Source: Blasia pusilla | Taxonomy: Eukaryota | Assembly (NCBI GenBank): GCA_050084515.1 | Contig: CM114271.1 | Location: 23,312,001 to 23,376,000 of the forward strand | DNA: 64,000 nucleotides | Direction of reading: 5' to 3' | In this document: positions 1 to 64,000 of the stretch, one piece after another | Numbering within the stretch: the stretch's first letter is position 1 | Layout: each line of letters begins with the position of its first letter | Position numbers and translations under genes: made by a program | The notes under the pieces: generated by a model | Database searches by the model: none | What the model was told of the DNA's origin: nothing | The model's input: the letters and a program-made list of their open reading frames with translations, nothing else

Positions 1-3000
1 ACCTATCATTCCATCTCATGAAAGTATTAGCCTAGAGCTAGAATATCAAAGGAACAAGGATTGTTCATGAAGGAGACTACAAAGATGAGGACTTTATAAA
101 GTCTTCGCAAAGACCATATTAGGTATGAAGAACGAAGATCTTTACAAAGACTCTAGAGTCTTCGCAAGGACAAGGTTATGAAGATAAAAACCTTTTACCA
201 AGATCTTTTGAGAAGACTATAGTACAAGACTCTATTCTTTCCTTGATATTTTTCAAGGAGGTTACATACACTTAATTTGTTTAGTGGACAAAATTTAATG
301 TCAGGATCATCCAGTTGGGTTACATAAAGAATTTTATTTTCAAGATCATCTAGTTGCAATAAATTAAAAATCTTAATTCTTTTTTTTCCTTAATTGGTCT
401 TGTGGTACAAGTCTTAAGCTTATCAATTTTGGGATTTTGGTTGGAATTCCATTTTCCATGTAGTTTTTCAAGGAGATTAGATACACTTATATTAACACGT
501 GGAATTTTTTTAATATTGAGATCATGTAGTTGGCAAGGTTGCATGTGGACTAATTTTGTATGTGTGAACAAGTCCATGTCTATGGACATATGTATGTGTT
601 TTGGATGATTTATCCATGTTGATCCTATCTCCCCCTTGTTTATCATTCCCTCCACTTGCCTTCATGTTCCATACTTTCCCATTTCTTTCTCCCTCCCCAC
701 TTATTGGCCAACTCAACCTTGTCCTACCTTTCATCATAAGCTATTTAAGTGTAGGCGCCACCTCTTGCAATCCATGTCAGTGTATATGTCCAAACTTGTT
801 TGTCTATGTTTGTCTTAAGGAAGGACTTGTGCATTTTTTTGTGACTTCCCCATGTCATATTACTATGACTCCTCCGACGTCTAAATCGGAACCATCAATC
901 TAGGCTTCTCCTCATACAAGGGGGCCGATCAGATTAATGATGCTCGGAGAAGTGGATCTTGAGAATCCAACAAATCTATCTTTTTTATCCTAATTAATTT
1001 GGTTTTAAGTTTTATTCTCATATTTTTACCACCATATGGATTCTTATGTTTCTTTATGAATGAATTTTAATTGAGATGTAGGAATTGGAAAAGGAAACAA
1101 CCCTTTCAAATGATAAAATAAAAAAGAACGTAATAACGTGCTTAATAAATTTTGGAATAAAGCCTTAATCTTAAATAGAGAATGCAAAACCCTAAGAAAT
1201 AAACTCTTACTCCAAAATGAAAAAATCATGAACTTATAAAAATATAAACTCGAAATCCAAAAAACCACCTATACTTTTTTAAGATGTAATACAGGAACAC
1301 TTAAGCAAAAAAAATAAGTTATTAAAAATACTAGAGTATGCCCATGCGATGGATTGGTTTAAATTACCTCCCAAAATAATAATAAATTTTTGAATTGTGA
1401 AATGTCATTTTAAATGAACTGCAAGCAATCTTATTGGCTCATAAGGTGAGCCATCCTATTGGTTGAGAGTGCCAAGTGTGAGCAGGAGAGGAGTTTGCAC
1501 AATGAAAGGCGATATGCAATAATAATATAGATGATTTTGAAAATTGATTCCATAAACCCTACCTGTAAAAATGGAAACCTTTAACACTAAGAAAATCATG
1601 CATTGAAACCTATAACATCCTAGATCGGGAATAATAAACCCAAGAAAATATTTTATAAGACACTAAAAATTATTAACAACTAATAATATTTGAAGTTCCT
1701 ATTTCTTGAGGTACCCAAACCCTACCTTCCATAATTGAAATTAAAAAAGAAGACATTCTTAGGTACACTAAATAGCCTACCTTTTCAAGGAATCTATAAA
1801 ATAAACATTGCACAATAGAACCTTGACATATGAACATAGTAAATCCTAACTCAAAAAAAATCAATAATTAATCCCAACTATTTTCTTATAAGGGAAAGAA
1901 ATCACGCAATTAAACCATAATTTGATGTCCTAAAAATAACACTTTAATGAAACAAGATTTTTTTGAAAATAATCATCTCATGCCTTGGAAACATGTCTTA
2001 ATTGATAAAGTGTATATAAACACTACTTTAGCACTAACATAAGTATTGATACAGGTTGGATATAAATCACAACTAGAATTTGAGCTTAAAAACAATGTTC
2101 TTTTAGAAATTGCCATTATCTCTCATAATATTTTTATTACCCTGTTTTTAAAGGAGATATGTAAGAAAAACAAGTTTAATTTCTCGGCTTGTAACGCCTT
2201 GTGATTAAATTGTGGAAAAGTAATGCACTTAAAGATTTCTCTTTAAAAGGAAAATTTGAGGAAAGCTTTGGGGAAAATGTTTTTATGATGAAACACAATG
2301 AATAAGGGGAGACTCGGAAAAATTGATGGAAAATATTTTTTAAAATAGATTTATGATAACAAGTAAATAAATTTCCCTTATTTTCTCACTCTCACATTAT
2401 TTTAGTATAATATAATATTAAAAACTTAGAATATTTATTTAGAAATTTATCCTTCTTTTCAACATTTCACATGAAGCATGTTAATGTGAATACCTATTTT
2501 TTAATTCTCTGTTCAAAAATTTTGGATGGCCTTATGTTTTGTAAAGAATTATAAACAAGTTTTTTGGAGTTTTTTGGAATTTTTTTAATGGTTAGTTCTT
2601 AATTATTCTATTTTGATTGCTAATCCATATATGTCCTCTTACAAAAATTCAAAAATTTGTATAGGTTTTTAGAACATATTTTTTAGAAAGTACATAAAAT
2701 TTTCCATTGAAAACAAATTATACAAATTTCCATGGGTTAGATAGTTTTTTGCATGACTTCTAGTTTCCATACTTATATTCCTTTTATAATTTAAGGGAAA
2801 AATTAGGAATGATGTTTTCATCTAAATATTGTCTCTTCTCTATGCTCTCAATGGCCTTATATTTAAGAAAGAATTCTTAAATATTTGTGGGGATACTCAA
2901 ACTAGGAGATTTCCAATATGGTGACTGGAAAAAAATTGCCTAATGCCATCATGAGGGTTGGCATAAAAAACCTAGAGATGATCCAAAAGAAACAAGGATT

Positions 3001-6000
3001 TGCATATAAATATAATTTTTGAGTATAGATTTTAGATCTTTTTTATTTTTATACTTTGAATTGCATATTTCCAAATTAACTCAATTTTAATGTTTTAATC
3101 CATTTGAAATTTCTCAAAATGACGCAATGGAAAAAATGTGAGGTGTATTTACAAGAAAAAAGATAACTAAACCTCTCCAAAAATTTGGTGTCAGACTGCA
3201 AAGGTTTGCGCTACAAGAACTCTCACTTATTGCTCTTCTAGCTACATCTGACAAGCAAATCCTACTTGGGCTATCACGTGTCATTCTATCTACATCCCGT
3301 TGTTCACGAGAATTTTACTAAACACAAAATTTTTAGAATTAATTGAAAAACTTATCTTACATTTGAAGATGGACCATTGATTTTGTCCCTTATATTGAAT
3401 GTAATGAATTTGAGGATATTACACTTGCCCCTCGTAAAGTAAGTACCCTTGATGACTCTAAATTATAGACCATATGATACTTATATAACATCCCTCCTCC
3501 CACTATGACTTTCTTGTTTGGATATGGAAAAAACATAGGATGGAAAAAAATTTAGATCTATGACTCCAACAATAATATAGATTAGTAGATCTTTCCTGCT
3601 TGAATATGTAGTATTGAAGTGTCTTTGTAATGCCGCTGTTAGACTCGATGTATGCAATCCTCTAAGTAGAATACTGCTTTGCGTGTAATGATAGAGCATC
3701 CTTTTTTATTTTTTGTGCCGGTTTTTTTAAATCTCTATATTGATCATCTTTGTATGTGTTATAATGTGTGTTGATAACATTACGTCGTTTGGCTAAATGC
3801 TCAACTTGAATAGCCCTCAAAGATTTATTGACATTGCTCATTGCAATTATGTTAAAAAGATGATCTAACAATCCGCATAACATATGTGGTTACCATCGGA
3901 TTAGTATAGTATGTTCATGGATTAGTATAGTATAGTATAGTACATTCAACTCCGTATCCTACACACTATTGTATTTTCTCCTTAATGTCTTGTACACACT
4001 ACACTATTGTATTCTTCTTCTGTGTAATGTAGTGTCTCTCTTGTACACAATGTACTATTTTATTCTTCTTCTCCGTAATGTAATGTCTTTTGGTTTGTAT
4101 TGAAGATTACTATATTCTTCCATCTCCCCGATTTTTATTGAAGACTACTATACTCTCCATACTGCCAAAAAATTGGGTTTTGATTTTTTTTAACATTATG
4201 GTCTTCCCTCGGTTTGTGTTGACGAATACTATATACAAAATAGATTTTAATAATAATGCCCTTATAACACATTTTTTTTTAATTTTCTATATTTTGGGTC
4301 TATTTTCTATTTGTGTACACTCGTGTATTTAGTTTGTATTTTTGTATCTTTTTTTTTTAATAATACCCCATCACACTAGTTCCCTTTTGCTGTGAGTTTT
4401 TTCTTCCACTCTTAAAGGATCATAAACCTATTTTTTAGAGAGGGTTAAAGAGGATGTGGTTGATTGATGCCACATGTCAACATTAGAGGTGTGACCATGA
4501 TAGGTAATCCTCTCTAAATAGTATAGACAAATTAAAAATTCATAATTAACCTTCTTGAGACTAATAAAAAGAAAACTAAAATTCTAACTAGTATGTGGCT
4601 GCTATTGAAGTGTGAAGGTGGGGTAGGTCTTTTGAAAAGCTTTGAAAGGTGAGAATGTATGAAATACATGGTGCAATAGAGCAGGAAGGTTCATAAGTCA
4701 TTAAAAATATGAATGTAAGGCTCAAATGGTGGATGAAGTATTTTATGTGAAGTGCCATTGAATATGTAGGTTTCTTGATTTTTGTTGTTTTCAATATAAA
4801 ATTCAAAGTGGGAGTGTAGTATGATTGAGTGTGGAGAGAAAGATACGTAGTGTGGTCAAGGGAGTGTTGAGATGAATATATTGGTAAATATAACAAAGAT
4901 GGAGGTAGATTTGATGTTTGTAATTAGATTTGGCTTTATGGGTATTGAAGACATACGTATGTAAATCCAGTAGCAATGCAATTGAGGTGTAAGATATAAT
5001 TTGGAATGCAACGTGCTACATTGTAGTAGTTGATCGCATGTAATTTGAGAATGGCAGATTAACTGACATTGGTGTAGGGTGCTAAGAGAACATAATAGCA
5101 ATCAATAAATAAGTGATTGGCAAGCATGATCATGGAGAGATAAGAAAAAAAAAAATAGTTGTATAAAGATATGACTATTGTAGAGCAGATATAGGACATA
5201 AATTATGGAGCAATGGTAAAGAAAGTATAAATAATAGTAAAGTTATGATAAAGACTTAAAATACTTGTTGCTACAAGGTAGTAAATAACTACTTGTTGAG
5301 CAAAGACAAAATAATTTCAGCTTGGAGTTGGAGCTTTGGGTTGTTGTGTATCATTGGCTCAATGGCGTTCATAAAGAATTTGTATTTTGATTTTGATTTT
5401 AGCCAACGTCTTTTTGAAATTGGAGACAAGGTCCATATGGATATTGTTCTTCTCATAAATAGCAAATAGCTCATCATTAATGTTATTAATGAGTCTCTCT
5501 AACCTATCAATCTCTTCATGAGCAGTATCTGACTGAGATATAACTGCTACGTAAACATTGAGAGGTATAGTTTGACGTGGAGCAGAGTGAGGAGTGCCTA
5601 ACTTATGTTGTAGATTTTCCTAGGTAGCCGAGAATGTGTTTTGATCATTAGCAATGGAATAGTCATATTGGGGATCCAAAATATACCCAATCTTATCAAA
5701 CATAGCAATATCATGGTGTTAGAAAGAAGGGAATTTAGTGTAATATAGAATGCACTGTATGGTACCAGGTGAAATATAGCATGCAGCTAGAAACAAGGAT
5801 CTGTCATGTGAAATAGAGAAGAATGAAATTATAGTAGAAATCAATATTTGAAATAAATAGATGAGTGAGTACTAAACAGAACAAAAAACAACATGAGTCA
5901 TAATTGTAGCTAGAGCATCCCTTAAAGTGAGAATCATTGAAAGGATGTAATGTATATAGGGTAAAAAATGTGTTTGAAACGTATTAGAGAAGATTTGCAT

Positions 6001-7393
6001 GTGTGATATAAAGAGAGAACCTAAGGAATAAACTAAGGTAGACATAATTGTAGTAGTAGAGGCATGTAGTATGGTAGAGATTAGTGTGTATAGATATACG
6101 AATAATGTATCATAAGAGCAATTGGTTTTAAAATAATTGTTATGATCAAGTAGAAAAATTAGAAGAGGAACATTGTAAGTATATATAGTAGCTCATGTTG
6201 CCATCCATGGCAACATGTATGAGAATGAGTGAAAAGAGATAGTGACATAAAGTATAACAAAAAATTTCCATTAAGATATACATACATTGCATGCATATGG
6301 GTTGGTAAAATTTGTACAAAAGATCCAATGGAATCATGGTGTGAAAAGTTGAATCATGTAGAGAATGGCTGGTAAGCTCCAATGAGGATAGGCAACGAGC
6401 AACACACAAAATGCATGTGAAGAGTACTTGATGAAAAGCAGAATTCAAAAGAAATTTAGTGTTGAGCATAATGAAGTACTTTATGAAAATAGAAATATTT
6501 CAAGAAGTTAGAATTGTGAGAGTGGAATGATTATTACCTTTGGATTATGCACTTTTTTTTTTTCCAGGGGATGTAACAAGAGTGGCGAGATTTTATGTAG
6601 GGCGATTTGAAAACCGATCACTTGCAATAGTTGCAATATGAATGTCTTTAAAATCAAGAAGAATGGGGGATAATATGAGGGTTGTTGTCCTCTATTGAAG
6701 ATTGAGTGAACTCAGGAAGTTCACCATTTTAATGGGCCAAGTCTATTTTGGTAAAAATAATTACAAATCTACAATAGGGAATTGTGTATCCTATGTTGCG
6801 ACGTGTCATCTTCTTCTTGGTCATAATTAAATGAATATAAAAATCTAGGAATAAATACAAAATCATCATTAAGTATCCAATAACACCATACATAAACAAT
6901 CCAATTTCTATTATGTAACCCTAATGGTAGTATATGGATACTTGAAGTTAGGAGAAATTCCAAAAGAAGATCTAAACCATTGATTACTCTAATAATGGAA
7001 ACATGAAAAAATCCTCAAAATTATAGGGAAATCCAATGGTGAAAAGTGAGATGGGGCTCAAAGGAAAGTATATAGAGCCCTTTAGAAATCATGCACTTAA
7101 TTTCCCCCTTCTATCTCACATTGATCGATTAGTGAAACTTTTTGGGACCATAAGATTATTGAGATCAATGGACTATAACGGCTTCAATTAGGGCCAAGTG
7201 CATGGCGGGAGGAGGTCTAGGGTTTGTGACAGGAGGCTGAGGGTTCAGGTTGGAGAATTCGATGGGTAAGGATGTTTTAATTTTCAGAGAGCTATTTGTG
7301 ATTCTTGATCCTTTGGGACCCTCCGAAGCCACTCAATAACGATCATCGGCGAAGCTCTTGAAAATTCTGAGTATCTCAATATGTGCACTTTGC

Positions 7394-9652
7394 CGCTCGC
7401 TCGCTCGCTCGCTCGCTCGCTCGCTCGCTCGCTCGCTCGCTCGCTCGCTCGCTCGCTCGCTCGCTCGCTCGCTCGCTCGCTCGCTCGCTCGCTCGCTCGC
7501 TCGCTCGCTCGCTCGCTCGCTCGCTCGCTCGCTCGCTCGCTCGCTCGCTCGCTCGCTCGCTCGCTCGCTCGCTCGCTCGCTCGCTCGCTCGCTCGCTCGC
7601 TCGCTCGCTCGCTCGCTCGCTCGCTCGCTCGCTCGCTCGCTCGCTCGCTCGCTCGCTCGCTCGCTCGCTCGCTCGCTCGCTCGCTCGCTCGCTCGCTCGC
7701 TCGCTCGCTCGCTCGCTCGCTCGCTCGCTCGCTCGCTCGCTCGCTCGCTCGCTCGCTCGCTCGCTCGCTCGCTCGCTCGCTCGCTCGCTCGCGCTCGCTC
7801 GCTCGCTCGCTCGCTCGCTCGCTCGCTCGCTCGCTCGCTCGCTCGCTCGCTCGCTCGCTCGCTCGCTCGCTCGCTCGCTCGCTCGCTCGCTCGCTCGCTC
7901 GCTCGCTCGCTCGCTCGCTCGCTCGCTCGCTCGCTCGCTCGCTCGCTCGCTCGCTCGCTCGCTCGCTCGCTCGCTCGCTCGCTCGCTCGCTCGCTCGCTC
8001 GCTCGCTCGCTCGCTCGCTCGCTCGCTCGCTCGCTCGCTCGCTCGCTCGCTCGCTCGCTCGCTCGCTCGCTCGCTCGCTCGCTCTCGCTCGCTCTCGCTC
8101 GCTCGCTCGCTCGCTCGCTCGCTCGCTCGCTCGCTCGCTCGCTCGCTCGCTCGCTCGCTCGCTCGCTCGCTCGCTCGCTCGCTCGCTCGCTCGCTCGCTC
8201 GCTCGCTCGCTCGCTCGCTCGCTCGCTCGCTCGCTCGCTCGCTCGCTCGCTCGCTCGCTCGCTCGCTCGCTCGCTCGCTCGCTCGCTCGCTCGCTCGCTC
8301 GCTCGCTCGCTCGCTCGCTCGCTCGCTCGCTCGCTCGCTCGCTCGCTCGCTCGCTCGCTCGCTCGCTCGCTCGCTCGCTCGCTCGCTCGCTCGCTCGCTC
8401 GCTCGCTCGCTCGCTCGCTCGCTCGCTCGCTCGCTCGCTCGCTCGCTCGCTCGCTCGCTCGCTCGCTCGCTCGCTCGCTCGCTCGCTCGCTCGCTCGCTC
8501 GCTCGCTCGCTCGCTCGCTCGCTCGCTCGCTCGCTCGCTCGCTCGCTCGCTCGCTCGCTCGCTCGCTCGCTCGCTCGCTCGCTCGCTCGCTCGCTCGCTC
8601 GCTCGCTCGCTCGCTCGCTCGCTCGCTCGCTCGCTCGCTCGCTCGCTCGCTCGCTCGCTCGCTCGCTCGCTCGCTCGCTCGCTCGCTCGCTCGCTCGCTC
8701 GCTCGCTCGCTCGCTCGCTCGCTCGCTCGCTCGCTCGCTCGCTCGCTCGCTCGCTCGCTCGCTCGCTCGCTCGCTCGCTCGCTCGCTCGCTCGCTCGCTC
8801 GCTCGCTCGCTCGCTCGCTCGCTCGCTCGCTCGCTCGCTCGCTCGCTCGCTCGCTCGCTCGCTCGCTCGCTCGCTCGCTCGCTCGCTCGCTCGCTCGCTC
8901 GCTCGCTCGCTCGCTCGCTCGCTCGCTCGCTCGCTCGCTCGCTCGCTCGCTCGCTCGCTCGCTCGCTCGCTCGCTCGCTCGCTCGCTCGCTCGCTCGCTC
9001 GCTCGCTCGCTCGCTCGCTCGCTCGCTCGCTCGCTCGCTCGCTCGCTCGCTCGCTCGCTCGCTCGCTCGCTCGCTCGCTCGCTCGCTCGCTCGCTCGCTC
9101 GCTCGCTCGCTCGCTCGCTCGCTCGCTCGCTCGCTCGCTCGCTCGCTCGCTCGCTCGCTCGCTCGCTCGCTCGCTCGCTCGCTCGCTCGCTCGCTCGCTC
9201 GCTCGCTCGCTCGCTCGCTCGCTCGCTCGCTCGCTCGCTCGCTCGCTCGCTCGCTCGCTCGCTCGCTCGCTCGCTCGCTCGCTCGCTCGCTCGCTCGCTC
9301 GCTCGCTCGCTCGCTCGCTCGCTCGCTCGCTCGCTCGCTCGCTCGCTCGCTCGCTCGCTCGCTCGCTCGCTCGCTCGCTCGCTCGCTCGCTCGCTCGCTC
9401 GCTCGCTCGCTCGCTCGCTCGCTCGCTCGCTCGCTCGCTCGCTCGCTCGCTCGCTCGCTCGCTCGCTCGCTCGCTCGCTCGCTCGCTCGCTCGCTCGCTC
9501 GCTCGCTCGCTCGCTCGCTCGCTCGCTCGCTCGCTCGCTCGCTCGCTTCGCTCGCTCGCTCGCTCGCTCGCTCGCTCGCTCGCTCGCTCGCTCGCTCGCT
9601 CGCTCGCTCGCTCGCTCGCTCGCTTCGCTCGCTCGCTCGCTCGGCTCGCTCA
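7394..9652. repeat. (GCTC)n tetranucleotide tandem repeat, ~2.25 kb, nearly perfect
   Basis: Direct reading; only a few interruptions (near 7790, 8083-8095, 9547, 9624). The long SLAR/ASER ORFs are artefacts of the repeat. Confidence 0.99.
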
Positions 9653-10779
9653 AATTCGTCGCTCGCTCAAGCTCGCTGTCCTATCTTCAAGTCGCTTCTC
9701 ATTTTGCATTCAAATCTTGTAACCTAAACTAAATTAGAGTTGGACGAGGGCTTGTCTCTTGTATGTACTCGTTCACTAGCCCCTCTGAGGTACTACTTTT
9801 GTACTTCGTACTCCAGATTGTCTTGCAACAGGAGGAATTGGACACTTTTGTTATGGTCAGGAAATTAGTTTGGGAAACCGAACGCTGCCTTCCACTGTGT
9901 TCAGTGCTATCTTTCATTCATTATCTAGAGGTGTTTTGGATGATGTGTTTACTACAATGTTGAGAGGTAAGAGTCTTCATCTGCTCTTCGATCGCCCATG
10001 GTCTTTCCTGTTTCATTCCACACTTGTTTCTATGTAGTCTTCTTGAGCTCAAATGGTTTCTGCCTTGTTCCCTTGGGTTGTTTCCAAAGTGGTTCTACAA
10101 CCATCTACATAGGCACATTTACTTTACTTGGAAGGATTGGTCTTTGGGTCTAGGCACCAAAGAGATAGTGTTGATGTGGCTTAGTGTAGAAGGATTAGTG
10201 TCGAATTGTACGATGCATATATGCTACGATAGAGAGGGCAAACAAAGAGGCATACATAGTTGGGAAATGTAGCATTGTATTGGTCAGATTTCAAAGATGA
10301 TTGTTGCTTTTGGTGGTAGGACTCAACTCTCCATTGAGTTTTGTCATGCTGGACTTCCCAAGGATTTCAGGAAAATTATGTGCCCAAGACGAGGACACTT
10401 GTTCAATGAATTGAGATGTCCTTGTTGTTGGAGCAAGTGCAAAGATAAGGGAGTGTGGACAAGACAACATACCTAGGTTGAGGTTACATGTTAGACCATT
10501 GTACAAAGAAGAAGATAAGGAGTAGGCCAAACTTGTCATATGATTCATGTAAACTGCCAAGAGAAAAGGCCAAGGTTTTGAACTTGCAATAGGTTTTGTA
10601 GGCTATTAGGCCATAAACATAATAAAAACTCATTAATGGACATAAGTCCTTGTAGTAGGCTTATGAAGGTAGCATACGCAATGTTGTTTGTATTTTCAAT
10701 TTGGTCCATGTGGATGGGTCTGATTATAATGAGTGCATATGTATGAATTGACTTGGAGGACGATAATTGATGAGATATT

Positions 10780-12135
10780 ATGGGACATCACGATAGTCAC
10801 CACATATCTTCTTTGTGCAGTGTTACAAACAGAATCAAAACATTTTTCAAACCTGGTTTGAAAATAGCGCCAGTGTTGAAGGCACCCATTAAGTTTCTCC
10901 TTGATGCCATCCTCACCTGGTTGAGAGAATTGATAGATAAAAAAAATCTTGTGGAGGGTAGAGGATGGGGGTTTTGGGATCCTCAGTTTGATATTCTTAT
11001 GGATGAAAGTATGGAATCCATCATGCAAGTGAGTGATTTTCTTAGTAGTGGAATAATCATGATTGAGAAACGCCATGTAGAAGGATTTGTGGAGGGCCAT
11101 GTTGAGAGTCAAGGCAATAAAGCAAAGTCCACCCTTGAGAGTGATCTCAATATCTTAGTAGAGGTTGATGATTTGGGATCAATTCAACCAGCAGAAATTA
11201 GAACCCAACACCCCCATATCTTCACTTCATATGATATCAGAGTGTATATCCATACCTCTTGGTATCCCCACTATTCCTGAAGAGAGACCACTTCTGAAGT
11301 CTTCTCTCATGTCCCGTGAAATATTGGAGGTCTCCAAATTCGAAATTATGAAGCTTGAGACTTGGACTAAAAAATTTGGTTGGGAAGATCATCGATGGAG
11401 AGTGTTGACATGGGATGAGGGGGATCTTCCTCAAGGTCGCCTTGAGTATATAGATTGTCAATGGAAGGCATGGACTGAAGAGGGAACAATGTTAAAGAGT
11501 TGTATCATCAACCTCTTCTTGAATCATAGAGCTAAACATGTGAAAACTAAGAAACACCTTAAAAATTGGTGTACAGTGAGGAAATTATGTTGGAGGATTA
11601 CACCGTGGAGGCGAGAAGACACCTCTGTTGTGAATTCTCAAGTGACCATTGATTATGGTTGTATGATTGTCCATAAGCTTAATGAGCATTGTATTAGTGA
11701 TAGGAAGCCATTTGAAATAGAGGGGGATACCAGTGATGTAAGTTTAAAACCAGAGAAGTTTAGGGTGAGATGTGTTTATTGTTGTTGCAAGTTCCAGCTG
11801 GTGTCAAGTCAAAATAACTTAGAGGGTAACTTACAAGGGCATTTATCTTCCGATGAGCATGGGAAGAATGTTCAAGAGTCTATGAATATGACACCTATCG
11901 CTTTGAGGACATCTAGGCCAGGGAGACCTACCAAGGCAAATCCACGAGATACTAAAAGGTAGAGGACCATCCATAAATTTTTGGAGGGGAGAGTGAAGAA
12001 GGTGACAATAATGAGGTAGTTCCCACTTGTCTTTGGTTTGTTGGGGATTTTGGTTTAAAACAACAAGTTACAATGGAGTCTATGTTAATGTGAAGCCTTT
12101 AGTGAATGATCAAATAGAGGGGAGTAAGTGGATTT
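10780..12135 (+). pseudogene. 5' part of a degenerate P-element-like transposase gene (N-terminal region with zinc-finger-like motif), cut by the CACTA insertion
   Basis: ORFs 10780-11280 and 11165-11962, including VRCVYCCCKF...NLQGHLSSDEH (C2H2-like). Removing 12136-50386 restores an open frame DQIEGSKWI|CEPYVHRIVYNHTSQEKVQIDGTFRHREC. Start position uncertain. Confidence 0.6.
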
Positions 12136-12925
12136 CACTAGAAGAAAATGATGTTTTTATGACTAAAGAATATGGCTCCACATAGTCATATTTTACAATC
12201 CATGACTATAAATGACTCATGACTCCACAAAGTCATATTTTAAAATCCATGACTATAAATGACTCATGACTCCAATAAAAGACAAGTCATATATCCTATG
12301 ACTAGAGTCATTAAATTTAGTGAGTCATGAATAAATGACTCATGACTCTTGCTTAATAGATGCATGACATGGACAAAATGAAAAAAAAACACTAATATTG
12401 CACGTCATCAATCTGACATGTTTAGTCCATGTCACCAATGCAATTATTGTAATCATGTGGAAAATTGAATGAGAGTCATTATATGACTTAGAGTAATTTA
12501 ATTTTTTGACTACTAAAGTCATAAAAAGGCCTTTTTTTATTATTTTTGTTACTGGTTTTAGTCGTGAAGTGACTCAAGCTAGTCATGAGTAGTCATTGAA
12601 TGACTAAAATATTTATCTTGTGACTAACCAACTCCTATGGATTCAAAATATTTTTACTTGTGAAAGATTATATTCATGTAATGGTTGACATTTATTTATG
12701 ATATTAAAGTGTTTGGCATTTTATTAAATTATTTTATGCCAAAGTTAGTCACATAATCACTCACACCATGAGTAAAGGATTTGTGTTGATCATGACGTGA
12801 TTCGTGGAATTAGTCAAATTGTGATTAAAGAGTCATGAAATGACTAAGTAAAATCTATCCATGAGTCATTTCATGACTCATGGATAGACTTACATCATGC
12901 CCTGAATTATGTTTTGAGTCACTAA
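12136..12925. repeat. Left CACTA TIR plus subterminal ATGACTC/GAGTCAT repeat field
   Basis: Many direct and inverted copies of (A)TGACT(C), e.g. atgagtcatttcatgactcat at ~12861. Confidence 0.9.
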
Positions 12926-13209
12926 TTCCAGTTATGATGTGTCTATGGGGGATGATTTGGAATTGGTTACATACATTCAACGAGGATGGCAATCAACAAG
13001 AAGATATTTAGAGACATTGCTAAATATCATGAACCCAAATCAAAGTTCTACTCATAAACATTCAACCAACCATAATCAACTTGAGACCTCATCATGTAAA
13101 ATGAAAGGATAAAAGATCTTTTACTCCAAATCAAAAGGAAGCAAGTTATATATGTTCTAGCTTCACGACATGTTCACAAAATTAGTCTTATCTTGTAACG
13201 TAATGAAAA

Positions 13210-16200
13210 TCAATCAATCCTCTTCTTAATGTTGATCTCAAGCCACAGTACCAATGATCCTACAACATCACCCACAACATAATGTGGTGGATCATCTTCT
13301 TCGTTTAGCTGCCACAATTTGAAATCAGGCTCAATTGCAGATTCCAAAGCAACACGTAGTACCCCTGTGGGGATGTCCTTCCCGTGAAACTTATCTTTTC
13401 CTGACAGACCTAATACAACTCTATAGCCAATGACATGACGAGTGTTCCGTGATTCAGTGAGTGACACCTCATCACTTGTCTACAGTTGATTGAAACATAC
13501 AACCAACAGATTTTATATTAAACATTGATAGAGGATTCATTAGCATTTAACGAGTCATTCACATATTTTATGCAATAAAAGGTCAAGTGTTGGCATTCAT
13601 GACCCACTCAAGCTACTCCTATGTTCAAAATCCATATTCAAGCTACAATTTTGGATTCTATTCAATGATATATAAATCATCCATCAATGTGAGTGAGTAC
13701 CCTTGTCTTCTTCTTCCCACCACCTGACTTTGGTTCACTCTCATTACCATCACTTGCAGGCTCAGAGTGCACCCTAGTAGTCTTCAATTTTTTGTTCAAG
13801 GGAGAAGAAACCTGCAATTGAATTCCAACAAGAGAGGAAGGATTTCCTTGCTGGAATTCAAAATTTGCTTCGATTCCTTTTCCTGCCACTTAATAAGGAA
13901 ATGGAGAAAACAAAGGGTTAGGAAAGAATAGCTTTCAAGAATACTACATACACATTACTGAAATTACAACTATGAGATGAAGATTAGAATTCACACTCAC
14001 ATCTACTTCACACTCTTTATATTTCCAGCAGTATTATTCATTCAAAAATTGCAAGTAAAAGTACCACTCCATATGTTTGAAAAATATTTAGGGTTCGAAG
14101 TAACCATCTTTTTAACCATATATACATCATCTCCACCAATAAAATGAATAAAATTGGATACACTTGTTCTATATCAAAACTATTGCATGAGCTTACATGC
14201 TTTGTTCCGTGCATTTATTGACACTCAAGACTCCCATCATGGTGTAGTAAGATCATAACTTACCCTTTGCTCCCGTTTCACTAGCATGAATAGTCAATGA
14301 GACCTGGTGTGCAGGGGCCTTTCTTTTCTTTTGCAACCCTACAAGTCCATCCAAATTTATATTTACCACACCAAATTTCATACTCTTGTGACGTAAGAAT
14401 TATTGAAACACGAATATATAAACTAAGGTATGTGGTTTTACCTACCTTTCCTTGAGTTGCTTTAGGAAGCATACCAATCTTCTCCTGCTCAAAATTTTTA
14501 TCAGGACCAAGTGCATGTGATGAAGTTACTCCACCTACATAATATGAAAGTAGATGTTAGAGAATGATCCAATACCGCGTGAGATCCAATCACACTATAA
14601 ATCTCCATGGACTCCATGTTAACTTGATAAATCCTTACTTGAGCGACCTTGATTCACTAACTTTGCAAGATCTGCCACCACCTTCATCAACTCAGTGAAT
14701 TGGTCTGTCATTTTGTTGGTATAATCCATCATATTCTTATCCATCTTCTCCTTGATGGAAGTTCTCATGGCTTGCAAATCTGCTATCCATTTTCTTTCTT
14801 GCTTTTCCAATGCCACTTCGTAAGTGATACCTGAGTCAACCGTCTACCAAAGAAACAAAGGATGCAATTTGTTAGGTTTATATCTTGGCTTTTAAATTTT
14901 TGTTCATAAATTACAAGTTATCAACGAGAAATATCAAGATCATGTTAATCTTAGCATATACTTTACCTACCTTTGCACCTCCATTGAAGGTACAATATTT
15001 CCATGTAGATCCCTAGATGCTGCCGATATTGTTTTCTCTTGTCATAACACACATAGTCGAACATAGAAATAACACGACAAACTTAACTTACATGAGTCAA
15101 ATCTATCAATGTTGTATATCCATAAACACTATCATACATGGGACATCTTGACTTAGAAGGTTCAAGGACAAAAAATCTCACAACTCCCGAAAATACGCCA
15201 GTGCCATCTAGGTCCCTAGATGCTGATGATGTTGTTATCGCCTATAATAACACACATAGTATATGAGAGAAAGAACACAAGTAAGTTAACTTACATGATA
15301 GGTATTACATGAGTTAAAACTATCAATTATTAGTCCACAAACACTTTCACATGAATGCATCTCTACTTAGAGGTTCAAGGGGAAGAGATCTCACAACTCC
15401 GGCATGTACACCTTGTTCTCCAGACCGTCCAAAAGGATTTGTCTTCTCAACTTGTTGCCTTGCATCCCTCATCACTTTTGCTTTCATTTTGGTGGCATCT
15501 GACATCCAATAGGCTACCAAGCTTTCCCATTGAAGAGCTTTGCTTCACGGTGGCATTGCACAGAGCGGTGCCCACCATGGTTTATCCAATAACTCTTCAT
15601 AACATACCTCTCAGTCCTCAACAATGTTGCAATTTTCTTCCTCAAAAAATCAGGAGACAACCTCGCGCCTCCCACATACTCCCATGCCTCTTCCATATAT
15701 GATCTTATAGTGGCCATACTAAGAGTGTCTTGTCTATCTATGTCCACACAAGAGACATCCAAATATCGCAAAGTGAATATCTTCAAATCAGAAAGCCATG
15801 TCTCATAACCAAGTGTATTTGGGTCTGTCCACCATGTCTCTAGCAACTCACGGCTAGGAAGGAGATGGCGTGTGTCTCGCTTCTTGGTCTCTTTTTTCTG
15901 CTGGTCTTGCTTAGTGCGATGAGACCCGCTCCCACGTTTTCCTCGACACTTTCCAGGAAAGATAAGTGTAGCCCGTTCAATGGAAAACAATGTTGGATAG
16001 GGAAGCACTCAACTTTCTAGCAAACTTTCATGATCTCAACTATACTACAAACATGAGAGTAAGCTTCTGACTGAACTTTTCAGCAAGCTCTCATAATCTC
16101 CACTATACTAGAAACATAAGAATAAGCTCTGCACTCAACTTTCCAGCAAGCTCTCATGATCTCAATTATACAACCAACATAAAAGTAAGCTTATGATTGA

Positions 16201-18960
16201 ACTTTTCAGCAAGCTCTCATCATCTGCACTATACTAGAAACATAAGAATAAGCTCTACCCTAAACTTTCTAGCAAACTCTCATGATCTCCACGACCCTAG
16301 AAACATAAGAATAAGCTTTAGATTCAACTTTTGGGTAAGTAAGCCTCTGATTTAACTTTTGAGCAAGCTAAGATGATCTCCAAGCAAGCAAGAAACATTA
16401 AAATAAGCTCCACACTCAACTTTCCACTCTACATTACCTTGTTTAGTCTTGTTATCACCTGAAAGGTGTGTTGCATCCGTGGTAGTTGGAGTAGCACAAC
16501 TTTGGCTCCTGCTGGTTGTAAACTCCATTGTTCTCTAGTCAATGAGTAAATAAATATGCTACACACCAACCAAGGCAATATGAAACAATCACTAAGGTAA
16601 TGTCCGACTTCGCATAGACAAAGCTGAAAAAAAATATACCTTGCAGGCCATGCTTTATGCCTACATATAACAATGCTTCTATCTTACAATCAATAGTTTA
16701 TACTTACATCGTTAGCTCCATGTGTAAGGTCTTGCCATTGTGCATATCTGAGAGGATGCACGCTAGTCTCTAAACATCCATAGTCTGCATCAGATTATGG
16801 ATGGGAAGGGCCTTCACCATGGTACATATAGCCAAATTGTGGTTCTCTACCACCATGTGGTTTTTTACTACCATCATAACCCTTGGATGGCCCATAGCCA
16901 AGGGATCCATGACTTGAATTTTGTACATGGTTGTGATTAGCATAAGAACCCGCTCCTTTGGTATTTCTTATAGGGAATCCACGATACATTCCCACACCAA
17001 GACCACGCGGGCCAAAATTAGTATAGCCATATGGTTGGGGCCTTTCTCCCCCACCCCAAGTAGAAGAGATATTTTGGGATAGGCCCATATGCGCTATCCT
17101 ATGGCCATAAGGATGGGCGATTCCCTTACCTTGCCAGACATCACTCCTTTCACCTCTCAAAGGCACATGATCATGGGACAAGTAACCCTTGTATCTAGGT
17201 GGGGGGGATGATGGCCCACTATACCAACCATCTAGTGAGAAAGACCATTATTGACCATGCCGGTGCTTGGGTCGCAACTCTTCATGGGATTGATGGGATG
17301 GTGGGGATGAGGGCTTATAACTCGACCTTGGGCCATGTATCTGGCGGGAGGATTCTTGACCTCGTCCAACATGTGCATTTTCCTCTGACCCCAGATCTAC
17401 CTACATGTTATGAAGAAGAACACAACCATCAAAATGCAAAGGGTCAGATCCAAGGAAAAAAATCTTAATATCACAAGTATATCATAGCAAAGTAAAAATT
17501 GAAATGCAAGCAACATATCCCATGATAGTGGAAAGGCCAGTATATGTTCTGAAATGTATTTATAAAAAAAAACGTTCAGTAATTAATGTAATACTTACAT
17601 GCCCGTGCTCTAGTCTAGGTTCTTCACTCTCACTTGAAGACATGTCCTCTTCATCAGCTTGGTAGCTTGGATGGCATCCTCATCCCCGTTCATGGGAGAA
17701 GTCATCTCTTCGATGATACTTGGCTTTGTAGTAGAAGAAATCCGTGCACTTCTCCGTGGAGGCAATGCAAGGTCTTGAAGGAGCACACTTGATCTCTTCT
17801 TGACTACTCTAGACTTTTCGCATCATACATGAAGCAAACAATGCACCTTTAGTAATCATGTCAACTTGCCATAAGAATACACTCACGTAAAGCCAAACAT
17901 GTACCTACTCATTGATGGAAGCGTTCTCAAGTGGAAGTTTCAAAACAAACGACTAAACATCATTCAACGCTAGAAAGATGACTTGTGAAAAGGTTTTGGA
18001 GAGAATGTATACAAGTCCTTGAATTCTTGAACAAGTTTCGCCTCAATGGCCTTCCTTTCTCTGATTTTTCGTGCATGTAGTTGAGCATATGAGTTAGTAT
18101 TAGACTCATTTCCAGAATCAGTAGCCATAGGAGGATTAGGGCTACTCTCTGGCATTAAATCCACCATATCCTTGCACAAAGATGCTGGATTATGGGATTT
18201 CCCGTACAAGCTAGAGTGCTCACTAGCATCTTTCTCCTCACATGGCTTTATCAAAAGATGAACTATATCTTAAATCAACATTGTCCATGCCATCCAATTG
18301 ACGGACTCCAATGCCCTTAGATTCATCATATCCACCCCCATTGCTTAGTAGGGCTCCCAAATCTTCCCTCGGCCATACTTCCTTCATTGCTTGAGTACCA
18401 TCCACCTTCTGATCTACGAAGGTGCTACATGAAGCCTTTCTATTGACTCCTTGGACAACCATCTCAAGCAATCCACCCAAGCCCATAGTATGACATTCAG
18501 ATTTCAATTCAAACAATAAAAAATCCGACAAAATTGATAGGCACCTAGGGAAATTTATTTAGCAACTCACACCAAAATATCAAATTCAAAATCAAAACAT
18601 ATAAAATGCATAAAGTTGTTAGGGAGCAGTCTCTAATATATCCTATGTGGACATATCCCCTTCAGAATCCTCACCCTGTGATTCACTTAAGCTAGAATTT
18701 ATTGACCCCAAGTTTCTTGAGGTTAGCACTACTTGCACATTAGAAATATCCCTCCTTACAACCCTAATCTCTGCGTCACTCAATTCTATGCCCTCAGGTC
18801 TATTGGGACTTTGTGCAAGGTCTGTGGTGACACCTGGAACTTCCAATCCAAAAAAATCCTCACTGTTTTCAAGGACTAGATTCTCATCATTGGCAAACGA
18901 TCAACGAGATCTAGCTTCTTTCTTCATTACAACTCTCCATCCACTGCCATCACCAACATC
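13210..18960 (-). pseudogene. CACTA second gene (TnpA/ORF2-like), fragmented multi-exon remnant
   Basis: Last exon 13210-13467 (VIGYRVV...KFHGKDIPTGVLRVAL...DDPPHYVVGDVVGSLVLW) resembles the C-terminal domain of CACTA TnpA-like proteins; coiled-coil exon 14619-14816; further minus-strand fragments 15514-16008, 16795-17181, 17970-18846; lies downstream of Tnp2. Confidence 0.55.
16007..16425. repeat. 63-bp minisatellite, ~6 diverged copies
   Basis: Unit actcaactttctagcaaactttcatgatctcaactatactacaaacatgagagtaagcttctg starts at 16007 and 16070 and continues at the same period. Confidence 0.9.
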
Positions 18961-18989
18961 ATCATAGAATACTTTTTCTACTTGTGAAG

Positions 18990-21030
18990 GGAAGACAAAC
19001 GGCTGGTGATCATTTGGCTTGTTGTCTCTCAAATTAGGAAGGAGAAAGCCTTTGAGGTCTCATTTCATTGATGATCGTCGGCTGTCCCAATCTGCCCTAA
19101 CCCATCTACCTCGCATAAGCACGATAACACCTCTCGGAAATTGATAATCAAAGGCTAAAATATCAACTAACTCCCCAACATATGAGTAAGAGCAAGTTTC
19201 AACATACTTTTCATCCACAAAAAGAGCTCCTATTCCGCTGTCATATGTGGAAAATGGCGTATTACCATATCCCTCTATCCTGTAATGGTTACCATAGGCT
19301 TTCATGCTCCTATAGGACAAGACTTTACTATTTGGGGGCACAGAGAGAGCAAATGTCTCCTTATCTAGGGGTTGGCCAGTTCTCATAGAGACTTGGGTGA
19401 TAGGTGCTCGCACCCAATCCTCAAAGTGTACATTTCTCAATAAAAGATCTATCTTCTTTTCTTCTTTGAATAACCTGTACAATTTAATACTCGTACAATG
19501 TAAGGCCTCAGATCATATTTTTACTCGTTCAAGTACAAGATAGATACATTTCATGAAACATAAGCTAGGGTGTGCTTCCTTACTTATGCCACTTCTCCAT
19601 ACATAGAGTATTTTGCAGAATGTATCGGTGCGCCATGTTGATCAAAGATCGTGATAGTTAAATCTAAACTCCTGCACCCTCTAATTCCTCCCCAGAAACA
19701 CCTTCTTCTACGCCATCATCCCATACCCGAGATCTAATTGGCTCAAACCTTCTCATATGCTCTGTGACGAAGCCAATAACCTCATCTAACAAGTATCCTT
19801 GAGCCATGCAAGCTTCTAGGCGGGCTTTGGACCTCACAAATTTTTTCATTATCCCCCATATATCTCTCAAAGGGATACATCCATCTACATGCAACTGGCC
19901 CAAAAATATCTATCTTTTCTACGACATGCACCAAAAGGTGGGTCATCACATCGGAAAAGGCTGGGGGAAAATGCATCTCAAGCATGCATAAGGTAATCAC
20001 CGAGTCTTCCATAAGTTGGCCATACTGTGAAGGATCCCAAACCTTCCCCGAAAGGACTCTCATAATTCTAGATGATCTCATGATTTTTGTTCTCACCTCT
20101 TTGGTTATGAGACCACGAAGGCAAAAAGGCAGAATTTGTTGGATAAAGACATTATAGTCGTGAGATTTCATATTGCCTAATTTTTTCTTCATGACATGTT
20201 TTTTCAACTCACTACATAGCCGGTACGAACTTTCAAGGACTCTACCCTTCCCATGAAAATGCCCAATTCTTTTGGGGAGAGAACATAAGGCGCAACACGT
20301 TTCACAAGACTTCCAGATTTCGAAAGGTGAGTTTGTACCCACAGGTGGGATCGGATTCTTCTCTTCTCCATGTCTCGTCTAACTTTAACAGTATCCTTTA
20401 CCCCAAAAATAGTTTTGACGACCTTCTTGGAAATATTCTTCTCGACGTGCAATAACATCTAGAGTATGTCTTATCAATAAATGCTATCGATCAATCATAA
20501 TTAAGGACAATATTGTAGGAGTAGAGTGAGTCATATAAGGAGTAGACACATATGAAGGCACACACTCTTGAAACTATATTGAAAATTCAGGATACTTCCC
20601 AATAAGGCAATCAAAAAATTACTCCTCTGTGCTTCATTCCAATTTGTTTATATGGGTCATTTGGTCCATCATCTCTGCCACCATTCTCATTATATACTTC
20701 TTTTTCCTTTGCCCACTCAAGAATTTCTACTCTTGTAACTCTATGTGGAGGTGGCCTAGACTCTGCAAGTCCATTGAATAGTGGCGCATATCTCCTCCCT
20801 CTCAAATAGTGGTCCCATCTAAGATAGCGACGATGTCCCCCAAATATAGGTTTTCCACATTCTTTAGAAAATTCGGAGTAAACTTGTGGCCCACATACTG
20901 TACAAGCAAGCTTACCACCATGACTTTGGCCAACAATCAACCCGTAGGCAGGGTAGTCATTTATGGTCCATAAAACCAGAGCTCTAAATATGAAAGTATA
21001 TTTACCATCCAACTTCCTTACATCATGGAA
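18990..21030 (-). pseudogene. CACTA Tnp2/TnpD-type transposase, frameshifted, N-terminus missing
   Basis: Motifs WTINDYPAYG, LACTVCG, HVEKNISK, MKSHDYNVFIQQILPFCLRG, LEMHFPPAFSDVMTHLLVH, GPVACRWMYPFERYMG. Confidence 0.93.
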
Positions 21031-21531
21031 GTTGACATTGTTCCATAGTTGCTCTCATATGGTACCTAGCCAGCTTGCAATCAAGTTCACAGGAGTTTGT
21101 CAAACTCAAAGACCAACCGTTTCCATCGTAAGGATGATTTCATCCCCCAAACTCATCATTCTTGGTGAGATGTTGTGACTTAGTAAGGACTTGATCTTGA
21201 ACTCCAATTGCACCTGCAGGAACATTTGTAGATGGCAAAGTTGAAGCGGAAGAAACTCCCACTGATCAAAACCTGAATGCAAATCTTAAATTCCAAAAAC
21301 TATTCCTCACTCATGAGCTGTCATACATGGTGAATACCTTGCCACCACATATTTATGTCGGTCCGTATCTGGAGTAGTAGCCTAGCTCACACTAGCTACA
21401 TTCAACTTTGGAGCTTACTCAACATGGATGGTATGAATTTAATCAACTATAAGGACATTCTGAAAATGATCCGATCGGTGATACAAAATTATCCCTAACT
21501 CATGTGGCCTGACCATGGTGGATATGTAGGT

Positions 21532-22046
21532 TGTCACGTCTTTTAGGATAGATTGGTGAGATCTAGTAGAGCGCCTTGGTGAGTAGTGGAGGACATCGCT
21601 GAGTAGGTTGAGGATGACCTGCTGGGGCCCCGGGAAACCTTAGAGAGCAGGTTTCCCCTTCGTTTCGGCTCATTTGGAGCCATATTGAGGAACTTACTAT
21701 TTTAGGTAAGTACCATCTTGAGTATATGATCGACTTTATATTTTAGGTAAGTGGCCCTTGACCTCCTACATCAGATCAAGAACCAAGGAGGTGACTTGGG
21801 AGAATAGGTTACCATGGAGAGAGCTTGGGAGAGGGGAGGGGTATACCTTAAGGAGAGAGAGCTTGAGAGCTCATTCTCTCTTTGTTGAACCTCTTGGCAT
21901 GAGGCGGCGGAGTTATGGTCCCTTGCCTTGTGAGTGTAACCCAAGCCTCTCATTAGGAGAGTGGGTTTGGTTTGACATGAGAGAGAGTGCACACCTTTGA
22001 GAGCTATGGTATGAGATGGTGTAGAGAGAGATTGGATCTAACTTTA
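21532..22046 (+). repeat. Family A terminal 'A' repeat (~515 bp)
   Basis: Highly similar to 26450-27047 and to the reverse complement of 49114-49628. Confidence 0.9.
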
Positions 22047-25000
22047 CAAAGAGAGAATGAGAGAGTGAGAGAGCTTCATGGGGGAGCTCACTAGTCACTC
22101 GCTGTTTTTGCAGGTTGGGGACCGTGTTCCCGTTCATCGGCTCATGGGAGTGCTCACCGGAGCAAGGGCTGCTTTGATTGTTCTTTACATTTGCCAATTT
22201 TTCGTGTGGAAGAGTGGCATACGGAAGCGCTGCCCAATTTATGATAGGGATTGTTTATGGGGGCGGGTTGCCCCATGCCAATGCTCTCGGGAGCACCATG
22301 TAGCTTGCTGATTTGAATTTTTACAGGTTTTACATTTTGGTTGGGAGAAATCACGCAGAAGCGCTGCCAAATTTTGTGTAGGAGAAAGAGATATTAGGCT
22401 TTACAACAATCTCTGTCAAATTTTACAGAAATGTCCAATTCCAAATATTTTTTGATTTTGTTGTAGATCGTAAAGCTGTGCACGTTGTGCAATAAACGGT
22501 GTGCAATTTGGAGTTGCAAGTAAAAAGTTATGGTTAATATTGCAAAATTTCCATTGCTAGGCAATTTTTGGGTTAAATTGTTCAAACCCTAAACCAGCCG
22601 CTACGCCGGCGGCGGCCGTCGCCGTCATAGTCACCATCACCGTCGACGGTCAACCATAACTGTCAATGGTCCAACTTTGGCCATTGCCGTTGCCCAACGT
22701 TGCTCAGAGCTGCATTCGGCCGTTGTCCACCCTTTGGTTGCCATTGCCGCCATTACGAAGTGGAGGGTCTTCCACGACCACCGTTGATTCTCTGACTTGT
22801 GCCGCCACCATGTACTTTGGTTTGGCCGCCACCATCATCGCAGTTTTGTCATCAATAGTGATGGTAGATGACCTCCGCTTATGGTGTTTGAGTTTTGATT
22901 TCATGCTGCTATGTTGTGATTGGTAGCCGCTCGACGACAATCGAGTACCGTGCCGTGACACCCGTAGCCGCAACGCGCCGCCGATTGCCGCGCCGTGCCG
23001 CTCGTGGCCGCATCGCACTATCTCGATCACAGAGCCACACCATCATTTTGGAGCTGAGTGTGGGTTTATTGTTGATTGAGGAGGTTATGCCGCCGAGTGC
23101 CGCATCCCACCATTGAGGGCCGTGCCATTCGTAGCTGTTCCGTGCCGCCTGCAACGCCGCACCGTTCCACTGGAACCGCACTGTCTATCAAGGAGTTTTA
23201 AGCAGCGTCAATATGGGAGGAGTATGACTTGTTGATTTGAGGAGTTGTCTCCATGACCGAGTTGGGGTTGAGATTTGCAATTGCTGAGGAGCGACATCGA
23301 CATGTGTTCAGGTTACCCATTTTGGTCCTTTACCTTGCACGTGTGAGGGATTCTGGGATTTTGGTAGTTTATTTGGGGATATTGGGTGTGTGGATGCTGA
23401 GAGCATCATTTATGTATATGGTTTAGGGGATATAGACCTGTGTGGGATGTTCGGAGTTGAGGGTAGGTTATCGATGAGATGATAGCCTGGTCGATTTGCC
23501 GTACCACGCCGCTTGGTGCCACACGTTACACGTCTCGGGGAGGGAGAGTGTAGATCGAGTGCCGCATGTTTGGGATGAGTGATTGAGGGATTACTGCAAG
23601 GTTGAGAGTGATGATGTGAGAGGGGAACGAGGGCCATCACAGAGTCCTTTCAAGATTTTGAGAGGCGAGGTAGTGGACCTGAGAGTAGCTCTGAAGGATT
23701 TACCCGGAGTGGTGCGAGGTTTCGAGGGTCTCCACGTGAGAGACCACCTCGATCTCCTTCTGTGTCATCTTCAGATGAGGGGGAGCGTGTAGAGGAGTTT
23801 GTGAGCACATCGCCACACATTGTGAGTGGTCCTATGAGTTGGGCGTATGAGATGGACGATCGGGGTAGAGGACCGCGTAGGTTTTCAGGTGCAGTAGGCA
23901 CGATTGAGTTGCACGATTTCATAGTAGAGTTTAGGAGTTGGTGCGACTCCTAGTGGGCCAGGAACTCTAGAGAGTTCAACCCATTTACATCATGGAACGG
24001 TATGTTCCAGCATTTAGAGGGGGTGCCCATGGACGATTACCATGAGTTCTCTCAGAGATATGCATGTGAGATTGAGGCGTGGAGGCTCTACTATGACCCA
24101 CATTATGTGTCATGGACGGAGCCTTCCCAGATGAGGAGGAGGAGTCACGAGAGGCTACTTCCACTTCCACTAGTGACATTTTAGGAGGGGTCACTGGCAC
24201 GGGAGCAGCTGCACCGTCTAGTCGGGTTTGTCCCAAGTTCAACCCTGTGGTTGAGTTCTTTGCTGAGTTGAGGGCGAGTTACAGGGGGTATGGACGGAGA
24301 AGTTGCGGAGCATCCACAACTTCCAAAGGCGCCCGGGTGAGAGTTTGTGTGAGGCTTACACTTGCTTGCGCCGGTTGATCAACGTCACTCAGGGGGTGAT
24401 AGAGGCTCAGGCTATCCAATCATGGTACGTGATGCTGGACTAGACCGTGCGGACACGGGTGCGGGAGGGGGTGCTTCTTATGAACATCTCCCCTATGTTG
24501 AGAGATGTTTTTAGGACCGCCAAGAACATTGAGCGCAACATGGCGGAGGAGAGCGTATCCACTATGGGTTTTGGGCGAGAGCAGTCACGATTGTTTGCAC
24601 TACCTGTGCAGCAACGTGAACTCTGAGATAGGTCGACTGTGGCACCACGAGCTCAAGGAGGATACCGGGAGGCCGTGCCACAGAGACCTGCGCCTTCATA
24701 TGCGGCTCAGCAGCAGTCGCCTACTATTACTTGTTGGTCATGTGGTGGAGCCCATCATCAACGTGATTGCACTCGTCAAGGTCATGGATGTGTGCCTCAG
24801 CATGGAGGAGGAGATGGTGCTACACCAGGAGGTTATCAGTGTGACTATTGTCACGGTATGGTCATACATGTGCCAGGTGTTTTAGTTTACATCTTGAGTT
24901 ACGTGTGGATCGAGGGCCAGAGAGGGCACCAGAGCGAGTAGCCGGTCCGGGTGGGCCTAGAGATCGTGCACCAGGTGGTCCCGTTGGGGGACGAGGAGCT

Positions 25001-26449
25001 GGAGTTGCCCGACAGGGTGGTGGAGCTGCCCGTGGAGGAGGTAGAGTCCTACCACCTAGATGCATCGAGGGAGATGCTGGACGTGAGGCTAGGATGGCTG
25101 CTCAGATACATCAGCTACAAGAGCAGATTTCCACTATGGCATTCAAATTACCCGATGCCGGATCCGTGGCATCGACATGATATGGAGCAGCCAGAGATAT
25201 GGAGGATCCTGATTGGATGTGTGGGGTTGCCCTGATGGAGGCTGCCAGAGTTCGATGGGTCCTGATCAGAGTTCCTGGAGAGTTGGTGACGTTGTTGGTG
25301 TGCAAGCATGGAGGGCGATGAGAGAAGCGAGTGCGAAGACTCCTATTGTTGATGTCGAGCACGTTGTTGGGGCCGGCCACCATTGTGTACCGCGCTCCTT
25401 TATTTTTTGCTTCCGATGTTATGACGTTGGGGGGTACGTCCACTGAGGCTTTTCAGTTGGCCGCTACGCTATGTGAGCGTGGAGTTGGAGTTCCTGCATC
25501 ACGTTCAGAGGTGATTGCAGAGGAGGTGATGGACCTGCCCTTGGAGCAGATGCTCGGGCCGTCCATGTCAGATTCATGGTAGGCTGTGACTGCTAGGATG
25601 GCGGAGATGCACGCTAGACCCGCGATAGAGCATGCCATGGCTTCTCTTGGTGCTGTGTTGCTGGAAAACCGAGGAGAGGTCTTCTAGTTGGTGAGTCCCG
25701 AAGGTAGAGCTTTTAGTCCGCAACGCGTCTTGTTGGATTCAGGAGCGCAACCCCTGATGTTGGGGAAAGCGTCATTCAGAGGATTGGGCTTGACAAGAGC
25801 CAATGTGGAGCGTTGTCTGTTTCGGACTCAAACATCCTTGGGTGGAGCGAGTACCACACATTATATCACCCGACAAGAGGTTGTGGTGAGTATTCGCCCA
25901 GGACATCCTACAGATAAGTACGTGGTGCGAGCCAAGGTGATAGTGACTCATGAAGAGTCCTACAACGTCTTGGTTGGTGGAGCAGTGTTATACCCGATGG
26001 GGTTTTCCCAGGACTATTGGGAAGAGTAAGCGTCCTACAGACCAGAATAGTAGTTAGGTGATGGGCGCCTTAGCTCATTACCCATTCAATTCATACGTGC
26101 ATTGATCGAGCAATGGCCATGAGAGATGGCGACCTTGGCTGCATTTAGCAGTGCCATCATTTGGCCTAGTGATTTGATTGAGGGACATGTCCATGCAGAG
26201 GATACTCCCCTTCCTGAAATTTCTATGGAGAGGAGTGTTATGGTAACCGCATCATTATGTGGAGGAGAGGTGCCCCTGTGGGGCTCGACTGAGGAGCTTC
26301 AACGATTGGCAGATGAGCACGTGCAAACCGCGTGGAGCGAGGTGTTTGCACTGGAGCATGACGGGCCTAAGGAACCTGAGGTAGCAATGAGTGCTACGAT
26401 GACACCCTTGGATACCACATCCATTGTGTGCTGTACCCCAGAGGAGGGT
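21532..26449 (+). mobile_element. Ty3/Gypsy family A, copy A1: 5' terminal repeat, long UTR, gag and protease; ends where copy A2 inserted
   Basis: Starts TGTCACGTC; gag GPRRFSGAVGTIELHDF; knuckles CWSCGGAHHQRDC and CDYC..YGHTCARC; protease VLLDSGAQPLMLG (25688-26029); colinear with 26550-31555. Confidence 0.9.
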
Positions 26450-29400
26450 TGTCACGTCTTCTAGGATAGATCGGTGGGATCTAATAGAGCGCCTTCATGA
26501 GTAGTGGAGGACACGCCCAGTAGGTCGAGGGTGACTTGCTGAGGCCCTTGGATAGATTGGTGAGATCTAGTAGAGCGCCTTGGTGAGTAGTGGAGGACAT
26601 GCTGAGTAGGTTGAGGATGACCTGCTGGGGCCCCGGGAAACCTTAGAGAGCAGGTTTCCCCTTCGTTTCGGCTCATTTGGAGCCATATTGAGGAACTTAC
26701 TATTTTAGGTAAGTACCATTTTGAGTATATGATCGACTTACTATTTTTGGTAAGTGGCCCTTGACCTCCTACATCAGGTCAAGAGCCAAGGAGGTGACTT
26801 GGGAGAATAGGTTACCATGGAGAGAGCTTGGGAGAGGAGAGGGGTATACCTCAAGGAGAGAGAGCTTGAGAGCTCATTCTCTCTTTGTTGAACCTCTTGG
26901 CATGAGGCGGCGGAGCTATGGTACCTTGCCTTGTGAGTGTAACCCAAGCCTCTCATTAGGAGAGTGGGTTTGGTTTGACATGAGAGAGAGTGCACACCTT
27001 TGAGAGCTATGGTGTGAGATGGTGGAGAGAGATTGGATCTTACTTTACAAAGAGAGAATGAGAGAATGAGAGAGTGAGAGAGCTTCATGGGGGAGCTCGC
27101 TGGTCACTCGCTGTTTTTGCAGGTTGGGGACCGTATTCCCCGTTGAATGGCTCATGGGAGTGCTCACCGGAGCAAGGGCTGCTTTCATTACTCTTTACAT
27201 TTGTCGATTTTTCGTGTGGAAGAGTGGCGCGCGGAAGCGCTGCCCAATTTCTGATAGGGATTGAGTATGGGGGCGGGTTGCCCCATGCTGGTGCTCTCAA
27301 GAGCACCATGTAGCTTGCTGATTTGTATTTTTACAGATGTTACATTTTCGTTGGGAGAAATCAGCGCGGGAGCGCTGCCAAATTTTGTGTAGGAGAAAGA
27401 GACATTAGGCTTTACGACAGTCCCCATCAGTTTTTACTGAAATGTCCGATTCTAAATATTTTTTGATGGTAGCATAGATCATGAAGCTGTGCACGCTGTG
27501 CAACAAACAAGTGCACAATTTGGAGTTGTGAGCAAAAAGTTATGGGCAATCTTGTAAAGCTGCCATTGCTAGGCGATTTTTAGGGTTAAATCGTGCAAAC
27601 CCTAAATCAGCCGCCACACCGGCGGCGGCCGTCGCCATCATGGTCACCGTCAATGGTTGATGGTCAACCGTCACCGTCATCGGTTGGCCATCACCATCAG
27701 CGGTCAACCGTCACTGTCAAGGGTCCACCGTCCATTGTCCACCCTTTGGGTGCCATTGCTGCCATTACGGAGTGGAGGGTCTTCCATGACGTTCGTTGAT
27801 TCCTTGACTTGCGTCGCCACCACGTACTTTGTTTTGGCCGCCACCGTCATCATAGTTTCTTCATCAACCAGTGAAGGCAAATGACCTCCGGTTATGGTAT
27901 TTGAGTTTTGATTTCATGCTGCTATGTTGTGATTGGTAGCCGCTCGACAACGATCGAGTATCGTGCCGTGACGTTTGTAGCCGCAACGCGCCGCTGATTG
28001 CTGCGCCGTGCCGCTCGTGGCCGCACCGCACCATCTCGATCGCGGAGCCGCACCGTCATTGTGGAGCAGAGTGTGGGATTATTATTGATTGAGGAGGGTA
28101 TGCCGCCGAGTGCCGCATCCCACCATCGAGGGCCGTGCCGTTCGTAGCCGTTCCGTGCCGCCTGCAACGCCGCACCGTTCCGCTGGGACCGCACTGTCTA
28201 TCGAGGAGTTTTGAGCAGCATCAGTACGGGAGGAGTATGACTTGCTGATTGGAGGAGTTGTCTCCATGATCGAGTTGGGGTCGAGATTTGCAGTTGCTGA
28301 GGAGCGACATCGACATGTGTTCAGGTTACCCATTCTGGTCCTTTACCCTGCACGTGTGAGGGATTCTGGGATTTATTTGGGGATATTGGGTGTGTGGATG
28401 CTGAGAGCATCATTTATGTATGTGGTTTAGGGGACATAGACGTGTGTGGGATGTCGGGAGTTGAGGGTAGGTTGTCGATGAGATGATAGCTTGGTCGATT
28501 TGCCGCACCACGCCGCGTGTTGCCGCACGTTACACGCCTCGGGAGAGAGAGTGTAGATCGAAAGTGCCGCATGTTTGGGATGAGTGATTGAGGGATTCCT
28601 CACGAGGTTCAGTGTGATCGGGTGAGAGGGGCACGAGGGTCATCACGGAGTCTGTTCGGGACTTTGAGAGGTGAGGTGGTGAACCCGAGAGTAGCTCTAG
28701 AGGTTTTACGCGGAGTGGCGCGAGGTTTCGAGGGTCTCCACGTGAGGGACCACCTCGACCTCCTTCTGTGTCATCGTCAGACGAGGGGGAGGGTGTAGAG
28801 GAGTTTGTGAGCACATCGCCACACATTGTGAGTGGTCCTACCAGTTGGGCGTACAAGATGGACGACCGGGGTAGAGGACGCAGAGGTTTTCAGTGCGATG
28901 AGGGGCACGATTGAGTTGCACGATTTTATAGCGAGTTTAGAGTTGGTGCGACTCCTGGGCCGGCCAGAACTCTAGAGAGTTCAACCCGTTTCTGACATGG
29001 AACGGTATGTTCTAGCATTTAGAGGGGGCGCCCATGGACGAGTACCATGAGTTCTCTCAGAGATATGCATGTGAGATCGAGGCGTGGAGGCTCTACTATG
29101 ACCCATATTATGTGTCATGGACGGAGCTGTTCCCAGATGAGAAGGAGGAGTCAGGAGAGGCTACTGCCTCTTCCACTAGTGACGTTTTAGGAGGGGTCAC
29201 TCGCATGGGAGCAGTTGCACCGTCTAGTCGCGTTCGTCTCAGGTTCAACCCTCTGGTTGAGTTCTTTGCTGAGTTGAGGGCGAGCTACCAGGGGGTACGG
29301 ACGGAGAAGTTGCGGAGCATCCACGACTTCCAGAGGCACTCGGGTGAGAGTTTGCGTGAGGCTTACACTCGCTTGCGCCGGTTGATCAACGTCACTCAGG

Positions 29401-32400
29401 GGGTGATAGAGGCTCAGGCTATCCAGTCATGGTATGCGATGCTGGACCGGACCCTACGGACACGAAAAGTGCGGGGGGGCTTCTTATGAACACCTCCCCA
29501 CGTTGAGAGATGTTTTTAGGACCGCCGAGAACATTGAGCGCAACATGGCCGAGGAGAGCGTAGCCACCATGGGATCTGGCGAGAGCAATCACGATTATGC
29601 ACCACCTGCGGCAAAACGTGGACTCGAGATAGGTCGATGCGGGCACCACGAGCTCAAGGAGGATACCGAGAGGCCGTGCCACAGAGACCTGCGCCTTCAT
29701 ATGCGGCTTAGCAGCAGCCGCCTACTTTTACTTGTTGGTCATGTGGTGGAGCCCATCATCAACGCGATTGCACTCATCAGGGTCATGGACGTGTGCCTCA
29801 GCATGGAGGAGGAGATGGTGCTGCACCAGGAGGTTATCTGTGTGACTATTGTCAGAGGTATGGTCATACACGCGCCAGGTGTTTTAGTTTACATCCTGAG
29901 TTACGTCTGGACCGAGGGCCAGAGAGGGCACCAGAGCGAGTAGCCGGTCCGGGTGGGCCTAGAGATCGTGCACCAGGTGGTCCCGTTGGGGGACGAGGAG
30001 CTGGAGTTGCCCGACAGGGTGGTGGAGCTGCCCGTGGAGGAGGTAGAGTCCTACCACCTAGACACGCCGAGGGAGATGCCTTTGGGACGTGAGGTGGGAT
30101 GATCGCCGATGGGAGATACAACAACTATAGGAGCAGATTGCCGCTATGGCATTGAGGTTACCCGATGTCGGATCCGTGGCATCGACATCATATGGAGCGC
30201 CGAGATCCGGAGGATCCTGGATGGATGTGTGGGGTTGCCGGATGGAGGCCGCCGCAAGACGCTGGCGTGGAGCGGTGCAGAGTTGGATCCACGAGGATGG
30301 GGGAAGATGAGATGCACTAGGCTTCCTCAATCTTTCACGTTGTCGAGCGATGAGGACCCCATCGATGGGTCCTCATCAAAGTTCTTGGAGAGTTGGTAAT
30401 GTTGTTGGTGTGCAAGCACGGAGGGCGATGGGAGAAGCGAGTGTGCGACTCCTATTGTTGATGCTCGGGAGGGCATGTGTCGAAGCACGTTGTTGGGGCG
30501 GCCACCGGGGGTACCGCACTCCTTTATTTTCCGCTTCCGATGTTGTGGCGTTTTTACGCCGCTGGGCTTTTTGGCTGGCGCTTCACTATGTGAGCGCGGA
30601 GTTGGAGTTCTTGCATCACGTTCAAGGTGATTGCAGAGGAGGTGATGGACCTGCCCTTGGAGCGGATGCTCGGGCCGCCCACATAGATTCATGGCAAAGT
30701 CTGCGGTCGCTAGGATGGCGGAGATGCCCGCTAGACCCGCGATAGAGCGTGCCATGGCTTCTTCTGGTGTTGTGTTGCTCGATAACCGAGGAGAGGTCTT
30801 CCGGTTGGTGAGTCCCGGAGGTAGAGCTTTTAGTCATGGCAGCGCCTTGTTGGATTCAGAGCACAACCCTTGATGTTGGGGAAAGCGTCATTCAGAGGAT
30901 TGGGCTTGACGAGAGCCGATGTGGAGTGTTGTCCATTTCGGATCTGAGACATCCTTGGGTGGAGCGAGTACCACACGTATATCACTTCGATAGGAGGTGG
31001 TGGTGAGATTCGCCGGGACATCCTGAGATGATTCCGTGGTGCGCGCCAAGGCGATAGTGACGATCTTTGAGTCCTACAACGTCTTGGTTGGTGGAGCGAT
31101 GTTATACCCGATGGGGTTTTTCCTGGATTCTTGGGAGGAGTCGGCCCTCTGAGACCAGGATGGCGTCGGTGATGGGCGCCTTAGCTCATTACCCGTTCGA
31201 TTCACAGTGCGATGATCGAGCAACGGCGAGAGAGATGGCGACCTTAGCAAAGATTTAGCGGTGCCATCACTTGGCCTAGTGATTTGATTGAGGACATGTC
31301 CATGCAGAGGATACTCCCGTTCGACATTTCTATGGAGAGGAGTGTTATGGTAGCGCATCATTCCGTGGAGGAGAGGTGCGCCTGGGGCTCGACTTAGAGC
31401 TTCAACGACGATTGGAGATCTTGACGTCGGCACCGCATGGAGCGAGGCGTTTGCACCAGAGCGTGACGGGTCTGAGGAACCCAAGGTAGCGGGGAGTGCT
31501 ACGATGACACCCTTGGATACTACACCCATTGTGTGGTTTACCCCGGAGGAGGGTATTCGAGTGTTAGATCTCTTTGGAGGGATGTCATGACCATACGGAT
31601 TATGTCGTAGAGTATAGTGTGCTAGTAGAGGCCATTCCTTATGTAGGACCGTGGTGGCTTGGTAGAGATGCGGTTCCATACATAGGGTTGGGGGTTACTC
31701 AGTTGGGGGTGAGTTTCCCAATAGGGCCCACTCTTAGGTTGGAGGATATAAGGTGGAGTGCACTCAAAGAATAGTCAGTTCTTTGAGTTGAGCCTGTTGC
31801 GTTGGGAGTTAGCCTTGGTAGTGAGTAGAGCTCTTGGCTATGGTGTTTCCCGCAAGCTTTGATCTAGATTCTCCCATCGTGGAGTGGGTTTGGCTTGATT
31901 GTATGTGATTGTAAACGTGTTTTATGACAGTAGGTCTTTCACGGATTTCACTCAAAGAAGCGGAGTAGATCGATGGTAGCCGATTGTAGATCAAGAGGGA
32001 TCTGGTTAGGGTTGATTGTGTACTCAGCCGTGGATGTTCGCGGCTTGTTGCCTATGTTGGAGGTGTGAATCAGGTGCGTGGTTGCTTGGGAAAGAAGCGC
32101 CTTGCTGAGAACTTTCCAACGCGCTGTAGATCGCCGGATTTCGTCAAGGGAGTTGGAAGTTATCAAGCATTGAAGATTCTGGTTCGTGTTCGACAGTTTT
32201 CTGATGTGGAGAGCTTGGAGTGCGGAAGCTCTGTTGAAGTTCATCCAGATCGGGTGAGAGGTTCCTATTGCTACTTGTATTTTGATCTCATGTGAACCTA
32301 TCAGCTCGAGTGCGTGGAGCATTGCGGATTTCTGCGTGCATGAAACTTGGCGGAAGCGCTGTCGGATTTGCGGTTCTAGAGGTGTATGGACAGCAAGTTT

Positions 32401-33327
32401 GTCTGATTTTTAGCTCGGAGTACGGAGCTCGGTTGTAGCTGAGTTTTTGTGGGGAGATATCTATGGTGGTCAATTGAATTTTGATCGAAACAGATTTGAT
32501 TTTGGTCACGTATTTGTGAAGTAATTTCTGATCGAAATTTTGCGGACTAGCTCAAGGTCTGGCTATGGTGGACAGCGGATCGGAGGGGCTGGTTGGTTGG
32601 TGACTCGTTCATTGTTGGAGACGCCTATCCCGTTGGGGGCGCCCTGGTTGGACCTCACGCCCAAGCAAGCAAGCTTGCTTGCTTGGGCGTGAGGCAATTT
32701 TTGCAGGATTTGGGATTTGAGTTTTGCATAATTGGTCACCCATCTTTGGGCTATTCTGCCTGGAGGACGCTTAACTGCTGAGTTCTTCACTATGCCAGTG
32801 TACAGACTGTTGTAGCTCATTTGGTGCTATTCGGAGATGTGTTAGGTGCTTTATGCATCTCAAGTTTTTGGTTGATGTACCTCTAGCGCATAGTACGGTG
32901 TAGCCTCTCCATGCAGGTGATATTTTCAGGTGCTGCGAGTTCGACTAGCACGTCATCGACCCGGCGGAGTAGCTATTGCGTTAGAATTGTGTGGTGGGTT
33001 TTGTGGATTCAGAGGGCACCATGTTTGGTGGATTGTGTTACCTTGATTTCCATTTGCGATTGGAGGGTTGTCGTTGGACTTCCTGTGTTTGGATCCCCTC
33101 CATCGTGCTTCTTGCTTGCGCGCCCATTGTTAGGGTTGACGCTGATTTCCAGAGTAGTGTTACTCCTGTGTGCTACCGGTAGTGAGGCTGGAGGGATGAC
33201 GAGTAGACTGTGGGAGACTTCTTGTGGTGATGACAAGTTAGGTTGCCTACACCCATAGCTAGTAGAGCTAGAATAGTATAGCGACATCCACGTCACTTGG
33301 TAATTTGGTGGGGGTGCGGCATCGACG

Positions 33328-34760
33328 TTGGTCATCACGGAGCTGTCGGGTGGTCTGGTTGGGGACCGTGGCGCGGACAGTGGTGGTTTCACACGGAGTG
33401 GATTTAGGTATCGGCTACCTTTTCCACTTCCGACGGTTGATGAAGAGGAGGACGAGGGTGTTCCAAACACCGAGTCTTCTACGTTGTTATCGAGTGTTGC
33501 AGCTCCATTGATTTGGGACATGGACGGTGGATATGGGGCCATGAAGGGCCCACGACGATACTCGAGTGCAGTGGGTACCATTGAGTTGGAGGACTTCATG
33601 CAGGAGTTTGATACGTGGTGTGATATGCAGATGTTGCGGAACGCCACGTTGTTTACACCCTTCTTGGCTTGGAAGGGGTTGTTTCAGCACTTGGAAGGAC
33701 CACCCATGGATGATTACCATGAGTTTAGGAAGGACCATGTTGCTGAGATTGAGGCATGGAGACAATATTGGTCTCCAGGCTATGTGTCTATCACCCATGG
33801 TGGTATTGGTAGTAGTGCTCCTACTATGCCACCCAGCCCGACGCTGAGTGGTAATGAGCACGAGCCGGAGTGGGGGTACCGGTGGGGGTACTAGTGGGGG
33901 TACTAGTGGAGGTTCTAGTGCCCCACCATTGTTTAGCCCGGTTGCAGAGTTCTTCAAGAGGTTGAAGAAGAACTATCAAGGAGTGAAGACGGAGAAGTTG
34001 AGGAATCTTCAGGACTTTGAGTGAAAGACTGGTGAGAGTCTTCGTGAGGCATACACGCGTATCATGCGACGCTTGATTTCGATTACCTGGGGTGTGACGA
34101 GGATCAGCGATCGATTTTGGTATGGGATCTTGGACAGAGATTTGCGCCGTAGGGTACGTGATGCTACTCTTATGAGTGATGATTCACCCACATTGACCCA
34201 TTTGTTTGCTCTATCTGAGAAGATTGAGCTTAACATGGTGAAGGAGAGAGTGGTGACATCCGCATTCAGTAGGGATACAACTACTACTTCTCGTGTTTAG
34301 CCGCCCACCTCACAGTCTCGTAGTAGTGGTGGTGGTAGTAGTAGTGGGAGTCGTGGGGGGTACACGCGACCTCAGTCAAGTCCTAGAGGGACATTTGTGC
34401 AGAGACCATTGCCTTCATTTGCTGCCCCGCAGCAAGGACAATCATGTTGGACATGTGGAGGTGATCATGTTAGGAAGTTTTGTCCCCAAGAGGATGGGAG
34501 ACGGACTTTGGAGGATGGGCCTCAATCGGCCCCAACTCAGTGTGATCATTGCGGGAGACTAGGTCATCCTCGAGAGCGTTGCTTTGATCTTCATCCAGAG
34601 TTGAGATCAGGCCGTGGCCGTGGTGGAGTAGCTCCGAGAGGCCGAGGTGGTAGAGGTGGTAGGGGTGGTAGAGGTGGACCAGTGGTTGGAGAGCCTCACG
34701 GTAGCTACCCCTACCACTACGGCAGAGTCGCCTACTATGGTCGCCAAGATTGAGCAGATT
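33328..34760 (+). pseudogene. Gag of element B1 with two zinc knuckles and an RGG tract
   Basis: GPRRYSSAVGTIELEDFMQEFDTWCD; CWTCGGDHVRKFC; CDHCGRLGHPRERC; RGRGG repeats; stops and frameshifts. Confidence 0.85.
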
Positions 34761-36149
34761 GGAGCAGGTTGGCTACCATGGCTTGTATCCAAGATAGATC
34801 AGGTTTGGGAGCAAGGGCTTCCACCTCTTATGGAGGGGATGATCTCTCTTATATGGCGAGTGCAGCACAGGTTGAGGCATCAGCTGCAGTTACGAGAGGA
34901 GCCACTCGAGCGTCAGACCCACGTGGTGCTACTGTGGAGTTGGACCCACAGAGGGTGAGGGGGAGGCGGTGCCAGGCTTCCCAATCATTCTTGTTGTCCG
35001 AGGTGCTTAGGACTCCATCCATGGTTCCCACGCTGACCTATTGAGCCGGCAGTGGGGATCGAGGCATCTACATCGCGTGTAGTAGACACGGATGCAACAT
35101 CCAATGTAGTATTGCGGATGGCAACGGTGTTGGGATCCCCATTGTTTTCGCCACGAGCCGATGGCTTTAGGAGTTGACTTAGCTCTTGTATTTGATTAGC
35201 GACCACGTTGTGTGAACGTGGGGTGTTCTTGCTACACGTGTTGAGGTGGATGAGGGTGTTGCGGTGGAGCGACCCTCTATGTCGAGTAGCATTGAGTACC
35301 GGTGCTACTTGGCAGGTGCAGCGCTAAGATGGATGCATTACCAGCCCGGCCAGCCATTGATCGTGAGAGGCTTACACCTGGTGTATGTATGTTGGACAAC
35401 CGAGTGGGATCTTTGATTGGTGAGTCCTACAGAGGTGTATAGACCGGATAGAGTCTTGTTAGACTCGGTGCCCAACCTTTGATGTTGGGAAAGGCGGCAT
35501 GTATTGGTTTGGGTATTCGGAGGTCGAGCTTGAGCCTTGCCCATTCCAGATTCAAACATCACTTGAGGAGCCAATGATAGGTCTCAATTCATGACACGGG
35601 AAAAGTTTTTCTGATTGAGACTAGATCATGCGATTGATAGCTCCCGGTTGGGAATATCTCGGTAGTCACATCACCGTAAAGTCGTATGATGTACTAGTTG
35701 GAGGAGCGATGATTGTACCCGATGGGTTTTCGGATGGATTCTTGGGACTGAGACAACGTCTTATAGACCAGGTTGGCAATCCGGGATGGACGTATGAGCC
35801 AAGTTCCTGTGAGATTTATTTTGGGGCTCGACCAGAGGGTCTTCCCCAACAAAGATTAGCATATGTGGCTGGTTTTAGTGGAGTAGTCACTTGGCCAAGA
35901 GACTTTTGGAGGGTAATGTTTTACGCTATGGATTCTCCTGCGCATGAGGAGGTAGAGGAGGTCCCTATTTTTGCAGCAAATGGCATCCTCATCGTTGGAT
36001 GTGCCACTTTGGAGTTCAGCGGTGCACTAAGGCAGAGGCGATCGCCTAGTGCAGAGGCTTGGTGTGAGGTGTTATACCTCACAAGGAAGAGGAGGCCCCA
36101 CGGCGGTCTCCTACTACTGGCCTAGTTGGTTATCCCTTTGGATACTACA

Positions 36150-37120
36150 CCCATTGTATGGCAGTATCCGCCGGAGGGCATTTGTGTGTTAGATCTCTTT
36201 GGTGGGATTAGCACTAGTTTGGCGGCAGTGTTGCAGGCCGGTATTCCTGTGCGGAGATACGTGTATGTGGAGCGAGATGAGACGGCCGAGAGAGTCTCAT
36301 CCCGACATATTGGTCAGTTGATGCGGAGATATCCTGAGTTGTTGCCGCCATCAGCTATTCGTGGGTACCAGCGTGCTTTACCATCACACATTGCATTGTT
36401 GGGGGCGCAGGACCTTGAGAGGGTTGGTCTTGTGGATTTGGTGATTCTTTGGATGGCCATGTCGTGGTCATACACGTCTTTGGTCGTGGTGAGGGATTAC
36501 ATGACCCTAGGTCTCGATTGTTTTGGGAGATGTTACGGGTGTTACGACATCTTCAGTTCATCGAGCACGTGCTCAGCTTATATTCTCGAGAATGTTCCAT
36601 TGTTGGGTGACACTCGGACCCGGATGATGGCGAGTGTTCATGAGGTGCGGTCTTGATTGGACCAACGTTGTTGTTGGATGCGCTTGAAGTTGGCTCGCGA
36701 TGCACATCGCCCACGCTTGTGGTGGACAAACTTGTTGCCTAGGAGTTTCTCGTCGAGCATATGATGCAAAGGCGGGATCCTCGCCTTACAAAGTGGATAG
36801 TATCTTGATATCTTGGCGACTTTCTCAAGTGGTGAGGGTTATTGATCGGTCACCCATGGCGTGGTGAACCGTGTGGGCCACCTAGGATGGCACTACCCAC
36901 ATTTGTGAGTTTTCCGTGTCACATGCCTGAGGGAAGGTGGTCCGGCTTGTATGGGATTCTCATGGCGGCGAGTTGGTGGAGCCTAACGCTGATGAGAGAG
37001 AGCATGCGATGGGATTTACATCTTGGCGTGGGGTTGCTTCTATTTCTAAGGCTTCACGACGTCATGTGTTGGGGTCAGCCATGGACCTGAATTGTTTGAC
37101 TTGGATTTTGAGTCTTGGTA
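36150..37120 (+). pseudogene. C5-cytosine DNA methyltransferase domain (DNMT3-like) inside the Gypsy pol region
   Basis: Motif I VLDLFGGIST; acidic motif II YVERD; motif IV VDLVI..GWPC (ggatggccatgt ~36451); SRLFWEMLRVL; motif VI YILENVP; motif VIII HRPRLWWTN; motif IX EPNADEREHAMGF; motif X RRHVLGSAM. Canonical order, with frameshifts. Confidence 0.9.
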
Positions 37121-37364
37121 TGGCGAGCGTCGACTTCGGACTATGTCTGTGGGTCTTCCACCCCTTGTAATGAGCTCGATGGCTACCGGGACGGTAGAGG
37201 CATCGGCTGGGGGCGAGGAGAGTAGTATTTTGCATCCTTGGAGTAAATGGGATGTAATGGTTGGGCATGTGGAGTTGGTTGCTCATGCTGGTAGAGGAGT
37301 TATTTGCTCAGATGATGGTGTAGCTAAGGGTGTATCATCTTGTGAGGGGGTTGCGTAGGAGCCA

Positions 37365-38830
37365 ATGGCATCATCCTCTCCCTCTAGTATGCCAGTGGAG
37401 GAGACTTGGGAGCCATTACTTGGGCCCAAGCTTACGGGAGGTGAGAAACGACGCTTGACACAGTTCCTAGGTGCTTATAGGAGTTGTTTTGCCTTTAGCA
37501 TGAAGGAGTTGGGTTCTCTGGTTGGACCCGGTATACGGATTGATTTGGCTAGTGATACGCCAATCTTCCGTCGTCCCTACCGATATAGTGATATGGAGAG
37601 GGACCTGATTCAGAGTAGGACGTTGGACCTTTTGGAGGCTGGATTAGTGGAGTTGTCGCATGGAGAGTATGCATCAGCCACTGTCATGCTTGCTAAAAAG
37701 GATATGCATGGCAGCTACACGGATAGGCGGATGTGTGGAGATAACCGTCCTATCAATCGGCAAACCAAGGCCGATAGGTATGCCATGCCTACACCTGAGG
37801 AGATCTTTGATGTGGTGGGACATGCAAAGATTTTTAGTACTTTGGATCTTCGGGCAGGATACCATCAATTGCCGATTCGGGAGAGTGACAAGGCCAAGAT
37901 AGCATTTTGGGGTGTCAACTCTCATGGCAAGGATTGTTTGTACTAGTGGAAATTCTTACCCTTTGGGTTGAAGAATGCACCTGCCGAGTTTCAAAGAGTG
38001 ATGGGACGGGATCCTAGGGGTTGGATTTTGTTTGGTGTTACATTGATGATATCTTGGTGTTCAGTAACACGGTGGAGGAGCATCAGATACATTTGCAAAT
38101 GGTGTTTGAGCGTTTGAAAGCTCATGGTCTACGTTTGCATCCAAGAAAGTGTAAGTTCTTCCATGAGGATGTTGAGTACTTGGGTCATATGATCTATCCA
38201 GGTGGTTTGGGAGTTTAGCAAGCAAAGGTGGAGGCTATTGCACTTATTCCGCGTCCGGTAGATGTGAGTAGAGTTCGAGCATTCATGGGATTGGCGAACT
38301 ACTATCGAGGTATGTGAAGGGATTTAGTGCTATGGCAAAGCCTTTGAACCAATTGCTGAAATCAGATCAAGAGTGGCAATCGGGGGAGATGATCGGGAGA
38401 GAGCTTTTGTGGAGCTTAAGGCCCGGTTGGTGGCGGCGCCTATCTTGAGGAGACCTATCGAGGGCGCCCATTTCGATTACACACTGATTGGAGTAGGTTG
38501 GGACTTGAGCGGTGTTGACACAACATGATGATGAGCACATGGAGTTTGTGGTGGCCTATGCAAGTCGTTCGAATAATGGATGGAGTCGCGCTATAGTTCA
38601 TATGAGGGAGAGTGCTTGGCAAGAGTGTGGCTGTGGCACACTTTAGGTGTTACTTGTTTGGCACACGTTTACCCTTGTTCTGATCACCGGCCGCTCAAGT
38701 GGTTGATGGAGTCGGACAAGCTTACAGGGAAGCTTGCACGGTGGGCTCTTATCTTACAAGAGTATGACTTCGGGTGGTACATAGACTGGAGTTGCCAACC
38801 TTGATCTTTGATGGGTTGAGTAGGAACCCA
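37365..38830 (+). pseudogene. Gypsy reverse transcriptase and RNase H of B1
   Basis: PIFRRPYRYS, RMCGDNRPIN, FSTLDLRAGYHQL, PFGLKNAP, YIDDILVFS, VAYASRSN, YSSYEGECLA, DHRPLKWL, ARWALILQEYDF. Confidence 0.95.
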
Positions 38831-39189
38831 TGTACTAGCCAAGAGGATACAAGCGGGGCTAGATGGCATGGCAAGGGTGATGAGGAGATGGTGCTAGGTT
38901 GGCATGCATCCGCCTTTTATGTTGGTTAGGGGTGGACTCTAGTATGGAGGACCACATGATATCTTACTCTAGTCAGAGGGTAGATGGCCAGCCTTCAGAT
39001 CCTAAGGTTGGAGATGGTGGTACGGATCAGCGTGATATTCATGATGATGCGTTGGTGTTGGAGTTCCTACGGACCAGTAGGGTGCCAGGCATAGTGAGTG
39101 CCAAGGAGCGAGACCGTGTTCTTCAACGTGCTAAGAGGTATCGATTGGAGGGAACACATATTCTCCGCGTGTGGGAGGATGGTAGAGTA

Positions 39190-40473
39190 TGAGTAGTGCC
39201 ACATTTGGCTCAGAGAGAGCGCATTGTGCGACATGCCCATGAGGAGTTGGGACATTTTGGGGTAAAGCGTACGTATAGCTTACTCCTTGGCCAAGATTGG
39301 TGGCGTGGCATGCATACTCAGTGCAGCGATTGGTGTCACGTTGTATGGTTTGTGACCGGGTGAGGGCATCATTTAATGCCCTACACCACAATTACACCCT
39401 TGCCTATTATGGGGTTGGGTTACCGTTGGATGTGGACTTTGCGGGACCGTTATCGTTGGTATCACGACATCATCGATATGTGTTGGTGATGGTGGAGCAC
39501 TTCTCCAAGTGGATTGAGTTGGTGGCATTACGGACAAGGCAAGTGAGGGAACGGCGTATGCGTTTGGATAGAGTGCTTAGTCATTTTGGTGCACCACCGG
39601 TGAAGTCTTGACCGACCAGGGTACAAAGTTTTAGGGTGAGTTTCAGGTCTTGTGTGACAAGGCGTTGATTGATCATCGAACCACGTCTCGAGATCATCCA
39701 GAGGCGGATGGTTTGGCTGAGCGTGTGGTTTAGACGGTGAAGAGGGCATTGCGCAAGTATGGCCTACAGAAGGGGCATCTTGGAGACTGGGATATTCAGT
39801 TGCCATGGTTAGCTATGGGGTATAGGTTAGGATCGCCAAGCATCCTTGGCTTCCTTCTCACCTTATTTTTACATTAAACGGCCGAGATCCAGACTTGCCA
39901 GCAGCAATTCGTCGGGAGTCTAGTGAGGTGGTGAACCTTGATGACCCAGAGATGTGGATGAGGGTGTGTTCTCAGCGGGCGGAGCTCTTTCGAAGAGTTA
40001 TGCCAACAGCCTTTGAGAATCTTGCCATTGCTCAACATAGAGATACATTGTGGTATGCAACCACTCGGGGTGGAGGTTATGGACCATCGATTCGTAGGTT
40101 CCATGTGGGGGACTATGTCTATTTGCAGCAGATTGCACCGACAACGTTGGATGTGACGGCAGGCCGCACTATTTTACGAGTGCGCGAGGTGTTAGCTTCT
40201 GGAGTTCTCATGTTGGAGGGTCGTGATGGAGTTGTTTGGAAGGACCATGTGCATAATTGTGCGCCATGTCATCTTCCAAATGTGGATGGTATTGTTGACC
40301 CAAGCTTAGCCATGATACGTGCTAGCTTGAGGTGCATGTTGTGTGGGTCTGCTGGTAACGCAGCCCGTATGTTGGTGTGTGATCGGTGTTCTAGGGGTTG
40401 GCAAATGATGTGTTTGACTCCACGTTTGGATGTCGTTCCTATTGGAAGGTGGGTTTGTCCTCGATGTACTTAG
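39190..40473 (+). pseudogene. DDE integrase with C-terminal PHD finger (B1)
   Basis: HEELGHFG...CMVCDR (HHCC); VDFAGPL; MVEHFSKWIELV; ADGLAER; PHD CMLC...MLVCDRCSRGWQMMCL...PIGRWVCPRC at ~40333-40470 (usual His is Gln). Confidence 0.92.
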
Positions 40474-40646
40474 GAGAGGTAGATGACTTGATCTTTGCAT
40501 GATATGGATTACAGATGTGCGACTAACGATGGGGCAACCTAGCACCCGGCCTTCTGATTCGGGCACCCAAGAAGGTGTATAGCATATAGTAGATGTATAG
40601 GACTACTTGGGAGTTAGAGGGACCTAACCGCCAGTTAGGGGGGCAA

Positions 40647-41226
40647 GTTGTGGTACACTTGCGTTTGTGGATACTCTCGTCTATGTTATGTACGTATGTG
40701 AGTATGGTATATCAGCGATGTATGTTGTATGACGATGTGGATTCGCACCACAGCTGTCATGACCATACGGATTATGTCGTAGAGTATAGTGTGCTAGTAG
40801 AGGCCATTCCTTATGTAGGACCGTGGTGGCTTGGTAGAGATGCGGTTCCATACATAGGGTTGGGGGTTACTCAGTTGGGGGTGAGTTTCCCAATAGGGCC
40901 CGCTCTTAGGTTGGAGGATATAAGGTGGAGTGCACTCAAAAACGTCGATTCTTTGAGTTGAGCCTCATATGCGTTGGGAGTTAGCCTTGGTAGTGAGTAG
41001 AGCTCTTGGCTATGGTGTTTCCGCAAGCCGACCCCAGATTCTCCCATCGTGGAGTGGGTTTGGCTCGATTGTATGTGATTGTAAACGTGTTTTATGACAA
41101 AGAGGTCTTTCACGGATTTCAGTTGTGGTACACTTGCGTTTGTGGATACTCGTCTATGTTATGTACGTATGTGAGTATGGTATGTCGGCGATGTATGTTG
41201 TATGACGATGTGGATTCGCACGGCGA
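40647..41226 (+). repeat. 3' split direct repeat of B1: B(40647-40752)-GC-A(40755-41121)-B(41122-41226)
   Basis: Both B copies start gttgtggtacacttgcgtttgtggatactc; junction reads ...gcaccACA GC TGTcatgacc. Confidence 0.92.
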
Positions 41227-41230
41227 GGTG

Positions 41231-42130
41231 ATTAGCACGGGTTAGCTCTTTGCTTTTGCAAGCAGGAGTGCGAAAGTCTGAAATACTTGTATGTGGAGAG
41301 TGATGATGTTTGAGGCGCGTCTCACTCGACATGTGGCGCAATTACGCCTACATTTTCCCGACTTATTGTCTGCGTCCGCGTCTGGGTACCAGAGTTCCCT
41401 ACCGAGGGATATTTTGTTGTTGGGGCGCAGGACTTAGAGCGGTAGGGACCATTGATTTGGTCATTGCTGGTTGGCCATGTCGGGGCCAATCGAGTCTTTG
41501 GATGAGGAGCGGGTTGGTCGACACTCGGTCCAGGTTGTTTTGGGAGATGTTGAGGGTCTTACGGCAGCGATTCTGGGAGCACTAGTCTCGTTCTCCACCC
41601 TACATTCGGACAATGTGCCGATCTTAGAGACTCAGTCACGGGTCGTGACGAGTGCTCATCAGTGCGTGCCTGGATCGGCCCAAGAAGTTGTTCTTGGATG
41701 CGGCGAGTGTAGGTTCTAGAGCCCATCGCCCGCGTCTATGGTGGACCAACTTGGTGCCCCATGCGGTGTTATGGAGGGCGTATGCAGAGTGGAGCGCCCC
41801 TCCCTTTGTTAGTGGATTCCATTTCGATCCGGTCGCCGATCATAAAGTGAGGCACGATGATCGACCACCGCTGAGTGTGGTCAGGTAGGCCAGGCGCGGG
41901 CGCCTTGCCCACGTTGTGAGTTTTCCGCTTCCTATGCATACAAGGAGGCCGGTCCTGGCTTGGTTTGGGATGACCAGGTTCAACGGTTGGTGGAGCCCAA
42001 CGCCGACAAGAGAGAGCGGCGATGGGATTTCCCACAGGAGTGACGGCAGTACCATCGAGTGTCGAGGCATCACGATGCCATGTCTTGGGTCGCGATGGAC
42101 CTGAACTTCTTGACATGGATCCTCGGCTTG
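41231..42130 (+). pseudogene. C5-cytosine methyltransferase domain of copy A2 (continues from 31545-31582)
   Basis: IDLVIAGWPCRG, SRLFWEMLRVL, DNVP, LDAASVGSRAHRPRLWWTNL, VEPNAD..MGFPTG, SRCHVLG; many frameshifts. Confidence 0.88.
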
Positions 42131-42469
42131 GGAGTGGCCGGCGGCGTCGTATGAGATCGCGACAGATCACAAGTTGCGTTGGTGAGCCCCATGCTTACCG
42201 AGACGGTGGAGTGGAGGCGTGGTCGGGCGAGACCCGAGGAGATCTACGCACCAGGGAGATCGGGAGAGACACCCTTGGACTTCTTGGGATGTTTTGAAGG
42301 TACGCAAGGAGATGATAGCCACAACATCGAGCGTGGTTTGGGCACGCACGTGGAGGAGATCGAGAGTTTGCGATTGGTCGCAAGAGAGTGGCCAAGTGTT
42401 GTTGTTTGAGACGGGCTTGCACCATAGCAACCACCGATACCCGCGCCGAAGAGTCCTACCGTAGTCACA

Positions 42470-45292
42470 ATGGAGACTTGGGAGCCAGATATGGGCCCTA
42501 AGTTGACAAGAGGAGAGGGGCACCGAATACATCAGTTCCTCAGGAGTTATAGGAGCTGCTTTGCGTTTAGCATGGAGGATTTGGGTACGCTGAAGGGACC
42601 GGGGATCCGCATTGAGTTGTCGAGTGATATGCCGATCTTCCGACGACCCTACAGGTACAGTGATATGGAGAGGGCTCTGATTCAAAGTAGGAGCCAAGAC
42701 TTGGTCGGAGCAGGACTAGTGGAGATGTCGCATGGGGAGTATGCATCTGCCACTGTCATGCCCGCCAAAAAGGATGTGCATGGCAACTGGACGGATAGGC
42801 GGATGTGTGGAGATTACCGACCTATCAATCGGCAGACGAAGTCCGATAGGTATGCCATGCCCACCCTTGAGGAGATCTTTGATGCGATTGGTCACGCAAA
42901 GGTCTTCAGTTCATTGGATTTGCGAGTTGGATACCATCAGCTGCCTATCAGATTGGAGGACAGGCAGAAGAGGACATTTTGGGGCATCGATCCTCACGGG
43001 AAGGATTTTTGTACCAGTGGCGATTCTTACCATTTGGGTTAAAGAAGGCCCGGCTGAGTTTCAAAGGGTCATGGAAAGGATCTTGGTTGGTCTGGATTTT
43101 GCTAGGTGTTATATTGATAACATCGTAGTCTTTAGCACCACGGTTGAGGAGCATGAGCGACATCTAGAGGAGGTGTTTCAACGATTGCAATTACATGGGT
43201 TGAAGCTACATCCAGGCAAGTGCAAGTTCTTCTATGACCAGATTGAGTACTTGGGTCATACAATATACCCAAGGGGCCTTGGTGTTCAGCAGACAAAGGT
43301 AGAGGCTATCTCACGAATTCCACACCCTACAGATATGAGCCGTGTTCACGCATTCATGGGATTGGCGATCTTCTATCGGCGGTACGTCAAGGGATTCAGT
43401 TCGATTGCGAAGTCGATGACCTTGGTGACCAAGGTGGATCACAAGTGGCACTGGGGGGATGAGCAAGAGCGAGCAATTTAGTTGCTTAAGGACAGGTTGA
43501 CGTCCACGCCCATCTTGAGGAGACCGATCAGGGGGGCGTCCTTTCTAGTTGCACACAGATTGGAGCATGTTGGGGCTTGGAGCGGTGCTCACCCAGCATG
43601 ATGATGAGGATAAAGAGTTCTTGGTGGCTTACGCTAGCCGCTCAAACAACATTGCAGAGGCAAAGTATAGCTCGTATGAGGGTGAGTGCTTGGCTGCGGT
43701 GTGGGCTGTCGCGCATTTTAGGTATTACTTATTCGGAAATCCCTTTACCATTATCACTGATCATCAACCACTGAAGTGGTTAATGGAGTCCGACAAGCTT
43801 ACAAGGAAGCTTGCGAGATGGGCTCTGTTGTTGCAGGAGTATGATTTTTAGGTGGTACATAGACCTAGAACGCTCAACCAGGATGCAGATGGGTTGAGTT
43901 GTAACCCATGCTCGAGTCAACGAGATGCGATTGGAGCTCGATGGCATGGAGAGAGTGATGAGGAGTTAGTGTCAGGATGGCACGCGTCAGCCTATTTAGG
44001 CATGTTGGCTATGGAGAGCCAGAGTGTGGAGACTTTGATGGCGAGGTCTAGTGGAGAGTCCTTGGATCCCGAGGCCAGTGAGGAGACGACAGATGGCCGG
44101 AGATATTCATGATAATGGAGTAGTCTTGGAGTACCTTTGGACAAGCAACGTTGCAAGCACCATGGATGCTAAGGAGCGGGATCGATCCCTAGCGGGCCAG
44201 AAGGTTCCGTTGGGAGGGGACACATGTTTTGAGGGTTTGGGAGGATGGCAGAGTACACGTAGTGTCGCATCCTTCGTAGAGAGCATGACTAGTGCAACAT
44301 GCCCATGAGGAGTTGGGTCAATTTGGGGTGAAGCGGACGTGCACCTTATTCCAGATTCAGTATTGGTGGCGAGGCATGCAGACTGACGTTCAACAATTTG
44401 TTGCTAGATGCATGGTGTGTGATCGGGTCCGAGCATCGTTCAATGCTCCGACTCCACAATTGCATCCATTACCGATTATGGGCTTAGGCTATAGATGGAG
44501 TTTGGATTTTGCAGGACCTTTGCCTTTGACAAAGCCTCAGAGTTGTTATGAGTTGGTGATGGTCAAACACTGCTCGAAGTGGATCAAGTTGGTTGCATTG
44601 CCTGACAAAGCGAGTGAGGGAGTAGCTTATGCCTTCCTTGACAAAATGCTGAGTCATTATGGCGTACCGACTGAGGTGTTGACAGACGAGGGTACCAAGT
44701 TTCGCGGTGAGTTCCAAGCCTTGTGTGATCAGGCGCTGATCAGCCATCGCACGACTTCGCGAGATCATCTTGAGGCGGATGGATTAGCGGAGAGAATTGT
44801 GCAAACGGTGAAAAGGGATTTACGCAAGTATAGCTTGCAGAGAGGTCACCTAGGAGATTGGGAAATCCAGTTGCCATGGTCGGTGATAGGATACAGATTC
44901 ATCAGGCAAGCATCCTTAGCGTCTTTTTCACCGTACTTGCTACTTTATGGCCGAGAGCCAGATTTACCTGCGGCCATTTGTGGAGATGCAGGTGAGGTGC
45001 TGCACCTTGATGACCTTGATGTATGGATGTGAGCATGTTCTCAGAGGGCTGAGTTGTTTCGGAGAGTGATGCCCATGGCGTTCGAGAACTTGGCGATTGC
45101 ACAACATCGGGATACGTTGAGGTATGCGACTATTCGGGGTGGTGGTTATCGACCAACTATCCGGAGGTTTCATCAGGGAGATTATGTCTATGTGTAGCAG
45201 ATGGCACCGACAACGTTGGATGTGACTGTAGGGCGCACTATCCTGAGGGTGCGTGACGTTTTGCCATCCGATGTTCTCTTGCTGGAGGGATG
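42470..45292 (+). pseudogene. RT-RNase H-integrase of copy A2, truncated before the PHD region
   Basis: RMCGDYRPIN, LDLRVGYHQL, YIDNIVVFS, HTDWSMLGLGAVL, VAYASRSN, HAHEELGQFG..CMVCD, SLDFAGPLP, LTDEGTKF, ADGLAER. Confidence 0.93.
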
Positions 45293-45294
45293 CT

Positions 45295-48530
<3,236 letters not shown>

Positions 48531-48996
48531 GCATCATTGAGGTTGTTGTTTTTTTTCTTTGAAAGCTGGCCAATGGCCTGGCATCACTGAAGAGGGGATT
48601 GGGTCATAGTTGAGAATGAGATCAAAGGTTGCATTTTCTTGTCAAGAATCGTTGGCATATGGCAACGACATGGTTGTCGCCAACCATTTATGATACTGAA
48701 GGAAGAAGAACTAAAGTTGGTCTTGCTTTTATTTGGATATATGTCTTGGGTATGAGACTTCATCATGATCATCACAAGATCATCCCTCTACGAGTTCACC
48801 ACTCAGACATCAACTATTTCACTCATCCTTTTCATTTAGAATGTTGTTGTATTGTTATTGGATGCGCTGGGTTTCTTACCAAACACACGGGCATGGGTGA
48901 AAAGAAGATTTCCTTATGCTTATGCTCTCGTTCTTGTGGTGCCATGAGTACACAATGTGTGCATAATCCTACCTTTTTATGAAACTCAAAGCACCT

Positions 48997-49902
48997 TATC
49001 GTGCACATACACAACATACATCATTGTCACCGAACACACACACAAACACACACGATCCCATGCTAACTCATGGCATCCAAACAACGAGACAAGAAGTACT
49101 ATAATATCTGCAATAAAGTAAGATCCAATCTCTCTCTCTACACCATCTCACACCATAGCTCTCAAAGGTGTGCACTCTCTCTCATGTCAAACCAAACCCA
49201 CTCTCCTAATGAGAGGCTTGGGTTACACTCACAAGGCAAGGGACCATAGCTCCGCCGCCTCATGCCAAGAGGTTCAACAAAGAGAGAATGAGCTCTCAAG
49301 CTCTCTCTCCTTGAGATATACCCCTCCCCTCTCCCAAGCTCTCTCCATGGTAACCTATTCTCCCAAGTCACCTCCTTGGCTCTTGACCTGATGGAGGAGG
49401 TCAAGGGCCACTTACCTAAAATATAAAGACAATAATATACTCAAGATGGTACTTACCTAAAATAGTAAGTTCCTCAATATGGCTCCAAATGAGCCAAACG
49501 AAGGGGAAACCTGCTCTCTTAGGTTTCTCGGTGCCTCAGTAGGTCATCCTCGACCTACTCAGCGTGTCCTCCACTACTCATGAAGGCGCTCTACTAGATC
49601 TCACTGATCTATCCTAAAAGACGTGACAGCTGTCGTGCACATACACATCGCTACACAACATACATCGTTGTCACCAAACACACACACAACCACCCACAAT
49701 TCCATGCTAACTCATGGCATCCAAACAACGAGACAAAAGTACTAAAATATCTCCAATCGCCCCCCCTAGTGGTGGTTAGGTCCCTCTAACTCTAGATAGC
49801 TATCTATCCCTACCTACCATGACATACATCTCTCGGACGCTAAGAGCAAGAAGGCCTGGTGCTCATGTGGCCCCATCGTTAGTCGCCTTCCTATCATCCA
49901 TG
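48997..49902 (-). mobile_element. Isolated, inverted 3' end of a family A Gypsy: 3' UTR-B(49756-49631)-GC-A(49628-49114)-B(49113-48997)
   Basis: A segment matches 21532-22046; the two B copies match each other; minus-strand junction gcacgACA GC TGTcacgtc; the upstream motif matches the family B 3' UTR. Confidence 0.9.
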
Positions 49903-50139
49903 TCACAGAAAAATCATGGATTCCTGTCATCCATGTCTATTTGTAGGGACGGGACGAAACACTTTTGTTTGGTGCGTATCCTACAATGCATGGTAGTTCT
50001 AAAGCGTGAAGAGACTCACTCAGCAACGGAGATATTCCCTCCTTCCTATGGAAAATATCCACGTGGATTTTTTAAAGCCTTCTCTATTGTGATCCACCCT
50101 ACTACTAAGTTTTTGCGCCATATTATGTAGTAATTAGGA

Positions 50140-50383
50140 AATCTAATGACTTGAGTGAGTCATGCCTAATTTCATGTTTTCTATATTTTAATGTGTGTAT
50201 GACTCATGAGTCATACTCAACACTCAAGTGATGACTTTGTTTTTGCTAGACTCTAAAGAATGACTACTAGAGTGACGTTGAGTCATTCTCGTTTATGTAA
50301 GATTACGCATGACTCATTATCTAGTTACAGAGAAATATGAGTCAAGCTTCCTCTAGTCATATAAATGACATTTTCTTCTAGTG
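50140..50383. repeat. Right CACTA subterminal repeats and TIR
   Basis: atgactcatgagtcat and related copies, ending CATTTTCTTCTAGTG. Confidence 0.9.
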
Positions 50384-52026
50384 TTTGTGAGCCGTATGTA
50401 CATAGGATTGTTTATAATCATACTAGTCAAGAGAAGGTTCAAATTGATGGGACCTTTAGACATAGAGAGTGTGCATATAACACCATCCTACGGGGGGTTT
50501 TAAGGATCTGTGTTGTGAGCAATGTTTTAGCATCCCTCAAATGAATTATTTTAGGATGAGAGTGGGTAGAAGTGTGAAATGAATACACAAACGTGGAAGT
50601 AGGAGTCCAATACGTTATCCAAGATACGATTGGAGTATATGACTTCCCCAAAGCTAAGAGATGCTACTAGAGCAACACTTAGAGCTCGTAGGCAAGAAAG
50701 GTGGGATGTATTTTTGTCTTTGTAGGAAATTATGTGCCTTAAACACGAAAAAGAAAAACTTGAATATCATGTTGTATGAGTTGACAAACATGAGAGACAT
50801 CCTTGCTTTCTTTCGAAACATTATTACAGCTTGGAAGAGAGATGCCTTTGGAAGTAAATCAACATTGTGGGATTTCATGACTGATATGGGGAAGAATTTA
50901 AACCGTAAAGAAAGGGGGTTTCAATTTAAGAGGGGAACAAAGCCATAAGTCAAGCATTTTTGCAATGTGGAGATAGACTAGTAGCCCGTTTGATGGCTAT
51001 GAACCTATGTGGTCCAAGCTTGAGGACATTGACTTGGGAAAGAGCAAAGTTGGTTCCTTTTCGAGCGGGTGTGGGACTTGAAATCTTCTCAGAGATAGCA
51101 AGGATATATACTGCTACCAAGGCTAAACTTGGGATTGAAGGGGATGTGCCTGTGGTTTTGGGAGAAGGCGAAACGCCAATCAAACCTAGAGCCAGGTTGG
51201 GGATCATTGCCATTTGGAATATTTCATTCATAATCATTTCTTTCCAGATTCATGGAATGTAAATATATGTGGTTTATTCCTACATGCCTAATGAGTGTAC
51301 ATATGATAATTGGTTTTTCAGGTGGAAATCTAAGCAAGACGTTCTAATTGGATTCTGTGGGGAGGAAGAAAACCATACATGCTCTTTTGGACTAGAGGTG
51401 CATGTTGGTGATTGAGACGAAGGATACAACAAGATTGTATCTACCTTTCAAACCCATGTGTATGGTATATATGCTAGAGTAGTGATAGTAAATCCTTTGC
51501 ATGAGAGATTGCCTAAGCTTGCACTTTGTTTTATTCCTACTTGCAATAGGTTTAAAGCTAGTTGGGTGAGAGAGCATTGGAAATTATTGGAAGAGTATTG
51601 GGGTCTAGAATGTAGAGCAACGACTGGTCCTATAATTGGTCATGATAGTGATGGAGACTCGCGTAGACGCAAATTCATAATGGAAGATGATATTGGAAAA
51701 TCAGGAGTAGTCAATAGATATTGTGTTGGTTGGGACGGATGGGTACTATGAGGAACTATACTTCCCAGTGGAGATGTATGTGGTCTTGGGAATCATGATC
51801 CTTCACATAATGATAAGAAGGCAATCAACCTGTTGGATCGGATGAGCACGCCTTTGGGCTTTAGGAGATCATATAGCTACATTGGAACATGTGATGCTTG
51901 TATTCAAGCATTACTCGTATGACGAGCATAAGCTCAATTTTGATGATGTTTGTCGCAAAGATAGGCAAAATTGGGCAGGGCCCCAAAGGATAGCGAGTAG
52001 GAAAGTGCAAAAGTTGTTGATACACA
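50384..52026 (+). pseudogene. 3' part of the P-element-like DDE transposase gene, with an intron at ~51196-51321; cut by a family B Gypsy at 52027
   Basis: NLCGPSLRTL; VLGEGETPIK (degenerate first acidic motif); IGFCG; IVNPLH..LP; GHDSDGDSRRRK; DPSHNDKKAINLL (DxxH); KDRQNWAGPQR. Order and spacing resemble P/THAP9-type transposases. Confidence 0.65.
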
Positions 52027-54154
52027 TATCATGACCATACGGATTATGTCGTAGAGTATAGTGTGCTAGTAGAGGCCATACCTTATGTAGGATCGTAGTG
52101 GCTAGGTAGAGATGCGGTTTCATACATAGGGTTGGGGGTTACTCAATTGGGGGTGATTTTCCCAGTAAGGCCCGCTCTTAAGTTGGAGGATAAAGTGTGG
52201 AGTGCACCCAAAGAACAGTCAGTTCTTTGAGTTGAGCCTGTTGCGTTGGGAGTTAGCCTTGGTAGTGAGTAGAGCTCTTGGCTATGGTGTTTCCCGCAAG
52301 CTTCGACCTAGATTCTCCCATCGTGGAGTGGGTTTGGCTCGATTGTATGTGATTCTATATGTGTTTTATGATAGTAGGTCTTTCACGGATTTCACTCAAA
52401 ACTGAAGTAGATCAATGGTAGCTTCGATTGTGGATAAGTAGGATCTGGTTAGGGCTGATTGTGTACTCAGCCGTGGATGTTCGTGGCTTGTGGCCTATGT
52501 TGGAGGTGTGAATCTGGTGCGTGGTTGGTTGGGAAAGAAGTGCCTTGCTGAGAGCTTTTCGACGTGCTTTAGATCGCCGGATTTTGTCAAGGGAGTTGGA
52601 AGTTATCAAGGATTCAAGATTCTGGTTCGTGTTTGACGATTTTCTCATGTGGAGAGCTTAGAGTGCGGAAGCTGTGTTGAAGTTCATCCAGATCGGGTGA
52701 GAGGTTCCTATTGCTACTTGTATTGTGATCTCATGTGAAGCTATCTGCTCGAGTGTGTGGAGCGTTGCGGATTTTTGCGTGCACGAAACTCGGCGGAAGC
52801 GCCGTCGGATTTGCGATTCTCGAGGTGTATGGATAGCAAGTTTGTCTGATTTTTAGCTCGGAGTACAGAGCTCGGTTGTAGCTTTTTTTTGTGGAGAAAG
52901 CTATGGTGGTCAACTGATTTCTGGTTGAAACAGATTCAATTTTGGTTGAGGATTTAAGGAGTAATTTTTTATTGAAATTTTGCGGACTAGCTCAAGGTCT
53001 AGCTATGGTGGACAGCGGATCGGAGGGGCTGGTTGGTTGGTGACTCGTTCATTGTTGGAGACGCCTATCCCATTGGGGGCGCCCTGGTTGGGCCTCTCTC
53101 CATAGCGAAGCATGAAGAAGCGTGGCGAACGGGGCATGTCTCGAGCATTTCGAGGCTTCGAGGCAACTCGTGGTAGCTCTGGGCGTGAGGCAGTTTTTGC
53201 AAGATTTGTGATTTGAGTGTTGCATAACTCGTCACCCATCTTTGGGCTATTCTGCCTAGAAGACGCTTAACTGCTGAGTTCTTAACTATGCCAGTGTACA
53301 CACTGGTGTAGCTCATTTGGTGCTGTTCGGAGAGGTGTTAGGCACTTTATGCATCTCAGGTTTTTGGTTGATGGACCTCTAGTGCATAGTACGGTGTAGC
53401 CTTTCCATGCATGTGATATTTTCAAGTGCTGGGAGTTTGACTAGCACGTCATCGACTCGCGGCGGAGTAGCTATTGCGTTAGAATTGTGTGGTGGGTTTT
53501 CTGGATTCAGGGGGCGCCACGTTTGGTGGATTGTGTTACCTTGATTTCCATTTGCGATTGGAGGATTGTCATTGGACTTCTTGTGTTTGGATCCCCTCCA
53601 TCGTTGCTTCTTGCTTGCGCGCCCATTGTTAGGGTTGACGCTGATTTCCAGAGTAGTGTTACTCCTTGTGTGCTACCGGGTAGTGAGGTCTGGAGTGATG
53701 TTGATGAGACCGTGGGAAGCTTCTTGTGGTGATGACAGGTTAAGTTTCCTACACCCATAGCTAGTAGAGCTAGAATAGTACAGCGACATGGACATCACTT
53801 GGTTACTTAGTGGTGGTAATTTGGTGGTGGTGCGGCATCGGTGTTGGTCATCACGGAGCTGTTTGGTGGTCTGGTTGGGGACCGTGGTGCGGACAGTGGA
53901 GGTTTTACACGGAGTGGATTGAGGTATCGGCTACCTTTTCTACTTCCGACGGTTGATGAAGAGGAGGACGAGGTGTTCCAAACACCGAGTCTTCTACGTT
54001 GTTATTGAGTGTTGCAGTTCCATTAATCTAGGACATGGATGGAAGATATGGGGCCATGAAGGGCCCACGAAGATACTCGGGTGCAGTGGGCTCCATTGAG
54101 TTGGAAGACTTCATGCAGGAGTTTGATACGTGGTGTGATATGCAGATGTTGCGG
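52027..54154 (+). mobile_element. 5' fragment of a second family B Gypsy (A repeat, 5' UTR, start of gag)
   Basis: Colinear with 31583-33640; starts tatcatgaccatacgg; ends after ...WCDMQMLR. Confidence 0.92.
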
Positions 54155-54556
54155 AAGTGCGGTAAGAGGAGAGGAAGAGAGGAAGAGAGGAGAGAGGAGA
54201 GAGGAAACTACCTTCAACTGAAATAGATACTTTTTTTTAAGAGAGTTTCCGTTGGATTGAAGAGAGGAAACTTTTTGTGTGAATTTTTTTGCACTTTTTT
54301 TCAGTTATTGGGTCCCATAAGTTTTTTTTTTTTTTTTCTCTTCCATATTTTGGCAACCCATCGAGTCCGAGGAGTTGCAAATTGCATAAAATATACAAAA
54401 CTAAAAAAGCAGTGGAATCATAAGTGTGGAATCAATCACTTTTTCCATCCAAGGTCTGGAAACAATCTACCATTTGCCCTATGCTGAATAGAGTTCAAAC
54501 TCAAAGTGAAGGTTCTTGAAAAATGAAAGTACAATCTAAAACCTCATTTTGCATCC

Positions 54557-57500
54557 TCAAAGAATTGGTTGGTGGATTCCTACTCCTACCTCCGACTCTC
54601 TTAAAATTACCAGCGACACATAGTACATGTGCTTACAAGGGAAATACCTTTTGCCACTTGTCTCTCTTTGGACAAAGTCATCACATGAACATGTGGGAAA
54701 GCAACAGATGTGCACCACATACACCCCTGTGACACTTGAATTTACAGTGTTGTTCCTGACCCAATACATCCTTCCTATTCCATTGCCACTCAAGACATCT
54801 TTCGTGGCGATGATCTCCATTTTTGCCTCCCAAGATGATGCAATTCGCTTTGCTCTCTCCACCATTGGCCTACACATTCTGTTTCTCTTCACTCCATTTC
54901 TAGACTCAAACAGAAATAATGGATTGAGATCATCCAACTTCTCCGGGTACATGTTGACATCAATCTTGGGTTGAATATGAAATGCAAAGGTCTCTGTAAT
55001 GCAAACATGCTCCGAACTTCCCCCGTCTACGAGTCTGAAACCGGCACTTGTAAGATTGTCCACTTCGTCTTGAGTGCAGTTCGTACCTGCGGCGATGGGC
55101 CAAATTGTGGGGGTATTCCCCGGAGCTCCAATGGCAACCGGATAAGACTTCCGGAAAGCGCAAGATTCATTTGGGTAGAAGAAGTACTTCAATTGATCAC
55201 CGGTCCTCGTGAAACGATCAAAGGTTTTGAGTCCCCAAAACCCAATCTCTAGTCCTTGTCGATTCTTATTTAGGAAAGTGCCGCATGCTCTCCTAATGCC
55301 ATCAGATCTGCCGTAGGTGGGTCCACGCCCTGGGGTTACTCCGAGATATATGCGTTTTAGGTTGCAATCCACCTCCATTACCGAATCCCATATTGTTGAA
55401 CCATTTGTTGGATGCGAACTTCCAAAGAACGGAGGGCTTTTGAAATAAAACATTCACGATTTTGGAGAAGTAACTCCATCACGGATTTGAGACGGGTCCG
55501 GGTCCCCGAATACATGGGCGGCGTAATTTCCTCATCCAAATCAATCACCGGATTCGTTCCTCGATGTCGCCTCTTCACCGCTGAAGTCAAGGTCTCCACG
55601 AGTCTCGCTTCGGATGTCTACCACCATTAGATGGGATGTCTTGAAACGCCTATGAATATCCCCACCAATGTGTACATCTTGCTCGAGGGGAGTTCCAAAT
55701 AACCGGTTGAAGGCTTCCACATACATTTTTTCATCACCAGATCTCACAAATCCCCGACATAGAGCTTGAGATCGACGGCCCCTTTCCTTTTGTTATGCCT
55801 TTGTGAGGAAGATATGGGATGTGAGACTATAGCATTGCTCTTGCCAGGTCTTGCCGGGCATGCCTCCACAAGTGAAATTTGTTGGCATGCTTGTGACGAC
55901 CTCCGGGAGGAATGTCGCTCCACTTGTGTTGGGGCAGAGGGTATTTTCATGAACGTTCAATCCCTGCAACGACGGAAATGTTAGAAGGAAACGAAAATCA
56001 CTCAGGAGTCAAAGAAATAAGCTACCTGTCGGAACCAGACGGGTTGCAGGCCCGAGGCATCCCATGAATGACTCTGCGACCCGTCGGGTCCACTCGGGTT
56101 GCACACTTGGTCTGGATGCAACCCGTCGGTATCCGTCGGGTTGCACACTCGGGCAACCCGTCGCATCCGACAACTTGCTTGGTTTCTTTGGTTTGAAATC
56201 CCTATAGTTCCCACGCTTCTCACCGTGAGCTACAACTTTACAAACAATTATGAGTATGAGCTTGACAAGACAAAATAGTGAACTCACCTGCCGCATGAAG
56301 TTTCCCCATTGTCTCATACGTACAGTCCACCAACTCAACCAAGAGCACAACTCTTTGTACTTCCCCTCAATCCCATGCTTCCTCCACCACCCATGAATTT
56401 CTTCCTGGCATTACATGGCTGCTTCAAGGTTTTTTGTCCCTTGTAACGTTGGAGTAGAGTGACATGCTCTGTCCTCTTATTCTCCTTGATGCAAGATTTG
56501 GTGTACTGGGTCATAGACTGTTGCCAATGGAAAGCATCCGACCTTTCCCTCTCCGGTTGAACCTCTCCACCCCATAACACTTCTAGGATAGCAATCCACC
56601 CAGGTTGTGCATTGTCTGCCATGAACCCATAAATTTCCGGTGGTGGCCTTTTGTTTTCCTTCACCACCTCCAATAAGAGTAAACAACACTTCTTCAAACT
56701 GCCAACGTCTTCTGCCTTTACTTCACAGAAAAATATAGTTTTGAGTCCCTTCTCCACATGGTCATAAACATGAGCACCCGTCCTCAACCATCCGTTCAAA
56801 GACTCAGAGTAGCAAATATCAAAGCTTACCCGGTGCCAGTAAAGATCTTCCCCTTCCTCATTCGATCTATAAAATCGAGGCCACTCGACAGACGTGTGGT
56901 TGACATTTTGAAGACATAGGCCTTGGATCCCTCGCCTCCTTGGCCCATGAACTGCCATCTCTGAATGAATGGAAATGTGGAGTTGGCCTTGATTCTGGCG
57001 ATGACATCCATTTCGGCCGTCTTTTCATCCAGAACTCGTATTTGACGCAGCAAATTCCGGAAGCATTCAGGATCAGCGAGAAATGCGAGATTTTCCTTGA
57101 GTTGTTTCTCCTCAACCGCCGTGATCTCGCCCTGTCCAGGGATTCCAAGCAATTTTTCACAAATTTGTGATGCCGTTGTGAGCTTGATCACCCGGGCTTT
57201 GAACCGGAGAGTTTTCAGAGACCTCGGCAACTTTCTTCGCCACATCCTCCTTGATGTGTCTCTGAATTGCATCGGTCAGAGGATGAGTGTGGGAGCCAAC
57301 ATGAACTTCCAGCCTTGTGTACTCTGACGTGGAGCCCAAGTCGTGGACAATGAAAAATATGTATGCAGGACACGCTCCAACGCAGAAGGGCGATGCCTGA
57401 CAATGAGGACATCGATGGCCTCCCGGCGGTATGGTGGCACCGACCTCGTATGGAGTTTCTGCATTCTTGGGGGGGAATTGCGACGTATTGACTCGCCCGT

Positions 57501-58302
57501 TGCGCTCTAGATATGGGCATGCTGGACTTCTACACTCCAAGGCTCCGACGCATTGGCGGCAGGAGACAATCCAAGGACCATCTGGAATTGAAGCACTAGT
57601 CCGTTGAAGCCTGCACCATCGATGACAATCAAACTTTCTGTCCATACCCTTCAGGCGTCCTCCATCTTTCTTTTGAGCAGGAGCAGCAAGTGGAGGCAAC
57701 TCAAAAATGCAATTACCATCGTACGTGGGTGGCAGCTCGTCGACAAGAATGTGCTTGAACATTTTCAAGGCCAGAGACGAAAGCAAACTATTTCCTGATA
57801 CTCGCAAGAGGAACAAGTAGGCGGACAGAGGGCCCAGTTGGTGTCCGACAGATCCACTGAGGTTGATAACATCCGGAATCTCTTCAGGAAGAATATTGAT
57901 ACGAGCGTGTGAAGTTGGAGTCAAAGCCGGATCTGCAGAGCTTGGAGTTGCAAACGTAGAGCACGGAGCACTAGGAAATTCTAGACCGTCTACTTGGGAA
58001 ACAGACGAATTCAGGGGCATGCCGTAAACTCTGTATTGACCATTTGCTAGAGGTAGGAGATTCCATACTTTACGGTCTGAGGTCACTGGCTGGACCGTCT
58101 CACCTATTATGTCTTCCGTACCGTCCACCCTAACATCTTTGGATACAAAGATGGTTCCAATTTGGAGAAGAAATCGAACAGAGAGAAAATTTTCATCCAC
58201 TGCTATGAAAGACTCACGAGCTTGCGGTCGAATGATTTCTGATTGAGGAAGGGCCGCTAGATGACTACCACAAGTGAGGTTAACATAATTATCCATTCCC
58301 AT
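54557..58302 (-). pseudogene. Mutator/MULE-like DDE transposase with N-terminal Cys/His domain and C-terminal SWIM finger; frameshifted; intron ~55964-56287
   Basis: N-term CVGALECRSPACPY..CPHC..CPA..HVGSHTH; core VSFD..GAHVYD..GFMADNA..AFHWQQS; SWIM PTCSCDDF..PCKHMYYV; GT-AG intron on the minus strand. Confidence 0.75.
56020..56180. repeat. Cluster of GCAACCCGTCGG-nnn-CCGACGGGTTGC palindromes in the transposase intron
   Basis: About four degenerate copies, e.g. gcaacccgtcggtatccgtcgggttgc at ~56118. Confidence 0.8.
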
Positions 58303-58586
58303 AAATTTCGTACGGGAGGAGGATGAGAATGAGAAAGAGAATGAGAATTTTTAATTTATAGTGAATAGGAAAATAGATACTCTTGATAGATTTTTACTGA
58401 CAAGATGAATTCGGTAGGTGACATTTTTTACACAATGGATCCAATTCTGTTGCAACAGATTCAATTCTGTTGCAATGTGTTACCGGATTTGGGAAGCAGA
58501 GACGTGGGTTGCGAAGCATACTTCATTTTGTTGGAACCCGTCGGAGTCCTGATAACTCAACAATTAACCCAAGCTAACCGAAGCCT

Positions 58587-59083
58587 GCAACCCGTCCGCT
58601 TCGGACGGGTTGCACGCTTCTGCCTTACCTTCAAACGCAAACATGGTCGAAGCTGGCAACCCGTCGCTATACGACGAGTTGCTCGGATACCGCTCCTTCT
58701 TGCCCGAAGATGCCGGAGGCATGCAAACCGTCTGTTCCCGACGAGTTCCGCGAGTGCCGCACCTATTTGCCCAAAGACGGCAAGGCGTGCAACACGTCGC
58801 CCTCCAACGGGTTGGGCAAGGGCCTCGCCTTGTGGTGCTTACATGAAGGAAGTGTGCAACCTGTCGGACTCCGACGAGTTGCGCAGGAAGCCCGCGTTGT
58901 TAACCCTTGACGAGGGAAGCGTGCAACCCAACAGTCTCCGACGGATTGCCTGGGTACGTCCCGTTCTTGTCCAAACACGGCGGAGGCGCGCAACATGTCG
59001 GTCTCCGACGGGTTGCGCGGGTACCTCGCGTTCTTGTTCGAAGACAACGGAGGCGCTCAACCCATTAGTCTCCGACGGGTTGC
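58587..59083. repeat. Array of 8 palindromic 27-bp repeats at a ~67-bp period between the divergent genes
   Basis: Starts at 58587, 58656, 58723, 58789, 58856, 58923, 58990, 59057. Confidence 0.9.
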
Positions 59084-60699
59084 CATTTTTCACGTCTGGA
59101 CTTCCGTAACCTCTGGCACGTCGCCGTCAAAAGGACGACGGGACCCAACGTTCAGCCCAACGGCTAGAAAAGTATAAACAGGGCAGAAATCGCTCATTTT
59201 TGGTTTCTCATTTCGCGATCTCCATTCCTCTCTCTCCCGCGCAGCCGCTGATCAGATACCAAGGGGCGTTTCACAAGGCGAGTCATCGCGAGTCGATATG
59301 AGGGAACGAGAGCGAGACTGTTCGATCGAACGAGAGCGAGACGGTGCGACTGAACGATCGCGAGACGATTCGAGCTACCCATCAAGGCGACTCATCTTGA
59401 CATCAGCAAGGCGACTGATCAAGCGATTCATCGTGGACATAGGTGGAGGCATTTCCCGAAAAAATGACGAGGAAAAAATCACAAGCCAACAAGTTTGGGA
59501 GCTTCACTCCGAAGTCCATTAGGACTCCTGCGTCAGCATCTCCAGGGCCTCGTTCGGAGAATGAAATTAGGCAGCAAGAAATCGAGGAGCGCGAAAGGGA
59601 AGCGGAGATGCACAACGAGGAGCTTCTTGCGAGACGTGTTCAAGAAGCACTCGATAGATAGAACGCAGAGGTTGAGACGTCGCAGGCCTTGAAGAAAAGG
59701 ATCGCCGACGAAAAGAGAGAAAAGAAGCGTCTGGACGTGTCGGTGAGGAGAGTAGAATTGGCTAAAGCAAGGAGGGAAAAAGCGATAGCCATTGACGATA
59801 GCCCTGCCCATCCAACCGAAAGTGTTGAGGTGTAGGAAATATCCCCGATGAAGTCTGGGGACACAATCAATATAGCGGAAATGCCAGAAGTTCAAATCAC
59901 GGACGATGAGGTCATGAGGACCGCCGGCGTGGAGATGGTGGACATTGCCGAAGAAGCCGGAGAGCGGTCATTCTCGTCTCCAAGCCCGGCGGAAGATATC
60001 GACCTCTATCGGATCGACGAGTTCCCAGTCGATTTGCCAGCTTCTGTCTCACACAAGTTGGCTGGTCAAGAAACCGATCCAATTTTCGAGCGGGTAAGAG
60101 AGGATATGGGTTTTTAGAATTATGTGAATTACAATTCATTGGGAATTCAGTGTAGCTTATTGATCTTGTCCCGATTCAAACAGGTGGTAAAGCAGATGGA
60201 GGGTCACAACGCCCCGAGGATTCCACTCTATCGATTGTGGACAATGGAATACGTCCGCGAAATTCAGTCCGACAAGGACATCGCGAAGCTTAAACAATCG
60301 GCGGCGACAACATCCTATGTCGATAGCTTTCCTCCCTTCTATGTTCAGCCTTACAACGAGCATGGAACGCAAGCCCTGGTTACGGAGGAGGAGTTGGAAA
60401 AGCTTGACACATTCTGGAGGATGAGAGACCAGGATTTCAGAAGGCAAGTAGAGGGCACGGAATTCAGCTGGATGAGGAATCTGTATTTCTTCATCTGGGA
60501 TGGAAATCATAGGTTTATGGCGTGGACCAAGTTTGCAGAGGAGCAGCCCAACTCCTTGGAGGCACATTTTTGCGTGAAGGTAGTGGTCCTTCATCCATTC
60601 CCTCATCACATGGCGACGATGGAGATGGCAATGCATGCCATGAACACGTGAGTATCTTCTTGCTGGGTCGGATCGTTGTTGGGATGCTTTTGGTTAAAC

Positions 60700-61375
60700 G
60701 CAACTCGCCGGACTCGACGAGTTGCTTGATTGATGAATGGGTTAGGTTTTCTTTTGCCGAAAGCAACTCGTCGGACTCCGACGAGTTGCTCGACTCGACG
60801 ATTTTTCAAGATGTTTTTTGAAGAATGCAACTCGTCTGACTCCGACGAGTTGTTTGACTGACCACAGATTTAATAAGTTTTTGGCCCAAAGCAAATCGTC
60901 GGAGTCCGACGGGTTGCTCGACTCGCCGCCTTTTCAGGATGTTTTTTGAAGAAAGCAACTCTTCGGACTCGGACGAGTTGTTCGACTGACCGCAGGTTTA
61001 GTATGTTTTTTGCCCAAAGCAACCCGTCGGAGTCCGACGGGTTGCTTGCCTCGAAACTGTTTTTGGCCGAAATCAACTCGTCGGAGTCGGACGGGTTGCA
61101 TTCGAAAGTTGGTTTAGCAAATTTTGCGTCAAATTGCAAGTTTCCATTCAATTGCGCAACCTGTCGGACTGCGACGGGTTGCTATGTTCACGTTAGTATG
61201 TTCAATTGCACAACCCGTCGGAGTCCGACGGGTTGAAACTAGGCATTAGCAAATCTGAATGCAATCCGACAGATTGCATCATTTAGCTCCTTCCTAGAAT
61301 CCGACCTTGAGCTGTGACGACCCGTCGGAGTCTGATGGGTTGCAGGAACCCATGTAATTTTCAGACGGGTTGAGT
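60700..61375. repeat. Intronic array of the same 27-bp palindrome, 64-bp period
   Basis: Starts at 60700, 60763, 60827, 60891, 60955, 61019, then irregular (61074, 61156, 61211, ~61318). Confidence 0.9.
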
Positions 61376-63481
61376 TTGGATATGCAGGATTGTATCGGAG
61401 GGGAATGTCACCCACCACTGGATTCAGGATTGCGATCGGGTGAAGAAGGTGCTTACGACGCACCCGGGAGAGCTAGTACAAGGGGTTCTTGGGCGACGCC
61501 CTTGTAAATCAGATGCTTGCAAAGGGTGCTCAGATAAAAAAGAAAACTTGGGCAAATAAGTTTATTTCCCAAGATGCAGCCGTAACCATCCTTTGCTGGT
61601 CGAAGATACAAGCCGCAAAGAAGAGCGCTGCACTGGAGCTGGAGCGGAGGGAGAAAGTATCTAGGTCTGAGCGCGCGAAATTCATCCAAGCTGCAATATG
61701 TGCAGCCACGAAATACACGACGAGCAAGATGCAACGATACATCAGAATTCTCAATCCCGAACTTGGTCCGGAGTTCTACAAGGAGCTGAAGGCGATTATC
61801 AAGCGCCAGCGGAAAAGGGATGAAGACCCGCAAGGTCGGATTGGGGAGAAAGTGTCCCTGGATCGCGTGCATCGGTTTGCGTTGTCCGGCATAAGCGAGT
61901 TTAGGAGGATCCGACTGATGAAAATCAGTCTTGAGGGCAGAGAGGCCCAGAAGAGGGCGGCACACCATCCTCCGGGTGTGTCCGATCCAGTGATCTCCCA
62001 CTCGCTACGCGAATGGTCATTCGGGACGCGTTTGCGGGTTATCGGAAGTCCGTCTTTGGGCCGACGGATGCAAGCCGGAGCTCAAAAGATTAGAGCCCAT
62101 TCTGGATGAAGCAAACCTGGAAAGTTCTGTAGATTTCGAGGTTTGGCTTGAAGACATCCGGGACAAGCCAATAAAAAACCCAAGATTCAAGACAATGTTC
62201 AAGGTTTGCGTCCTCCCTCAGGCAGAGCTTGACGAAGAAATCGAGGGGAACAAACCGGATCAAGCAAAGAAGAAGCGAGATCTACAGGAGCAGACGGCCG
62301 ATTCAGTTCGAGTTAAAGCTGCCCAACGGATGGTCTTCAGGTACCTCGTCCAGTGTAAGAATGCAAGTACCTGGGGAAAATTACCGGCAACCTTGAAATT
62401 GTGGGCTTCGCCGCCTGATGGAGAGACATTCTCCATGTACGACATGGAGATGGGGCAGCACATGTCTGATTGGGAGGTGGAGAATTGCCTCATTTGGCTT
62501 GACTTCAATGACCCAAAAGACATCACCGATAAGGATTTACGAAGTGCTTCATGATGTAGTGGCCTCATGACAAGACGACATCCCCAATTTTGTGCAGCCT
62601 GAAGACTTCTTCGGAGGAGATGCGGAAGAGCAAGCCCACGAGACAGCTGAGTTGGCTTCCAAGGTCCGCATAGCCAAAGACAAATCCACAACGGGTCTCA
62701 AAGGCAAGGCGAGGGGAGGGAAAAATTCCAAGGCCGAGTCTTCCCAAAGAGAGGCTAAAGATTCAAGGCCAGAGGCGGAATCGTCCGGACGAGCGGGGAG
62801 AGAGGATCGGACCAGGTCCTCGGCGAAAAAACTCCACCAGAGTCTGAGGTCATAGAGATCCCGACAAGCCGTCCGCAGACTCGGGAGAAGCGGAAGCGAG
62901 AGGTGCCAGGGTTGTCCCAAGGAGAATACATTCCATCATCCTTGGGAAGACATAGATAAAGAACGACCCGGACAAGCGTCCTCCTTCAGTTCACTCCTTT
63001 ACTGGATGAGCTGAAAAACTTCAGTTCTCAAGCGTCGACACCAGCCATCGATAAATTGACAACGCTGGGACGGAAGCTCTAACAAAACGGGCACGCTGCC
63101 TGGACGGTGAATGGAGTGGTCGAAGAGGTTGCGGTGGATCTCTTGATCGCTGATCTGCCCTCGGGGTTGCAACTGTGGGGCGAGAAACCGTCGGACGGGG
63201 TACTTGAGTGGAATGTGCCGCTCTCTTATGACCAAATTGCGCTATTGTTCTCCTTTGCAGACGCCTATCTGAGTGACAGGGGTTGCTTCTTGGAGTTGAC
63301 TGGAGGGAGCGAGGACGAGCTCTTCAACCTCCAGTGCGTCAAGAGGTCGCTAAAGTGGGGGACGGCGCAATCGTGGATCATAAAAAACGAGTACCCACTC
63401 CGATCCGCGACGAGTCAGATTCGGGTAAGGCTCAATGAGTGTTAATTTCAGATAGTATATCTCCGTTTTTTTTGTCTGTGA

Positions 63482-63826
63482 GCAACCGTCGGAAGGCGAC
63501 GGGTTGCTCGCTTAGGGCAGCCCATGCTCGGCTGAGAGCAACCCGTCGGTTTCCAACGGGTTGCATCTTTCCTAGATACACAGGGAAAACCGTGGTGTAC
63601 CTGAAACCCGTCGGAACCCGACGGGTTGTAGTTGCTTTTGGTTTTTCCTTGTGTTTCCGGAAAGCTGCAACCCATCTGATAGCGATGGGTTGCTCTCAGC
63701 CGAGCATGGGCTGCTCTAGGCCAGCAACCCGTCGCCTCCCGACGGGTTGTTTTGTCCCTGACCAACCCATCGGAAGGCGACGGGTTGGTCAGGGACAAAA
63801 CAACCCGCCGGACTCCGGCAAAGTTG
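63482..63826. repeat. Intronic cluster of ~7 palindromes, partly arranged as a larger inverted repeat
   Basis: Copies near 63482, 63538, 63603, 63667, 63724, 63762, 63801. Confidence 0.85.
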
Positions 63827-64000
63827 ATCCAAAGTTAGTAATTGAAAAAGTTCTCTAGGGTCAAGCCGACTTCTTTAGTTGCTGACATTGTTTCCAACGT
63901 GCTTCTTTACAGATGGACCACTCCTACTTGTACTACTTCGTTCGGCCCGAGCACAATTTCTAGGTGTTCAAGATCCAGGATCCTGTGGATCGATGCTCAG

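Follow-up and report, generated by a model that had tools for sequence, protein, structure and literature searches.

In the window, the 64,000-nucleotide stretch of Blasia pusilla DNA analyzed here, we found a decayed Ty3/Gypsy copy with split repeats (element E, 31583-41225), in which two repeat parts are arranged in the rare order A1...B1-GC-A2-B2 in place of two whole end repeats. Judged by its domains, it is a dead Ty3/Gypsy retrotransposon, probably of the Gypsy-Dnmt3 kind. Split direct repeats have hitherto been taken as diagnostic of tyrosine-recombinase retroelements. In E and its relatives they go together with a DDE integrase and, in the relatives, clean 4-bp target duplications, and the layout is thus not a consequence of recombinase chemistry. 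The A...B-A-B order implies an integrase cut site inside the repeat, not at the cDNA ends. We give roughly even chances to a route in which the two cDNA ends left by reverse transcription become linked to each other, much as in a 2-LTR circle, after which the integrase opens the joined DNA at ACA-GC-TGT.

The repeat limits of E (Table 1; GC spacer at 40753-40754) were set with the help of the family termini. A1 and A2 were 94.1% identical over 372 aligned nucleotides (31583-31950 and 40755-41121), and B1 and B2 were 96.1% identical over 103 (40646-40748 and 41121-41221). No copy of B was found upstream of A1 in E, and A1 is directly followed by ACTCAAAGAAG, not TGG. The tract AGGGGGG (40637-40643) lies three bases upstream of B1, and the B1/A2 joint reads CACCACA-GC-TGTCATG. 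The repeat order of E, the lack of B and of TGG at its 5′ end, the G-rich tract before B, and the ACA-GC-TGT junction had been pointed out in the initial annotation of the sequence, along with the same 3′ layout in a diverged family at 48997-49756, and we found them as described, the latter on the minus strand. E finishes in GCACGGCG where its relatives carry GCACGACA, a right terminus deviating from the family consensus. Its target duplication is unclean, with three of four bases matching (GGGA at 31579-31582 versus GTGA at 41228-41231, or AGGGA versus AGGTGA). The element is old, nested, and broken.

Table 1. Features of element E and of related copies in the window
Feature	Position	Strand	Basis or remarks
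A1, sole 5′ repeat	31583-31949	+	Starts TGTCATGACC (integrase left terminus), ends ...GGATTTC (U5 end); 94.1% to A2; aligned with relatives
TATA-like box GATATAAGG inside A	31745-31753	+	Aligns with TATAAA of metagenome relatives; putative promoter
Putative transcript start/self-primer TTCTTTGAGT	31779-31788	+	10-nt exact complement of PBS; start predicted
Putative self-priming PBS ACTCAAAGAA	31950-31959	+	Adjoins A1 3′ end; conserved in metagenome relatives
gag remnants, several frames	33304-34750	+	Translation; tblastn 71-74% to relatives
Dnmt3-type C5 cytosine methyltransferase, frame broken	36126-37167	+	Motif I VLDLFGGIS; ENVP present
Reverse transcriptase, two frames	37359-38215	+	RVT_1, E-value 3.4e-16 (38018-38215)
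RNase H, Ty3/Gypsy type	38328-38801	+	RT_RNaseH, E-value 4.2e-11 (38577-38801)
Integrase: HHCC zinc domain, DDE core (broken), C-terminal region	39193-40300	+	Integrase_H2C2, E-value 4.2e-11 (39193-39360)
PHD finger, integrase C terminus	40333-40467	+	PF00628, E-value 2.3e-8
Polypurine tract region ...AGAGGGACCTAACCGCCAGTTAGGGGGGCA	40610-40645	+	Conserved between families; abuts B1
B1, start of U3	40646-40752	+	Ends in integrase right-terminus sequence ...GATTCGCACCACA
att palindrome ACA-GC-TGT	40750-40757	+	Right terminus, 2-nt spacer, left terminus
A2	40755-41120	+	Repeat comparison with A1
B2	41121-41225	+	A2/B2 joint ...GGATTTC|AGTTGTGG, exact U5 end/U3 start
E2, second, truncated copy of E's family	52027-54156	+	88.3% over 2135-2138 nt; starts TATCATGACC; unrelated flank upstream
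H1, 5′ part of family-H copy	21532-26449	+	Starts TGTCACG after flank ...AGGT; broken off at H2 start
H2 left part, family-H host of E	26450-31582	+	Resumes 41226-45289
H3, 3′ end of diverged family-H copy: B_H, ACAGC, A_H, B_H	48997-49756	-	Right terminus GCACGATA

The four 5′ ends in the window, those of E, E2, H1, and H2, all begin directly with A. The 74 nucleotides before A1 (31510-31583) are 81% identical to E 36135-36208, which indicates that E is nested in a related element, H2; RNA reads of paralogues link position 31583 straight to the sequence that follows E, at joints with 8 and 13 reads. H3 runs on the minus strand from a polypurine tract (PPT) through B_H (49756-49652), ACAGC, and A_H (49628-49114) to a second B_H (to 48997). 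E-type elements were very abundant in the genome.

To describe the family beyond the window, we used 80 related metagenome loci, 44 of which had matches to repeat A or B. Each of the 26 listed 5′ ends, of which 22 are independent, shows flank|TGTCATGACC, in some cases with one or two bases changed, and each of the 22 begins with A. The 3′ ends were either B-xx-A-B or B alone, and the 20 listed all finish in ...(G/A)ACA or GATA, giving family termini of TGTCATG...GACA. A perfect 4-bp target duplication flanked six of the nine complete copies (CATA, TGTT, TCTC, TGTG, TTCA, and ATTA); the other three comprised one 3/4 match, one mismatch, and one unscorable case. Of nine palindrome junctions, five had GC as the spacer and four had AT, AC, or TC. 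The B-xx-A-B layout was present at five independent complete 3′ ends and two partial ones, on separately assembled metagenome contigs, and is therefore neither chance nor an assembly artifact, in line with the earlier proposal that it is a family property. No two-LTR form, such as two complete TG...CA LTRs with a primer-binding site (PBS), was seen among copies of the E family and its relatives. The initial annotation had also asked whether intact copies are always A...B-GC-A-B, which in the metagenome relatives was true of the 5′ ends, all A, but not of the 3′ ends, some being B alone. At one shared locus, the B-alone end is a deletion derivative: L020, ending in B only, and L064, ending in B-A-B, represent a single insertion, with flanks 98.8% identical over 3.7 kb. 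A1 and A2 were 86-94% identical in the copies studied, and all copies were old.

The signals for reverse transcription set the phase of the repeats. Because the PPT abuts B and the PBS abuts A, the repeat made by reverse transcription (U3-R-U5) is B-GC-A, and at A2|B2 a U5 end meets a U3 start. The two meet without any extra base in E, L012, L074, and L052, and the joint is exact save point changes in L064, L067, and H3, which makes seven of eight junctions; the eighth (L016) has 19 extra nucleotides. Reads of other families, from RNA and DNA alike, part from E precisely at 40642-40644. The PBS, which adjoins the A boundary, is the exact complement of a segment in A over 10 nt in E, 16 in H1, 14 in H2, 16 in L027, and 12 in L010. 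Its family-H counterpart (CAAAGAGAGAATGAG, starting at 22047) differs in sequence from that of E and the L relatives while complementarity is kept, which amounts to covariation. Minimum free energy folds paired the RNA 5′ end with the PBS in all five cases (nucleotides 1-10 in E), and in the L family the predicted transcript start is preceded by TATAAA at a distance of 27-31 nt. This pattern suggests Tf1-like self-priming from a predicted start. On the other hand, 25 RNA molecules had a common boundary within A2, at 40916 and 35 nt before that start, which, if a poly(A) site, is at odds with a terminal redundancy R.

E retains a degenerate Ty3/Gypsy domain set, consisting of a gag CCHC region, a Dnmt3-type C5-methyltransferase, reverse transcriptase, RNase H, an HHCC-DDE integrase, and a C-terminal PHD finger. 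The Gypsy reverse transcriptase and integrase had been recognized in the initial annotation, but the methyltransferase, the PHD finger, and the self-priming PBS had been overlooked. The open reading frame at 34301-34750 has two CX2CX4HX4C knuckles; zf-CCHC was matched in relative L060, and a Pfam scan of E's own gag gave no match. E's own methyltransferase frame likewise had no Pfam match, and its PCQ motif was lost through a frameshift; PF00145 was matched in relatives, lying upstream of RVT_1 in P0021, and the best solved match of the P0001 methyltransferase was DNMT3A (E-value 6e-12). In the reverse transcriptase, 37359-37943 was 85.7% identical to relative L003. The rve match of E itself was weak (E-value 0.0097), and H2 had both Integrase_H2C2 (4e-13) and rve (1.8e-10) at 44289-45029. 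An rve-PHD pairing was found in the precomputed domains of most of the 115 matches to E's integrase C terminus. In L060, ORF2 has the order RVT_1, RT_RNaseH_2, Integrase_H2C2, rve, and the frame spanning these enzymes matched Ty3 Gag-Pol (7q5b) best, with an E-value of 3e-86. The sequence conserved with relatives, 33.0-40.96 kb, forms one collinear gag-pol; comparison of E with relatives gave no further conserved coding region, the 1.3-kb leader not being conserved as protein. By the reverse transcriptase-RNase H-integrase order, the HHCC-DDE integrase, the 4-bp duplications, and the TG...CA termini, E and its relatives belong with Ty3/Gypsy, although the E family does not have the two complete identical LTRs of that group.

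We propose that reverse transcription would follow the ordinary LTR scheme with Tf1-like self-priming, RNA bases 1 to 10-16 pairing with the site directly after A, and would yield a cDNA whose repeat U3-R-U5 is B-GC-A, with the PPT directly before B. The integrase would bypass the ends of this repeat, as its recognition ends, ...GCACGACA and TGTCATG..., are abutted in a palindrome in U3, and its substrate would be the ACAGCTGT junction rather than the ends made by reverse transcription. Those ends would instead be joined, the A end to the B start, as in a 2-LTR circle. Nicking of both strands of one palindrome by the integrase would give recessed CA-3′OH ends with 2-nt GC overhangs, which would then be inserted with a 4-bp stagger. 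A circle opened in the 5′ repeat would produce A-internal-B-GC-A-B, and since the promoter would lie in A1 and B-GC-A in the 3′ part of the RNA, this form could be transcribed into a complete genome. The B-only 3′ ends would be a later product of B1/B2 deletion. Retroviral integrases are described as cutting a palindromic LTR-LTR junction into 3′-processed ends in the relevant parts of PMC1180852 and PMC1905944.

A circularize-and-reopen route had been suggested from the sequence of E. The geometry agrees with it, as regards the PPT/PBS phase, the exact A2|B2 joint, the palindrome halves as termini, and the 4-bp duplications of relatives; the circle itself we infer, no circle or joined form having been observed. 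However, a closed 2-LTR circle would contain the palindrome twice, in identical form, so a second permutation, A-B-GC-A-internal-B, is expected, and it was found at none of 26 5′ ends (22 independent metagenome flanks and four in the window). The route could be reconciled with this count only if quick A/A recombination between 340- to 370-bp repeats about 120 bp apart turned this permutation into the common A...B short form; an unexplained bias is the alternative account.

The single permutation could also be explained without a free circle, if the integrase preferred a palindrome about 120 bp from a DNA end. It would then cut the 5′-repeat palindrome of the linear cDNA and insert the new ends, and the outer ends made by reverse transcription (A3 end, B5 start) would remain as a chromosomal break, to be sealed by host end-joining into A2|B2. 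The anatomy would be identical, and the 19-nt filler in L016 resembles imprecise end-joining. Nevertheless, we consider this account improbable: nothing speaks directly for it, it demands a chromosome break at every insertion, and A2|B2 is exact save point changes in seven of the eight copies. Equally improbable is that reverse transcription itself yields a linear A...B-GC-A-B through DIRS/PAT-like template switches guided by the internal B-GC-A, with the integrase acting on natural or flapped ends. PAT and Ngaro share the A1-B1-A2-B2 layout according to passages of PMC4157794 and PMC8969392, which suggests a replication logic independent of the integrating enzyme, and a strand-specific jump, possibly of the plus strand from the minus-strand 5′ end to its 3′ end as in hepadnaviruses, would give the observed permutation alone. 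However, given a PBS that follows A and a PPT that precedes B, no homology-guided series of switches leading to this product could be derived, and the terminal redundancy at the ends made by reverse transcription never exceeded 1 nt.

A DIRS-order (PAT/Ngaro/TOC-like) element with an overlooked tyrosine recombinase is suggested by the repeat layout alone and is highly improbable. We rejected it because the profile search that the initial annotation called for gave no Phage_integrase (PF00589) match in Pfam scans of E, H2, and relatives; moreover, the conserved 33.0-40.96 kb is wholly occupied by gag-pol, and 4-bp target duplications are present, which DIRS elements are stated to lack in the portion of PMC8969392 concerned. 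That E is an ordinary Gypsy element with two LTRs, rearranged on a single occasion or wrongly assembled, would suit an old, nested, broken copy, but has a negligible chance and was rejected, as the layout recurs in two window families and at the metagenome 3′ ends and the two-LTR form was never seen.

Returning to the joined-ends route, it is conceivable, at a little under even chances, that one lineage of Ty3/Gypsy elements, spread across the green lineage (liverworts, mosses, Klebsormidium, and possibly chlorophytes with the same integrase-PHD module), obligately passes through LTR-LTR-joined DNA resembling a 2-LTR circle and that its DDE integrase cuts an att palindrome in U3. If true, this would be the first natural retroelement with circle-junction-type cleavage as its main integration route, and split direct repeats would signal an integration step out of register with reverse transcription, irrespective of the enzyme. 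To our knowledge, the ends made by reverse transcription and those used by integrase coincide in every textbook LTR element; the anatomy of E parts them. With these ends set apart, the old question of whether LTR-LTR-joined DNA can serve as a true integration precursor is opened to direct testing, in a plant that offers many copies. E-type elements will be missed or misclassified by LTR-finders expecting two whole LTRs and a tRNA-type PBS, and the family's own Dnmt3-type methyltransferase and PHD finger bear on the interplay between transposons and host chromatin.

The split-repeat Gypsy layout has been published before, for KnitGypsy-Dnmt3 of the alga Klebsormidium nitens, whose repeats have the "same structure" as a DIRS retrotransposon according to the Fig. 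4c legend of de Mendoza 2018 (PMC5890265). The initial annotation knew of no such route in Ty3/Gypsy elements. Gypsy domains together with DIRS-type repeats had thus already been recorded, whereas the mechanism was unexplored in the literature searched; termini, target duplications, the PBS/PPT, and a mechanism are absent from section 9 and the Fig. 4 legend of PMC5890265. E resembles KnitGypsy-Dnmt3, as presented there, in that its polyprotein combines a Gypsy pol and a Dnmt3-type methyltransferase, and in its DIRS-type repeat arrangement. The K. nitens protein P0147 (methyltransferase, reverse transcriptase, RNase H, and integrase) matched E's integrase C terminus with an E-value of 5.8e-22 and 52% identity over 51% of the query, a likeness seen in pairwise comparison. 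E differs in host lineage, its closest named proteins being from liverworts (85% identity), and in its PHD finger, none being recorded for P0147.

E also shares the split direct repeats A1-internal-B1-A2-B2 with PAT/Ngaro/TOC-type elements of the DIRS order, as these are outlined in parts of PMC4157794 and PMC8969392. Those elements have a tyrosine recombinase and no target duplication, whereas the E family has a DDE integrase, 4-bp duplications, a PPT, and a PBS. Tf1/sushi and Tcn1 elements have ordinary paired LTRs and a chromodomain. Like the Tf1/sushi group and the plant Tcn1 clade, E has a putative PBS complementary to its own predicted transcript start and not to a tRNA; self-priming is predicted for the Tcn1 clade in mosses in the pertinent part of PMC6317226. 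The proposed cutting of abutted palindromic ends by a DDE integrase into 3′-processed ends resembles the 2-LTR-circle cleavage by PFV and HIV-1 described within PMC1180852 and PMC1905944. In retroviruses, however, the palindrome forms where the ends made by reverse transcription meet, and the route is accessory or a matter of debate, whereas in the E family the palindrome is internal to U3, at a depth of 107-117 bp, and integration would have to take this route. Insertion sequences of the IS3/IS30/IS256 type transpose via a circle with abutted ends; they are DNA transposons, with a spacer from flanking DNA and no reverse transcription. E would resemble them in having a DDE enzyme act on abutted ends with a few-base spacer.

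The split-repeat layout of E, a decayed Ty3/Gypsy copy on the forward strand (31583-41225), was confirmed: the element opens with repeat A and closes with B-GC-A-B. The repeat positions in the initial annotation held when the copies were compared. By direct reading of the sequence, we also found no B-like sequence upstream of A1, and the bases directly 3′ of A1 are ACTCAAAGAAG, not TGG, both as had been noted; the G-rich polypurine tract (PPT) likewise adjoins B rather than the TG terminus. The diverged family H, for which a like layout and junction had been reported, has an E-like 3′ end at 49756-48997 (minus strand), where the joint is GCACGACA-GC-TGTCACG. Within the window, A comes first at all four 5′ ends, and both 3′ ends read B-GC-A-B. 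The A repeat at the 5′ end of H2, the H copy that hosts E, carries an internal tandem duplication of approximately 87 to 100 bp (26461-26547 versus 26547-26633, 85%).

Features of E, its host copy, and related copies (window positions where available)
Feature	Position	Remarks
Repeat A1 of E	31583-31950	94.1% identical to A2 over 372 nt
Repeat A2 of E	40755-41121	Starts TGTCATGACC, ends GGATTTC; B2 next
Repeat B1 of E	40646-40748	96.1% identical to B2 over 103 nt; ends CACCACA, then GC, then A2 (direct reading of sequence)
Repeat B2 of E	41121-41221	Starts AGTTGTGG
Palindromic B1/A2 junction site		ACAGCTGT
PPT of E	40637-40643	AGGGGGG, then B1
Dnmt3-type C5 cytosine methyltransferase domain in E	36126-37167	Between gag/protease and RT
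RVT_1 in E	38018-38215	Pfam, E = 3e-16
RT_RNaseH in E	38577-38801	Pfam
Integrase_H2C2 in E	39193-39360	Pfam
rve in E		Weak Pfam match
PHD finger in E	40333-40467	Pfam, E = 2e-8
Methyltransferase parts in H2	31402-31587 and 41307-42300	
E2, truncated second copy of the E family	52027 (start)	Begins TATCATGACC
PBS complement, E		TTCTTTGAGT, 10 nt
PBS complement, L010		12 nt
PBS complement, L027		ACATAGTTCTTTGAGT, 16 nt
PBS complement, H1		CTCATTCTCTCTTTGT, 16 nt
PBS complement, H2		14 nt
PPT-B-xx-A-B, complete		L012/L074, L016, L052, L064, L067
PPT-B-xx-A-B, incomplete		L019 (stopped by locus end); L079/L080 (partly deleted)

All copies within the window are broken, with 136 stops in one frame of E, and 13 of the first 15 ORFs of E had no Pfam match when scanned singly. 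The assignment to Gypsy reverse transcriptase (RT) and HHCC-DDE integrase was borne out by Pfam matches in E and in H2, which carries H2C2 and rve (rve, E = 1.8e-10), and by Ty3 Gag-Pol being the top match for the RT-RNase H-integrase ORF of a relative (E = 3e-86). An HMM search for a tyrosine recombinase, as the initial annotation had proposed, found none in any Pfam scan of E, H2, or the relatives. E also has a methyltransferase domain of which that annotation made no mention. The domain is frameshifted in E, but intact in several named bryophyte proteins; its alignment shows the motifs DLFGGIS, GWPCQG, and ENVP, the second of which is missing from E through the frameshift. The E ORF at 36126-36653 has 34 longer homologues, most of them already annotated as PF00145; those with names are from Marchantia, Calypogeia, and Sphagnum. 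DNMT3A was the top solved-structure match for a relative (E = 6e-12). The integrase C terminus with the PHD finger has 115 homologues, those of Marchantia being 85% identical and chlorophytes also being represented; among them is a Klebsormidium nitens protein with DNMT, RT, RNase H, and integrase domains. The sequence conserved with relatives (approximately 33.0 to 40.96 kb) is a single collinear gag-pol, and the 1.3-kb leader shows no protein-level conservation.

In the DNA runs of organism A, the family (31300-41500) is present in extreme abundance, with summed contig word depths reaching tens of thousands for run X1, and one RNA run shows it transcribed mainly on the sense strand. Sixteen RNA reads skip 1005 nt at 38995-40001, with nine other letters between and ends CA..TA; an expressed deletion derivative without most of the integrase seems likelier here than an intron.

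E lies inside the methyltransferase motif I of the related element H2, because its flanks are homologous to its own interior: the 74 nt upstream of 31583 match 36135-36208 at 81%, and the homology carries on after 41226. The host sequence thereby sets the borders of E. RNA reads of paralogous H copies link 31583 directly with the sequence 3′ of E (8 and 13 reads at the joints), and the empty site is GGAGGGAT/TAGCAC. E has an imperfect target duplication and a mutated right terminus. H2 in turn starts at 26450, the point at which a further H copy (H1) is broken off; in equivalent coordinates this is 29 bp upstream of the E insertion site. The nested insertions, H2 into H1 (26446-26450) and E into H2 (31579-31583), are thus 29 bp apart in equivalent coordinates, both directly 3′ of GGAGGG in the motif I region. 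This closeness could be chance or reflect a preferred target; the window does not reach the right junction of H2 in H1.

Metagenome contigs were scanned with the methyltransferase alignment and the best 80 of 122 loci were taken, to which all locus counts below refer. Almost all of these relatives were decayed, with only four ORFs of at least 500 aa among the 80 loci, and no relatives were found in the viral-contig and genome-contig collections. BLAST with repeats A and B of L012 matched 44 of the 80 loci, and A was followed by the internal region in 27. At all 26 of the 27 5′ junctions inspected (22 independent flanks), unrelated flank was joined to TGTCATGACC or to a variant differing by one or two bases, with B upstream of A in none. 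The 3′ ends were of two kinds, either PPT-B-xx-A-B or PPT-B running straight into flank (14 loci, 13 independent), and all 20 inspected finish with ...(G/A)ACA or GATA. The initial annotation had asked whether intact copies always read A...B-GC-A-B; the 5′ end was A-first in 26/26, and at the 3′ end B-only copies (13 independent) stood against 7 with B-A-B. Nine independent copies had both ends within one locus. Six had perfect 4-bp target duplications (CATA, TGTT, TCTC, TGTG, TTCA, and ATTA), while one matched at three of four positions (L008), one mismatched (L039), and one had a damaged left end (L052). A B-only copy (L020) and a B-A-B copy (L064) have a common duplication and flanks 98.8% identical over 3.7 kb; they are one insertion, and B-only ends therefore arise by B1/B2 deletion. 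Of nine B1/A2 joints, five have GC as the spacer; the other four have AT, AC, or TC. A1/A2 identity was 86 to 94% among the copies studied, all of which are old. A minus-strand search of the loci for further A/B units turned up only one B, and what looked like two A starts in L010/L014 was rejected as a chance match.

The PPT block is kept across E, H, and the metagenome family (L), with its end adjoining the first base of B, and reads of other families part from E exactly at 40642-40644. The primer-binding site (PBS) directly after A is perfectly complementary to a segment inside A, with the complementarity ending at the A boundary in every case. PBS sequences differ between H and E/L with the pairing maintained, and therefore covary with the segment. 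A TATA box lies upstream of the segment, at 27 to 31 nt in the L family (TATAAA) and approximately 32 to 33 nt in E (GATATAAGG) and H (TATATC). In all five RNAs folded from the segment onward, the first 10 to 16 bases pair with the post-A site. Judged from sequence, the site and its complementary segment appear to be a Tf1-type self-priming arrangement. With the PPT adjoining B and the self-priming site after A, U3 would start at B and U5 would end with A, so that the repeat made by RT would be B-GC-A.

The A2/B2 joint (...TTTC/AGTTGTGG in E/L and ...CTTTA/TTGCAG in H) is the U5-end/U3-start joint with nothing added in seven of eight copies, allowing point changes. The joint in L016 has 19 extra bases (10838-10856) resembling a nearby part of A, as expected after imprecise end-joining or a slipped template jump. 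The transcript is predicted to start at the equivalent of 31779 ± 3, with its poly(A) site farther downstream in A. In A2, 25 RNA molecules (run X21) have a common boundary at 40916, slightly 5′ of the TATA-like box. A reading of this boundary and of a depth drop after 40848 as a poly(A) site was withdrawn: other families that match only as far as the PPT contribute much of the depth before 40646, reads inside A may map to A1, and the direction of "begin" is ambiguous. The boundary may be a 3′ end, a start, or a mapping edge.

It is not the ends made by RT that bear the target duplications. The termini that do so are halves of one palindrome, ...GACA-GC-TGTC..., located 107 to 117 bp inside U3. 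These halves are conserved across families (TGTCATG/TGTCACG and GCACGACA), whereas the RT-made ends are not (AGTTGTGG...TTTC in E/L versus TTGGAG...CTTTA in H, with the H end lacking CA). The integrated element is therefore the two-LTR cDNA in circularly permuted form, and within it the two cDNA ends are joined. In the simplest route, proposed by the initial annotation, the cDNA ends would be joined to each other as in a 2-LTR circle, which would hold the A/B joint plus two ACAGCTGT sites. Integrase would then nick both strands of one palindrome, after ACA at the GACAGCTGTC junction, leaving CA-3′OH ends with complementary 2-nt GC overhangs, and would insert these ends with a 4-bp stagger. The earlier interpretation is partly supported: its geometry and enzyme class are right, whereas the circular intermediate itself we only infer. 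The mechanism of the element is a testable question.

A closed circle holds two identical palindromes, so opening the other one would give A-B-GC-A-internal-B, a permutation found at none of the 26 5′ ends. Either this form collapses fast to A...B via its two long, closely spaced A copies, which would also partly account for the excess of B-only over B-A-B copies (13 versus 7), or the choice of palindrome is polarized. Candidate sources of polarity are cutting of the end-near palindrome on linear cDNA, with the host repairing the outer ends, and a strand-specific end jump. Only the form from opening the 5′ repeat has a transcript that holds the whole genome. RT-only schemes worked through on paper (an alternative PBS or PPT at the palindrome, upstream hairpin-arm priming, snap-back priming, rolling circle, and long 5′ flaps retained at integration) do not yield A...B-GC-A-B. 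Hemimethylation by the element's own DNMT as a mark distinguishing the palindromes was rejected because a hemimethylated palindrome looks unchanged after rotation.

Elsewhere in the window, two direct repeats of approximately 800 bp (45321-46095 and 46942-47779, 70.9% identical), with a long (GA)n-type run between them (an ORF of RE repeats, 46275-46673), are possibly the LTRs of a further old element, one that truncates H2. A minus-strand ORF at 48052-48414 resembles, by eye, a LINE-type reverse transcriptase fragment. The 2-kb block at 8001-10000 (69% G+C, AT skew -0.75), set in a region of otherwise 29 to 47% G+C, is probably simple sequence.

Among known systems, TOC1 has split direct repeats. 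Craig et al. describe it as a nonautonomous DIRS element. REM1 of Chlamydomonas, a PHD-bearing lead, was dropped as a chromovirus with a reversed, truncated integrase. Among the papers listed by a full-text literature search on split direct repeats in retrotransposons, none concerned a Gypsy element, as judged by titles and abstract openings, and a search for KnitGypsy-Dnmt3 returned the original paper alone. No account of the termini, target duplications, priming, or mechanism of such elements was found in the literature searched, although the supplements of de Mendoza et al. may hold some. Parts of the arrangement have precedents in earlier papers: palindromic LTR-LTR junctions are cut in like manner by retroviral integrases (PMC1180852, PMC1905944), and for moss Gypsy elements of the Tcn1 clade, self-priming had already been predicted (PMC6317226). 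The initial annotation knew of no description of such a route for Ty3/Gypsy. The kind of element is known, since KnitGypsy-Dnmt3 of K. nitens, with repeats structured like those of a DIRS retrotransposon, was described by de Mendoza et al. in 2018 (PMC5890265), and E is a new, bryophyte-type element of the kind recorded there.

Follow-up and report, generated by a model that had tools for sequence, protein, structure and literature searches.

A DNMT3-like methyltransferase domain in nested Ty3/Gypsy-type elements of Blasia pusilla

Organization of the locus

The window, that is, the whole stretch of DNA analysed here, covers 64,000 nucleotides of Blasia pusilla (GenBank assembly GCA_050084515.1, contig CM114271.1, forward-strand positions 23,312,001 to 23,376,000). 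All positions below are counted from its first letter. The window is a nest of Ty3/Gypsy-type elements, in which one element, E1 (31583–41221), is inserted into a second one, E2 (26450–31582 and 41222–45290), with three further partial copies (Table 1). The insertion point lies in motif I of a C5-cytosine methyltransferase (DNMT) coding sequence that belongs to E2, and E1 itself carries a copy of the same domain.

From gag through integrase, E1 and E2 show the same linear arrangement, with about 75% nucleotide identity from RT to integrase, and both DNMT copies sit between the protease and RT. The order protease, RT, RNase H, DDE integrase is found in the window elements as well as in the relatives P0046 and P0255. 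On E2, Pfam detects RVT_1 at 42720–43478 and Integrase_H2C2 with rve at 44289–45029, whereas RVT_1 on an E1 ORF piece and rve on the E1 integrase itself give weak matches. The long E1 leader (31951–33519) contains no Pfam family. In the third E1-type copy, residues 1–41 of P0008 match 54035–54157 by tblastn. The E2-like 5' part at 21532–26449 ends 28 bp short of the point homologous to where E1 is inserted.

Table 1. Features of the nested elements in the window
Feature	Position	Strand	Remarks
E1, 5' terminal direct repeat A1	31583–31950	+	starts TGTCATGACC
E1, long leader from A1 to gag	31951–33519	+	~91% identical to partial copy 52395–54034
E1, gag (CCHC type in relatives)	33520–34603	+	tblastn P0008 aa 1–99 (79% identity), aa 133–354 (64%)
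E1, aspartic protease region	35225–35785	+	tblastn P0008 aa 558–746, P0021 aa 71–259; Asp_protease_2 in relatives
E1, DNMT3-like C5-cytosine methyltransferase domain	36135–37125	+	tblastn P0001
E1, RT and RNase H	37395–38870	+	tblastn P0021 aa 696–1133; P0016, 84% identity over 127 aa
E1, integrase, zinc-binding and core domains	39034–39830	+	collinear with E2 44102–44900 (Integrase_H2C2 and rve pass Pfam)
E1, integrase C-terminal region with PHD finger (~40333–40467), then stop	39868–40470	+	PF00628, E = 2.3e-8
E1, short direct repeat B1, directly 5' of A2	40646–40748	+	96% identical over 103 nt to 41121–41221
E1, 3' terminal repeat copy A2	40755–41120	+	
E1, short direct repeat B2, directly 3' of A2, end of E1	41121–41221	+	E2 coding sequence resumes immediately after
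E2, 5' part: terminal repeat (26450–27047), gag, protease, DNMT N-terminus to motif I (31426–31582)	26450–31582	+	interrupted by E1
E2, 3' part: DNMT remainder (to 42136), RT, RNase H, integrase	41222–45290	+	truncated before PHD finger
E2-like 5' part (repeat, gag, protease)	21532–26449	+	84–89% identical to 26550–31554
Partial third E1-type copy (A repeat, leader, gag start)	52026–54160	+	~91% identical to 31582–33641
Isolated E2-type 3' end: B1 (49757–49652), A repeat (49628–49114), B2 (49114–49008)	49008–49757	-	

The element ends are split direct repeats, arranged as A ... B-A-B. This layout is seen twice, in two subfamilies: in E1 (A1 ... B1-A2-B2) and, independently, in the minus-strand E2-type 3' end. 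A1 is 94.6% identical to 40755–41121 and 91% identical to 52029–52394. In the minus-strand copy, the A repeat is 95% identical to 21532–22046, and B1 and B2 are 91.6% identical over 107 nt. As a candidate target-site duplication, the sequences flanking E1, AGGGA and AGGTGA, agree only with a gap, and the extra repeat B borders A2. No primer-binding site could be recognized by eye in the bases adjoining A1.

The integrase of E1 ends in a PHD finger (PF00628, 34.4 bits for a cut-off of 24). This C-terminal region is 81% identical over 203 aa to P0352 of Marchantia polymorpha, whose match to E2 ends at 45290, and the PHD region is 45% identical over 64 aa to the chlorophyte-type P0055. One zinc-ligand His is replaced by Gln in the E1 copy. 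Among PHD fingers of solved structure, the closest belong to CHD4, PHF12, ATXR5, KDM5A/B (PHD1), PHF21A, DPF3, UHRF1 and AIRE, which read unmodified H3. From its sequence, the E1 finger appears to resemble most those that recognize the histone H3 tail in its unmodified state. The PHD finger and the A ... B-A-B repeats are both features absent from the first-pass annotation of this DNA.

The methyltransferase domain

The stretch at 36135–37125 of E1 is a C5-cytosine methyltransferase domain. That annotation had listed motifs I, IV, VI, VIII, IX and X at 36150–37120, and all six are indeed found there, in this order; frameshift-aware alignment places them in order in E2 as well. The reference used for tblastn and for this alignment was P0001, an intact relative of 368 aa with PF00145. 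In tblastn, 36135–36743 matches at 60% identity over 208 aa and 36745–37122 at 53% over 129 aa, with E-values of 4e-87 to 6e-88 for both segments jointly, which rule out chance motifs. The frameshift-aware alignment extends over 356 codons at 72% identity, with no in-frame stop. The domain runs through three frames, with about 10–12 frameshifts; the alignment calls for 12 frame changes, 10 of them within 36450–36945. The residues retained include F-G-G in motif I, P-C in motif IV, E-N-V in motif VI, H-R-x-R..W.N in motif VIII, E-R-E...G in motif IX and G in motif X.

The first-pass annotation had also placed the domain at the same position in a second family (31545–31582 plus 41231–42130), and had deduced that it was older than the split between the two. 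This second copy is real and split by E1: with P0001 as the tblastn query, its N-terminus to motif I is found at about 31426–31587, and its remainder from about 41222 to 42136. Besides 11 frame changes and a single stop codon (41583), it shows DNV in place of ENV, and Lys in place of E321. Since the domain occupies one position in both collinear elements, it was acquired before E1 and E2 split, as had been proposed. In both E1 and E2, the catalytic Cys is followed by Arg, at a position occupied by Gln in 199 of 215 relatives. The DNMT copies in the window read as broken, and as assembled none can make the enzyme.

A Pfam search with PF00145, suggested at the outset as a check, fails on the window's own translation, where frame changes break the domain into short pieces and none of five single-frame ORF pieces matches at E ≤ 1. 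It succeeds, in contrast, on the intact close relatives, which exceed the gathering cut-off of 22 bits (scores 28–54) in 6 of 8, 4 of 5 and 3 of 5 cases in three sets. The family assignment rests thus on intact relatives and not on the broken frames of the window.

Among solved enzymes, DNMT3A/B/C come nearest to the domain in both sequence and predicted fold. A family profile compared with PDB sequences ranks DNMT3A at the top (9.2e-23), before DNMT3C (6.4e-21) and DNMT3B (4.5e-20). Tobacco DRM (2.5e-17), DRM2 (7e-14), HhaI (2e-8) and DNMT2 (3e-6) come next, with bacterial enzymes trailing by a wide margin, and DNMT1 is not listed among the matches at E ≤ 1e-3. The AlphaFold model of the domain (pLDDT 92.6, pTM 0.90) has the DNMT3A/B/C catalytic domains as top Foldseek matches, with E-values around 2e-19 and target TM-scores of 0.80–0.84. 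Motif I precedes motifs IV–X, a non-permuted order of the DNMT3 type, unlike that of DRM. The initial description of the domain as "DNMT3-like" is supported by both the profile ranking and the fold match.

Several lines of evidence bear on selection. Among 215 family domains, the catalytic Cys is conserved in 213, the Glu of ENV in all 215, the Arg pair of motif VIII in 209 and 210, and G55 of F-x-G-x-G in 207, a pattern which, at the sequence level, would be expected of an active enzyme. The Pro of motif IV is replaced by Glu in 93 of the 215. Between the E1 and E2 domains, pN is 0.29–0.36 and pS 0.65–0.67. The corresponding dN/dS, a comparison also suggested in the first-pass annotation, is about 0.24–0.29 (177–214 codons, with dS saturated above 1.2, and with codons picked for aligning to a relative, which lowers dN), versus 0.13 in RT.

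Intact relatives and family range

In the intact relatives P0046, P0255 and P0186, one ORF of 2188–2327 aa holds the CCHC-gag, protease, DNMT, RT, RNase H and integrase. No PWWP or ADD reader domain, of the kind that animal DNMT3 has at its N-terminus, was detected by Pfam in the 18 relatives scanned; the PHD finger is located at the integrase end instead. Counted in cluster representatives, the family numbers 372 at E ≤ 1e-30, a figure that rises to 1277 at E ≤ 1e-10. The searches returned exclusively retroelement family members, and the protein atlas gave only generic PF00145 clusters. In a tree of 217 rows, 36 domains, including both window copies, are located after the protease or before RT.

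The named relatives come from Marchantia polymorpha, M. paleacea, Riccia, Calypogeia and several Sphagnum species. Some of the Marchantia and Sphagnum models bear the source name "DNA (cytosine-5-)-methyltransferase". The statement in the first-pass annotation that ordinary land-plant Gypsy elements lack the domain needs qualifying: bryophytes are land plants, and they commonly harbour close relatives; the domain is therefore not foreign to land-plant Gypsy elements. In a chlorophyte sister group, the same domain lies between RNase H and integrase; relatives with another domain order come from the chlorophytes Haematococcus, Monoraphidium and Cymbomonas, and distant Tetraselmis proteins share the order seen in the window. 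No Klebsormidium protein is present among the 34, 88 and 120 named matches listed, and direct kinship with the Klebsormidium element discussed below is thus unproven.

Alternative explanations

Because E1 does lie inside a methyltransferase coding sequence, and because Marchantia and Sphagnum models are named after this enzyme, the domain might be viewed as a fragment of a host DNMT3 gene, in or beside which retrotransposons have landed. This is very hard to sustain. The interrupted sequence belongs to E2, with the E2 protease and RT on either side, and the collinearity of E1 and E2 rules out a host gene broken by transposons. The identical position of the domain in two subfamilies, its location in the 36 tree members mentioned above, and the single ORFs running from gag to integrase with the domain included argue against it as well. 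A loss of DNA methylation activity is a different matter: the domain could have been kept as a DNA- or RNA-binding module, as an RNA methyltransferase, or for some other regulation of the element. KnitGypsy-Dnmt3 and SymbioLINE-Dnmt produced no DNA methylation in yeast according to the available text of PMC5890265, and both the Glu that replaces the motif IV Pro and the Arg that follows Cys in the two window copies would fit with such a change. We nevertheless regard it as unlikely, in view of the near-invariant Cys, ENV Glu, motif VIII Arg pair and G55, and of the SymbioDIRS-Dnmt3 enzymes, which methylate CG de novo as reported in the same text.

It is likewise improbable, to a similar degree, that E1 is intact in the organism and potentially active, its frame changes being assembly errors. 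Some observations do point that way. The 356 codons are free of stops after frame correction, and the 11 substitutions between A1 and A2 stand beside as many as 8 gaps, 7 of which span a single base. Single-base gaps amount to 11–28 per kb, about equal in copy pairs with 3% and with 22% substitutions; this likeness of gap density in young and old pairs suggests that some frame changes may be assembly errors rather than decay. In the best public sequencing run, a fraction of 0.61 of the sampled 31-mers is present, and contigs of three runs contain an extra base after 36860, adjoining a frame change of the window (all of the local depth in runs X3 and X9, a minority in X1). These contigs are, however, short (65–320 nt); their family has a word depth in the thousands-fold range, so they need not derive from this locus. 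In addition, the His to Gln change at the PHD zinc ligand is a substitution and not a gap, and the 3% substitutions between A1 and A2 indicate that this copy of E1 is not new. Of note, a sequencing run presumed to be RNA gave three contigs, in 37044–37386 only.

Proposed function and implications

The explanation that we hold with considerable confidence is that 36135–37125 encodes the methyltransferase domain of a Ty3/Gypsy-type element with the organization gag(CCHC)-protease-DNMT3-like-RT-RNase H-DDE integrase-PHD and A ... B-A-B ends. In intact family members, the methyltransferase would be made as part of Gag-Pol, and would therefore travel with RT and integrase. It could then methylate the fresh cDNA or the DNA surrounding the new insertion. 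The PHD finger, by analogy with the chromodomain in chromoviruses, might steer integration to chromatin without H3K4 methylation. Its location on the integrase suggests that writer and reader operate as a set.

A broader scenario is conceivable, on balance slightly doubtful: one old Ty3/Gypsy lineage, extending from chlorophytes to bryophytes, would carry an epigenetic kit made of a DNMT3 writer and an integrase-borne PHD reader similar to those of unmethylated H3K4. The writer would have moved only once, between the protease/RT and the RNase H/integrase positions, and the lineage would have reached a high copy number in liverworts and Sphagnum. If this is true, part of the DNMT3 annotated in liverworts and Sphagnum would be transposon-borne and could add to the de novo methylation of land plants. 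A preferred target in the family's own DNA would also be hinted at by the nesting of two 5'-end junctions, both within 28 bp of one place in the methyltransferase coding sequence.

DNA methylation is the main means by which plants silence transposons, and a transposon with its own de novo methyltransferase reverses that relation. On the practical side, bryophyte gene models named "DNA (cytosine-5-)-methyltransferase" may be fragments of transposon Pol. Marchantia being a genetic model, the function of the enzyme could be tested there.

Comparison with known systems

The catalytic domains of mammalian DNMT3A/3B/3C provide the best match in sequence and in predicted fold, with the same non-permuted motif order. 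The identity is only about 20–23%, and the window domain lies inside a retroelement polyprotein, with no adjoining PWWP or ADD. Chromoviruses look similar at the other end of the polyprotein, with a histone-tail reader fused to the integrase C-terminus, a chromodomain there and a PHD finger here; to our knowledge, they have no methyltransferase. The likely role of the integrase reader in both is the choice of integration site by chromatin state, an analogy made in PMC6673714.

The EpiLTRs of Cymbomonas and Euglena, in the part of the preprint available (bioRxiv 10.64898/2026.05.21.726589), are also LTR elements that combine DNA methyltransferase and chromatin reader. They join a chromodomain to two methyltransferases, one that acts on adenine and a DNMT4-related one that acts on cytosine and lies at the 3' end of pol, whereas the window elements have a single DNMT3-like domain and a PHD finger. 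SymbioDIRS-Dnmt3 of Symbiodinium, as described in the text available of PMC5890265, resembles the present family in having two domain orders side by side. It is, however, a DIRS element with a tyrosine recombinase, in contrast to the DDE integrase (rve, Integrase_H2C2) of the window elements. According to the same text, de novo CG methylation has been demonstrated solely for the Symbiodinium enzymes.

The closest parallel is KnitGypsy-Dnmt3 of Klebsormidium nitens (de Mendoza et al. 2018, PMC5890265, from its available text), with a Gypsy domain set and repeats arranged as A, coding region, B-A-B, as in DIRS. The precedent invoked in the first-pass annotation, DNMT-carrying retrotransposons in dinoflagellates and Klebsormidium, agrees with this source. 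By its published description, KnitGypsy shares with the window elements the Gypsy domains, an intronless and non-rearranged DNMT3-like domain within the Pol ORF, the DIRS-like A ... B-A-B repeats, conserved catalytic residues and purifying selection. In yeast, no methylation was obtained with the Klebsormidium enzyme, a result deemed inconclusive by the authors in that text. The window integrase ends in a PHD finger, a term which does not occur in the available text of the paper. In the literature searched, which lay outside most subscription journals, neither DNMT-carrying Gypsy elements from bryophytes or chlorophytes nor a pairing of DNMT3 with PHD were described. KnitGypsy-Dnmt3 comes from a charophyte alga, whereas the close named relatives of the window elements come from liverworts and Sphagnum mosses. 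These relatives suggest a range far wider than the one charophyte alga to which the Gypsy case is limited in the literature searched.

The Methyltransferase Domain

The first-pass annotation had read motifs I, IV, VI, VIII, IX and X of a C5-cytosine methyltransferase at 36150-37120. All six are indeed present, split over the three frames of a translation of 35625-37946, with VLDLFGG (motif I), ILENVP (VI) and AHRPRLWWTN (VIII) in one frame, GWPCRGHTR (IV), EREHAMGF (IX) and RRHVLGSAMDLNCL (X) in a second one, and the segment linking motifs IV and VI, GLHDPRSRLFWEMLRVLRHLQ, in the third. The longest stop-to-stop frame between 30 and 46 kb of the window is 253 aa. The suggested check against Pfam family PF00145 had a divided outcome, with six of eight scanned relatives passing its cut-off but none of five single-frame window pieces matching it. 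With the 176-aa piece 36126-36653 as query, 34 of 1666 candidate proteins matched at E<=1e-3 (best match E=6.8e-58, identities 40-79%). P0001, an intact relative of 368 aa, was matched by tblastn to 36135-36743 and 36745-37122 (joint E=4e-87). The frameshift-aware alignment to P0001 covers 356 codons at 72% identity, with 12 frame changes and zero in-frame stops; each motif residue is retained in E1, the inner of the two nested Ty3/Gypsy-type elements, except that the catalytic Cys is followed by Arg. Judged by this joint E-value, this identity and these retained residues, the domain at 36135-37122 is thus real, far above chance.

Nested Elements and Terminal Repeats

The nest was resolved by self-comparison and protein-level comparison of the window. 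E1 is inserted in the motif I codons of the outer element, E2 (VLDLFGG, 31561-31581), the coding sequence of which picks up directly 3' of 41221. The two elements are collinear from gag to integrase, with about 75% nucleotide identity from RT to integrase. The E2 open reading frames match RVT_1, Integrase_H2C2 and rve in Pfam, and gag, protease, RT and RNase H could be located on E1 through Marchantia relatives. From this collinearity, the Pfam domains and the Marchantia mapping, the methyltransferase thus has protease on one side and RT on the other in each subfamily, as had been proposed at first reading.

Features of the window, with positions in nucleotides
Feature	Position	Strand	Remarks
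E1	31583-41221
E1 368-bp repeat (A1, A2)	31583-31950; 40755-41120		94.6% identity between copies
E1 B1; B2	40646-40748; 41121-41221		96% identity
Leader between 5' repeat and gag	31951-33519; 52395-54034		~1.57 kb, ~91% identity between copies
Extra E2-type 5' part	21532-26449
E1-type 5' part	52026-54160
Lone E2-type 3' end	49008-49757	minus
its B1; A repeat; B2	49757-49652; 49628-49114; 49114-49008	minus	B1 vs B2 91.6% identity
Last E1 ORF	39826-40470		PHD finger at its end
DUF4218 ORF	19785-20378	minus	E=5e-19
Further RT fragment	47384-48061	minus	RVT_1 E=3.5e-11
Diverged direct repeats	45321-46095; 46942-47779		flank the RT fragment
(CGCT)n microsatellite	7394-9651		2.26 kb, 565 copies, 99% matches; local GC content 0.69, strong skews
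(GA)67 microsatellite	46391-46524		perfect
Tandem array	60700-61054		64/128-nt units, inverted repeat per unit, GCAACTCGTCGGA..TCCGACGAGTTGC

The 3' copy (A2) of the terminal repeat A of E1 is bordered on both sides by a direct repeat B of 101-103 nt, a layout that is found again in the minus-strand E2-type 3' end, and the A repeat is the direct start of two independent E1-type 5' ends. Since B flanks A2 in E1 and in the E2-type end, and since the 5' ends begin with A, the layout of the element is A, coding region, B-A-B. The legend of Fig. 4c in de Mendoza et al. (PMC5890265) gives the same A ... B-A-B layout.

No recognised domain was found in the leader, in either copy. Two element 5' ends adjoin E2-type methyltransferase N-terminal coding sequence almost at one spot (26449/26450 and 31582/31583): the first E2-like unit ends at 26449, homologous to 31554, and E1 enters at 31583, 28 bp beyond. 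Such near-coincident junctions could reflect a preferred target or be the product of recombination. Elsewhere in the window, the DUF4218 ORF carries a domain typical of plant CACTA-type transposons.

Enzyme Type and Constraint

Compared alone with solved enzymes, P0001 matched DNMT3A catalytic domains first (6e-12), followed by DNMT3B, DNMT3C, tobacco DRM and DRM2, and then by HaeIII and HhaI at about 1e-3. A sharper ranking was obtained with a family profile of 12 diverse domains, namely DNMT3A (9.2e-23), DNMT3C (6.4e-21), DNMT3B (4.5e-20), tobacco DRM (2.5e-17), DRM2 (7e-14), HhaI (2e-8) and DNMT2 (3e-6), DNMT1 not being among the solved-enzyme matches of this profile at E<=1e-3. The AlphaFold model of P0001 (44 sequences in; pLDDT 92.6, pTM 0.90) is best matched in the PDB by the DNMT3A, 3B and 3C catalytic domains (E about 2e-19, target TM-scores 0.80-0.84). 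The motif order is not permuted, whereas that of DRM is. The initial description as DNMT3-like thus agrees with both profile and predicted fold, for which DNMT3A/B/C are the nearest solved enzymes.

Among 215 family domains, all retain the ENV Glu and 213 the catalytic Cys. The two Arg residues of motif VIII are retained in 209 and 210 domains, and the Glu, Arg and Glu of motif IX in 202, 196 and 202. The Pro of the motif IV 'PC' (P0001 residue 139) is replaced by Glu (GWECQ) in 93 of the 215, with the catalytic Cys retained; this looks unusual, since that Pro is conserved in C5 methyltransferases. Nei-Gojobori estimates between E1 and E2, the comparison of families called for at the outset, gave pN 0.29-0.36 and pS 0.65-0.67 for the methyltransferase (177-214 codons). 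The corresponding dN/dS of about 0.24-0.29 (RT 0.13) shows only restraint on non-synonymous change, dS being saturated and the codons having been picked for aligning to a relative.

Wider Family and PHD Finger

A profile search covering 1.84 billion cluster representatives retrieved 4272 proteins at E<=1e-3, of which 1277 reached E<=1e-10 and 372 reached E<=1e-30; polyproteins of 1500-3400 aa are numerous among these matches. The matches listed include liverworts (Marchantia polymorpha, with many, M. paleacea, Riccia sorocarpa, Calypogeia fissa), mosses (Sphagnum fallax, S. troendelagicum, S. tenellum) and more distant chlorophytes (Haematococcus lacustris, Monoraphidium neglectum, Cymbomonas tetramitiformis, Tetraselmis striata). 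Vascular plants and Klebsormidium are absent from the matches listed, which is weak evidence since two of the searches scored no more than the best 8000 candidates. In 355 proteins, the order RT, RNase H, DNMT, integrase, PHD is seen in 66 complete and 50 consistent partial models, and the order protease, DNMT, RT, RNase H, integrase in 5 complete and about 44 partial ones. One change explains both orders in a FastTree of 217 methyltransferase domains (36 vs 114 rows, branch support 99). Both window copies lie inside a fully supported 20-row group, some rows of which have the protease-DNMT order, and their nearest rows include P0001, P0002 from Calypogeia fissa and P0008 from Marchantia polymorpha. 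The E1 and E2 proteins reach up to 77-84% identity to M. polymorpha models (gag, RT, integrase end).

The last E1 ORF is closed by a PHD finger (PF00628 E=2.3e-8, 34.4 bits, cut-off 24), in which a zinc-ligand His is changed to Gln. Over 203 aa, the stretch 39868-40476 shares 81% identity with the M. polymorpha protein P0352, which itself passes PF00628; E2 is truncated at about 45290, upstream of the PHD part. Among solved structures, the finger comes closest to the PHD fingers of CHD4, PHF12, ATXR5, KDM5B and KDM5A (PHD1), PHF21A, DPF3, UHRF1 and AIRE, which bind the unmodified H3 N-terminus. A role of the E1-type finger as H3K4me0 reader may be considered as a lead. The segment just ahead of and through the finger is also related to the chlorophyte-type protein P0055 (45% identity, 64 aa, E=9e-19), a kinship which argues that E1 and the chlorophyte type probably share the entire element lineage, beyond the methyltransferase alone. 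A PHD match is missing in the five complete proteins with the domain order of the window, and the finger is therefore not universal in that group. Retrotransposons with PHD fingers are mentioned as generally known in PMC6673714.

Condition of the Copies and Composition

E1 interrupts E2, which is also truncated and has one stop and altered motif residues. E1 requires about 12 frame changes, yet contains no in-frame stop, and these changes may result from decay or from assembly error. Gaps are more common than usual: an alignment of A1 with A2 contains 8 of them and 11 substitutions, and gap density is 11-28 per kb across copy pairs at 3% to 22% substitution divergence. Single-base gaps in the copy pairs of 21532-45290 mostly lie outside homopolymers, with similar densities in young and old pairs; they may reflect errors left over from the assembly of repeats. 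The best public sequencing run contained a fraction of 0.61 of the sampled window words. Contigs from three runs of one organism had a thousands-fold word depth and a length of only 65-320 nt; the copy number of the family in that organism is clearly high.

The CpG observed/expected ratio is 0.34-0.38 in the AT-rich flanks (1-21500, 45500-52025) vs 0.71-0.88 in the elements, with 0.71-0.78 for 21532-45500, a flank depletion which fits a CG-methylated genome. Together with the identities to M. polymorpha models and the DUF4218 ORF, this suggests a bryophyte host, probably a liverwort. The element coding strand is rich in G and T (GC skew +0.18 to +0.29).

Possible Mechanism and Known Systems

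Intact relatives show the enzyme domain as apparently translated within Gag-Pol and under constraint. The methyltransferase would be packaged together with RT and integrase, and could then methylate the cDNA or the insertion neighbourhood, while the PHD finger would tether integrase to H3 tails without K4 methylation, off active promoters. Methylation of the cDNA or of the insertion neighbourhood is also what de Mendoza et al. proposed for their own elements; the Klebsormidium enzyme showed no activity in yeast, a result described there as inconclusive (PMC5890265).

In the literature searched, with incomplete coverage, neither a DNMT3-PHD pairing nor any such element from a bryophyte or a chlorophyte is described. 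A 2026 preprint (bioRxiv 10.64898/2026.05.21.726589) mentions 'streptophytes (Gypsy-DNMT3)' and describes different elements, which pair a methyltransferase with a chromodomain. The nearest known system is KnitGypsy-Dnmt3, the Klebsormidium nitens element, which, by its published description, resembles the present elements in domain set, DNMT3 type and repeat layout.
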